This document shows, in pieces, positions 1-33,745 of a DNA stretch of 33,745 nt. A program made the translations under genes and the position numbers. The DNA lies in the NCBI GenBank assembly GCA_041617355.1, contig JBFJPA010000001.1:1-33745 (forward strand). Reading direction: 5' to 3'. Origin of the DNA: Longimicrobiales bacterium (GTDB lineage Bacteria > Gemmatimonadota > Gemmatimonadetes > Longimicrobiales > RSA9). The notes beneath the pieces are model-generated. The model saw only the letters and a program-made list of their open reading frames with translations. It was not told where the DNA came from and ran no database searches. Within the stretch, counting starts at the first letter, position 1. Every line of letters starts with the position of its first letter.

Positions 1-822
1 CGCGAGGGTCGGGCGCTGCCGTACCTCTTTGCCGAAGTCATCGACCATGGCGGCGAGGCCGTGCGCGCCCGGGACTATTACGGACTGGGCTACGGCACCG
101 GTGGCGGCGCGGACATCACGGAGTTCAAGTTCCGCGGCGTGGGCGAGTCGTTCACGGGCCGGAACGCGAAGAGGCTGTCCGACCTGGCGCGATTCTCGGA
201 GTCCGACTGGGTCCTGATGCCCTCCGACAAGGCCGTCGTGTTCATCGAGAACCACGACACGCAGCGCGACGCGAGCGGCATGGGGTATCGGAACCGCGCC
301 GCCTATCGGCTCGCCCACGTCTGGATGCTGGCGCAGCCGTATGGCTATCCGCAGGTGATGTCGAGCTACGCCTTCGACCTCGGCCAGTCGGGCGGCCGCG
401 ACCGGGGACCGCCCTCCAACGCGGCGGGCGAGACGCACGATGTGAGCTGCCCCGCCACGTTCGAGGCCGCCACACTCGGCGGCTGGGTCTGCGAGCACCG
501 GGATCCGGCCATTGCCGGGATGGTCGCGTTCCGCCGCGTCGTCGCCGGCACCGCCATCGAGGGCTGGTGGGACAATGGCGGGAACGCCATCGCCTTTTCG
601 CGCGGTGACCGCGGCTTCGTCGCACTCAGCCTGGAGACGACGACGGCTGCCTTCGACGTGCCGACGACGCTTCCGGCCGGCACGTACTGCGATGTCCTGA
701 GTGGCGGCAGACAGCAGGGCACCTGCGCCGGCCGCAGCGTCGTCGTGGATGCCGGCGGCCGGGTCCGCTTCGATCTCGTGTCCGGCACGGGCATCGCGAT
801 CCATCGGGACAGCCGCATTTGA
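1..822 (+). CDS. alpha-amylase, GH13 family (5'-truncated by the window edge)
   Basis: Frame 1 is open from base 1. The translation gives ..LFAEVIDHGGEAV.. (GH13 region III-like) and VVFIENHDTQRD (region IV), followed by a C-terminal beta-domain-like tail. The listed ORF 61..822 is the GTG-initiated remainder of the same frame. Stop TGA at 820-822. Confidence 0.85.
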   Translation, partial: REGRALPYLFAEVIDHGGEAVRARDYYGLGYGTGGGADITEFKFRGVGESFTGRNAKRLSDLARFSESDWVLMPSDKAVVFIENHDTQRDASGMGYRNRAAYRLAHVWMLAQPYGYPQVMSSYAFDLGQSGGRDRGPPSNAAGETHDVSCPATFEAATLGGWVCEHRDPAIAGMVAFRRVVAGTAIEGWWDNGGNAIAFSRGDRGFVALSLETTTAAFDVPTTLPAGTYCDVLSGGRQQGTCAGRSVVVDAGGRVRFDLVSGTGIAIHRDSRI

Positions 823-878
823 CGGGACACACGCACGCGAGACGTTCGTACGAGACATCCACGCAAGGACGGATCGAG

Positions 879-2939
879 ATGCAGATGCAGAGGATTCCGG
901 GGGCCCGCAGCGTACTGGTCGCGTTCGTGCTCACGTCGGCCGTGGTCGCGTGCGCCCGCGCCCAAGGCCCGCTCCAGGTCCAGTCGCCCAACGGCCGCAA
1001 CGCCGTGACCGTCGAGGTCCGCGAGGGCGGACTCTTCTATGCGGTCACGCGCGACGGACGGAAGCTGGTCGAGCCGTCTCGACTGGGCTTCCTGTTCCGC
1101 GACGCGGCGCCGTTGCGCGACAACCTGTCGGTCACCGGGTCGCGGCCCTCGACGTTCGACGAGACGTGGGAGCAGCCGTGGGGCGAGGTGCGCCGCGTTC
1201 GCAATCACTACAACGAGCTACTCGTCTCCGTCGCCGAAACAGCCGCGCCGAACCGTCGCTTCGACGTCGTCTTCCGTGCCTTCGATGACGGCATCGGCTT
1301 CCGCTACGTGTTCCCAGCACAGCCGGCGCTGCAGTCGTTCGAGATCATGGACGAGCTGACGGAGTTCTCGTTCGCCGACAATGCGCGGGCCTGGTGGATC
1401 CCCTCGGACCGGCCCCGTCTCGATCGCTCGGAGATGCTCTACTCGTCCGGGCCGTTGAGCGTGCTGGACAGCGTGCAGACGCCGCTCACGCTGGAGACGC
1501 GGGACGGCGCCACGGTCATGGTCATCCACGAGGCGCACCTGGTCGACTATCCGCGCATGTTCCTGGCGGGCCCACGCACGGAGAGCCGCACGCTGCGCGC
1601 GGCGCTGGCGCCCATGGTCGATGGCGTCAAGGCACGCGGGCGGACGCCGTTCTCGACGCCGTGGCGAACCCTCCAGATCGCCGATCACGCGGCCGACCTG
1701 GCGCCCTCCGTCCTCGGGCTCAATCTGAATCCACCGAACGCACTGGCGAACATCGACTGGATCGAGCCGATGAAATACGTCGGCATCTGGTGGGGCATGC
1801 ACGTGAACACGATGACGTGGCACTCCGGCCCGCAGCACGGCGCGACGACGGAGAATACGAAGCGCTACATCGATTTCGCGGCGGCGAACGGCTTCCGCGG
1901 CGTGCTCGTCGAAGGCTGGAACATCGGCTGGGACGGAGACTGGATCTCGAACGGCGAGGTGTTCTCGTTCACGCAGCCGTATCCGGACTACAATCTGCGG
2001 GAGCTGGCCGACTACGCGCGCCAGAAGGGTGTCGGCATCATCGCGCACAACGAGACGTCCGGCGGCCTGGCCAACTACGAGCGGCAGATGGAAGAGGCGT
2101 TCGCGCTGTACCGCTCGCTCGGCATCAAGGCGATCAAGTCGGGTTACGTCATCGACACGATCCCGGGCGGCCACTCGCACTATTCGCAGGAAATGGTGCG
2201 ACACCACCGCAAGGTCTTCGAGACGGCGGCGCGCTACGGCATCATGATGAACGTGCACGAGCCCATTCACGACACCGGCGAGCGCCGCACCTATCCGAAC
2301 ATGATGACGCGCGAGGGCGCGCGCGGTCAGGAGTACAACGCGTGGGCGGGCGACGGCGGCAACCCGCCCGAGCACGAGACGATTCTGTTCTTCACACGCA
2401 TGCTGGCCGGGCCCATGGACTTTACGCCCGGCGTGTTCGACATCCTGATCTCTTCGACGGACGGCAATCCGCGGCCACCGGAGTGGGCACGCATCCGGAC
2501 GACGCTGGCGAAGCAGCTCGCGCTCTACGTCGTGCTCTATTCGCCGCTGCACATGGCGGCCGACCTGGTCGAGAACTACGCGAATCAGCCGGCCTTCCAG
2601 TTCATCCGCGATGTGGCCGTCGATTGGGAGCGCACCCACGTGCTGGAGGGCCGGATCGGCGACTACGTCGTCGTCGCGCGACAGCAGCGGGGCGGCCCGG
2701 ACTGGTTCATCGGCGCGATCACGGACGAGGAAGCGCGCAGCTTCGAGGTTCCGCTCTCGTTCCTGCCGCCGAATCAGCGGTACGTCGCCGAGATCTATGC
2801 GGACGGGCCGGACGCGCACTGGCTGCACAATCCGCTGCCGGTCGCGATCTCGCAGGAGCCGGTGACTGCCGGCTCGACGCTGACGGTGCGGCTGGCACCG
2901 GGCGGCGGGCAGGCCATCCGGATCCGGCCGGCCCAGTGA
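879..2939 (+). CDS. GH97 family alpha-glucosidase (SusB-like), secreted
   Basis: ORF 819..2939. It matches GH97/SusB signatures as I remember them: STFDETWEQPWGEVRRVRNHYNEL, DDGIGFRYVFP, KYVGIWWGMH, KRYIDFAAANGFRGVLVEGWN, IKSGYV, NVHEP, TREGARGQEYNAW, LALYVVLYSPLHMAAD. The preferred start is ATG 879 (MQMQRIPGARSVLVAFVLTSAVVACA, signal-like), preceded by AAGGA at 865-869. The TTG at 819 overlaps the upstream stop. Confidence 0.85.
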   Translation: MQMQRIPGARSVLVAFVLTSAVVACARAQGPLQVQSPNGRNAVTVEVREGGLFYAVTRDGRKLVEPSRLGFLFRDAAPLRDNLSVTGSRPSTFDETWEQPWGEVRRVRNHYNELLVSVAETAAPNRRFDVVFRAFDDGIGFRYVFPAQPALQSFEIMDELTEFSFADNARAWWIPSDRPRLDRSEMLYSSGPLSVLDSVQTPLTLETRDGATVMVIHEAHLVDYPRMFLAGPRTESRTLRAALAPMVDGVKARGRTPFSTPWRTLQIADHAADLAPSVLGLNLNPPNALANIDWIEPMKYVGIWWGMHVNTMTWHSGPQHGATTENTKRYIDFAAANGFRGVLVEGWNIGWDGDWISNGEVFSFTQPYPDYNLRELADYARQKGVGIIAHNETSGGLANYERQMEEAFALYRSLGIKAIKSGYVIDTIPGGHSHYSQEMVRHHRKVFETAARYGIMMNVHEPIHDTGERRTYPNMMTREGARGQEYNAWAGDGGNPPEHETILFFTRMLAGPMDFTPGVFDILISSTDGNPRPPEWARIRTTLAKQLALYVVLYSPLHMAADLVENYANQPAFQFIRDVAVDWERTHVLEGRIGDYVVVARQQRGGPDWFIGAITDEEARSFEVPLSFLPPNQRYVAEIYADGPDAHWLHNPLPVAISQEPVTAGSTLTVRLAPGGGQAIRIRPAQ

Positions 2940-2973
2940 TCGTTCCACCTTTGCACTTCTGCGGAGACGCCCC

Positions 2974-4593
2974 ATGAGCCTGCTGGCGGGACTGGATTGG
3001 GCCGTTGTCGTGGGCTACTTCCTGCTCGTGTTCGGCGTCGCCATCTGGGCGACGCTGCGGGAGCGGTCGAAACGCGGCACGTCGACGGATTATTTCCTGG
3101 CCGGCCGGGATGCCGGCTGGTTCGTCGTGGGTGGCTCCCTCTTCGCCTCGAACATCGGGTCCGAACACCTGGTCGGACTGGCGGGCACGGGCGCCGCGAG
3201 CGGCGTCGCGGTCGCCCAATTCGAGATCCTCGCGTCGCTGATCCTGCTGGTGCTGGGCTGGGTCTTCGTGCCGTTCTACCTGTCCAGCGGCGTGTTCACG
3301 ATGCCGGAGTTCCTGGAGCGTCGCTACTCGGCGGGCGCACGCTGGTACCTGGCCGTGATCTCGATCATCGGCTACGTGTTGACGAAGATCTCCGTGACGA
3401 TCGCCGCCGGCGGCATCGTCTTCGAGTCGCTCATGGGCATCGACTTCTGGACGGGTGCGCTCGTCGTGGTCGTGATCACCGGCATTTACACGATCATCGG
3501 CGGCTTGCGCGCCGTGCTCTATACGGACCTGCTGCAGATGTTCGTGCTGATCGGCGGCGCGGTCGCCGTCACCCTGCTCGGCCTGAACGCGCTGGGCGGC
3601 TGGGGCGCGATGGAGCAGAACGTCGGCCCGGCCTTCCTGAGCTTATGGAAGCCGATGACCGATCCGGATTTCCCGTGGACGGGCATTCTCTTCGGCGCGC
3701 CGATCCTGGGGGTCTGGTACTGGTGCACGGACCAGTTCATCGTGCAGCGCGTGCTCGCAGCGCACGACCAGAAGCACGCCCGCAAGGGCACGATCTTCGC
3801 CGGTTATCTGAAGCTGCTGCCGCTGTTCATCTTCGTGATTCCGGGCGTCATCGCGTACGCGCTGTCGCAACAGGGCCGCCTCGAGCTGGCCACGCCGGAC
3901 CAGGCGCTGCCGACGCTGGTCGGCGTGTTGCTGCCCGTCGGGTTGAAGGGCCTGGTGGTGGCCGGCCTGCTGGCCGCCCTGATGAGCTCGCTGTCCTCGG
4001 TCTTCAACTCGACGTCCACGCTGGTCACCTGGGATGTCTACAAGAAGATCCGACCACAGGCGTCGGAGCGGCAGCTCGTCCTGGTCGGCCAGGCCACGAC
4101 TGCCATCCTCGTCGGGTTCGGCCTGCTCTGGATCCCGCTCATGCAGCTCGTCTCGGGCCAGCTGTACCAGTATCTGCAGAGCGTTCAGGCGTACATCTCG
4201 CCGCCCATCGCGGCCGTCTTCCTGGTGGGGATCACGTGGCGCCGCGTGAACGCGAACGGCGCGATCGCGGCGCTGATCAGCGGCTTCGTCCTCGGCATGG
4301 GACGCCTCGTCGCGGAGCTCAACAAGTCGCGGCTGGACGGTCTGCTGTTCGCCTACGCGGACATGAACTTCCTGCACTTCGCCATCGTGCTGTTCGTGAT
4401 CTGCACCAGCGTGCTCGTACTCGTCAGCCTGCTGACGCCGCCGCCGCCGGAGGAAAAGGTGGCCGGCCTCACCTTCGCGATGTTGCCGGCGCGGCCCGAA
4501 GGCGTTCGCGCCCCGTTCTGGCGACGCGCCGATGTGATGCTCAGCCTGTTGCTCGTCGCCTGTGTCGGCGGCCTCTGGCTCTATTTCTCCTGA
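2974..4593 (+). CDS. sodium:solute symporter family protein (SGLT-type Na+/sugar cotransporter)
   Basis: 539 aa polytopic membrane protein. SSF/SGLT signatures: DYFLAGRDAGWFVVGGSLFASNIGSEHLVGLAGTGA and MPEFLERRY. GGAGA lies upstream of ATG 2974. Confidence 0.85.
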   Translation: MSLLAGLDWAVVVGYFLLVFGVAIWATLRERSKRGTSTDYFLAGRDAGWFVVGGSLFASNIGSEHLVGLAGTGAASGVAVAQFEILASLILLVLGWVFVPFYLSSGVFTMPEFLERRYSAGARWYLAVISIIGYVLTKISVTIAAGGIVFESLMGIDFWTGALVVVVITGIYTIIGGLRAVLYTDLLQMFVLIGGAVAVTLLGLNALGGWGAMEQNVGPAFLSLWKPMTDPDFPWTGILFGAPILGVWYWCTDQFIVQRVLAAHDQKHARKGTIFAGYLKLLPLFIFVIPGVIAYALSQQGRLELATPDQALPTLVGVLLPVGLKGLVVAGLLAALMSSLSSVFNSTSTLVTWDVYKKIRPQASERQLVLVGQATTAILVGFGLLWIPLMQLVSGQLYQYLQSVQAYISPPIAAVFLVGITWRRVNANGAIAALISGFVLGMGRLVAELNKSRLDGLLFAYADMNFLHFAIVLFVICTSVLVLVSLLTPPPPEEKVAGLTFAMLPARPEGVRAPFWRRADVMLSLLLVACVGGLWLYFS

Positions 4594-4609
4594 TCGTCGA
4601 AGGAACGAC

Positions 4610-6244
4610 ATGCGGCCGATGACCCGCACGCTGGCAACGTTCGCGACCCTGGCCGTCGCGGCATCCTCGCCCGTCGCCGGCCAGGACAGACCCCCGGCCC
4701 CGTCCGATTGGCGCAGCGGCGGGACCTGCTACGAGGTCTTCGTCCGGTCCTTCTACGACAGTGACGGCGATGGCGTGGGCGACCTCGAGGGCCTCATCCA
4801 GAAGCTGGACTACATCAACGACGGGGATGCCGACTCGCTGACGGACCTCGGCGCACAGTGCATCTGGCTCATGCCCATCGCCGTCTCGACCAGCTACCAC
4901 GGCTACGACGTCATCGACTATTACCGCGTCGACCCGCGCTACGGCAGCAACGACGACTTCAAGCGGCTGGTACAGGAAGCCCACCGGCGGGGAATCCGCG
5001 TCATCGTCGACATGGTCATCAACCACGCCTCGAGCGAGCACCCGTTTTTCAAACACGCGCTGCTGCACGCCGACTCGCCGTACCGCGAATGGTTCCGCTG
5101 GTCCGATACACAGGGCCCGCGCAACGAGTGGGGTGGCTACAACTGGCACCGATCGCCCGTCCGCGACGAGTTCTACTACGGCTTCTTCTGGAGCGGCATG
5201 CCCGACCTGAACTGGGAGTCGGCGGCCGTGCGCCAGGAAATGAAGGACGTGGCCACGTTCTGGCTCGAGGAGCTGGGCGCCGACGGGTTCCGGCTGGACG
5301 CGGTCCGGCACCTGATGGAAGACGGCGAGCGCACGGCGAACGTGCCGCGCACGCACGACATGCTGCGGGAATACGCCGCCCACATCCGCGCTGTGGCCCC
5401 GGAGGCCTTCACGATCGGCGAGGTCTTCGACAGCACGGACGTCTTGCTCGCCTATTATCCGGACCAGATGGATGCTTACTTCGCGTTCCAGGTGGCCAAC
5501 GCGACGCTGGAGGCCGTGAGGTCCGGCTCGCCGGCCGGGCTCTTCGACGCCGTGCTCGACCTCCAGCGCGCCGTGCCGAACCACCGCTGGGCGCCGTTCC
5601 TGCGCAACCACGACCAGACTCGCACGCTCACGTTTCTCGAGGGCGACCTGGGCCGGGCCCGCCTGGCGGCCAGCCTGCTGCTCACGTTGCCCGGCGTGCC
5701 CTTCGTCTACTACGGCGAGGAGATCGGGATGAGCGGCGACAAGCCGGATCCCCGGCTGCGCACGCCCATGCACTGGACCCGCGCGCCGGCGGCCGGCTTC
5801 ACGACCGGCGTGCCCTGGGAGCCGCTCCAGCCGGATTCGTTGTCCGCGAATGTCGAGGTCATGAACGGGGACAACGGCTCCATCCTCAACCACTACCGTC
5901 GCCTCATCCACCTGCGCGCCCGCACGCCCGCCCTGGGCGCCGCCGCCGAGCTCGTGCCCCTCACGACCAGCGCAGCGCCGGTCGCGGCGTTCCTGCGCCG
6001 CTCGAACGAGCAGGCCGCCCTCGTCATCGCCAACCTGGGCGAGACCCCACTCCGTGGCGTTGCCGTGTCCTCCGCGGGCCCCGTGCTGCCGCAGGGCCGC
6101 TACACCCCCACGGACCCCCTCGATGGCACGCGCGTCGCACCGCTCCGCATTGCGCGCGATGGCCACATCCGTGGCTACATCCCGTTGGCTGTGTTGCCAC
6201 CCTTGCACGCCTTCGTGCTACCGCTCGGCGTGGACACGCGCTGA
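4610..6244 (+). CDS. GH13 alpha-amylase-family glycosidase (alpha-glucosidase/neopullulanase-like), secreted
   Basis: ORF 4562..6244. GH13 regions are present: GDGVGDLEGLIQKLDYI, RVIVDMVINHAS (region I), GFRLDAVRHL (II), IGEVFD (III), FLRNHDQ (IV). ATG 4610 (MRPMTRTLATFATLAVAASSPVAG, signal-like) is preceded by GAAGGAA. Confidence 0.85.
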   Translation: MRPMTRTLATFATLAVAASSPVAGQDRPPAPSDWRSGGTCYEVFVRSFYDSDGDGVGDLEGLIQKLDYINDGDADSLTDLGAQCIWLMPIAVSTSYHGYDVIDYYRVDPRYGSNDDFKRLVQEAHRRGIRVIVDMVINHASSEHPFFKHALLHADSPYREWFRWSDTQGPRNEWGGYNWHRSPVRDEFYYGFFWSGMPDLNWESAAVRQEMKDVATFWLEELGADGFRLDAVRHLMEDGERTANVPRTHDMLREYAAHIRAVAPEAFTIGEVFDSTDVLLAYYPDQMDAYFAFQVANATLEAVRSGSPAGLFDAVLDLQRAVPNHRWAPFLRNHDQTRTLTFLEGDLGRARLAASLLLTLPGVPFVYYGEEIGMSGDKPDPRLRTPMHWTRAPAAGFTTGVPWEPLQPDSLSANVEVMNGDNGSILNHYRRLIHLRARTPALGAAAELVPLTTSAAPVAAFLRRSNEQAALVIANLGETPLRGVAVSSAGPVLPQGRYTPTDPLDGTRVAPLRIARDGHIRGYIPLAVLPPLHAFVLPLGVDTR

Positions 6245-6256
6245 ACGTGAGCGCCC

Positions 6257-6278
6257 CGCTCTCCGCAAGGAGCGTTTT
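6257..6278 (+). terminator. weak hairpin plus T4 tract after the GH13 gene (possible intrinsic terminator)
   Basis: CGCTCTCC(6257-6264)-GCAA-GGAGCG(6269-6274) forms 4+2 bp with a 2-nt bulge, followed by TTTT at 6275-6278. It sits 13 nt after the TGA at 6242-6244. Confidence 0.3.
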
Positions 6279-6282
6279 GCCC

Positions 6283-6312
6283 TTGACACTCTCCTCTGGC
6301 TACGGGTATTCT
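6283..6312 (+). promoter_or_regulatory. sigma70-like promoter candidate upstream of the USP/bd-like operon
   Basis: TTGACA at 6283-6288, an 18-nt spacer, then TATTCT at 6307-6312. It lies in a 378-bp non-coding gap and would give a leader of about 300 nt before ATG 6623. Confidence 0.3.
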
Positions 6313-6622
6313 GGCGCGTGTCGCGGCCGGGGCGTCGGTACAACCCGATTCATTCGCCGGCCGCTACGCTTTCCTCGGCTCCCAGGTTACCGGTTTGTCC
6401 GCTCGTGGAGCCGGGCTCGCAGCGTCGAATCACGTGTCGGGGCCTCGTCCCCGCTGACGGATTGAAGTCTCGCAGGACCGAGGTTTCGTCCAATACGACG
6501 CAACTGATGCGATAGACCGCGAGGGTTCTCTCGCCGGCGAGGTGCTTTCTCGCGCCGGCGCGGGCACGCCGTGTGCCCGACGGGAACGCTTCGGTCTCGC
6601 GCAGAACCCGAGCCGAGATCGC

Positions 6623-8692
6623 ATGTATCGCGAAATTTACGTTCCCGTCGACAACTCCGAGTTCTCCCACATCGCGGTCGACCGCGCGATCGAGCTGTGT
6701 CGCAAGAGCGGCGGCCGTCTGACGGGCGGCCACGTGTATGCGGCGCGGCTGCACGACATCCGTTTCCGGCAGCTCGAGACCGGCCTGCCCGCCCGCTTCC
6801 AGACACCCGAAGAGATCAAGCGCCAGCGCAAGATCCACGACAAGCTGATCGAGAAAGGCCTGCAGCTCATCTCCGACTCGTTCCTCGACCAGACGGCGAA
6901 GCGGTGTGCGGCAGCCGACGTGCCGATGCGCCGGCAGTTGCTCGAGGGAATCAACTACGAGGAGATCATCAACGAGGTGAACGGCGGACAGGGCCGGCTG
7001 CCCAGCCTGATCGGCTTCGACCCGAACATCGCGGACAAGTACGACGGCGGCGAGCACGTGCGCGGGGATGTGCGCATGGGTGAGAACGGGCGGCTGATCG
7101 CGGAAGACGAGGATCTCGACGAGAAGCTGGCGGGCACGAGCGACCGCGACTACGACCTGCTCTGCATCGGTGCGCACGGCATTGGCCGGCAGCCGTATTC
7201 GCAGATGGGCGGCGTCGTCTCGCGGGTGCTGCGCGGCATCGAGAAGGATGCGCTGATCGTGCGCAACGGGGCGCCGCTGGCGGGCGGGAAGTTCATGGTC
7301 TGCATCGACGGCTCGGCGTACTCGTACAAGGCGATGCGCATCGGGCTCGAGCTGGCGCGCGAGTACGGCGCGGAGCTGTACGTCTGCTCGGCCTTCGACG
7401 TGGAGTACCACCACGTCGTGTTCGGCAACATCAAGGACGTGCTGTCGGTGCAGGCGTCGAAGGTGTTCAAGTTCGAGGAGCAGGAGGAGCTGCACAACAA
7501 CATCATCGACAAGGGCCTGCTGCGTCTGTGTCAGGCGAACATCAAGCGGGCCGAGGCGATGCGCGCGACGTATGAAGACGTCGTGATGCACACGCAGATC
7601 CTCATTGGCAAGCCCTTCCAGTGCATTCTGCAGTGGGTCGAGGAGGTGCAGCCCACGCTGCTGATCGTGGCGCGCCACGGCAGCCACCGCATCGACGACA
7701 CGGACATCGGCTCGCAGTCGGAGAACCTGTCCCGGCTGGCGGACACGAACGTGCTTCTGGTCGGCACGACGGACGTGCGGCCGGAGGAGATCCCCTGGAT
7801 CGAGGAAGACGGGCAGGCCGGCCTGGAGTGGGCGCCAGAGGCGGAAGTCCGCATCCTGCGCGTGCCACCGTTCGCACTGGGCATCGCGCGCAAGGCGGTC
7901 GAGGAATTCGTCCTCGATAACTACGGTCCCGGCGCGAACGGGACGTACGCCGGCGAAGGCAAGGGGAACGGACGGAACGGCAACGGAGTCGACGGCGACG
8001 GCGCGCCGAAGTCTCTGCCGATGGTGACGAGCGAGCTGCTGGACGAGGCGATCAAGAAGCTGCTGCCGACGCACATGCAGCTGATCATGGGCATCGGCAC
8101 CGCGGAAGAGCTGGCGCTCGCGGAAGTGAAGGCGGAGCAGGCGATGTCTCGCACGGTGGTCGAGGGCAGCGAGGCGGAGGCGGAGCCGGAGGCGGTGATC
8201 ACGGTGAAGTGTCCGTACACGGGCCACGTGCAGACGCGCGCGCGCACGGCCGCGGATCCGGTGGTCTGGACGGAGGAAGCCTTCGAGCGTTTGCGTGCGG
8301 TTCCCCTCATCGCGCGGCCGCTGGCGCGGAATACGGTGGAGCGGTTCGCCCGGGATCACGGCTTCTGGCGGATCACCACGCGCGTGATGGACGAGAACAA
8401 GCAGGCCATGATCGAGGCGGACACCTTCGACATGGACACGATGCTGGTCATGTTCCGAGAACTGCAGACGAAGCAGTTGAAGGCTGCGGCGGAAGGCGTC
8501 GATGGGCTGACGCCCGAGATGCGCCGGTTCATCGAAGAGGCGAAAGCGTCGGGAATCACGCGTTGCCCGATCCGGGACGTGGTGGAGCGTGCGGATGGCT
8601 GTCCGGTCGATCTGCAGACCGTGACGCCGCAGCAGGCGCGGTCCGCCATGGAACGGTTCATGGGTGCGGACGCCGAGGACGGTCGCGACTGA
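6623..8692 (+). CDS. tandem universal-stress-protein (USP) domain protein with two C-terminal PCP_red-like modules
   Basis: ORF 6542..8692; the first ATG with a USP-like N-terminus is 6623 (MYREIYVPVDNSEFSHIAVDRAIEL). USP-1 ends at ..YDLLCIGAHGIGRQPYSQMGGVVSRVLRGIEKDALIV. USP-2 runs KFMVCIDGSAYSYKAMRIGLELA...TLLIVARHGSHRIDDTDIGSQSENLSRLADTNVLLV. Two W-x2-E-A-x3-L-x2-VP...E-x-F modules resembling the BchB/ChlB C-terminal domain (PCP_red) lie at 7823-7926 and 8258-8400. Confidence 0.7.
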   Translation: MYREIYVPVDNSEFSHIAVDRAIELCRKSGGRLTGGHVYAARLHDIRFRQLETGLPARFQTPEEIKRQRKIHDKLIEKGLQLISDSFLDQTAKRCAAADVPMRRQLLEGINYEEIINEVNGGQGRLPSLIGFDPNIADKYDGGEHVRGDVRMGENGRLIAEDEDLDEKLAGTSDRDYDLLCIGAHGIGRQPYSQMGGVVSRVLRGIEKDALIVRNGAPLAGGKFMVCIDGSAYSYKAMRIGLELAREYGAELYVCSAFDVEYHHVVFGNIKDVLSVQASKVFKFEEQEELHNNIIDKGLLRLCQANIKRAEAMRATYEDVVMHTQILIGKPFQCILQWVEEVQPTLLIVARHGSHRIDDTDIGSQSENLSRLADTNVLLVGTTDVRPEEIPWIEEDGQAGLEWAPEAEVRILRVPPFALGIARKAVEEFVLDNYGPGANGTYAGEGKGNGRNGNGVDGDGAPKSLPMVTSELLDEAIKKLLPTHMQLIMGIGTAEELALAEVKAEQAMSRTVVEGSEAEAEPEAVITVKCPYTGHVQTRARTAADPVVWTEEAFERLRAVPLIARPLARNTVERFARDHGFWRITTRVMDENKQAMIEADTFDMDTMLVMFRELQTKQLKAAAEGVDGLTPEMRRFIEEAKASGITRCPIRDVVERADGCPVDLQTVTPQQARSAMERFMGADAEDGRD

Positions 8693-8717
8693 TCTTGGCA
8701 CGTCGGGGAGGATCCGC

Positions 8718-10088
8718 GTGAAGGACGGGTCGGGAGCGCCCGCGACGGTCGCGCCGGTCGGCGACCTGGGTCTCGGTTTTGCCTCGCGCGCCGCCGCTGC
8801 CGGGGAGAACACGCGGACGTACGTGCCGCACGTGGTCGCCTGGAACCTGACGCGCCGCTGCAACCTCGCCTGTGCCCACTGCTACATCGCGGCCGGCGCG
8901 TGGCAATCGACGGCCGACGACCTGCGCACGGACGAGTGCCTGCGCATCGCGGACGAGATCCTCGAGATCAGCCCGGCACCGATGTTCATTCTTTCGGGCG
9001 GCGAACCGCTGCTGCGCGAGGATCTCGAGACGCTCGCGGCGCACATGACGGCGCGCGGCGCCACGGTGGTCGTGGGCACGAACGGGACCCGGCTGACGAC
9101 TTCGCGCATCGCATCGCTGATGAAGGCGGGTGTGACCGGTGTCGCCGTGAGCATCGACTCGCTGGACGCCCGTTACCACGATCGGTTCCGGCACGGCGAA
9201 GGCGCGTTGCAGGACACACTCGAGGCCGTCGAGCGCCTGCGCGAGGCCGGCCTCGATTTCGTCGTGCAGACGACGGTCACGCGCGGCAACCGGGCCGAGC
9301 TTCCGGCGTTGGCGGCGTGGTGCGCAGAACGCGGCGCCGTCTCGTTCAATGTCTACTTCCTGGTCGCGACCGGGCGGGGCGCCGGCATGGGCGGACTCTC
9401 GCCCGCGGAGAACGATGAAGTCCTGGCCGGGCTGCTCACGCTGGAAGAGCGCTACCGCGGCCGGATGCTGGTGCGAGCGAAGTGTCAGCCGCAGATCATG
9501 CGGCACGCGCACGAGCGCGAGGCGAACTCGTCGCTGTTGGACTACGGCACGCGCTGTCCTTGCGGTGTCCACTACTGCCGGATCACGCCGGAAGGCCGGC
9601 TTACGCCGTGTCCGTACACGCCCGTGGAGGCCGGCGACCTGCGCGCGGCCTCGTTCGCCTCAGTCTGGGACCATTCGCCGGTGTTCGCGTCGCTGCGTGC
9701 CAACGCGCTGCAGGGACGGTGCGGCCGCTGCGAGTACCGGAGTGTTTGCGGCGGCTGCCGCGCGCGGGCGTGGGCGGAATCGGGCGACCTGCTCGCCGAA
9801 GATCCGGCGTGTGGCTATGAGCCGCCGGAGGGTCGTCCGCTGGTGCGGCCGGCACGATCGGTCACCTACGGCGCACCGACGGCGAACGAGAGCATGCCGT
9901 GGAGCGATGCCGCGCGCGCCCGCCTGTCGCGCGTGCCCGGCTTCGTGCGCGGCGTCGTCATGGCTCGCATCGAGACGTTCGCGCGCGAACGCGGCTACTC
10001 GGAGATCACGCCCGAGGTCATGGAAGCCGTACGTCGCGAGCTGCCGGTGGACTTTTCGCGCCGCATGCCGTTCTTCCTGCGGCGATAA
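8718..10088 (+). CDS. radical SAM/SPASM-domain enzyme (NirJ/AhbC/AhbD-like architecture) with a C-terminal PCP_red-like module
   Basis: ORF 8664..10088. It has a CX3CX2C cluster motif (NLTRRCNLACAHCY) and a GGEPLL SAM motif. It also has a Cys-rich SPASM-like region (CQPQ..CPCGVHYCRITPEGRLTPCPY...CGRCEYRSVCGGCRARA). The tail reads MPWSDAARARLSRVPGFVRGVVMARIETFARERGYSEITPEVMEAV. The preferred start is GTG 8718, 6 nt after GGGGAGG (8705-8711). GTG 8664 would overlap the upstream gene. Confidence 0.8.
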   Translation: MKDGSGAPATVAPVGDLGLGFASRAAAAGENTRTYVPHVVAWNLTRRCNLACAHCYIAAGAWQSTADDLRTDECLRIADEILEISPAPMFILSGGEPLLREDLETLAAHMTARGATVVVGTNGTRLTTSRIASLMKAGVTGVAVSIDSLDARYHDRFRHGEGALQDTLEAVERLREAGLDFVVQTTVTRGNRAELPALAAWCAERGAVSFNVYFLVATGRGAGMGGLSPAENDEVLAGLLTLEERYRGRMLVRAKCQPQIMRHAHEREANSSLLDYGTRCPCGVHYCRITPEGRLTPCPYTPVEAGDLRAASFASVWDHSPVFASLRANALQGRCGRCEYRSVCGGCRARAWAESGDLLAEDPACGYEPPEGRPLVRPARSVTYGAPTANESMPWSDAARARLSRVPGFVRGVVMARIETFARERGYSEITPEVMEAVRRELPVDFSRRMPFFLRR

Positions 10089-10143
10089 CGGGCTGAACCG
10101 GACGAAGGAGGCATCGCGGGTATGATGCGCTGGGAGGCTGGCC

Positions 10144-11994
10144 ATGAGGGTTGAAACGGCCCGGGCCGCACGGTTGCGTGGCCGCGTGCACGCCATCGCC
10201 GGGCGCGCGCCGCGGTGGGCGCCGTCCGCCACGTTCGCGGCGCTGCTGCTGGCCCTGTTCGCCGCGCCCGGCTTCGCGCAGGAAGCCGCCCGCGAATACG
10301 GTAACTTCCCGGTCATCGGCAGCCGCGCCGCGGTGTGGATCGCCGCCCAGGTACATCTCATGTTCGCGGCGTTCGTGCTGGGCGTGCCGATGTTCGCCGT
10401 CGCAGTGGAAGCGATCGGAATCGTGACCAAGGACGAGCGCTACGACCGGCTGTCCAAGGAGTTCGTCCGGCTGCTGCTCATCGCCTACAGCGCCACCGCC
10501 ATGTGGGGCGCCGTCCTCACCTTCTTCCTGATCACGCTCTACCCCCGGTTCTGGAACCATCTCTCGGAGATCTTCGAGGTCTCCATGTGGATCTACGTGG
10601 GGCTCTTCTTCGTCGAGTCCTTCACGCTCTACCTCTACTACTACGGCTGGGACCGCTGGAAGAAAGGCCGCGCCAAGCTCGGCCACCTCGGCCTCGGCAT
10701 CCTGCTCAACGTATGGGGCACGGCCGTCATGTTCATCGCCGACAGCTGGCTCAGCTACATGATGAGCCCGCCCGCCGACATGACGCCCGACACCTCGCCG
10801 GCCATGGTGCAGGCCTGGAGCGCGATCGCGAACGCGACGTGGATGCCCATCAATATCCACCGCCTCATCGCCAACGTCGTGTTCGGCGGCTCCATCGTCG
10901 CCGGCTACGCCGCGTTCCGCTTCCTGAACGCGAAGACGGACGAAGAGCGCGCGCACTACGACTGGATGGGCTACATCGGCAATTTCATCGCCATTGCCGC
11001 CCTGCTCACCCTCCCGTTCGCCGGGTACTGGCTGGGCCGCGAGATCTATGCGTACAACCAGTCGATGGGCATCACCATGATGGGCGGCTTCATGAGCTGG
11101 CTCTGGATCATCCAGGCCATCCTCATCGGCGTCCTCTTCCTCGCGGCCAACTACTACCTGTGGATCGGGCTGGGCCGCATCCCCGGCGGCGAGCGTTTCG
11201 TGCCCTACACGAAGTGGATGCTGATCCTGCTAGTGCTCGGGGTGATCGTGTGGGCGACGCCCAACACAATGATCGCCGACCGCGGGGAGCTGGCCGCGAT
11301 GGGTGGCACGCACCACCCGTTCCTCGGTGTGCTCGGCGTGATGAGCGCGAAGAACACGGCGGTCAACCTGATGATCCTGACGACGTTCCTGTCGTTCCTG
11401 ATGTACCGCAGGGCGAACAAGGAGCCGACGGTCGACTGGGCGAGGTCCGGCACGATCGTGCAGGGCGGCATCATGGCGATCGCGGCGGCCGTCGTCATCT
11501 TCTTCGGCGTCTACGGCTACTTCGTCTCGGCGATCGTGCGCATCGGCTTCAGCGTCTATCAGGTGGGCGCGGTGCTGTTCACGATCATCGCCGTCACGGT
11601 GATCGACGTGATGCTCTCGCGGGGCGCGACCTCGCGCGGCGAGATCCGCTGGGGCATGATGCCGGAGCGCTCGCAGTACGCGCTGTTCATCCTGGTCGTC
11701 ACGTTCACGTGGCTGATGGGGCTGATGGGCTTCGCGCGCAGCGGCATCCGGCAGCACTGGCACGTCTGGGAAGTGATGCGCGACACGAGTGTGGACGCGG
11801 CGACGCCGGCGCTCGGGTATGCCGGCACGGTGATCAGCACATGCGTCCTGATCTTCCTGCTGATGATCGCGTTCATCTTCTGGCTGGGCGGCCTGGTCGA
11901 GAAGCCGGCCCTGGTCGGCAAGGAAACCATGGTGACGGCACCGGAACCGCGACGCGAGCCGCCGGCCGATCTGGCGCCGGCGACGGGCGACTGA
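10144..11994 (+). CDS. cytochrome bd subunit I (CydA)-like membrane protein, non-canonical (no Q-loop, about 13-14 TM helices)
   Basis: 616 aa. The helix-1 His context AAQVHLMFAAFVLGVPMFAVAVEAIG resembles the CydA His19 region. FFVESFTLYLYYYGWDRW resembles E. coli FFLESTFVGLFFFGWDRL. INIHRLIANVVFGGSIVAGYAAFRFL resembles the His186 helix. All inter-helix loops are short. GGGAGG lies 6 nt upstream of ATG 10144. Confidence 0.75.
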   Translation: MRVETARAARLRGRVHAIAGRAPRWAPSATFAALLLALFAAPGFAQEAAREYGNFPVIGSRAAVWIAAQVHLMFAAFVLGVPMFAVAVEAIGIVTKDERYDRLSKEFVRLLLIAYSATAMWGAVLTFFLITLYPRFWNHLSEIFEVSMWIYVGLFFVESFTLYLYYYGWDRWKKGRAKLGHLGLGILLNVWGTAVMFIADSWLSYMMSPPADMTPDTSPAMVQAWSAIANATWMPINIHRLIANVVFGGSIVAGYAAFRFLNAKTDEERAHYDWMGYIGNFIAIAALLTLPFAGYWLGREIYAYNQSMGITMMGGFMSWLWIIQAILIGVLFLAANYYLWIGLGRIPGGERFVPYTKWMLILLVLGVIVWATPNTMIADRGELAAMGGTHHPFLGVLGVMSAKNTAVNLMILTTFLSFLMYRRANKEPTVDWARSGTIVQGGIMAIAAAVVIFFGVYGYFVSAIVRIGFSVYQVGAVLFTIIAVTVIDVMLSRGATSRGEIRWGMMPERSQYALFILVVTFTWLMGLMGFARSGIRQHWHVWEVMRDTSVDAATPALGYAGTVISTCVLIFLLMIAFIFWLGGLVEKPALVGKETMVTAPEPRREPPADLAPATGD

Positions 11995-12004
11995 GGAGGC
12001 GACG

Positions 12005-12823
12005 ATGGGCGGAACGAACCTGCGGGTGTTCGGCGTCGTCGTCGCGACGGTGCTGTTCTACGCCCTGCTGGCCAACGCGATTCCCCAGGTCCGATCGGAA
12101 GTGCCGCAGGAGCTCACGCTGGGCGCCGAGGCGACGACCGACCAGCTGGTCGCGGCGGGCGAGCAGCTCTACGCGGGCGCGGGCGGCTGCACGGCCTGCC
12201 ACGGGCTCGGCACACGTGCGCCCAACCTGCTCACGGATGAAGGTGGGACCGGCCAGATCGGGGCGCGCTGCACGAACCGCGTGGCCGGCGAGACGTGCGA
12301 GCAATACCTCTGGAAATCGATGACGGAGCCGAACGTCTTTGTCGTCGAGGGCTACCAGCCTATCATGCCGGACATGCGGCGGACGATTTCCGAAGGACAG
12401 ATCTGGACACTCGTCGCATACCTGCAGAGTCTGGGCGGCGAGGTGACGGTGACGGGCGCACAGGTCGCCGAAGCACAGGCCGCGTCGGCCAGCGCGGGCG
12501 GCGGAGCGGCGGCGGCCGGCGGCGCGGCGGGCGGCGCCGCGGCGTATGCCGGCGGCAGCACCGACCCGCAGGAGCTGATCACGGCCGGCGCGTGCAGCGC
12601 GTGTCACGTGTTGAACGGCCAGGGCGGCCCCATCGGCCCGCCGTTCGACGGCATGGGCGCCCGACTCGACGAGGCGCGCATCCGCAGGGGCATCATCGAG
12701 CCGAACGCCGACACGGCGCAGGGCTTCGAGGCGATGGCCGGCACGATGCCCGCCAACTTCGGCACACAGATGAACGCGGCGCAGCTGGAAGCGCTGGTCC
12801 GGTTTCTCGCCGGCCTGAGGTGA
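12005..12823 (+). CDS. membrane-anchored dihaem c-type cytochrome
   Basis: N-terminal TM helix (LRVFGVVVATVLFYALLANAI) and two CxxCH motifs (GGCTACHG, GACSACHV) separated by an Ala/Gly-rich linker. GAGGAGG overlaps the upstream stop, with a 10-nt gap to ATG 12005. Confidence 0.8.
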   Translation: MGGTNLRVFGVVVATVLFYALLANAIPQVRSEVPQELTLGAEATTDQLVAAGEQLYAGAGGCTACHGLGTRAPNLLTDEGGTGQIGARCTNRVAGETCEQYLWKSMTEPNVFVVEGYQPIMPDMRRTISEGQIWTLVAYLQSLGGEVTVTGAQVAEAQAASASAGGGAAAAGGAAGGAAAYAGGSTDPQELITAGACSACHVLNGQGGPIGPPFDGMGARLDEARIRRGIIEPNADTAQGFEAMAGTMPANFGTQMNAAQLEALVRFLAGLR

Positions 12824-12837
12824 GGAGGCGCACCGTC

Positions 12838-13635
12838 ATGCGAAAGCTCAAGCACCCGTTCTGGCAGACCCTGGTCCTGCTCGTCGTGTCCTGGGTCCTG
12901 ATCGAGTTCGGCATCGCATATCTGCCGCCGCTGCTCGGCATGCGCAGCGCGCCCGTTCCGAACAGCGTCGTGCTGCAATACCTGGTGACGGTGCTGGTCG
13001 GACTCCTGCTCTATGTGAGCGCCGACATGGCCCGCTGGAAGGAGTTCAAGCAACCGATCCGCGCCGCCATGGTCGATGCCGACAAGCGCTGGGTCCGTCT
13101 CGCGCTGCTCGTGCTCATCCCCGGCCTCGTCGGCTTCGTCGCGTTCGACCGCGTTCGCCCGAAGGTGTCGGCGCCGCCGTCACTGCGCTCGATCCATCCG
13201 GCGCCGCCCACGTCGATCACGTTCCAGGGCCGGACCATCAACCTGGCGACTGTGCAGAACCCGCTGCGCTCGCGCGGCACGATCGAAGAGCACTACGAGA
13301 CCGGCAAGCGCCTCTACACGCAGAACTGCATGCCCTGCCACGGCGACTACCTGGACGGCCGCGGCCACTACGCACACGGCTTCAGCCCGACGCCGCTCAG
13401 CTTCCAGGACAACGGCACGATCGCGCAGCTGTCGGAGAGCTTCGTCTTCTGGCGCGTCGCCAAGGGCGGCGTCGGCCTGCCCCGTGAGGGCACGCCGTGG
13501 AACTCCGCCATGCCGGCCTGGGAGGACTTCCTGACCGAAGATGAGATCTGGGCCGTGATCCTGTTTCTCTACGAGCAGACGCCCTGGGAGCCGCGCGTGA
13601 TGGAAGCGCACGGCGCCGAGGCGGGAGGTCACTGA
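12838..13635 (+). CDS. membrane-bound monohaem c-type cytochrome (about 3 N-terminal TM helices)
   Basis: Lies in the frame of ORF 12295..13635. ATG 12838 sits 9 nt after GAGGAGG (12822-12828). Hydrophobic N-terminus (FWQTLVLLVVSWVLIEFGIAYL.., VLQYLVTVLVGLLLYV, WVRLALLVLIPGLVGFVAF), then a single CxxCH (NCMPCHGDY) and ..WNSAMPAWEDFLTEDEIWAVILFLY. Confidence 0.75.
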   Translation: MRKLKHPFWQTLVLLVVSWVLIEFGIAYLPPLLGMRSAPVPNSVVLQYLVTVLVGLLLYVSADMARWKEFKQPIRAAMVDADKRWVRLALLVLIPGLVGFVAFDRVRPKVSAPPSLRSIHPAPPTSITFQGRTINLATVQNPLRSRGTIEEHYETGKRLYTQNCMPCHGDYLDGRGHYAHGFSPTPLSFQDNGTIAQLSESFVFWRVAKGGVGLPREGTPWNSAMPAWEDFLTEDEIWAVILFLYEQTPWEPRVMEAHGAEAGGH

Positions 13636-15209
13636 TGCGCACGCGCGTGAGACTGACCCCCGCCCTCGTGTGCGCGGCGCTGCTCTCGCCAGCCGCCGCT
13701 GCCGGGCAGGATGCGAACCACCCCGGCAAGCCGGTCTACGATCGCTGGTGTGCGAGCTGCCACGGCGTCGACGGCCGCGGCCAGGGCGATGCGGCCGACT
13801 GGATGCTGCCCCGCCCTCGCGACTTCACGCAGGCGCTCTACCAGGTGCGCACGACGAACACCGGCTCGTTGCCGACCGACTCCGACATCCTGAAGGTCAT
13901 CGACGAAGGCATGCCCGGCACGGCCATGCCGGGCTGGCGGACGGCGCTGTCGTCGACTGAAAAACAGAACCTCGTCTCCTACCTGAAGACGTTCTCTCGG
14001 TTCTTCGAAACGGACACGCCGGATGTCATCCAATTCGGACGTGCGCCGGGCGTGAACGACGCAGTGCTCGCCGAAGGCGCCGAGGTCTACCGCGCGCTCG
14101 AGTGCTTCAAGTGTCACGGCGAGGCGGGTCGGGGCGATGGCGAGTCGGCGCCGACGCAGGAGGACGACAACGGCTTCCCGATCCGGCCGGCGGACCTGTC
14201 GCAGCCCTGGTACTTCAACGGCGGCGGCACGGTCGAGGACATCTACCGGCGGCTGCGCACGGGCCTGGACGGCACGCCGATGCCGTCCTACAGCGACGCG
14301 CTGGCCGCCAACATCGTCACGGACGAACAACTGTGGGCCGTCGCCCATTACGTGAAGAGCCTCGGTGGCGAGACGCCGCGCGTGCGCGAGGTCGTCGAGG
14401 CCCGCCGCGCTGCCAATGGCCTGCCCGCATCGCCGACCGACTCGGCGTGGGCAACCGTTCAGCGGTTCTGGATCCCGCTCGTCGGCCAGATCATCGTCAG
14501 GCCGCGCTGGTTCGCGCCGGCCGTGACCGGCGTGTGGGTCCAGGCCGTTCACGACGGCACGGACCTCGTGATGCGGCTGAGCTGGAGCGACCGTTCGAAC
14601 AGCCCGGACCCGGTCTGGGGCGACTGGCGAGCCGGCGTCACGCGCATCATGGCACCCCACGAAGACCCGGCAGCCGCCGCAGGCGATTCCGTTGCGGCGC
14701 CCGCGACGCCGGACGGCATCGCGGTATGGTTCCCGCGCACACCACCGACGGGCATGGATCGCCCGTACTTCTTCATGGGCAGCACGCGCGAGCCGGTCTA
14801 TGCGTGGCACTGGCAGAGCACGACGGGCGTGCGCGAGGCGCGCGGCCGCGGGCCGGGCGTGCTGGAGTCGCTCGGCGGTCCGGGCAACGGCCTCACGGGC
14901 GAAGCCGTCTTCGAGGCCGGCCAGTGGCACCTCATGGTGCGCCGGCCGCTCGCCGCGACCGATTCCGCCAACGCGTTGTCGTTCCCGGCCGGACAGGCCA
15001 TCCCAATGGCGTTTTTCGCCTGGGACGGCGACAACGGCGAGAGCGGGACGAAGGGCTCGCTCAGCACGTGGTACTTCCTGCAGCTCACGGAGCCGACGCC
15101 GGCGACGTCGTATGCGACGCCGCTCATCGCGGTCCTGCTGACGGCCGGCTTCGGCGTCTTCGTCGTCGGCCGCGCGCAGCGCCGCGAACGGGAGCAGCAG
15201 GGCGATTGA
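13635..15209 (+). CDS. dihaem cytochrome c fused to an ethylbenzene-dehydrogenase-like (EB_dh) haem-binding domain, with a C-terminal TM anchor
   Basis: Signal-like N-terminus (MRTRVRLTPALVCAALLSPAAAAGQD) and CxxCH twice (WCASCHGVDGRG, CFKCHGEAGRG). The EB_dh-like pattern follows: W..IPLVGQ...VWVQAVHDG.DLVMRLSWSD...IAVWFP...PYFFMG...PVYAWHW...GQWHLMVRRPL...PMAFFAWDGDNGE.G.KGS.STWYFLQL. C-terminal TM helix LIAVLLTAGFGVFVV. The start overlaps the upstream stop (TGATG, 13633-13637). GGGAGG at 13623-13628. Confidence 0.75.
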   Translation: MRTRVRLTPALVCAALLSPAAAAGQDANHPGKPVYDRWCASCHGVDGRGQGDAADWMLPRPRDFTQALYQVRTTNTGSLPTDSDILKVIDEGMPGTAMPGWRTALSSTEKQNLVSYLKTFSRFFETDTPDVIQFGRAPGVNDAVLAEGAEVYRALECFKCHGEAGRGDGESAPTQEDDNGFPIRPADLSQPWYFNGGGTVEDIYRRLRTGLDGTPMPSYSDALAANIVTDEQLWAVAHYVKSLGGETPRVREVVEARRAANGLPASPTDSAWATVQRFWIPLVGQIIVRPRWFAPAVTGVWVQAVHDGTDLVMRLSWSDRSNSPDPVWGDWRAGVTRIMAPHEDPAAAAGDSVAAPATPDGIAVWFPRTPPTGMDRPYFFMGSTREPVYAWHWQSTTGVREARGRGPGVLESLGGPGNGLTGEAVFEAGQWHLMVRRPLAATDSANALSFPAGQAIPMAFFAWDGDNGESGTKGSLSTWYFLQLTEPTPATSYATPLIAVLLTAGFGVFVVGRAQRREREQQGD

Positions 15210-15363
15210 TGTTCCCACGCCGCTCGCGCGGCGCGCCAGACAACAGGAACGATCGGCACGTCCCGCCGTGATGGCGCGACGGATGCTTGCCTTTCACTGC
15301 CCCGTCTCGTACGGCGGACCCGTGCGTGACGTGGCAACACAACCCAACCGACTCGGAGGCAGT

Positions 15364-16221
15364 ATGCGTATCGCTCGACGACTCACCGGCTCGATGACAG
15401 TCCTGTCCCTCGCAGCCGCATTCGCATGCGGCGGCGGCGACAGCGGCGAGGCGGGGGGCGGCGAGGCCGCCACGCCCGCTGCGGCGCCCGCCGCAGTCGC
15501 CGATGCCGGCACGATCACGGGAAGCATCGACTTCGCGGGTGAAGCGCCCGCGAATGCGACGGTCGATATGAGCGCGGAGGCGCCCTGTGCCGCCAAACAC
15601 ACGACGACGCCCACACGTGAGACGGTCATCGCGAATGGCGGCAAGCTGACCAACGTCTTCGTCTACATCAAGGAAGGCATCACGGGTGACTATCCGGCGC
15701 CGTCCACGCCGGTCAACGTGAACCAGGACGGCTGCGTCTACATCCCGCACGTCGTGGGCGCACAGGTCGGCCAGACCGTCGCCTTTCAGAACAGTGACGG
15801 CCTGTTGCACAACATCAAGGCCGCTCCGACCAACAACCGTACGTTCAACATCAGCCAGCCGAACAACATGACGACGAACCGCTCGTTCAGCGCGGCCGAG
15901 GTCATGATCCCCGTCCAGTGCGACGTGCACGGCTGGATGGAGATGTACATCGGTGTGGTTGCGCACCCCTACTTCGCGGTGAGCGGCACGGACGGCTCCT
16001 TCCGGATCGGCAACGTTCCGCCCGGCACCTACACACTGGAGGCGTGGCACGAGAAGTACGGCGTGCAGACGCAGCAGGTGACGGTGGACCCGAACGGGAC
16101 CGCGACCGTCACGTTCGGCTACAGCGCTTCCATGGCGGCGAACGCGGTCGTGCCACTGGGTGCGCCGCTCGATCCGCACGACCACCACGGGACCGTCGCC
16201 CCGCGCACGGGCGACCGCTAG
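15364..16221 (+). CDS. lipoprotein cupredoxin (type-1 copper, amicyanin-like ligand spacing) fused to a CarboxypepD_reg-like beta-sandwich
   Basis: ORF 15268..16221. ATG 15364 follows GGAGG. Lipobox-like LSLAAAFAC|GGG. Candidate Cu ligands are LLHNI (His codon 15808-15810) and C-D-V-H-G-W-M (15919-15939). The C-terminal part reads GTDGSFRIGNVPPGTYTLEAWHEKYG. Confidence 0.7.
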   Translation: MRIARRLTGSMTVLSLAAAFACGGGDSGEAGGGEAATPAAAPAAVADAGTITGSIDFAGEAPANATVDMSAEAPCAAKHTTTPTRETVIANGGKLTNVFVYIKEGITGDYPAPSTPVNVNQDGCVYIPHVVGAQVGQTVAFQNSDGLLHNIKAAPTNNRTFNISQPNNMTTNRSFSAAEVMIPVQCDVHGWMEMYIGVVAHPYFAVSGTDGSFRIGNVPPGTYTLEAWHEKYGVQTQQVTVDPNGTATVTFGYSASMAANAVVPLGAPLDPHDHHGTVAPRTGDR

Positions 16222-16257
16222 TCAACCGATCGCACTCGCGGAGCGCGAGGAGGAGAC

Positions 16258-17022
16258 ATGGACGGGTTCTGGCGGATGCCGCAGAACATCTCGACGTTCG
16301 GCGCCGACATCGACCGGATGTTCTTTATCATCGCGGTCATTACGGGCGTCGTCTTCGTCCTCGTCGAGGCCCTGCTGATCTACTACCTGATCAAGTACCG
16401 CGGGAAGGAGGGCCGCAAGGCTCGCTTCACTCACGGCAACAGCACGATGGAGATCATGTGGACCGTGGCCACGGCGATCATCGTGGTCATCGTCGGCGTC
16501 ATGAGCCGCGGCCTCTGGCTCGACATCAAGGACCCCCGGCGATTCCCCGACGCGGGCATCGAGCTCCGCATCACGGCCAAGCAGTTCGAATGGAACGTGA
16601 CGTATCCGGGCGCGGACGGGCAGCTGGACACCGCCGACGACTTCGTCAAACGGAACCAGCTGCACGTCCCCGTCAACACCAAGGTCCACGTCCAACTGCA
16701 GTCCGAGGACGTGATCCACTCCTTCTACCTCCCGGAGCTCCGCCTCAAGCAGGACGCCGTTCCCGGGATGAGCATTCCCGCCTGGTTCGAGGCGACGACG
16801 CCCGGCGAATACACCATCGGCTGCGCGGAGCTGTGCGGGACCGGCCACTATCGAATGAAGGGCACGATGACCGTGCTCGCGGCTGCGGATTGGGACACGT
16901 GGTACGGCCAGGAGATGCAGGCCGTCGCCAGCGCCGGCGGCAACTCGGCGCCGCTGGCCGGCGCCGCTGCGCCGGCCGAGCCGACGCCGGCCGCCACACC
17001 GACCGCCACCCACGCGCATTGA
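16258..17022 (+). CDS. coxB: cytochrome c oxidase subunit II (CuA; no fused cytochrome c domain)
   Basis: Two N-terminal TM helices, VIHSFYLPELRLKQDAVPG, and the CuA motif CAELCGTGHYRM. Ala/Pro-rich C-terminal tail with no CxxCH. GAGGAGGAG lies upstream of ATG 16258. Confidence 0.9.
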   Translation: MDGFWRMPQNISTFGADIDRMFFIIAVITGVVFVLVEALLIYYLIKYRGKEGRKARFTHGNSTMEIMWTVATAIIVVIVGVMSRGLWLDIKDPRRFPDAGIELRITAKQFEWNVTYPGADGQLDTADDFVKRNQLHVPVNTKVHVQLQSEDVIHSFYLPELRLKQDAVPGMSIPAWFEATTPGEYTIGCAELCGTGHYRMKGTMTVLAAADWDTWYGQEMQAVASAGGNSAPLAGAAAPAEPTPAATPTATHAH

Positions 17023-17038
17023 ACGAGGAACGACGACC

Positions 17039-18814
17039 ATGAGCACTGTCGCGGTGCCCCACGAAGCACACGCCGTCGCACACGAGCACCACGAGCAGAT
17101 CCCGTGGATCCGGCGCTACGTGTTCTCGACCGACCACAAGGTCATCGGCATTCAGTTCTTGTTCATGAGCCTGTTCTTCCTGCTCTTTGGCGGGCTCCTC
17201 GCCATGGCCATGCGCTGGCAGCTCGCCTGGCCGACCGACCCCAACATGCCCCTGCCCGGCGGCAACCTGCTGCCCGAGACCATGGTCAACCAGGGCGTCA
17301 TGTTGCCGGAGTTCTACAATGCCCTCGTCACCATGCATGGCACGATCATGGTCTTCTTCGCGATCATGCCGCTGCTCGTGGGCGTCTGGGCAAACTACCT
17401 GATTCCGCTGCAGATCGGGGCGCCCGACATGGCGTTCCCTCGATTGAACATGATCTCGTTCTGGATGGCCGCCTCGGCGGGCATCCTGATGATGGCGAGT
17501 TTCTTCGTGGTCGGCGGCGCCGCTAGCGCCGGCTGGACCGGCTACGCACCACTCAGTACGAGCGACGTCTACAGCGGCGTCAAACTCGGCCAGCAGCTTT
17601 GGTGTGTGAGCCTCGTTGTCCTCGGGTTCTCTTCCTTGATAGGCGCCGTGAACTACATCACGACGCTCATCAACATGCGCGCGCCCGGCTTGACCTGGTT
17701 CCGTCTGCCGCTCTCGACGTGGGCCTTGTTCGTGACGTCCGTGCTGATCCTGCTCGCTGTGCCGATCCTGGCCGGCGGCCTGATCATGCTCTTCTTCGAC
17801 ATCACCATCGGCACCTCGTTCTTCCGGCCCGAGGGCGGCGGCCAGCCGATCCTGTGGCAGCATCTGTTCTGGTTCTTCGGCCACCCCGAGGTCTACATCC
17901 TGATCCTGCCGTCCATGGGCTTCGTTTCCGATGTCCTCGCGAATGGCGCGCGCAAGCCGATCTTCGGCTACGCCGCGATGGTCTGGGCGATCGTCGGGAT
18001 CGGCTTCATCGGCTGGATCGTGTGGGGCCACCACATGTTCATGAGCGGCATGAACCCGATGCTGGGCGGGTTCTTCATGATCACGACGCTGATCATCGCG
18101 GTGCCCTCGGCGATCAAGACGTTCAACTGGCTGGGCACCCTGTGGGGCGGCAACATCCGCTTCCACACGCCCATGCTCTACGCGCTCGGCTTCGTCTCGC
18201 TGTTCGTCATCGGCGGGCTGTCCGGCGTGTTCCTGGCGGCGGGACCGGTCGACATCCCGCTGCACGACACGTACTTCGTAGTCGCCCACATCCACTACGT
18301 GCTGGTGGGCGGCAGCCTGTTCGGCATTTTCGCGGCGATCACGTTCTGGTATCCGAAGATGTTCGGCCGACTGATGAGCGAGAAGCTGGGCGTGCTGCAC
18401 TTCGCGACCACGTTCATCTTCTTCAACCTCGTCTTCTTTCCGATGCACATGCTGGGCACGGGCGGGATGATGCGCCGGCTCTACGATCCGACGCAGTATC
18501 CGAACCTGGCGGCGCAGCAAGACACGAACGTCTTCATCACGATCAATGCGCTGCTGCTGTTCGCGGCCCAGCTGATCTTCGCGTTCAACTTCCTGTGGAG
18601 CCTGAAGAAGGGGAAGAAATCGGACGCGAACCCGTGGGAGGCGAATTCGCTCGAATGGACTGCGCCCTCGCCGCCGCCACACGGAAACTGGGGCGGCGTG
18701 ACGCCGACGGTCTATCGCGGACCGTATGAATACAGCGCGCCGGAGACGGAGAGGGACTACTGGCTGCAGACGGAACCGGGCAGGGGCGGACAGACCGCCC
18801 CGGGCGCACACTGA
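17039..18814 (+). CDS. ctaD: cytochrome c oxidase subunit I (A-family haem-copper oxidase)
   Basis: 591 aa. Signatures: TDHKVIGIQFL, WFFGHPEVYILILP, VWGHHMF, HDTYFVVAHIHYVL. Confidence 0.95.
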   Translation: MSTVAVPHEAHAVAHEHHEQIPWIRRYVFSTDHKVIGIQFLFMSLFFLLFGGLLAMAMRWQLAWPTDPNMPLPGGNLLPETMVNQGVMLPEFYNALVTMHGTIMVFFAIMPLLVGVWANYLIPLQIGAPDMAFPRLNMISFWMAASAGILMMASFFVVGGAASAGWTGYAPLSTSDVYSGVKLGQQLWCVSLVVLGFSSLIGAVNYITTLINMRAPGLTWFRLPLSTWALFVTSVLILLAVPILAGGLIMLFFDITIGTSFFRPEGGGQPILWQHLFWFFGHPEVYILILPSMGFVSDVLANGARKPIFGYAAMVWAIVGIGFIGWIVWGHHMFMSGMNPMLGGFFMITTLIIAVPSAIKTFNWLGTLWGGNIRFHTPMLYALGFVSLFVIGGLSGVFLAAGPVDIPLHDTYFVVAHIHYVLVGGSLFGIFAAITFWYPKMFGRLMSEKLGVLHFATTFIFFNLVFFPMHMLGTGGMMRRLYDPTQYPNLAAQQDTNVFITINALLLFAAQLIFAFNFLWSLKKGKKSDANPWEANSLEWTAPSPPPHGNWGGVTPTVYRGPYEYSAPETERDYWLQTEPGRGGQTAPGAH

Positions 18815-18839
18815 ACCCCTCACGGAGGAGCGGATCGAC

Positions 18840-19487
18840 ATGAGCACGGCAACTGCCGCGACGTTGGACCGACCCGGATCGGGGTTCGGCGTCTACAACC
18901 TGAAGCTGGGCATGTGGGTGTTCCTGCTGTCCGAGGTCATGTTCTTCACCGGTCTCATCGGCGCCTACATCATCCTTCGCTTCGCGCGGCCCGAGCAGTT
19001 CGCGGAGCCAGGCATCGTACTGAACGTGCCGCTGACCGCGTTGAACACCTTCATCCTGATCTGCAGCTCCGTGACAATGGTGAAGGCGTTCGCCGAGATC
19101 GAGCAGGGCAACCAGAAGGGCCTGAAGATGTATCTGCTCGCGACCGTGGCGCTGGGCCTGGTCTTTCTCGGTATCCAGGCCTGGGAATACACGATTCTCG
19201 TGCATGAAGGATTCGTGCCGATGGCGGAAAGTTATGCGGCGCATGGCCGGGCGGGCGGCGACGCGGTGTTGGGCGGGCCGCTTTATGGCGCGACGTTCTA
19301 TACCATGACGGGCTTCCATGGCACGCACGTGTCGATCGGCGTACTGTGTCTGATCTTCACGACGATCCAGGCGTTCCGCGGGCGCTACACCGCGAGCAAC
19401 ACCGGCGGCGTCGAGATCATGGGCTTGTACTGGCACTTCGTCGACCTGGTCTGGATCATCCTGTTCACGATCGTCTACCTGATCTGA
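18840..19487 (+). CDS. ctaE: cytochrome c oxidase subunit III
   Basis: Lies in the frame of ORF 18726..19487. ATG 18840 follows GGAGGAG (18825-18831). Signatures: LGMWVFLLSEVMFFTGLIGAY, FYTMTGFHGTHVSIG, LYWHFVDLVWIILFTIVYL. Confidence 0.9.
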   Translation: MSTATAATLDRPGSGFGVYNLKLGMWVFLLSEVMFFTGLIGAYIILRFARPEQFAEPGIVLNVPLTALNTFILICSSVTMVKAFAEIEQGNQKGLKMYLLATVALGLVFLGIQAWEYTILVHEGFVPMAESYAAHGRAGGDAVLGGPLYGATFYTMTGFHGTHVSIGVLCLIFTTIQAFRGRYTASNTGGVEIMGLYWHFVDLVWIILFTIVYLI

Positions 19488-19501
19488 GCGCGGAGGACGG
19501 C

Positions 19502-19801
19502 ATGGCGGATTCGAGTGGAGCGGCCGGGACCGCGGCAGAGCACAAGAAGCCGAACTACTACATGATCTGGCTGTACCTGGCCGTGCTGACGGCGGCCGAG
19601 GTCGGCGTCGCATTCATATCACAGATCCCGAAGCAGGTCCTGATTCTGATCCTGCTGGCGATGGCCGTCTGGAAGGCGGTGCTGGTCGCACTGTACTACA
19701 TGCATTTGAAGTTCGAGCCGAAGCGGCTCTGGTGGATCGCCCTTTCGCCGTTGCCGCTGGCGGTGATCCTCGTGGTCATCGTGCTGATGGAACGGTGGTA
19801 A
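19502..19801 (+). CDS. cytochrome c oxidase subunit IV family protein (prokaryotic COX4_pro type)
   Basis: Lies in the frame of ORF 19346..19801, starting at ATG 19502. 99 aa with 3 TM helices and the family-typical KAVLVALYYMHLKF motif. It directly follows subunit III. Confidence 0.8.
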   Translation: MADSSGAAGTAAEHKKPNYYMIWLYLAVLTAAEVGVAFISQIPKQVLILILLAMAVWKAVLVALYYMHLKFEPKRLWWIALSPLPLAVILVVIVLMERW

Positions 19802-19819
19802 CGTTCAGGGGATTGGAAC

Positions 19820-19972
19820 ATGCATGAGTTGATGGTCGGAATGTTCTGGGCAGGACTGCTGATGGCCGTGCCGCCGATCCTGGTGGGCGCGGGCATCGTG
19901 GTGCTGCTCGTGAAGCAGCAGAAGCTGGCAGATCGGCGACCCGATCCATCGGGCCCGCCCTCAGGCCGCTGA
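19820..19972 (+). CDS. small single-TM protein, 50 aa (below the 60-aa ORF-track cutoff)
   Basis: Hand translation gives MHELMVGMFWAGLLMAVPPILVGAGIVVLLVKQQKLADRRPDPSGPPSGR*. It starts 18 nt after the subunit IV stop and has one clean hydrophobic helix followed by a basic stretch. Alternative starts are ATG 19832 and 19841. Confidence 0.4.
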   Translation: MHELMVGMFWAGLLMAVPPILVGAGIVVLLVKQQKLADRRPDPSGPPSGR

Positions 19973-19979
19973 GCACGCC

Positions 19980-20008
19980 GATCCCGGTCCGGCACCGGCA
20001 CCGGGATC
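19980..20008. repeat. perfect 9-bp inverted repeat (GATCCCGGT / ACCGGGATC) with an 11-nt spacer
   Basis: Read directly: 19980-19988 is the reverse complement of 20000-20008. It lies in the gap between the 50-aa ORF and the 8-TM gene. No T-tract follows. Confidence 0.6.
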
Positions 20009-20012
20009 CCAA

Positions 20013-20027
20013 CCTCCAGAGTGGAGG
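20013..20027 (+). promoter_or_regulatory. hairpin that pairs the Shine-Dalgarno sequence of the downstream gene (CCTCCA-gag-TGGAGG)
   Basis: CCTCCA (20013-20018) is the reverse complement of TGGAGG (20022-20027). The GGAGG arm sits 6 nt upstream of ATG 20034. Confidence 0.45.
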
Positions 20028-20033
20028 CTCCGC

Positions 20034-21002
20034 ATGAGACGACCGCAAACGACACTCGGCCGGGGCGCGACCGGCGGCTTGATCGCCGCCGGTGTGCTCG
20101 CGTTCTGGTTCCTGGTCATCGATGCCGTTCGGGCGACGCCATTCGACACGCCGTTGTTCGTGGCCCGGACGATCGTGGGGCTCGACTTCGCGGCCGGCCC
20201 GGTGACGCTGGGGATCTACACGCTGCTCCATTTCGGCGTGTTCATGCTGGTCGGCATCGCCGTGGCGAAGCTGATGGAACGGGCGGGCATTCGCCCGTCC
20301 CTGCTCGTCGGTTTGGTCGTCGGCTTCCTGCTGTTCGACTTGATCTTCTACGCCGGGATCATGATCTCGGGAACCGACGTGGTCAGTGCGCTGGGCTGGC
20401 CGGAGGTGCTGATCGGCAACCTGATCGCGGCGATCGTGCTGCTCCGCTACCTGCGCGTGACGGGACCGGCCGAGGAGGACGTCAGTCTCGGCGAGATCCT
20501 CGATGCGCACCGCACGATCCGCGAGGGCCTCGTCGCCGGCCTGATCGGCGCGACCGCCGTCATGCTCTGGTTCCTCGTGCTCGACGTGATCGAGGGGCGG
20601 ATCCTCTTTACGCCGGCGGCATTGGGGTCGGCCATGTTCCTGGGCGCGCGCGGCGTCGCCGAAGTTTCGATGGCCGCGACGACGATCATCGGCTACACGG
20701 GCATCCACCTGTTCGCGTTCCTGCTCGTCGGCCTGGGCGCGTCCGCCATGGTCGAAGGCGCGCGCCGGCAGCCGCCGCTGTTGCTCGGCATCGTCCTGTT
20801 CTTCGTGACGCTCGAGGTGCTCTTCATCGGACTGATGGCGATCGTGGCGGCCTGGCTGCTCGATGCGATCCACTGGTGGACCATCGTCGTCGGCAACCTG
20901 ATTGCGGCTGGCGTGATGGGCGGCTACCTGCTGTACGAGCACCCGGAGCTGCGCGAAAGCCTGACGCACGACCTCGAAGAAGAACTGGTTTCGGGCAGCT
21001 GA
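20034..21002 (+). CDS. uncharacterised 8-TM membrane protein with an internal 2 x 4-TM duplication
   Basis: 322 aa. The two halves align by eye. GLIAAGVLAFWFLVIDAVRATPFDTP matches GLVAGLIGATAVMLWFLVLDVIEGRILFTP. IYTLLHFGVFMLVGIAVAKLME matches IGYTGIHLFAFLLVGLGASAMVE. GNLIAA occurs in both halves. Confidence 0.7.
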   Translation: MRRPQTTLGRGATGGLIAAGVLAFWFLVIDAVRATPFDTPLFVARTIVGLDFAAGPVTLGIYTLLHFGVFMLVGIAVAKLMERAGIRPSLLVGLVVGFLLFDLIFYAGIMISGTDVVSALGWPEVLIGNLIAAIVLLRYLRVTGPAEEDVSLGEILDAHRTIREGLVAGLIGATAVMLWFLVLDVIEGRILFTPAALGSAMFLGARGVAEVSMAATTIIGYTGIHLFAFLLVGLGASAMVEGARRQPPLLLGIVLFFVTLEVLFIGLMAIVAAWLLDAIHWWTIVVGNLIAAGVMGGYLLYEHPELRESLTHDLEEELVSGS

Positions 21003-21003
21003 T

Positions 21004-21225
21004 ATGAACCTGGTCGCGTTCCACCGATTCCTGATCACGGCAGGCATTGTCTTCTGCTTCGGATTCGCCGTTTGGGATGTTCGCGTGTGGAACGCGACCG
21101 GGCGCACGTCCACGCTTCTGCTTGCGACCCTGTTCGCGCTGCTCGGCGCCGGCCTCATCGTATATCTGCGGCGGCTGAATCGGATCCTCGGCTACGAGCG
21201 CGGCGACGCGGAGCGGCCGCGCTAA
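21004..21225 (+). CDS. small 2-TM membrane protein (73 aa), hypothetical
   Basis: ATG 21004 lies 1 nt after the upstream TGA (21000-21002). It has two hydrophobic helices (FLITAGIVFCFGFAVW, LLLATLFALLGAGLIVYL). Confidence 0.55.
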   Translation: MNLVAFHRFLITAGIVFCFGFAVWDVRVWNATGRTSTLLLATLFALLGAGLIVYLRRLNRILGYERGDAERPR

Positions 21226-21235
21226 CGTCGTTTCC

Positions 21236-21901
21236 GTGTCCACCCCCGGGCCGGGCGACTGGCGGCGCTACACCGCGCCCGGCCTGATCCTCGCCTTCGT
21301 CGCATTCCTCGCCGTGCTTCTCATTGCGGCGGCGCTGCGCCGGCCCAGCATCGAGGGATACCCTCCGACACCGGTCGAGCCAAAGGAAGCTGGTGACGCG
21401 CTCGTCGGACCCGTGCGCGTGACGCTCGATGCGACGTCGGCCGACCGCTGGACCTTCTTCGACTTTTCCCGCGGTGTCATCGTCGAACGACCTGGCCCTC
21501 GCGACTGGGATCTGGCGTTCCGCCGGTTTCGCGTGATCGCGAATGGCGGGACCGGCTTCGCCGGCGATGGTGGCATCGTGGACCTCGGCGAGGTCGCGTT
21601 CGATTCCGTGGCCACGGTCCCGACCGACGGCTACATCGGCTCCACGGCCGGCAGCGACTCGGCCAACGCCGCGATCGGGCGCTGGTACACCTACGGCTGG
21701 ACGAGCCACATCCTGAAGCCGAAGCCGAACGTCTACGCGATTCGGACCGCCGACGGACGCCATGCCAAGCTGCGGTTCATCAGCTACTACTGTCCTGCCG
21801 CGACGCCGGGCTGCGTCACCTTCGAGTACGTCTATCAGGGCAGCGGCTCCGTGGACGTCGCCGTTTCCTTGGCACACGGGGCGGAGGTAGAGGCGCGTTA
21901 A
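21236..21901 (+). CDS. membrane-anchored HmuY-like beta-domain protein
   Basis: GTG start. N-terminal TM helix (GLILAFVAFLAVLLIAAAL). RWTFFDFSRG...DWDLAFRRFRVIANGG...VYAIRTADGRHAKLRFISYY...FEYVY resembles the HmuY-family pattern (W.YF.F..G..., DWD[IL]AF.R) as I remember it. Confidence 0.55.
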   Translation: MSTPGPGDWRRYTAPGLILAFVAFLAVLLIAAALRRPSIEGYPPTPVEPKEAGDALVGPVRVTLDATSADRWTFFDFSRGVIVERPGPRDWDLAFRRFRVIANGGTGFAGDGGIVDLGEVAFDSVATVPTDGYIGSTAGSDSANAAIGRWYTYGWTSHILKPKPNVYAIRTADGRHAKLRFISYYCPAATPGCVTFEYVYQGSGSVDVAVSLAHGAEVEAR

Positions 21902-21925
21902 TCGGGCACGGGTACAGGGGGGTCT

Positions 21926-22411
21926 ATGGACGAATTGCTCGATCTGACGCGACATGCGGCGTGGGCGGACGGGCTCGTTTGGGATGCGGTCGAGGCGGTG
22001 CCGGAGGACGCGATCGACGATCGCACGCGCGAGCTGCTCCACCACATTCACGAAGTGCAGTGGGCGTACCTGCGGATCTGGCGAGGCGAGCCGCTCGCGT
22101 TTCCGCCGCTGTCCTCGTTTCCCGATCTCGCGGCGATTCGGGCGTGGGGACGGGATGCGCATGCGCAAATCGATGCGTACCTTCGCTCGCTTTCCACCGA
22201 AGATCTCGAGCGGACGGTCGATTTCCCGTGGGCGGCACAGCTCGTGGAGCGATTCGGTGAGGTCAAGACGGCCAATCTGCGCCAGGCCATCCAGCAGGTC
22301 ATACTGCACTCGATGTACCACCGCGGCCAGGTCAACGCACGCCTCCGTCAGGCCGGTGGCGAGCCACCGCTCGTAGACTTCATCGCGTGGATCTGGATGG
22401 GGAGGCCGTGA
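21926..22411 (+). CDS. DinB-family protein
   Basis: 161 aa. AAWADGLVW, HHIHEVQWAYLRIW and QQVILHSMYHRGQVNARLRQAGGEP are typical of the DinB four-helix-bundle metal-binding family. Confidence 0.85.
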   Translation: MDELLDLTRHAAWADGLVWDAVEAVPEDAIDDRTRELLHHIHEVQWAYLRIWRGEPLAFPPLSSFPDLAAIRAWGRDAHAQIDAYLRSLSTEDLERTVDFPWAAQLVERFGEVKTANLRQAIQQVILHSMYHRGQVNARLRQAGGEPPLVDFIAWIWMGRP

Positions 22412-22624
22412 ACGGTGCGTACACGGCATATCGGCAGCGCGCACTTTCTTGGGGCTTCCCTGACGTTCCGGGTTTACACCTAGAGCGCCCCGTTTCCGAC
22501 CTGCGCTTTGCGCTTGGATCCGGCGCACCCGCCTTGCAGCGCGCGCCCCACGCCGACATTCTGGTCGCACAGCACAAGCCCGAAGTCGTCACGAATTGGC
22601 GAGGGAGAACTCGGAGGAGCGACC

Positions 22625-23368
22625 GTGAGTCAGCCGCGCCGAGCGAGTGCGCTTTTCCTGGAGGGTGTAGTCATCGTTGTCAGCATCTTGCTCGCCTTCT
22701 TTCTGGAAGGCTGGGGCGAGGACCGCGACCTCGCTCGCGAGCTGAGGCAGGAACTGATCAGCGTCCGGACGGAACTGGAGCGAAATCGCGAGCTCGTTGC
22801 AGTGGAGATCGTGGCGATCGATCGGCAGATCTCCGGTCTCTCGGCCCTCGTCCAAACGATCGATGCGGCGGGCGGAGCAGGCTTGATCACGGTGCCCGAT
22901 ACGCTGGCGTGGCTGAGCACCGGCTGGAACCTCTCGTTGAACCCCTCCATCGGCGCCGTCACCGCGCTGATTGCGTCCGGGCGCCTGGCGCGGGTTCAGC
23001 AAGCGGAACTTCGGATCGGTCTGGCAGGCCTCGACGAGGCATTGGCCGACGTCATCGAGGAAGAACTGTACGCGCGTCAGATCGCCATGGAGCACCTTGC
23101 GCCACTCCTTGGCCAGTCCATCCGACTCGACTACTCCATCGGCAACGAGTTCTTCCAGAGCGCAGGCGAGGGCCTCACGGTTCAGGAGCGCGTGAGGGCC
23201 CAGCCATTCCCCAGCCGCGGCATGGTGGAATTCCCAACCACCCTGCCGATTCGCAACGCGATCACCCTCCGACTTGCGTGGCTGAGTTCGGGCCGGAGCG
23301 AGCTGGCCAGTCTTCGGACGCGACTGGACGACCTGATCGCGATGACCACGGACGAGATCGGGCGCTGA
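22625..23368 (+). CDS. hypothetical N-terminally anchored protein (DUF6090-like)
   Basis: Lies in the frame of ORF 22508..23368. GTG 22625 sits about 7 nt after GGAGGAG. The N-terminus FLEGVVIVVSILLAFFLEGWGEDRDLARELRQELISVRTEL resembles the DUF6090 N-terminal pattern as I remember it. The rest is helical with no catalytic motif recognised. Confidence 0.5.
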   Translation: MSQPRRASALFLEGVVIVVSILLAFFLEGWGEDRDLARELRQELISVRTELERNRELVAVEIVAIDRQISGLSALVQTIDAAGGAGLITVPDTLAWLSTGWNLSLNPSIGAVTALIASGRLARVQQAELRIGLAGLDEALADVIEEELYARQIAMEHLAPLLGQSIRLDYSIGNEFFQSAGEGLTVQERVRAQPFPSRGMVEFPTTLPIRNAITLRLAWLSSGRSELASLRTRLDDLIAMTTDEIGR

Positions 23369-23510
23369 GTGCCGAAGTAACGGGAGACGTCACTCGACGG
23401 CGTTCCTCCAGTCTTTGTTCAAGCTGCCTGACACGGGACGTGCACCGCGGACGCGGCGGCGGATGGCAGCAGGATACGCGCAGGAGGAGCGCACACGGAG
23501 GAGATCCGAG

Positions 23511-23912
23511 ATGGCACACCTCTACCGCATTCTCGTTCCGGTTTCTGATATCGACGCCGCGCAACGGTTCTACGCGACGATTCTCGCTGCGCCAGGAAAG
23601 CGCATCTCGCCTGGTCGTCACTACTTCGACTGCGAGGGGACGATCCTGGCCTGTTTCGATCCGCAGGCGGACGGCGACGGCTACACGGCGAATCCACTTC
23701 CCGAACCGCTCTATCTGGCCGTCGCCGATCTCCAGAACACGTACGAGGCGTGTCGACGGGCAGGGGCTCGATTTGCGGAGGACAACCCGCCTGGCGTCGG
23801 GCCACTGGGCGAAATTGCACGGCGACCGTGGGGCGAGGAGTCGTTCTACGTGTCCGATCCGTTCGGCAACGGTCTTTGCTTCGTCAGCCGCGAAACGGTG
23901 TTCACGGGCTGA
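23511..23912 (+). CDS. VOC (glyoxalase/bleomycin-resistance/dioxygenase) family protein
   Basis: ATG 23511 follows GGAGGAG (23497-23503). HLYRILVPVSDIDAAQRFYATIL ... PWGEESFYVSDPFGNGLCFV is the typical VOC beta-alpha-beta-beta-beta module pattern. Confidence 0.8.
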   Translation: MAHLYRILVPVSDIDAAQRFYATILAAPGKRISPGRHYFDCEGTILACFDPQADGDGYTANPLPEPLYLAVADLQNTYEACRRAGARFAEDNPPGVGPLGEIARRPWGEESFYVSDPFGNGLCFVSRETVFTG

Positions 23913-24002
23913 TCCATCGGCACAGGCACAATGTGCGGGGAGGTAACTCGTGACGTCGTCACCACGGCCTTGATCGAGGGTCCCGACTCCAAAAGGATCA
24001 GA

Positions 24003-24575
24003 ATGCCGAAGACGCGCGCCGTGAATAAACTCACCGCAGAGCAGCGCAACGCGCTGCTCGAGACGCTGAAAGCTCGCTTTGAGGCAAACCCGGCCCGCCA
24101 CGGAGGCGTGCAGTGGCGGAACGTGGAGGCGAAGCTGGAAGCCCAGCCGGAGAAGCTGTGGTCACTCGCCGAAATGGAACGAACGGGTGGCGAGCCGGAT
24201 GTGGTCGGTCACGACAGGACGACGAACGAATACGTCTTCTTCGATTGCGCGAAGGAGAGTCCCGCAGGCCGCAGGAGCCTTTGTTATGATCACGAGGCAC
24301 TGGAGGCCCGCAAGAAACACAAGCCCAAGGGCAGCGCCGCCAACATGGCTTCCCGGATGGAGGCCAGACTCCTGACCGTGGAGCAGTACCGAACGCTGCA
24401 GGAGCTCGGCGAGTTCGACACGAAGACCTCGAGCTGGCTGGAGACGCCGCCGGACATCCGCTCGCTCGGCGGCGCCGTCTTCGGCGATTTCCGTTACGGA
24501 ACCGCGTGGTTCTATCACAACGGCGCGGAATCGTATTACGCGGCGCGGGGCTTTCGTTGTTCGCTCCGTGTCTAG
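24003..24575 (+). CDS. DUF4256 domain protein
   Basis: ATG 24003 lies in the frame of ORF 23931..24575. LTAEQRNALLETLKARFEANPARH...KLWSLAEMERTGGEPDVVG...YVFFDC..ESPAGRRSLCYD matches my memory of DUF4256. Confidence 0.7.
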   Translation: MPKTRAVNKLTAEQRNALLETLKARFEANPARHGGVQWRNVEAKLEAQPEKLWSLAEMERTGGEPDVVGHDRTTNEYVFFDCAKESPAGRRSLCYDHEALEARKKHKPKGSAANMASRMEARLLTVEQYRTLQELGEFDTKTSSWLETPPDIRSLGGAVFGDFRYGTAWFYHNGAESYYAARGFRCSLRV

Positions 24576-24614
24576 CATGGTGTGGTGTGTTCAACCCTCA
24601 GTCCGGGAGTGGCG

Positions 24615-25112
24615 ATGACGGGACCTGTCCGTTGGGGAGTGATTCTTGGAAGTGCGGTCGCCGTGCTGAGCCTGGCGTTTGGCTTCGCCGGGTGGCACCG
24701 CCGATACGAGATGGCCTTCGTCTTTCTGGCGATCGCGATCCTGATCAACGTGGCGACGGTCGTCCTGTGTTTGCGCGAGCGAGCCTCGACGGATAGCTGG
24801 TTGGGCCAAATCAAGAACGGTCTGATCGTTGGACTCGTCGGCTCGTTGATCATCTTCGTCACGTCGTGGCTGGTGACGACTGTGGTATTCCCCGACTACT
24901 TCACGGCGATGGCCGACGGGTATCGGGAGACCTACGTCAATATGGGGATGTCCGAGGAAGAGGTGGCGGACCTGGTGGCCGCAACGGCGGCGACATCACC
25001 CGTCCGATCGGCGTTCGACGGAGTGGTCGGAACGATGGGGACCAGCCTGATCGTCGCGGCGGTGGCGGGGCGGTGGCTTCGTCGGAAAGAGGCGAAGGCG
25101 GAGTCCGCCTGA
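24615..25112 (+). CDS. DUF4199-like 4-TM membrane protein
   Basis: ATG 24615 lies in the frame of ORF 24582..25112. It has four hydrophobic helices, and the FPDYFTAMADGYRETYVNMGMSEEEV loop is typical of DUF4199. Confidence 0.6.
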   Translation: MTGPVRWGVILGSAVAVLSLAFGFAGWHRRYEMAFVFLAIAILINVATVVLCLRERASTDSWLGQIKNGLIVGLVGSLIIFVTSWLVTTVVFPDYFTAMADGYRETYVNMGMSEEEVADLVAATAATSPVRSAFDGVVGTMGTSLIVAAVAGRWLRRKEAKAESA

Positions 25113-25172
25113 CGGAGGGATCGAGAGGAGGGGCCGCGCGTGGCGAAACCAGCGGCGATCGTGACCGCCTGC

Positions 25173-25700
25173 TCATGCCGGATCGCAAGAGACGCGGCCG
25201 AACCGGATCTCGAAACCACGTACGCGACCGTCGGCCCCCGGTCCGGTCACAACGGCGGTCATGGAATCTCGACGCACTCGCCGGTACCGGATTTCAGTCG
25301 GGAAGTCGTGCTCCGGGTTGTGGAAGGCGACGCTGTCGGTCGTGGCGACGCGGGCCACGAATTGGGCAGGCGGCTGGTGTGACGGGTTTGCCGCGAGAAT
25401 CAGGCGCGAGCGGCCCTGGAAGATGCGCAGAGATTCCCAGCGGTCGACGCGGCCGTCGCGGAACTCGCGATTCACGCCGAGCATCTGCCCGCCTGCTCCG
25501 TCTGTCCACCGCTCCTCGACGCCGTCGGCGGACCAACATCCCACCATCCAGGAGATGACGTCCAGGTCCGGTCCCGTCGTCTGTGCCGCGGCCTGGCGGA
25601 GCGGCGCCCCGAGGAGGACGCCCACGGCGACGCCGAGAACCAGGGCACGGCCGAGGATTCCGTGGGAACGACCGCCTGTCTTCCGTGTCATGACGTTCAT
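25173..25700 (-). CDS. DUF6265-like secreted protein
   Basis: This is the C-terminal part of ORF 25173..26213. ISWMVGCWS...EERWTD..GGQMLGVNRE......FHNPEHDFPTEIRYRR...DSMTAVVTG resembles DUF6265. ATG 25700 lies 7 nt after GGGAGG on the minus strand. The 170 codons upstream of it are Arg/Ser-rich and judged non-coding. Confidence 0.6.
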   Translation of the reverse strand: MNVMTRKTGGRSHGILGRALVLGVAVGVLLGAPLRQAAAQTTGPDLDVISWMVGCWSADGVEERWTDGAGGQMLGVNREFRDGRVDRWESLRIFQGRSRLILAANPSHQPPAQFVARVATTDSVAFHNPEHDFPTEIRYRRVRRDSMTAVVTGPGADGRVRGFEIRFGRVSCDPA

Positions 25701-25947
25701 GCCCATGCCTCCCGTCGAGTGCCGGGTGCGCGCTTCCCGAGAGATGACCGAGTTGCCACTGCAAAAGTTACAGTGAAATGTTGCGCGGGGCCCGGGGGTG
25801 GATCGGGCGGACAAGGCGGTCGGCCCCAGCGCCCGAATCGGCCCCCGACGGCGCAGGCGGTACCGACCTCCTTCGCAGGCGGCGCCAAAGACTCGAGCGC
25901 GAAACGTGGAAGCCATCAGTAGACGACTAGGCAACCGAAGAAGCCCG

Positions 25948-26871
25948 ATGAATCGCGCCGCCAACGCCGTATCACTGTTGTTGCTGACCACCTGTGTTGC
26001 ACAGGAAGAGCACCGCTCGCCAGGCGTCGAGTGGTCGATGGAAACTGCCCGGATCGTCTTCACCGGCCACCGGGGCGGCAAGTCCGACCTGTACGTGCTC
26101 GACCGCGCGACGGGGGCGATATCTCGTATCACGTCGGACAGCGCGGCCAGCTGGGGAGCCAGCCCATCACCGGACGGAAGCCGTATCGCGTTTCTTTCCC
26201 GCCGCGACGGCAACTATGAGATCTACGTCATGCCCGCGGCGGGCGGCGATGCGGTCAACCTCACGAATCATCCGGACTACGACCTCCTCGCGGCGTGGTC
26301 ACCGTCTGCGGACCGCATCGCGTTCATGTCGACGCGCGGTTTCGAGTTGGGCGATCCAGGCCCGTTCCCCGGACACATCTACGTCATGAACGTGGATGGG
26401 AGCGAGCTGCGCCAACTGACGAAGGAGCCTCTAGCCTCATCGCTCGGCCCGGGCGACTGGTCACCGGACGGGCGACACCTGTTGCTCAGTCGTGAGGTCG
26501 ACGGTCAGCTCGACGTATTCCTCCTCGACGTCGAGACGGGTGAGGAGCGGCGCATCACGTCCGCCCCCGAGAACGAATACAGCGCCGACTTCTCCAATGA
26601 CGGCGCGCGCATCGCCTACCACGCGGAGAGCGAATCCGAGTCACAGATCGTCATCCAGGATCTGGACGGCTCGAGTCGACGTATTCTCACCTCCGGTCCC
26701 GGCCTGCGCTACACACCGCACTGGTCGCCCGATGACCGGTGGTTGATCTACACGGCCGAGGGCTCACCCGCCGGGCAGTACGATCTGAAAGCCATCCGGA
26801 TCGCGGATGGCCTCATCGTCGACATCGTCGTTACAGAGGAAGACGAACGGGACGGCGTGTTCCTGCGTTGA
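25948..26871 (+). CDS. PD40/TolB-like beta-propeller repeat protein, secreted
   Basis: ATG 25948 lies in the frame of ORF 25798..26871. Repeated PD40 motifs are present: SPSPDGSRIAFLSRRDGNYEIYVM, WSPSADRIAFMS, WSPDGRHLLLSRE, FSNDGARIAYH, WSPDDRWLIYT. Confidence 0.8.
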   Translation: MNRAANAVSLLLLTTCVAQEEHRSPGVEWSMETARIVFTGHRGGKSDLYVLDRATGAISRITSDSAASWGASPSPDGSRIAFLSRRDGNYEIYVMPAAGGDAVNLTNHPDYDLLAAWSPSADRIAFMSTRGFELGDPGPFPGHIYVMNVDGSELRQLTKEPLASSLGPGDWSPDGRHLLLSREVDGQLDVFLLDVETGEERRITSAPENEYSADFSNDGARIAYHAESESESQIVIQDLDGSSRRILTSGPGLRYTPHWSPDDRWLIYTAEGSPAGQYDLKAIRIADGLIVDIVVTEEDERDGVFLR

Positions 26872-26921
26872 ACGGAACGGGTCGCGCGGCCCGCGTGCGC
26901 GGATTCCGTTACCCGTTCCGT
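26872..26921. terminator. long GC-rich inverted repeat between convergent genes (possible bidirectional terminator)
   Basis: ACGGAACGGGT (26872-26882) is the reverse complement of ACCCGTTCCGT (26911-26921). An inner pair is CGCGC (26883-26887) with GCGCG (26897-26901). The structure fills the 49-nt gap between the PD40 stop (26869-26871) and the dipeptidase stop (26921-26923). There is no clear U-tract. Confidence 0.45.
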
Positions 26922-28186
26922 CAGTCCCGAATGGTACGTATCGAAGCCGGCCGCTCCGCACGCAGCCGTGCCGAGACGCGCTCGGCCTGCCGCATGGCGC
27001 GCAGGATGTTGCCGTTGGTCAGCTTCGCGATGTCTGCCTCGGTCCAGCCGCGTCGCAGCAGTTCGGCGATGAGATTCGGGTACGTCGATGTGTCTTCGAG
27101 GCCGATGACGACGTCGTCGATGCCGTCGAAGTCACCACCCAGGCCGACATGGTCGACGCCGGCGATACGGCGGGCGTGATCGATGTGGTCGGCGACATCC
27201 TCGAGACGGGCGCGTGGCGCCGGGTGCTGCTTCCAGAACTCCTCGGCCAGCCGCGTCCTCTCCGCAGCGTCCTGAACGTTTGCCAGCCGCGTTTGCAGCT
27301 GTGCCTGCAGCTGCGGACGCTGCACGTAACTCCACTGCGCGACCGTGGGGTTCACGAAGGCCGGCACGAACGTGATCATGACGACGCCGCCGTTGTCCTT
27401 GAGCCGGGCCAGGATCGAGTCCGGCACGTTGCGCGGTACGTCGGTCAGCGCGCGGGCTGACGAATGTGAGAAGATGATGGGCGCTTCCGTGACGTCGAGC
27501 GCCTGGCTCATCACAGCCGGCGAGACGTGCGACAGATCGACGAGCATGCCGAGCCGGTTCATTTCGCGGATCACCTCGCGGCCGAACTCGGTCAGACCTC
27601 CGTGTTTCGGTTGGTCGACCGCCGCGTCCGCCCAATCCAGCGTGACGTTGTGCGTCAGCGTCATGTACCGCGCGCCGAGCGAGTAGAACGCACGCAAAGC
27701 GCCCAACGAGTTTTCGATCGCGTGGCCGCCCTCCATGCCGAGCATGGACGCGACGCGGCCGCTCCGCATGATGCGCTCGACGTCGTCGGCGGTGAGCGCG
27801 AGCTCAAAGGCGTCGTACTTCTCGATGACTCGCCTCGCGATGTCGATCTGCTCGAGCTGTACGCGTGCGTAGCCGCTGTCCGCGATCTCACCGGGCAGGT
27901 AGACGGACCAGAACTGGCCACCGACGCCGCCCCGCTTCAGGCGCGCCAGGTCCGTGTGGCCGGGCGTCGTTCGCGTCAGGTCATAGGCCTCGACGTCGAG
28001 CGGCGCCGTCGCGTCGTTGCGGATGGTCCAGGGCAGGTCGTTGTGTCCATCGACCACGGGGTGACGTGCGAGGATCCCGCGGGCCTGCTCCAGCAGCTGT
28101 GGTTGTGCCTGGGCGCGGGCCGTGCCCGGCGCTATCACGGGGGTGGCGAGAAAGGCGAGCAGCATTAGCGTCCGCATCGTTGACAT
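26921..28186 (-). CDS. membrane dipeptidase, peptidase family M19
   Basis: ORF 26921..28399. Signatures: VVDGHNDLPW, MLGMEGGH, LTHN, LVDLSHVS, IIFSHSSARAL, VGLGGDFDGI. The start is probably ATG 28186 or 28177 (MSTMRTLMLLAFLATPVIAPGTARA, signal-like). A GGAG lies 9 nt before 28177. The upstream extension is Arg/Ser-rich. Confidence 0.85.
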   Translation of the reverse strand: MSTMRTLMLLAFLATPVIAPGTARAQAQPQLLEQARGILARHPVVDGHNDLPWTIRNDATAPLDVEAYDLTRTTPGHTDLARLKRGGVGGQFWSVYLPGEIADSGYARVQLEQIDIARRVIEKYDAFELALTADDVERIMRSGRVASMLGMEGGHAIENSLGALRAFYSLGARYMTLTHNVTLDWADAAVDQPKHGGLTEFGREVIREMNRLGMLVDLSHVSPAVMSQALDVTEAPIIFSHSSARALTDVPRNVPDSILARLKDNGGVVMITFVPAFVNPTVAQWSYVQRPQLQAQLQTRLANVQDAAERTRLAEEFWKQHPAPRARLEDVADHIDHARRIAGVDHVGLGGDFDGIDDVVIGLEDTSTYPNLIAELLRRGWTEADIAKLTNGNILRAMRQAERVSARLRAERPASIRTIRD

Positions 28187-28247
28187 CTCCAGGATTGCTG
28201 CAAGGATCGCGTCAAGATAAGGCTGCGCAGGCTCGGCGCGACACGGC

Positions 28248-29840
28248 TCAGTCGCGCTGGATCGGGAGCGAATCGGGCAGCGTGCGGACCCGGTGGACCG
28301 GCAGGAACTGGCCCGTCGCCTCTTCTGTCGCGAGCCAGCCCGTGGTCGCGAAGGAGTCTTCGCTCTCGGGCTCGGCCAGCGAGAACAGGATCGCCGCATT
28401 CGGCTGATCCGTCCGGACCAGCCACGCGCCTGTGAACGTTACCGCGCGCCGAACTGCCGTCGTGCGGACGCTGCGGGGCAGGTAGCCTTCGTACCACTCG
28501 TCCGCGGTCGTGATGCGGTCCACGCGGTAGCTCTCGACATCCAGCTCGACGGTGCCGGCCAGGTGCTCGACGGCCAGACCGTGCATCGCCAGCTGCTCGG
28601 CCAGGTCACCACGGTGCGCTTCGATCAGGTACGCGACCGGCCGCACCCGGGACAGTGTCGCGACCGCGCTGTCGCGCAGTGGGACCCGCAGCGGCAGCGT
28701 CCGGCCCGTCGGCTCGAAGCCCTCGCCGCTCGCCCTGCGTCGCATCTCCGGCATGCGGTAATCGACGACGCGACTGACGATCACGTCCGCTGTCACGGCG
28801 ACCGAGTCCGCCGCGTCCCACGTCGCGCCGCGCTCGCGCATGACGGTCCTGGCTTCTCTGACGGCGCCGAGCAGGCCGGCCGCGCTATCCGCCGCGAAGC
28901 GACCCACGGCCTCCATGGCGATGCGCTGCATACGCGCGCGACGCTCGATGCCGACGCGCGCGTCCGGCGACTCGCGGTCGCGCTTGCTCTCGAACAACAA
29001 GGTCACCGCACCCAGCTCGCCACCGTAGCCGCGCAGCGTGCGGCCGCCGTATTCGGCCGGGCGCAGCCCGTCCGCGGCGACACGCGTCGGGTCGCTCGGC
29101 TGCAAGTGGTACGGAAACCAGGTGTAGCCCGCCGCTTCGATCGCGGTGCGGACCGCAGCCGTCAGCGATCCGGCGGCCAGCCCGACGACCGCGTCGGGCG
29201 CATTCATCGTCGTCGGGTGCAGCGTATAGAAGTCGTAGGAGCGCGGACCGGTCAGCTCGTGGGCGTCGATTACGATGTGCGGCCGCCACGCGGCAAGAGC
29301 CGAAACGACGGCGCGGGTCTCCGGGTTGACCAGGCGCAGATAATCGCGATTGATGTTGTAGCCGGCGCGGTTGGCGCGCGTGCCCCAGTTCCCCGCCTCG
29401 GCGCCGTCGGGATTGACCTGCGGCACGAGCACGAAGACGACGCGGTCGAGCAGGTCCGCGAGTGGACCCATCGCGAGATCGCGCGCGAACAACATCAGGC
29501 CTTCTTTGCCAGCCGGCTCGTCGCCGTGGACCTGCGCGGAGATGAACACGATGGGCCGGCCGCTGGCGTGCGCCTCCCACGGCTCGTTCACCGCGGGGCG
29601 CGAAAGCGTCAACTGCAGCAGCGCCCGGCCTTCCCGGCTCCGCCCGATCTCGCGCAGCCGCGCGTGAGGCGATGTCGCGGCCAGCCGCGTGTAGAACGCG
29701 ACCACGGAATCGTGCGGTGTCAGACCCCGCCAGCCGATCTGCTCCGCGTGCGTCGTCAGCGGAGCCGGCGCCTGACCCGCCAGGCCGGCCGGCAGCAGCA
29801 ACAATCCGGCGGCGAGCCACGGCGCGAGGCGTGGCATCAC
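28248..29840 (-). CDS. M14-family zinc carboxypeptidase, secreted
   Basis: 530 aa with a signal-like N-terminus. The zinc motif is ISAQVHGDEPAG (HxxE). NINRDYLR and VIDAHE are also present. Confidence 0.8.
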   Translation of the reverse strand: MMPRLAPWLAAGLLLLPAGLAGQAPAPLTTHAEQIGWRGLTPHDSVVAFYTRLAATSPHARLREIGRSREGRALLQLTLSRPAVNEPWEAHASGRPIVFISAQVHGDEPAGKEGLMLFARDLAMGPLADLLDRVVFVLVPQVNPDGAEAGNWGTRANRAGYNINRDYLRLVNPETRAVVSALAAWRPHIVIDAHELTGPRSYDFYTLHPTTMNAPDAVVGLAAGSLTAAVRTAIEAAGYTWFPYHLQPSDPTRVAADGLRPAEYGGRTLRGYGGELGAVTLLFESKRDRESPDARVGIERRARMQRIAMEAVGRFAADSAAGLLGAVREARTVMRERGATWDAADSVAVTADVIVSRVVDYRMPEMRRRASGEGFEPTGRTLPLRVPLRDSAVATLSRVRPVAYLIEAHRGDLAEQLAMHGLAVEHLAGTVELDVESYRVDRITTADEWYEGYLPRSVRTTAVRRAVTFTGAWLVRTDQPNAAILFSLAEPESEDSFATTGWLATEEATGQFLPVHRVRTLPDSLPIQRD

Positions 29841-31129
29841 GATCTCGGCACGACCCGCCAGATCCGTCCCGTCACTGAGTCGGATATATAGACCGAACCG
29901 TCCGGCCCCACCGCCACGCCCGTCGGCCGGTACTGGGCGCGATCCGGACTCGCGATCTCGGGTGCACCCATGAAGCCATCAGCGAAGACCTCGTATTCGC
30001 CGCCGGGCTCACCATCCACCATCGGCTGGAACGCCACCAGGTAGCCGCCCATGGGCAGCGGCGCGCGGTTCCACGAGCCGTGGAAGGCGATCAGCGCGCC
30101 ACCGTGATAACGCGCGGGGAGCAGCGTGGCTTCGTAAAACACGATGTCATTGGGAGCCCAGTGCGCGGGATACGCGGCCTGCGGTTCCGGATATCGATCA
30201 CACCGGCCGATCGCCTGACCATCACCGCCGTACTCCGGCGCCAGAACCGCGTGCTGCAGATCCAGATCCCAGTAGCAATACGGATGGTGCAACGAGTCGC
30301 CACCCGTCAGCCGGTACATCAGCTCGCCCGGCTTCGTCGCATTGGCCTCCGGCGTGAACGCGCTGGGCGCCATCACGTCGAGCATATCGCGGCCGTGTTG
30401 GACCACGTACAGCGCGACCGCGGACGAATTCCATGCCAGCGCCATCGCGTTGCGGATGCCCACGGCGTACGCCTGCCCGTCCGCCTGTGTCTGACCCGCA
30501 CGGGTCGCGTCGAAACGCCAGACTCCTGCCTGCTGCGCGAATTCCGGACACGGATCCTGGCCGGCGAAGCCCACCTGCCGGTCATTCGCGACGGGCTGAC
30601 ACGCATTCGTCGGCGAGCCGACCGTCACGTAGAGACCACCACTGCCATCGAATGCGAACGGCTTCGCCGCGTGACTGCGCTGGTCCGGGAATCCGCCCAC
30701 GACCAGCTCCGGCGCGCCGCTCGGCACCAGCGACCCGTCCGTCGGCAACGGCATCCGATAGACCGCCGTGTTCGTCGAGAACCACAACATGCCATCGTGA
30801 ACGTCCAGCCCCGTGCCTCCCCCATCACTCACGAACCGCTCGATCCGGTCTGCCTTCCCATCGCCGTCCGCATCGCGCAGGGCGACGATGCCGCCACCCA
30901 GCGAGTCGTTGCGCATGCGAACGTAGACATCGCCGTTGGGCGCGACCGCCAGGTGGCGCGCCCGCCCGAGGCTGTCCGCGAACACCAGTGCACAAAGATC
31001 CTGAGGCAGCACCAGGCCGCCGTTGTCGGGATCGCAGGCCGGCGGGCCTGCCGCGCGGTCGGCGCCGGCGCAGGCCGCGAAGAGTCCTACTCCCACCATC
31101 CAAAGGGTTCGACGAGTCCGTCGCATCAT
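29837..31129 (-). CDS. PQQ-dependent sugar/sorbosone dehydrogenase-like beta-propeller protein, secreted
   Basis: 430 aa with a lipoprotein-like N-terminus (VGVGLFAAC). GGIVALRDADGDGKADRIERFV, GIRNAMALAW, HGSWNR and GPDGSVYISDSVTGRIWRV are typical of the soluble glucose/sorbosone dehydrogenase family. Its stop overlaps the M14 start (ATGA, 29837-29840). GGAGG lies upstream of ATG 31129. Confidence 0.7.
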   Translation of the reverse strand: MMRRTRRTLWMVGVGLFAACAGADRAAGPPACDPDNGGLVLPQDLCALVFADSLGRARHLAVAPNGDVYVRMRNDSLGGGIVALRDADGDGKADRIERFVSDGGGTGLDVHDGMLWFSTNTAVYRMPLPTDGSLVPSGAPELVVGGFPDQRSHAAKPFAFDGSGGLYVTVGSPTNACQPVANDRQVGFAGQDPCPEFAQQAGVWRFDATRAGQTQADGQAYAVGIRNAMALAWNSSAVALYVVQHGRDMLDVMAPSAFTPEANATKPGELMYRLTGGDSLHHPYCYWDLDLQHAVLAPEYGGDGQAIGRCDRYPEPQAAYPAHWAPNDIVFYEATLLPARYHGGALIAFHGSWNRAPLPMGGYLVAFQPMVDGEPGGEYEVFADGFMGAPEIASPDRAQYRPTGVAVGPDGSVYISDSVTGRIWRVVPRS

Positions 31130-31301
31130 GACCTCCGTGAGGCGAGCGCCTCCGGTCGAATCTAGGCACGTGGATATGCGAATTCGTCGAGTCTAGGCCG
31201 CCGCTGGCGTGCCGGCAACCGCAACAGACGGCTCGACGACCGCGATGGTCAGACTGGAAGGGCGATCTGTGGGTCTACGGCCCGGCCGTCACGCGTGACC
31301 C

Positions 31302-32573
31302 TCAGGCCTCGACGGCCACGCCCTCCAACTCCACTTCGCTCATGGGCTGCCAGAGCTGGAGCATGGGGAACCGTTCGGCGAACCACAGGTGACTCGCCAG
31401 CAGGAGGCCACCGAAGAGCATGGCCGGCGCAATCTCCTGCCAGCCGAACGGCAGGTTGTCCGCGCCGTGATAGAACGACGGATAGATCAGGAAGTAGCGC
31501 TCGAGCCACATTCCGAAGAGCACGATCGACGCGAACAGCGTCAGAATCCCGTGCCGCGTCTTGGCCGTTACACCGAGCAGGCCGAAGAAGGGCAGGAGGA
31601 AGACACACGCGAACACGAGCTGCGAGACGATGCGGAACGGCGGCGAGAAGCGGTGGTTGAAGAACGCCACCTCGACCGGCAACCCGCCGTACCAGATCAC
31701 GATGAACTGCGAGAAGTAGAGGTACGCCCAGAACACGCAGAATGCGAACGTCAGCTTGCCGAGGTCGTGGAAATGGTGCTGGGGAAGGTACTCCCCGAAT
31801 CCCGCACGCCGCGCATACACGACGGCCGTGATGGCGGTCGTGGCGACGCCGGTGAGGAACGCGCCCATGAAGACGTACGGCCCGATCATCGTGCTGAACC
31901 AGTGATGCTCGAGCGACATGACGAAGTCCCACGCGACGACGGACCAGCTGAGCGCGAAGACGACGGCGATGACGGGACCGAGCACGGCGATCCGCTTGTG
32001 CGCCGCCAGCTCCTCGACTTCCTGGCCCCGCCAGCCGCGCGTCCACTTGTCGTAAAGCGCACGCAGCTTGCCGTCCACGCCGTCCTTGGCCAGCCCCAGG
32101 TCCGGCCGCAGCGCCGTACGCAGGAAGAGCATGGACAGGAACAACAACCCACCCAGCAGGACGAGGTGGCGGATCACCATGAACGGCACGTTCAGGTATG
32201 CCGCCTTGCCCGGCGGATCCGGGTGCTCGACCCAGGGGAAGATGTCCGGCGCGGAAACCCAGATCGGGATGAGCAGCAGGTAGCCGATCGGCAGGAACGC
32301 GCCCCAGGACAGCGCGAAGCGCCGGCTCGTCTTCGACCACAACCCTTTCGTCATCATGACGACGATGGACAGGACGAGCGCGCCCTGCGCGATGCCCGTG
32401 AAGTACATCCAGTTGAAGAGGTACGAGCGCCATGCGCGCGCAGGGTCGGTGAAGAGCGCGAGGCCGAATCCGATCACGCCGATGAGGATCAGCGCGGCCA
32501 CACCCGTCTTCAGTCCGCCCGGTACTCCTTCCAGGCGCTTGGCCGGCAGCTCGTGCGAATCGTTGTGCGCCAT
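31302..32573 (-). CDS. actF: alternative complex III subunit ActF (NrfD-like polytopic membrane subunit)
   Basis: 423 aa with about 10 TM helices. It lies immediately downstream (12-nt gap) of the monohaem cytochrome c ActE candidate and the DUF3341 ActD candidate, which matches the canonical actD-actE-actF order. Confidence 0.75.
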   Translation of the reverse strand: MAHNDSHELPAKRLEGVPGGLKTGVAALILIGVIGFGLALFTDPARAWRSYLFNWMYFTGIAQGALVLSIVVMMTKGLWSKTSRRFALSWGAFLPIGYLLLIPIWVSAPDIFPWVEHPDPPGKAAYLNVPFMVIRHLVLLGGLLFLSMLFLRTALRPDLGLAKDGVDGKLRALYDKWTRGWRGQEVEELAAHKRIAVLGPVIAVVFALSWSVVAWDFVMSLEHHWFSTMIGPYVFMGAFLTGVATTAITAVVYARRAGFGEYLPQHHFHDLGKLTFAFCVFWAYLYFSQFIVIWYGGLPVEVAFFNHRFSPPFRIVSQLVFACVFLLPFFGLLGVTAKTRHGILTLFASIVLFGMWLERYFLIYPSFYHGADNLPFGWQEIAPAMLFGGLLLASHLWFAERFPMLQLWQPMSEVELEGVAVEA

Positions 32574-32585
32574 CGTCGATCTCGC

Positions 32586-33236
32586 CTATTCCCCGCCCGG
32601 CGCGGTCTGCTGTGCGGCACCCGTCGCCGGCAGCGTGCCCGCGCGCCGCTGCAATTCCCGCACGTATTCCACGATCGCCCAGCGCTCGCGGTGCGTGATG
32701 CGAGCGCCGTACGGCGGCATCAGGCCGCGACCCGCGCGAATGATGCCGTAGATGTAGCCGTCCGGCAGCGCAACGGCGACCGGCAGCGTGAGGTTGCGTG
32801 CAATGGCCGGGTATTTGTCTTCGCCCGGCCTGGCCACGGCGCCGCCATCCGCGAGACCCAGCGTGCCGTGACAGACCGCACAATGCCGGTCGTACATCGC
32901 CTGGCCCAGCGGCAACAGGTCTTCACCCGCGAACGGGTTCTGTCCCCACGGCCCCGACGCGAACTCGCGCAGCCCACCCTCCGTTGCGACACGCGACGGA
33001 CCGAGCTGAACCGATGCGATGGGCGGAATCGCCTCACCCAACGGTCCATCGAAGGGGACCGCGCCCGGCGGCGCGGGCCGCGGCGACTCGTACGGATCGA
33101 ACGACGGCGAGCTGCGCATGAACGCCAGGAACGGCACCGACGCCAGCGCGTTGTCGATGCGTGTACAACCGGCGCTCCCGAACAGGATCGCCGCAGCGAG
33201 CACCGCATGGGTCAGAGTGACCTGTTTCCTTCGCAT
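32586..33236 (-). CDS. actE: alternative complex III monohaem cytochrome c subunit ActE (lipoprotein-like)
   Basis: Lies in the frame of ORF 32586..33356, starting at ATG 33236 (MRRKQVTLTHAVLAAAILFGSAGC, lipobox-like). It has a single CxxCH (HCAVCHG) and the segment GYIYGIIRAGRGLMPPYG. Confidence 0.8.
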   Translation of the reverse strand: MRRKQVTLTHAVLAAAILFGSAGCTRIDNALASVPFLAFMRSSPSFDPYESPRPAPPGAVPFDGPLGEAIPPIASVQLGPSRVATEGGLREFASGPWGQNPFAGEDLLPLGQAMYDRHCAVCHGTLGLADGGAVARPGEDKYPAIARNLTLPVAVALPDGYIYGIIRAGRGLMPPYGARITHRERWAIVEYVRELQRRAGTLPATGAAQQTAPGGE

Positions 33237-33276
33237 ACCCGTTATCCGTTCCTCGCCGTCGCCGTCGCCCTCGAGC

Positions 33277-33745
33277 CTACCGTGCTTCCCGGATCTCGAG
33301 CGCGCCGGATGAACTGAGGATCTCCCTCGCCTCGGCCGCTCGCTCCGCCGACGCATCGATCTGCACGCCGAATCGGTCCGACGAGAACGAAGGATCGTAG
33401 ACGATCAGCGGCTTCCGGTTCGGCAGCCGCGCCAGGATGAACATGCCTGCCACCGTCGACAGCGCGCCGAACAGAATCGTCAGCTCGAACGCGATGATGA
33501 CCCAGGCCGGAAGCGAGATGATCGGCTTGCCGCCCGTCACGAGCGGCCAGTCCAGCGATGTCCAGGTCGGCAGCGCGAACCCCGTCGCCGTGCCCGTCAG
33601 TCCGCCGACCAGCGTGAACATGCGGACTCCGCTCTGCGGCGGGTGCAGCGCGTGCTCCAGATCGTGGCTCGGCATCGGTGAAAACACCGTGACCTTGCCG
33701 GCCTTCGCCTTGCGCAGCCGCTCGACCGCCTCGACCGCGCCATCC
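33277..33745 (-). CDS. actD: alternative complex III subunit ActD (DUF3341), 5'-truncated by the window edge
   Basis: The frame stays open to the window end (..DGAVEAVERLRKAKAGKVTVFSPMPSHDLEHAL..). Two TM helices follow (MFTLVGGLTGTATGFAL, PAWVIIAFELTILFGALSTVAGMF), then ...SDRFGVQI. The GTG at 33687 in the ORF track is internal. Confidence 0.7.
   Translation of the reverse strand, partial: DGAVEAVERLRKAKAGKVTVFSPMPSHDLEHALHPPQSGVRMFTLVGGLTGTATGFALPTWTSLDWPLVTGGKPIISLPAWVIIAFELTILFGALSTVAGMFILARLPNRKPLIVYDPSFSSDRFGVQIDASAERAAEAREILSSSGALEIREAR

Follow-up and report, generated by a model that had tools for sequence, protein, structure and literature searches.

We identified in a Longimicrobiales bacterium a four-gene core that, by its signature residues, fold and operon make-up, we assign to the OR-N2 subfamily of the cytochrome bd superfamily as its Gemmatimonadota copy. 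The core is not new, because it matches the catalogued OR-N2 (Murali et al., 2021) and the bd-like clusters of Nitrospira and Kuenenia as described. In the literature searched we did not find the retention of the whole surrounding unit across the Gemmatimonadota, its linkage to a putative cupredoxin gene and coxBA, or the separateness of the accessory cassette that precedes it. We tentatively favor, from sequence and gene order, a role for the module as a menaquinol-to-cupredoxin/cytochrome c oxidoreductase feeding the adjacent aa3 oxidase. If true, the module would be the quinol-to-oxidase link that most Gemmatimonadota seem to lack.

Gene organization and conservation

The window, as we call the whole stretch of 33,745 nt analyzed (GCA_041617355.1, contig JBFJPA010000001.1), carries a six-gene unit at positions 6623-15209, all on the plus strand (Table 1). 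The intergenic gaps of 25, 55, 10, and 14 nt and the single 1-nt TGATG overlap reported in a preliminary description of this DNA were reproduced exactly upon recomputation. The same description placed GGAGG sites upstream of most genes, which holds for five of the six but not for the first (USP), and had the radical-SAM and USP genes preceding the core, as they do, in the corrected order of USP first and radical-SAM second. Independent gene calls on contigs of metagenome-assembled genomes (MAGs) from the same species yielded the same products. Further, a Pfam search matched every expected domain, all above gathering scores, and together with a CxxCH scan (0, 0, 0, 2, 1, and 2 motifs in proteins 1 to 6, in order) it bore out the domains and heme-motif counts predicted for all six proteins. 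The 378-nt gap 5' of the first gene contains a promoter-like site, and a 9-mer containing TTGACA was found again ahead of USP at 13 out of 44 related loci.

Table 1. Features of the bd-like module and its flanks (window coordinates).
Feature	Position	Strand	Basis and remarks
Promoter-like site (TTGACA, 18 nt, TATTCT)	6283..6312	+	10/12 consensus matches only
Cytoplasmic tandem-USP protein (689 aa) bearing two PCP_red domains	6623..8692	+	Pfam Usp x2, PCP_red x2
Radical-SAM/SPASM enzyme with C-terminal PCP_red, 456 aa	8718..10088	+	GTG start; AhbD/NirJ (tetrapyrrole-modifying) type
CydA-like heme b membrane protein, OR-N2 type, 616 aa	10144..11994	+	PF01654, fold, signature residues
Diheme cytochrome c with N-terminal membrane anchor, 272 aa	12005..12823	+	CxxCH at 62 and 197; TM 8-26
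3-TM monoheme cytochrome c, 265 aa	12838..13635	+	CxxCH at residue 164; three TM peaks; Pfam cytochrome c x1
Signal peptide, diheme cytochrome c, EB_dh heme b domain and C-terminal TM anchor, 524 aa	13635..15209	+	Pfam cytochrome c x2 and EB_dh
Lipoprotein with putative type-1 copper site (H149, C186, H189, M192) and CarboxypepD_reg domain, 285 aa	15364..16221	+	Motif; proposed electron carrier
CoxB with CuA site, without fused cytochrome c	16258..17022	+	Pfam COX2, COX2_TM; motif C189-AELCGTGHYRM
CoxA, heme-copper oxidase subunit I	17039..18814	+	Pfam COX1, 499.5 bits
CoxC, subunit III	18840..19487	+	Pfam COX3; 215-aa call from same-species contigs
Subunit IV (COX4_pro)	19502..19801	+	Pfam PF03626, 58.9 bits

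The unit was kept in all the Gemmatimonadota species-representative loci with enough flanking sequence, so the neighborhood is strongly conserved. The USP and radical-SAM genes lie upstream in 44/44 of these loci and the three cytochromes downstream in 47/47; the adjacency is not due to chance.

The CydA-like subunit belongs to OR-N2

The preliminary description proposed a CydA-like core lacking CydB, and the evidence sustains it. The 616-aa protein matched Cyt_bd_oxida_I (PF01654) with 72.2 bits (cut-off, 26.2), and the top 10 Foldseek matches were all CydA chains (AF2 model pLDDT, 80.6); the sequence alignment to solved CydA chains spans only about the N-terminal 240 residues (E 3e-11). Its predicted topology comprises an N-terminal helix and 13 TM helices, and it carries no CxxCH motif. 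No CydB-like gene was found, as PF02322 did not occur among the genes called for the species of the window itself and had no match among the other scanned genes of the window. A 322-aa membrane protein encoded downstream had no match at all in the PDB or NCBIfam. The 616-aa protein also showed no recognizable quinol-binding feature, including the Q-loop, the absence of a quinol site being the definition of OR-N (Murali et al., 2021).

Residues H71, Y151, E158, Y165, Y167, H181, H239, M400, S533, and W539 agree with the OR-N2 row of Supplementary Table 6 in Murali et al. (2021). The spacing from H71 to S533 is 462 residues, where the OR-N2 reference has 464 and OR-N1 has 397, and position 158 is Glu as in OR-N2 (Gly in OR-N1). 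Together with the Pfam match, the CydA fold, the operon composition and a full-length identity of 38% to a Nitrospira/Manganitrophaceae protein, these residues and their spacing support membership in OR-N2, thus narrowing the earlier placement in a non-quinol OR-N family to one subfamily. As in OR-N2, the CydA-like subunit has 14 helices and neither a quinol site nor a heme c motif, and there is no second CydA or CydB; the operon order of diheme, monoheme, and diheme/EbdC-like cytochromes is also identical. By described composition, the module corresponds to the Nitrospira cluster of “bd-like_3 + two c-type cytochromes + alt_NxrC_2” and to Kuenenia kustd1709-1712, yet it lies outside a nitrite-oxidoreductase context. 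It also differs from published OR-N2 operons in its flanks, where USP-PCP_red and radical-SAM-PCP_red genes lie on the 5' side and a CuA-aa3 operon, behind the gene for the putative type-1-copper lipoprotein, lies on the 3' side. Compared to canonical CydAB(X), the protein shares the CydA fold and retains the equivalents of His19, His186/Met393, E107, H126, and W441 but lacks CydB and the Q-loop, carries extra helices and has lost the equivalents of E99 (Y151) and E445 (S533).

Three cytochromes facing the periplasm

The 272-aa cytochrome matched Pfam Cytochrom_C and Cytochrome_CBB3 in two stretches. The diheme domain of the 524-aa protein matched 6h5l_B (E 1.6e-52), and the heme b ligands of EbdC (M108/K201) aligned with M381/K473 in its EB_dh domain, K473 being offset by one residue from the EbdC lysine and exact against NxrC. 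The alt-NxrC of Nitrospira, as described, has the same architecture. Thus, the module is predicted to carry about five c hemes and one b heme facing the periplasm, in support of the proposed association of periplasmic c-type cytochromes with a CydA homolog that has no Q-loop. The membrane-anchored mono- and diheme cytochromes beside a catalytic membrane subunit, and their Cytochrome_CBB3 domains, resemble CcoO/CcoP of cbb3 oxidases. However, the catalytic subunit here is of the CydA type rather than a heme-copper oxidase, and the EB_dh heme b domain is additional.

A conserved link to a putative cupredoxin and an aa3 oxidase

Downstream of the module, the 285-aa lipoprotein had no Pfam cupredoxin match and a weak PDB match to a blue copper protein (5fc9_A). 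Residues H149, N150, C186, H189, and M192 were invariant in 17 putative-cupredoxin sequences from Gemmatimonadota, Chloroflexi, and Rokubacteria/Methylomirabilota. The coxB-coxA pair followed the module in 51 of the 54 loci with enough downstream flank, with the putative cupredoxin gene in between in 50/54. All 43 Gemmatimonadota loci had coxBA after the module and 42 had the putative cupredoxin gene; in other phyla each was present in 8/11. This gene order, from the bd-like module through the putative cupredoxin to coxBA, therefore spans at least four phyla (Gemmatimonadota, Chloroflexi, Rokubacteria, and Methylomirabilota). Adjacency to a conventional aa3 operon had been noted before as a sign that the module is not merely redundant; the adjacency is confirmed, and the conserved order further argues for functional coupling and makes a role resembling that of complex III conceivable. 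In addition, the CoxB encoded here has a CuA site but lacks a cytochrome c domain of its own, so it needs an external electron donor.

Candidate roles of the module

As a substitute for complex III, the bd-like subunit would exchange electrons between the membrane and a periplasmic heme wire, from which they would pass to the cupredoxin and on to CuA of the aa3 oxidase. Alternative complex III (ACIII) has a membrane subunit and about six periplasmic c-type hemes on membrane-anchored subunits and is encoded directly upstream of a heme-copper oxidase. Encoded beside caa3/aa3 genes, it is a functional analog of the module, which here likewise precedes aa3. The two are not homologous, however, as the module has no NrfD-like or Fe-S subunits and the quinol reactivity of its bd-like subunit is putative. 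The invariant copper ligands of the putative cupredoxin and the lack of any terminator-like site between 15209 and 15364 are consistent with this role. At one locus (L093), a Rieske/cytochrome b/multiheme c cluster occupies the position of the bd-like genes, and a homolog of the putative cupredoxin gene comes after it together with the USP cassette. The module could replace complex III in a phylum most of whose members lack bc1 and ACIII: a published survey of 326 Gemmatimonadota genomes reported petB in 23%, ACIII in <10% and a caa3-type oxidase in 74%, and its authors suggested that novel complex III modules exist. The published genome table counts cydA in 173 genomes and cydB in only 95. 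In a small part of that table, petB was present in 3 of 16 cydA+ cydB- genomes (19% versus a base rate of 23%), with no anticorrelation visible in those genomes, a point against this role. Operating in reverse, such chemistry would fit the location of the module in nitrite-oxidoreductase clusters of nitrite oxidizers and anammox bacteria.

Against a complex III role, no quinol-binding feature is recognizable, the equivalents of E107, H126, and His19, a ligand of the O2-binding heme, are conserved, and published work regards the OR-N proteins as putative O2 reductases. The module may thus be a terminal oxidase, a possible though slightly more doubtful reading, in which the c hemes receive electrons from reduced cytochrome c or cupredoxin and O2 is reduced, possibly with high affinity, at the H71-bound heme; aa3 would then adjoin because both oxidases share periplasmic donors. 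The preliminary description arrived at a cytochrome c-fed O2 reductase as well, a tentative idea already published for OR-N (Murali et al., 2021; Nitrospinota and Nitrospira studies) and hence not new. The retained W441 equivalent and the likeness to CcoO/CcoP, with its Cytochrome_CBB3 matches, also point this way. Further, O2 reduction in Nitrospira, which has no heme-copper oxidases, must fall to some bd-like protein. In the OR-N1 and OR-N5 relatives, PetABD is encoded alongside the bd-like protein (Murali et al., 2021), making the latter look like an oxidase downstream of a bc complex. Yet the module has lost the equivalents of E99 and E445, CydB is missing, the order from module to putative cupredoxin to aa3 is left unexplained, and the missing complex III is left unsolved. 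Carriers of the module also include the anammox bacterium Kuenenia and a Fibrobacterota MAG. We take both to be of anaerobic lineages, which argues against an exclusively O2-reducing role.

It is unlikely that the module is an electron-entry dock, whose EB_dh heme b domain would bind a soluble molybdo-enzyme or other periplasmic dehydrogenase in the way suggested for Nitrospira NXR. Substrate electrons would then travel along the c hemes to aa3 or enter the quinone pool by way of the bd-like subunit. The intact Met/Lys heme ligands, as in EbdC and NxrC, and the described position of the Nitrospira/Kuenenia module in or near NXR clusters, where alt-NxrC is the proposed NXR anchor, are in line with docking. 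However, DMSO-reductase-type alpha/beta genes are absent from the window, and queries with the window proteins picked up no such gene in the conserved Gemmatimonadota flanks (USP, radical-SAM, putative cupredoxin, cox); the partner would need to be encoded elsewhere.

An independent USP/radical-SAM cassette

The preliminary description also gave the module its own cofactor maturase and sensor, a claim that the distribution of these genes weakens. Outside the Gemmatimonadota they were upstream of the module in only 2/15 loci and downstream in 1, and elsewhere the cassette also flanks bc-type and aa3 clusters without any bd-like gene. We therefore consider USP-PCP_red and radical-SAM-PCP_red a separate, widespread cassette of terminal respiratory islands and not a dedicated maturase. 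It is also very improbable that the module acts to reduce NO or some other oxidant, or serves as a hypoxia- or stress-induced detoxification system with USP and an O2-labile radical-SAM enzyme as stress-linked partners. In favor of such a role, canonical bd oxidases help to detoxify NO and O2, according to a review, and both genes lie directly upstream in all 44 Gemmatimonadota loci. However, the cassette is not specific to the module, no sequence feature points to NO chemistry, and the conserved link is to aa3 rather than to denitrification genes.

The 689-aa USP protein (Usp, 99.7 bits; PCP_red, 53.5 bits) has no TM segment and belongs to a family of at least 5253 proteins, with orthologs of identical architecture in NC10 and Thermoanaerobaculia. 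The 456-aa enzyme (Radical_SAM, 98 bits; SPASM, 27 bits; PCP_red, 56.8 bits) carries the CX3CX2C motif as CNLACAHC and shares it and the SPASM clusters with AhbD/NirJ, aligning over its full length to the AhbD and NirJ2 models. These were its best NCBIfam matches (284.1 and 283.6 bits, respectively), both below the 500-bit equivalog cut-offs, and by NCBI criteria the enzyme is not an AhbD or NirJ ortholog. The PCP_red domain matched the BchB C-terminus (2xdq_B) and Asr4154 (2l09_A). Its fusion to the radical-SAM enzyme and the pairing with a USP-PCP_red protein set the cassette apart from AhbD/NirJ as an uncharacterized combination. Companions of the cassette include an Mrp/ParA ATPase, a small PCP_red protein and CopD, and its possible roles are the handling of heme or another cofactor, or regulation.

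An OR-N2-type bd-like module with no CydB encoded nearby

The six same-strand genes of the operon were recovered at exactly the coordinates and spacing claimed in the preliminary description, with intergenic gaps of 25, 55, 10 and 14 nt, a single TGATG overlap and a GGAGG-type site before all but one of the six starts. The same products were called on four MAG contigs of this species, and each domain predicted for the six proteins scored above its Pfam gathering threshold. The window has a G+C content of ~67%, and its best-matching homologues are Gemmatimonadota/Longimicrobiales MAG proteins. No terminator-like site was seen between positions 15209 and 15364, and an Rfam search upstream of the operon returned zero matches.

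Features of the operon and its surroundings in the window
Feature	Position (nt)	Strand	Content
Starch/alpha-glucan utilisation cluster	61-6244		Alpha-amylase C-terminal domain, GH97, sodium:solute symporter (SSF transporter), alpha-amylase
USP-PCP_red gene	6623-8692	+	Usp x2 and PCP_red x2 (Pfam)
Radical-SAM gene	8718-10088	+	Radical_SAM, SPASM and PCP_red (Pfam)
CydA-like gene	10144-11994	+	Cyt_bd_oxida_I (Pfam)
Dihaem cytochrome c gene	12005-12823	+	Two cytochrome c domains (Pfam), two CxxCH, one TM anchor
Monohaem cytochrome c gene	12838-13635	+	One cytochrome c domain (Pfam), one CxxCH, three helices
Dihaem c/EB_dh gene	13635-15209	+	Two cytochrome c domains and EB_dh (Pfam), two CxxCH, signal peptide and C-terminal anchor
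Dihaem domain of the dihaem c/EB_dh protein	13713-14363		Residues 27-243 of 524 aa
285-aa lipoprotein gene	15364-16221		CarboxypepD_reg domain, putative type-1 copper motif
Genes after the cox genes	19820-21901		50-aa TM peptide, 322-aa membrane protein, 73-aa TM protein, HmuY-domain protein

The assignment of the 616-aa protein to the CydA family is borne out by both its sequence and its predicted fold. It matched PF01654 over residues 60-581 with 72.2 bits (cut-off, 26.2) and could be aligned to solved CydA chains for its first ~240 residues only (E 3e-11). The top 10 Foldseek matches of its AF2 model (pLDDT 80.6) were exclusively CydA chains (E 1e-8 to 3e-5), with target-normalised TM-scores of 0.42-0.58. 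Residue H71 is the equivalent of the His19 haem ligand, aligns with H21 of Geobacillus thermodenitrificans CydA and is retained as histidine by 33 of the 48 diverse homologues compared, most exceptions coming from one redundant paralogue cluster. A paralogue cluster of the bd-like family (P0150 and P0274-P0286) has Pro at the H71 position, Ala at E158 and Trp at M400, and could represent a ligand-less 'b-type' partner. H391 and H540 are candidate sixth ligands for the haems at H71 and H239/M400.

The bd superfamily has been split into the qOR, OR-C and OR-N families (Murali et al., bioRxiv 10.1101/2021.01.16.426971). Unlike the canonical CydAB quinol oxidases (qOR), which have CydB, a Q-loop, E99 and E445, the window protein and its locus have none of the four. 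No CydB (PF02322) was present among the genes called for the species of the window, as the preliminary description had held for the operon, and other genes fill the flanks of related loci. A 322-aa membrane protein encoded after the cox genes (~8 TM helices) was considered as a hidden CydB and rejected, having no Pfam, NCBIfam or PDB match. The AF2 model is predicted to have neither a Q-loop nor a quinol site linking helix 6 to helix 7, because its longest periplasmic loop is ~29 residues; after helix 266-304, the next TM helix begins within 11 residues. The E99 position (E. coli numbering) is Y151 and the E445 position S533, the latter placed by OR-N2 reference spacing.

The OR-C family, in which the CydA subunit has ~8 TM helices and carries haem c motif(s), is excluded because the 616-aa protein contains no CxxCH and has 14 helices. 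OR-N1 proteins differ from it in two respects: their E107 position is Gly, and far fewer residues separate the His from the Ser. By contrast, the OR-N2 signature residues (H99, Y183, E190, Y197, Y199, H213, H269, M430/N434, S563 and W569; 10.1101/2021.01.16.426971) correspond, with matching spacing, to H71, Y151, E158, Y165, Y167, H181, H239, M400/N404, S533 and W539 of the window protein. In the model, 13 TM helices follow a single N-terminal helix; the OR-N2 reference table gives 14 TM helices. Furthermore, the operon has the composition published for OR-N2, namely several cytochromes c together with a homologue of EbdC, a second CydA being usually absent. By signature residues, helix count and operon composition, the protein and its operon are thus assigned to OR-N2, in agreement with the non-quinol OR-N family named in the preliminary description.

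Cytochrome subunits and relatives of the four-gene core

The EB_dh domain of the 524-aa protein scored 62.9 bits against PF09459 (cut-off, 33.3). Its haem b ligands M381 and K473 align with M108 and K201 of EbdC, K473 being one residue off in EbdC and exact against the lysine of NxrC. No gene for a molybdo-enzyme alpha or beta partner of EB_dh was found within the 33.7-kb window. The dihaem domain of the same protein matched chain B of 6H5L from Kuenenia stuttgartiensis with 182 bits (E 1.6e-52); this chain is the dihaem partner of a HAO-like octahaem protein.

The CydA-like protein and the three cytochromes share their four-gene arrangement, as matched by described composition, with clusters of Nitrospira and Kuenenia. 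The Nitrospira genes rank within the 40 most transcribed of that organism, and their cluster is reported to be conserved in Nitrospina and anammox bacteria; in Kuenenia, kustd1709-1712 are annotated diheme, monoheme, diheme and cydA, and the uspA gene is kustd1706. Because this composition has been reported in two organisms and OR-N was already tabulated for Gemmatimonadota, the core is a member of a known, biochemically uncharacterised family. Fusions support the assembly of its subunits in one complex: P0121 and P0125, two homologues of 784-889 aa, join the CydA-like protein to cytochrome c domains, and an NC10 locus (L068, 12551-14734) encodes the 3-TM monohaem and dihaem/EB_dh proteins as one 727-aa chain with three CxxCH. 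The core is kept in a Fibrobacterota locus; CydA-like genes are orphans, with no cytochromes, in L085 (a Nitrospira/Manganitrophaceae homologue) and L088.

Conserved association with a putative copper protein and an aa3 oxidase

A scan of species-representative genomes with a narrower homologue alignment identified at least 570 relatives, mostly from Gemmatimonadota. We kept 80 loci, whose flanks were scored against the proteins of the window: 64 from Gemmatimonadota, covering Longimicrobiales, Gemmatimonadales and Palauibacter, and 16 from other phyla (Rokubacteria/Methylomirabilota, NC10, Chloroflexi, Thermoanaerobaculia and Myxococcota). Where the contig extended far enough, the three cytochromes lay downstream of the bd-like gene in 47/47 Gemmatimonadota and 11/12 other loci, coxB-coxA in 43/43 and 8/11, and the 285-aa lipoprotein gene in 42/43 and 8/11. 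The USP and radical-SAM genes were upstream in all 44 Gemmatimonadota loci and in only 2 of 15 elsewhere, both NC10-type, with one further case downstream (Thermoanaerobaculia). The neighbourhood conservation raised in the preliminary description holds for the cytochromes within and outside the phylum, and for the USP and radical-SAM genes mainly within Gemmatimonadota. These synteny counts reject chance adjacency or an annotation artefact. OZ241869.1 and OY282356.1 are examples of complete Gemmatimonadota genomes with the cluster.

The 285-aa lipoprotein carries a type-1 copper ligand pattern (H149-N150 ... C186-x2-H189-x2-M192), and all five residues were invariant in 17 sequences from Gemmatimonadota, Chloroflexi and Rokubacteria/Methylomirabilota. 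There was no Pfam cupredoxin match, the sole sequence match was weak (5fc9_A, E 0.067) and the single-sequence AF2 model reached a pLDDT of only 33.7. On the strength of its ligand motif, we regard the protein as a putative blue copper carrier; its database label is CarboxypepD_reg only. Across the sampled phyla its gene is directly upstream of coxB, and elsewhere directly upstream of the USP cassette. The oxidase that follows is of the A-type haem-copper (aa3) class, with a COX1 score of 499.5 bits and a COX2 CuA motif of CAELCGTGHYRM. Its CoxB carries the CuA motif but lacks a cytochrome c domain, so the aa3 oxidase has to rely on an external donor of single electrons.

The USP/radical-SAM cassette is an independent unit

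The two genes upstream of the bd-like gene had been read as its own cofactor maturase and sensor, a reading that their distribution weakens. The radical-SAM protein aligned end to end with AhbD (284.1 bits) and NirJ2 (283.6 bits), scores below the NCBIfam equivalog cut-off of 500 bits, so it is not an AhbD/NirJ equivalog. It has the CX3CX2C motif as CNLACAHC and a SPASM domain (27 bits; cut-off, 21.5). PCP_red, the C-terminal domain of BchB, occurs once at its C-terminus and twice in the USP protein. A search with the NC10 orthologue of the latter returned at least 5253 proteins that share the Usp plus PCP_red architecture, some with a rubredoxin-like domain in addition.

In six sampled contexts, these genes belong to a recurrent cassette of USP-PCP_red, rSAM-SPASM-PCP_red, an Mrp/ParA ATPase, a small PCP_red protein, a ~133-aa membrane protein and a CopD or cation-efflux protein; a homologue of the copper lipoprotein is immediately upstream in four of the six, and these homologues also carry the copper ligand set. 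Instances were seen in the window (6623-10088) and at loci L068, L083, L084 and L090-L095. The cassette adjoins a Rieske/cytochrome b/multihaem c cluster in L093 and a full cox-ctaAB-SCO1 cluster in L095, and has no neighbouring respiratory complexes in L090, L091, L092 and L094. Thus, it is no maturase dedicated to the bd-like module, and we consider it a separate accessory unit that belongs to terminal respiratory islands. The AhbD/NirJ similarity, the BchB lid domain and nearby HmuY genes (in the window and L092) are suggestive of a tetrapyrrole link. A literature search returned no association of 'bd-like' with radical SAM, or of PCP_red with radical SAM.

Proposed function of the module

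In Gemmatimonadota, the majority of genomes have genes for a cytochrome c oxidase and none for a recognisable complex III. Among 326 genomes of the phylum, petB was reported in 23%, ACIII in <10% and a caa3-type oxidase in 74%, and novel complex III modules were suggested by the authors (PMC9426454). As read from its sequences, the module combines a CydA-type haem b membrane protein with ~5 periplasmic c haems and a periplasmic b haem, and it is co-inherited with the putative blue copper carrier and the CuA-aa3 oxidase. On contextual grounds, we tentatively favour a role as a menaquinol:cupredoxin/cytochrome c oxidoreductase: the genes run from module to copper carrier to oxidase, a bc-type cluster occupies the equivalent position in L093 and the module is present in Kuenenia. 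In such a scheme, the module would hand electrons from menaquinol to cupredoxin or cytochrome c and thereby supply CuA-type aa3 oxidases; run in reverse, it could deliver electrons from nitrite to the quinone pool of nitrite oxidisers and anammox bacteria.

A cytochrome c-fed O2 reductase, the function put forward in the preliminary description and a standing hypothesis in the literature, is nearly as likely, though itself still short of an even chance. Several points count against the oxidoreductase: OR-N is defined by a missing quinol site; the module retains the His ligand of the O2 haem together with some of the proton path; and relatives co-encoded with PetABD resemble oxidases. Moreover, petB was present in 3 of the 16 genomes with cydA and without cydB among those listed, a sample that shows no anticorrelation and is uninformative. 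The family assignment and conserved context of the earlier interpretation stand, and its dedicated maturase does not. An electron-entry dock for a periplasmic dehydrogenase, or a role in NO or stress responses, are minor alternatives to both the oxidoreductase and the O2 reductase.

In the widest form of the oxidoreductase proposal, OR-N2 modules would be a third, unrecognised kind of complex III (menaquinol:cupredoxin/cytochrome c) for the CuA-type aa3 oxidases of Gemmatimonadota, Rokubacteria, Methylomirabilota and some Chloroflexi, reversed in nitrite oxidisers and anammox bacteria and serviced by the PCP_red cassette (USP, AhbD-like rSAM, Mrp ATPase and CopD). We hold this wider proposal to be speculative and, taken as a whole, rather unlikely. 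The conserved order of module, putative copper protein and aa3 oxidase joins two problems, the function of OR-N and the missing complex III of Gemmatimonadota. OR-N bd-like proteins number >7500 close homologues (1218 clusters at 50% identity), and their genes are among the most transcribed in Nitrospira; no family member has been characterised biochemically. No part of the locus is categorically new, and its gene context yields an experimentally tractable hypothesis, menaquinol:cupredoxin versus cytochrome c:O2 activity. We came across no earlier description of the supercluster kept throughout the phylum, of its linkage across phyla with a putative cupredoxin and an aa3 oxidase, or of the independent PCP_red cassette.

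Annotation and genomic surroundings

CydB-less bd-like genes are probably miscounted as canonical high-affinity bd oxidases. K00425 (cydA) is listed in 173 of 326 Gemmatimonadota genomes and K00426 (cydB) in 95 (PMC9426454, Data Set S4), consistent with CydB-less copies being counted as bd oxidases. The top database homologues of the bd-like protein are named 'cytochrome ubiquinol oxidase subunit I'.

The region upstream of the operon (6245-6622) contains no TTGAT-N4-ATCAA-like (FNR box) site. Across the whole window, 12 such sites with up to two mismatches were observed (3.7 expected), mostly within coding regions and a few in unassigned stretches; the excess is probably a codon or composition effect. 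The starch/alpha-glucan utilisation cluster directly upstream is also found on contigs of the same species and has no relation to the respiratory genes. The HmuY label after the cox genes, which denotes a haem-binding family, comes from precomputed Pfam annotation of same-species contigs; L092 has HmuY genes too, after its USP cassette.

Follow-up and report, generated by a model that had tools for sequence, protein, structure and literature searches.

The cytochrome bd superfamily includes a subfamily, defined as OR-N2 by Murali, Gennis & Hemp 2021, for which a helix count of 14 has been published and whose operon, as described, contains several cytochromes c together with an ebdC homologue. 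Bd-like oxidases of the OR-N2 type are found in Nitrospira, Nitrospina and anammox bacteria; the subfamily is also known as the NIDE0901-like "cytochrome bd-like oxidase" of Nitrospira (Lucker et al. 2010), and the idea that bd-like proteins possess the ligands of a haem-copper-oxidase-like haem and of CuB dates from the same year. It is a published inference for the OR-N enzymes that electrons enter from cytochrome c and not from quinol, and a partnership of OR-N2 with an OR-N1 paralogue is assumed for the Nitrospirales. In some aerobic members of the Nitrospirales no other oxidase is present, and the part of terminal oxidase is there assigned to the NIDE0901-like OR-N2 subunit (PMC12342949, PMC6606698, PMC10839748). 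No member of the OR-N family has been purified or assayed to date (PMC12342949, PMC10839748).

The present work concerns a gene of this kind in a stretch of 33,745 nt (the window) from a Longimicrobiales bacterium (GCA_041617355.1 JBFJPA010000001.1:1-33745), in which all of the features described below lie on the plus strand. The open reading frame at 10144-11994 encodes a CydA homologue of 616 aa, and its start is the earliest in-frame start codon past a stop; a Shine-Dalgarno-like GGGAGG, read off the sequence at 10132-10137, lies 6 nt 5' of the ATG. The signal-like N-terminus that the initial annotation had placed ahead of helix 1 fits residues 1-45 (10144-10278), which are Arg-rich, then hydrophobic, and end in a putative GFA/QEA junction. 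This pattern of A-x-A followed by acidic residues is retained as FAQEA in the Gemmatimonadota and as AWAEEA in a Nitrospirota OR-N2 gene, and an N-terminus of the signal type would mean that the mature protein, like CydA, begins on the periplasmic side.

The homology of the protein to CydA is confirmed, far above the level of chance. The protein matches the Pfam family Cyt_bd_oxida_I (PF01654) with an E-value of 4e-20 and a score of 72.2 bits, compared with a gathering cutoff of 26.2, a profile of the family matches the PDB CydA sequences with an E-value of 2e-16, and hhalign aligns it to E. coli CydA with a probability of 93.7-95.4%, the detectable sequence similarity being confined to residues 66-266. 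The likeness extends to the fold, since the ten best Foldseek matches (E < 1e-3) of an AlphaFold model of the subunit (pLDDT 84.6, pTM 0.84) are all CydA or AppC structures, with a probability of 1.00 and TM-scores, normalised to the target, of 0.51-0.62.

The residues that had been proposed as the equivalents of CydA His19, Glu107 and His186 align with them both in the PDB profile and in hhalign, and the codons quoted for these residues and for His390/391 and His538/540 are all correct. His71 (10354-10356) corresponds to E. coli CydA His19, the active-site haem ligand, and also to Geobacillus His21; Glu158 (10615-10617) corresponds to Glu107, the proton-channel glutamate; His181 (10684-10686) corresponds to His126; and His239 (10858-10860), which is followed by Arg240, corresponds to His186, a ligand of haem b558, the haem at which electrons enter. 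These five residues, as well as Arg532, Arg536 and His540, are invariant in a set of 115 sequences from two phyla, made up of 32 Gemmatimonadota and 83 Nitrospirota homologues. The position of CydA Glu99 is occupied in the alignment by Tyr151 (10594-10596), which is likewise invariant and is the equivalent of Y183 in the published OR-N2 signature.

Beyond helix 5 the protein departs from CydA. The model contains 13 TM helices and one N-terminal helix (residues 26-45), in keeping with the 13-14 helices of the initial annotation, and the successive loops past helix 5 are 4, 1, 1, 3, 27, 9, 2, 16 and 22 residues long; in the CydA-like core, the sixth TM helix (model helix 266-304) is followed by a turn of about 1 residue. 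No Q-loop with Lys252 and Glu257 is present among the AlphaFold loops, and the CydA Q-loop region aligns with nothing in hhalign, whose alignment ends at residue 266, so that the claimed absence of this loop holds in both the model and the alignment. Helix count and topology suggest that about four extra TM helices take the place of the Q-loop. In the eight C-terminal helices hhalign detects no internal repeat, no likeness to CydB and no likeness to the N-terminal half, and it returns a single weak match, between residues 536-586 and CydA 448-498. This match is consistent with a correspondence, weak as it is, between the final two helices with their RQHWH loop and CydA helices 8-9 with the GRQPW motif: the segment Arg532-Ser533-Gly-Ile-Arg536-Gln-His538-Trp539-His540 (11737-11763) lies over CydA AEYGRQPWA (E. 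coli 444-452), the alignments that set HWH over GRQPW being weak but concordant across three PDB CydA sequences and hhalign.

Both of the carboxylates of the canonical dihaem site are lost, Glu99 being replaced by Tyr151 and the haem b595 ligand Glu445 by Ser533, the latter in an alignment that is weak but consistent. The region of CydA Met393, the sixth ligand of haem b558, is without a significant alignment, and the candidates for its role are Met400 and His391. Met400 belongs to the segment Met400-Ser-Ala-Lys403-Asn404 at the periplasmic start of TM9 (11341-11355), in which Met400 and Lys403 are conserved in 27 of 29 representatives; since the OR-N2 table of Murali et al. has M430/N434 at the Met393 position, Met400 is a candidate stand-in for this ligand. 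The comparison with CydA and AppC (qOR1-3; PDB 6rko, 7oy2, 5doq) is one in which helices 1-5, the fold, the periplasmic N-terminus, the periplasm-side haems and an RQxW motif in the final helix pair are held in common, but the bd-like subunit has four more predicted helices and is without the Q-loop, its Lys252 and Glu257, Glu99, Glu445 and an adjacent cydB or cydX.

The gene almost certainly belongs to the OR-N2, or NIDE0901-type, family of "cytochrome bd-like" proteins. In pairwise comparison it is 51% identical to the bd-like gene in an OR-N2 context of a Nitrospirota locus (L083), compared with 36-38% for the group in an OR-N1 context, and on the Nitrospirota contig the 51%-identical gene adjoins genes for two cytochromes c, an EB_dh protein and a further cytochrome c. 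The residue signature H/Y/E/H/H/M,N/S/W, here made up of His71, Tyr151, Glu158, His181, His239, Met400/Asn404, Ser533 and Trp539, with Tyr165/Tyr167 in addition, is that of the published OR-N2 row (Murali et al., Supplementary Table 6). The protein is therefore like OR-N2 in its equivalents of His19, His186 and Glu107, in having Tyr for Glu99 and Ser for Glu445, and in the YxY after the conserved Glu, as well as in its predicted 14 helices, its lost quinol site, and its setting among genes for several cytochromes c and for a homologue of ebdC/nxrC. It follows that the bd-like features first flagged in this sequence are a rediscovery of published observations and are not new. OR-N1 and other paralogues in the Nitrospirota and Nitrospinota have the same 13-14 helices and conserve His71, Tyr151, His181, His239, Arg532, Arg536 and His540, but Leu or Gln takes the place of the HH pair in them, and position 538 is Tyr, Phe, Asp or Asn; OR-N1 adjoins Rieske/cytochrome b genes, and other paralogues (P0373, P0294) are stand-alone genes.

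Other assignments were considered. Canonical CydAB, the identity implied by the database names of close homologues, was rejected on the evidence of the Q-loop, Glu99, Glu445 and cydB, and the name "cytochrome ubiquinol oxidase subunit I" is misleading because the Q-loop, the quinol residues and cydB are all absent and the partners are cytochromes c. The protein has no Pfam hit to COX1, and no haem-copper oxidase appears among its Foldseek hits.

The neighbourhood of the gene was compared across 80 Gemmatimonadota loci, found with a 12-sequence alignment of homologues as the query; for each gene, only contigs that reach it are counted as eligible. A promoter-like TTGACA-18-TATTCT, identified by consensus scan only, lies ahead of the cluster at 6283-6312. 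It is followed by a gene for Usp domains and two PCP_red (BchB C-terminal) domains (6542-8692), which precedes the bd-like gene, in the same orientation, in 60/60 eligible loci, and by a gene for a radical SAM/SPASM protein with a C-terminal PCP_red domain (8664-10088; 76/78 loci), which is nearest to AhbD (haem b synthase) and NirJ2, with an NCBIfam score of 284 bits that is under the cutoff of 500. It is a possibility that this protein supplies a modified haem to the bd-like module.

The genes immediately downstream of the bd-like gene encode cytochromes c, and neither cydB nor cydX is found next to it. The first encodes a membrane-anchored dihaem cytochrome c with the motifs CTACH and CSACH (12005-12823; 70/70 eligible loci), the second a polytopic membrane monohaem cytochrome c with the motif CMPCH (12835-13635, starting at GTG 12835 or ATG 12838; 68/68), and the third a dihaem cytochrome c joined to an EbdC/NxrC-like EB_dh haem b domain and a C-terminal membrane anchor (13635-15209; 62/62). 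This third gene is recognized by Pfam EB_dh and NCBIfam DMSO_red_II_gam, and its homologue in the Nitrospirota cluster is the EB_dh gene there. A 58%-identical homologue of the bd-like protein (P0121) is an end-to-end fusion with the downstream dihaem cytochrome c (E 2e-33), which supports cytochrome c as the partner, and other homologues carry C-terminal CxxCH motifs. The synteny of the cytochromes, this fusion and the missing Q-loop all favour the earlier proposal that electron entry is not from quinol; on the other side, a different quinol site could lie within the eight C-terminal helices, which resemble nothing of known function, and the proposal stands only in part.

Further downstream lie a gene whose lipoprotein-like product combines a CarboxypepD_reg domain with an invariant H...C-x2-H-x2-M (15268-16221; 58/59 eligible loci) and the genes for three oxidase subunits: cytochrome c oxidase subunit II, which contains a CuA motif but no fused cytochrome c domain (16258-17022; 59/59), haem-copper oxidase subunit I, with GHPEVY, GHHMF and AHIHYV (17039-18814; 56/56), and cytochrome c oxidase subunit III (18726-19487; 55/55). 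The lipoprotein-like protein is possibly a blue-copper (cupredoxin) carrier; a single-sequence AlphaFold prediction of the putative cupredoxin part (15490-16218) has a pLDDT of 33, which is too low for use. The bd-like module and coxBAC are contiguous and run in the same direction at all Gemmatimonadota loci whose contigs extend to these genes. The gaps between genes are tiny, and no credible promoter or terminator is predicted inside the cluster, all of the terminator-like sites being within coding sequence. A second CydA- or CydB-like gene is absent from the window and from the flanking 10 kb at the 80 loci.

Two observations made here are new. The first is that the Gemmatimonadota module is part of a strictly conserved ten-gene cluster, with the AhbD/NirJ-like radical SAM gene first and the aa3 oxidase last. 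The second is that Asn occupies the otherwise near-invariant position of His374 in the lineage of this protein. The differences from the OR-N2 systems described previously are that the host here is not a nitrite oxidiser but a Longimicrobiales-like member of the Gemmatimonadota, a phylum of mostly heterotrophs; that the Gemmatimonadota gene has neither an OR-N1 paralogue nor a Rieske/cytochrome b gene near it, and is instead accompanied by the radical SAM gene, the Usp-PCP_red gene and the aa3 oxidase; and that EB_dh is here fused to two cytochrome c domains.

The reading that we tend to favour, with somewhat more confidence than doubt, is that the complex is a cytochrome c:O2 oxidoreductase built on a bd scaffold. 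The bd-like protein would form a membrane complex with the EbdC/NxrC-like haem b domain and with the three c-type cytochromes encoded beside it, which are membrane-anchored and together carry five haem c; in this complex the periplasmic haem chain would deliver electrons to the His239 haem and from there to the catalytic haem site at His71. The lost carboxylates Glu99 and Glu445 would be replaced by new residues on the periplasmic side, of which His540 is the most probable and His391 or Met400 a possibility, and O2 would be reduced with cytoplasmic protons taken up along the retained Glu158/His181 path, generating a membrane potential. In the Gemmatimonadota such an oxidase would be co-expressed with a conventional aa3 oxidase. 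Against this mechanism count the loss of Glu99 and Glu445 from the canonical dihaem site, the absence of an OR-N1 paralogue from the surrounding 10 kb at each of the 80 Gemmatimonadota loci, and the low confidence of the model in the loops around the His clusters. It also counts against it that two terminal oxidases side by side in one operon are unusual, while operons that combine complex III and complex IV are common.

The contiguity and shared direction of the module and coxBAC, complete for all three oxidase subunits in the eligible loci, and the absence from aa3 subunit II of a cytochrome c domain of its own lend some weight to the rather unlikely alternative that the module is a complex III-like feeder, in which menaquinol would be oxidised at a new site in the inserted or C-terminal helices and electrons would pass through haem b, haem c and possibly the blue-copper protein to aa3. 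The same logic, in which a multihaem cytochrome c membrane module is encoded directly upstream of a haem-copper oxidase, is seen in the operon for alternative complex III (ACIII) and caa3 in Flavobacterium johnsoniae (PDB 6btm), and a role as "alternative complex III" was raised for bd-like proteins by Lucker et al. 2013. Among 326 Gemmatimonadota genomes surveyed in one study, caa3 was present in 74%, petB in just 23% and ACIII in <10%, and a cydA orthologue was present in 173 compared with cydB in only 95; the authors suggested that there may be novel complex III modules (PMC9426454), although the low complex III counts may reflect the incompleteness of MAGs and annotation by KEGG alone. The module is not ACIII itself: an NrfD-like quinol subunit and an Fe-S subunit are both missing, no Fe-S subunit being found in the cluster by Pfam, nor does it have a molybdopterin-like subunit; the ActC/F membrane subunit of ACIII is unrelated, NrfD-like, and without haem in the membrane, and the sole match to ACIII, a marginal Foldseek hit to 6btm_C (ActC; E 0.05, TM 0.2), is negligible. 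Against the feeder reading, there are no recognisable quinol-binding residues, and quinol oxidation on the periplasmic side has no need of the invariant Glu158/His181 cytoplasmic proton path or of a His19-type site; moreover, the 51%-identical Nitrospirota orthologue adjoins a Rieske/cytochrome b complex, in hosts that need an oxidase and not a second complex III. The more specific proposal that the bd-like protein, the cytochromes c and the EbdC-like subunit constitute a third type of quinol:cytochrome c oxidoreductase, one that has gone unrecognised and that feeds a co-transcribed aa3, is an unlikely one.

The histidines outside the CydA-like core bear on another alternative. Positive-inside counts fit a topology in which both of the His clusters are on the periplasmic face, the same side as the CydA haems. 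His390-His391, in the motif THHP (11311-11316), lies in the periplasmic loop before TM9, and His538 and His540 lie within 11755-11763; the two loops are low-confidence parts of the model, with pLDDT about 50-65. Position 391 is His in 22 of 29 diverse representatives, in 32/32 Gemmatimonadota and in 49/49 sequences of one Nitrospirota group, and it is Leu in 34/34 sequences of the other. His390 is found in 6 of the 29 representatives and is otherwise specific to the Gemmatimonadota and OR-N2, and His538 is kept in the Gemmatimonadota and the Nitrospirota OR-N2 gene and is variable in other bd-like groups. Of the two clusters picked out initially, then, His391 and His540 are widely conserved but His390 and His538 are restricted to particular lineages, and the suggestion that the extra histidines may be ligands of an additional haem or metal is partly supported by these patterns.

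A third conserved periplasmic histidine of the family, that of the TPH motif, is Asn374 (AAC, 11263-11265) in the window protein. His is present at this position in 31 of the 32 Gemmatimonadota sequences, the exception being this protein, and in 82 of the 83 Nitrospirota homologues; Asn374 also occurs in P0509 (94% identical) and P0510. A sequencing error was rejected as the explanation, because the exact protein is present on 8 contigs and the 94%-identical variant has the same Asn.

The original proposal for Nitrospira was a haem-copper site on a bd-like protein, and its counterpart here would be a cytochrome c oxidase with a convergent site, in which a CuB-like copper is coordinated by the HH pair, the H-x-H and the histidine of TPH beside a high-spin haem within a bd fold. 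This is decidedly improbable. THHP and HWHV do resemble GHHMF and AHIHYV of the COX1 encoded in the window, both motifs and TPH are present in the Nitrospirota OR-N2 gene, which also shares the signal peptide, and one Nitrospira bd-like variant is reported to have all of the haem and CuB ligands of haem-copper oxidases, two of which are replaced by Gln and Phe in its sister variants (PMC8026999), substitutions that match positions 390 and 538 here. The fold, however, is that of CydA and not of COX1; the histidines are in loops in the model, while those of haem-copper oxidases are inside helices; His390 and His538 vary across the family; the candidate third copper ligand is Asn374 in this protein; and there is no sign of a copper chaperone specific to the bd-like protein.

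It is very improbable that the bd-like protein is a haem membrane anchor or electron sink which links a type II DMSO-reductase-family enzyme, encoded elsewhere and docked by the EbdC/NxrC-like subunit, to the membrane or the quinone pool, a role proposed for nitrite oxidisers and anammox bacteria: the EB_dh/DMSO_red_II_gam domain is present, and in Nitrospira, Nitrospina and Kuenenia this set of genes is found together with NXR, but no molybdoenzyme gene is found among the Pfam-scanned ORFs of the 33.7 kb window, the conserved neighbour in all Gemmatimonadota loci is the aa3 oxidase, and the fusion of EB_dh to two cytochrome c domains fits a plain electron carrier.

Counts of "cytochrome bd" in surveys of the phylum probably include orphan CydA-like genes, given cydA in 173 and cydB in 95 of 326 genomes. 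If the reading as a third kind of quinol:cytochrome c oxidoreductase were true, it would explain the presence of cytochrome c oxidases without a recognisable bc1 complex or ACIII in most Gemmatimonadota genomes. Globally important nitrifiers are believed to rely on OR-N "bd-like oxidases" as their terminal oxidases, and the Gemmatimonadota cluster, whose bd-like module is 70-84% identical across the phylum and is always tied to an aa3 oxidase and a radical SAM enzyme of the tetrapyrrole type, provides a second, non-nitrifier setting in which the roles of oxidase and of complex III-like feeder can be weighed against each other.

The bd-like protein is encoded by a 616-residue open reading frame at positions 10144-11994 of the forward strand, whose ATG is the earliest in-frame start after a stop and lies 6 nt downstream of a GGGAGG sequence. 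At the level of sequence, the relation of this protein to subunit I of cytochrome bd is well beyond chance: the Pfam family Cyt_bd_oxida_I is matched with an E-value of 4e-20, a phmmer search of the PDB returns CydA chains only, and a profile of 115 homologues matches the CydA proteins of Geobacillus, Mycobacterium and E. coli with E-values of 2e-16 to 4e-6. Comparison with E. coli CydA (the MG1655 sequence) using hhalign gives a probability of 94-95%, with similarity detectable over residues 66-266 only. The alignments equate His71, Glu158, His181 and His239 with His19, Glu107, His126 and His186 of E. coli CydA, and they place Tyr151 at the position of Glu99. The initial annotation had proposed that a histidine in helix 1, a segment containing a glutamate and the histidine of an INIHRL helix are retained from CydA; these three elements are indeed homologous to their CydA counterparts, because the alignments hold the residues in register, and the codon coordinates assigned to them and to two histidine clusters (His71, Glu158, His239, His390/391 and His538/540) are all correct.

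The AlphaFold2 model generated from the 115-sequence alignment (pLDDT 84.6, pTM 0.84) contains 13 transmembrane helices preceded by an N-terminal helix (residues 26-45), where the initial annotation gave about 13-14 helices in total, and all ten of its Foldseek matches with E < 1e-3 are CydA or AppC chains, CydB chains following weakly. The loops after helix 5 comprise 4, 1, 1, 3, 27, 9, 2, 16 and 22 residues, which leaves no Q-loop, as had been claimed. The N-terminus does resemble a signal peptide: it ends in FA|QEA, and the feature recurs in close homologues, appearing as AWA|EEA in a Nitrospirota orthologue. When this segment is treated as a signal or anchor, the cytoplasmic loops contain 9 Lys and Arg residues and the periplasmic loops 4, a topology like that of CydA. 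This topology places the long loops at 372-398 (TPN...THHP) and 535-556 (RQHWHVW), which are the low-confidence regions of the model, in the periplasm, on the same side as the CydA haems. For the C-terminal eight helices, hhalign detects neither an internal repeat nor similarity to CydB; their best match, which is weak, pairs residues 536-586 with CydA 448-498, and HMMER gives the same pairing against each of three CydA structures. In this weak pairing Arg536-Gln-His538-Trp539-His540 overlies the Arg-Gln-Pro-Trp of CydA, and Ser533 falls at Glu445. Helix count and topology suggest that approximately four helices occupy the place of the Q-loop.

These features closely fit published descriptions of the bd-like oxidases, and the protein is a member of a known family rather than a new kind of system. 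Bd-like oxidases from Nitrospina, Nitrospira and Kuenenia have 14 helices and conserved haem b ligands, lack the quinol residues, have the Q-loop replaced by membrane helices, and cluster with one monohaem and one dihaem cytochrome c and an alternative NxrC (Lucker et al. 2013). The clade was later named OR-N2, with 14 helices and operons in which an ebdC homologue accompanies several cytochromes c, and OR-N enzymes are on record in the Gemmatimonadota (Murali, Gennis and Hemp 2021). The residues of the query agree position by position with the OR-N2 row of that study (H19, Y at E99, E at E107, H126, H186, M/N, S at E445 and W). A Nitrospirota MAG contig (L083:10001-20405, CAYYLQ010000002.1) contains two bd-like paralogues, one of OR-N1 type and one of OR-N2 type, around a Rieske/cytochrome b pair, in the order cytochrome c, bd-like, cytochrome c, Rieske, cytochrome b, hypothetical, bd-like, cytochrome c, cytochrome c, EB_dh, cytochrome c; a cluster of this type has been proposed in the literature to encode a Nitrospira complex III plus IV supercomplex. 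The product of the second bd-like gene on this contig shares 51% identity with the query across 540 residues and contains TPH, THHP and HWHV.

Later work reports that the NIDE0901-like variant has every residue that ligates haem or CuB in haem-copper oxidases; its sister variants have Gln in place of one CuB His and Phe in place of the high-spin haem His (PMC8026999). Since these substitutions map to positions 390 and 538, the two histidine clusters singled out in the initial annotation correspond to the haem-copper-like residues noted previously; the comparable motifs in the COX1 of the window are GHHMF and AHIHYV. The family is large, with more than 7,500 matches in 90% clusters and 1,218 clusters at 50% identity (230 with E <= 1e-30). 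Among 29 diverse full-length representatives, His71 and His239 are each conserved in 27, Tyr151 in 26, Glu158 in 22, His181 in 28, His391 in 22 and His540 in 25, whereas His390 is found in 6 and His538 in 9. In the set of 115 sequences from the Gemmatimonadota and two Nitrospirota groups, His71, Glu89, Tyr151, Glu158, Tyr165, Lys178, His181, His239, Arg240, Pro392, Arg532, Arg536 and His540 are invariant. His390 and His538 are near-fixed only in the Gemmatimonadota (31/32 and 32/32), and both occur also in the OR-N2 gene of the Nitrospirota contig. Each cluster thus combines a histidine characteristic of the family (His391, His540) with one characteristic of lineages within it.

A third periplasmic histidine, at position 374 in the TPH motif, is present in 31/32 Gemmatimonadota and 82/83 Nitrospirota sequences, and the lone exception among the former is the window protein, which has Asn374 (codon AAC, 11263-11265, forward strand). 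This residue is real, because 8 contigs encode exactly this protein and Asn374 recurs in a variant with 94% identity. If His374 is a cofactor ligand, then the species represented by the window has altered or lost it.

The genes 3' of the bd-like gene fit an OR-N2 operon: the first encodes a membrane-anchored dihaem cytochrome c (12005-12823), the second a monohaem cytochrome c that is polytopic, and the third a protein in which a dihaem cytochrome c is joined to an EB_dh domain (DMSO reductase type II gamma) and which has a C-terminal anchor. In some OR-N2 homologues (P0121, P0125 and P0131) cytochrome c domains are naturally fused to the C-terminus, and homologues other than P0121 also have C-terminal CxxCH motifs. 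P0121 (889 aa, 58% identical) is an end-to-end fusion with a homologue of the dihaem cytochrome c encoded 3' in the window (E 2e-33), its residues 617-886 matching that protein with the membrane anchor included. This is direct comparative evidence that the cytochrome c is a physical partner of the bd-like protein.

The best 80 genome loci all belong to the Gemmatimonadota (Longimicrobiales, Gemmatimonadales and Palauibacter; identity 69-84%), and none has a second CydA-like gene within 10 kb. They share a one-strand order which, counted over the loci whose contigs reach far enough, comprises Usp-PCP_red (60/60), radical SAM-PCP_red (76/78), bd-like, dihaem cytochrome c (70/70), monohaem cytochrome c (68/68), cytochrome c-EB_dh (62/62), a CarboxypepD_reg lipoprotein (58/59), COX2 (59/59), COX1 (56/56) and COX3 (55/55). 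In the window this same-strand cluster of ten genes spans 6283-19487, including a promoter-like TTGACA-18-TATTCT at 6283-6312; its genes overlap or lie at most 58 nt apart, and it unites the bd-like module with a cytochrome c oxidase of the aa3 type. The Usp protein (6542-8692) has two PCP_red domains, and the radical SAM/SPASM protein (8664-10088), which has a C-terminal PCP_red (BchB C-terminal) domain, is nearest to AhbD (haem b synthase) and NirJ2 with scores below their cutoffs; the presence of these two genes directly upstream of the bd-like gene hints at dedicated tetrapyrrole processing. The lipoprotein-like product of 15268-16221, between the cytochrome c-EB_dh and COX2 genes, matches only CarboxypepD_reg in Pfam; its His181...Cys218-x2-His221-x2-Met224, invariant in 60/60 homologues, is spaced like the ligands in blue copper sites of the amicyanin type, and its single-sequence AlphaFold model (pLDDT 33) is too poor to confirm a cupredoxin fold. 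Upstream of the cluster, at 819-6244, genes for GH97, a sodium:solute symporter and an alpha-amylase-family protein form a block for the uptake of starch or maltodextrin, with no relation to the respiratory cluster.

The protein retains a CydA core with the equivalents of His19, Glu107, His126 and His186, has lost the Q-loop, Glu99 and Glu445, and combines conserved periplasmic His391 and His540 with a cytochrome c partnership. A chain of haems c and b would deliver electrons to the His239 haem and from there to the catalytic haem at His71, where His540 probably stands in for the lost Glu445 ligand, and O2 would be reduced with protons supplied by the retained Glu158/His181 path. This mechanism follows the literature view that OR-N2 acts as terminal oxidase in those Nitrospirales which lack any other (PMC12342949). 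The initial observation thus holds, and its interpretation, that electron entry would not be from quinol and that the extra histidines may bind a haem or metal, is a reasonable one, in keeping with what published work has inferred. The main alternative is a complex III-like role, in which the module would feed the aa3 oxidase encoded with it; this is supported by its strict synteny with coxBAC, by a COX2 without a cytochrome c domain, and by a survey of 326 Gemmatimonadota genomes in which petB is found in 23%, ACIII in <10% and caa3 in 74%, and cydA in 173 genomes with cydB in only 95 (PMC9426454).

The last two counts, which are those of the KEGG orthologues in Data Set S4 of that survey, imply that the prevalence of 53% which it gives for "cytochrome bd oxidase" in the Gemmatimonadota probably includes orphan bd-like genes of the kind found here. 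The operon context in this phylum offers a useful angle from which the function of the OR-N2 family may be tested.
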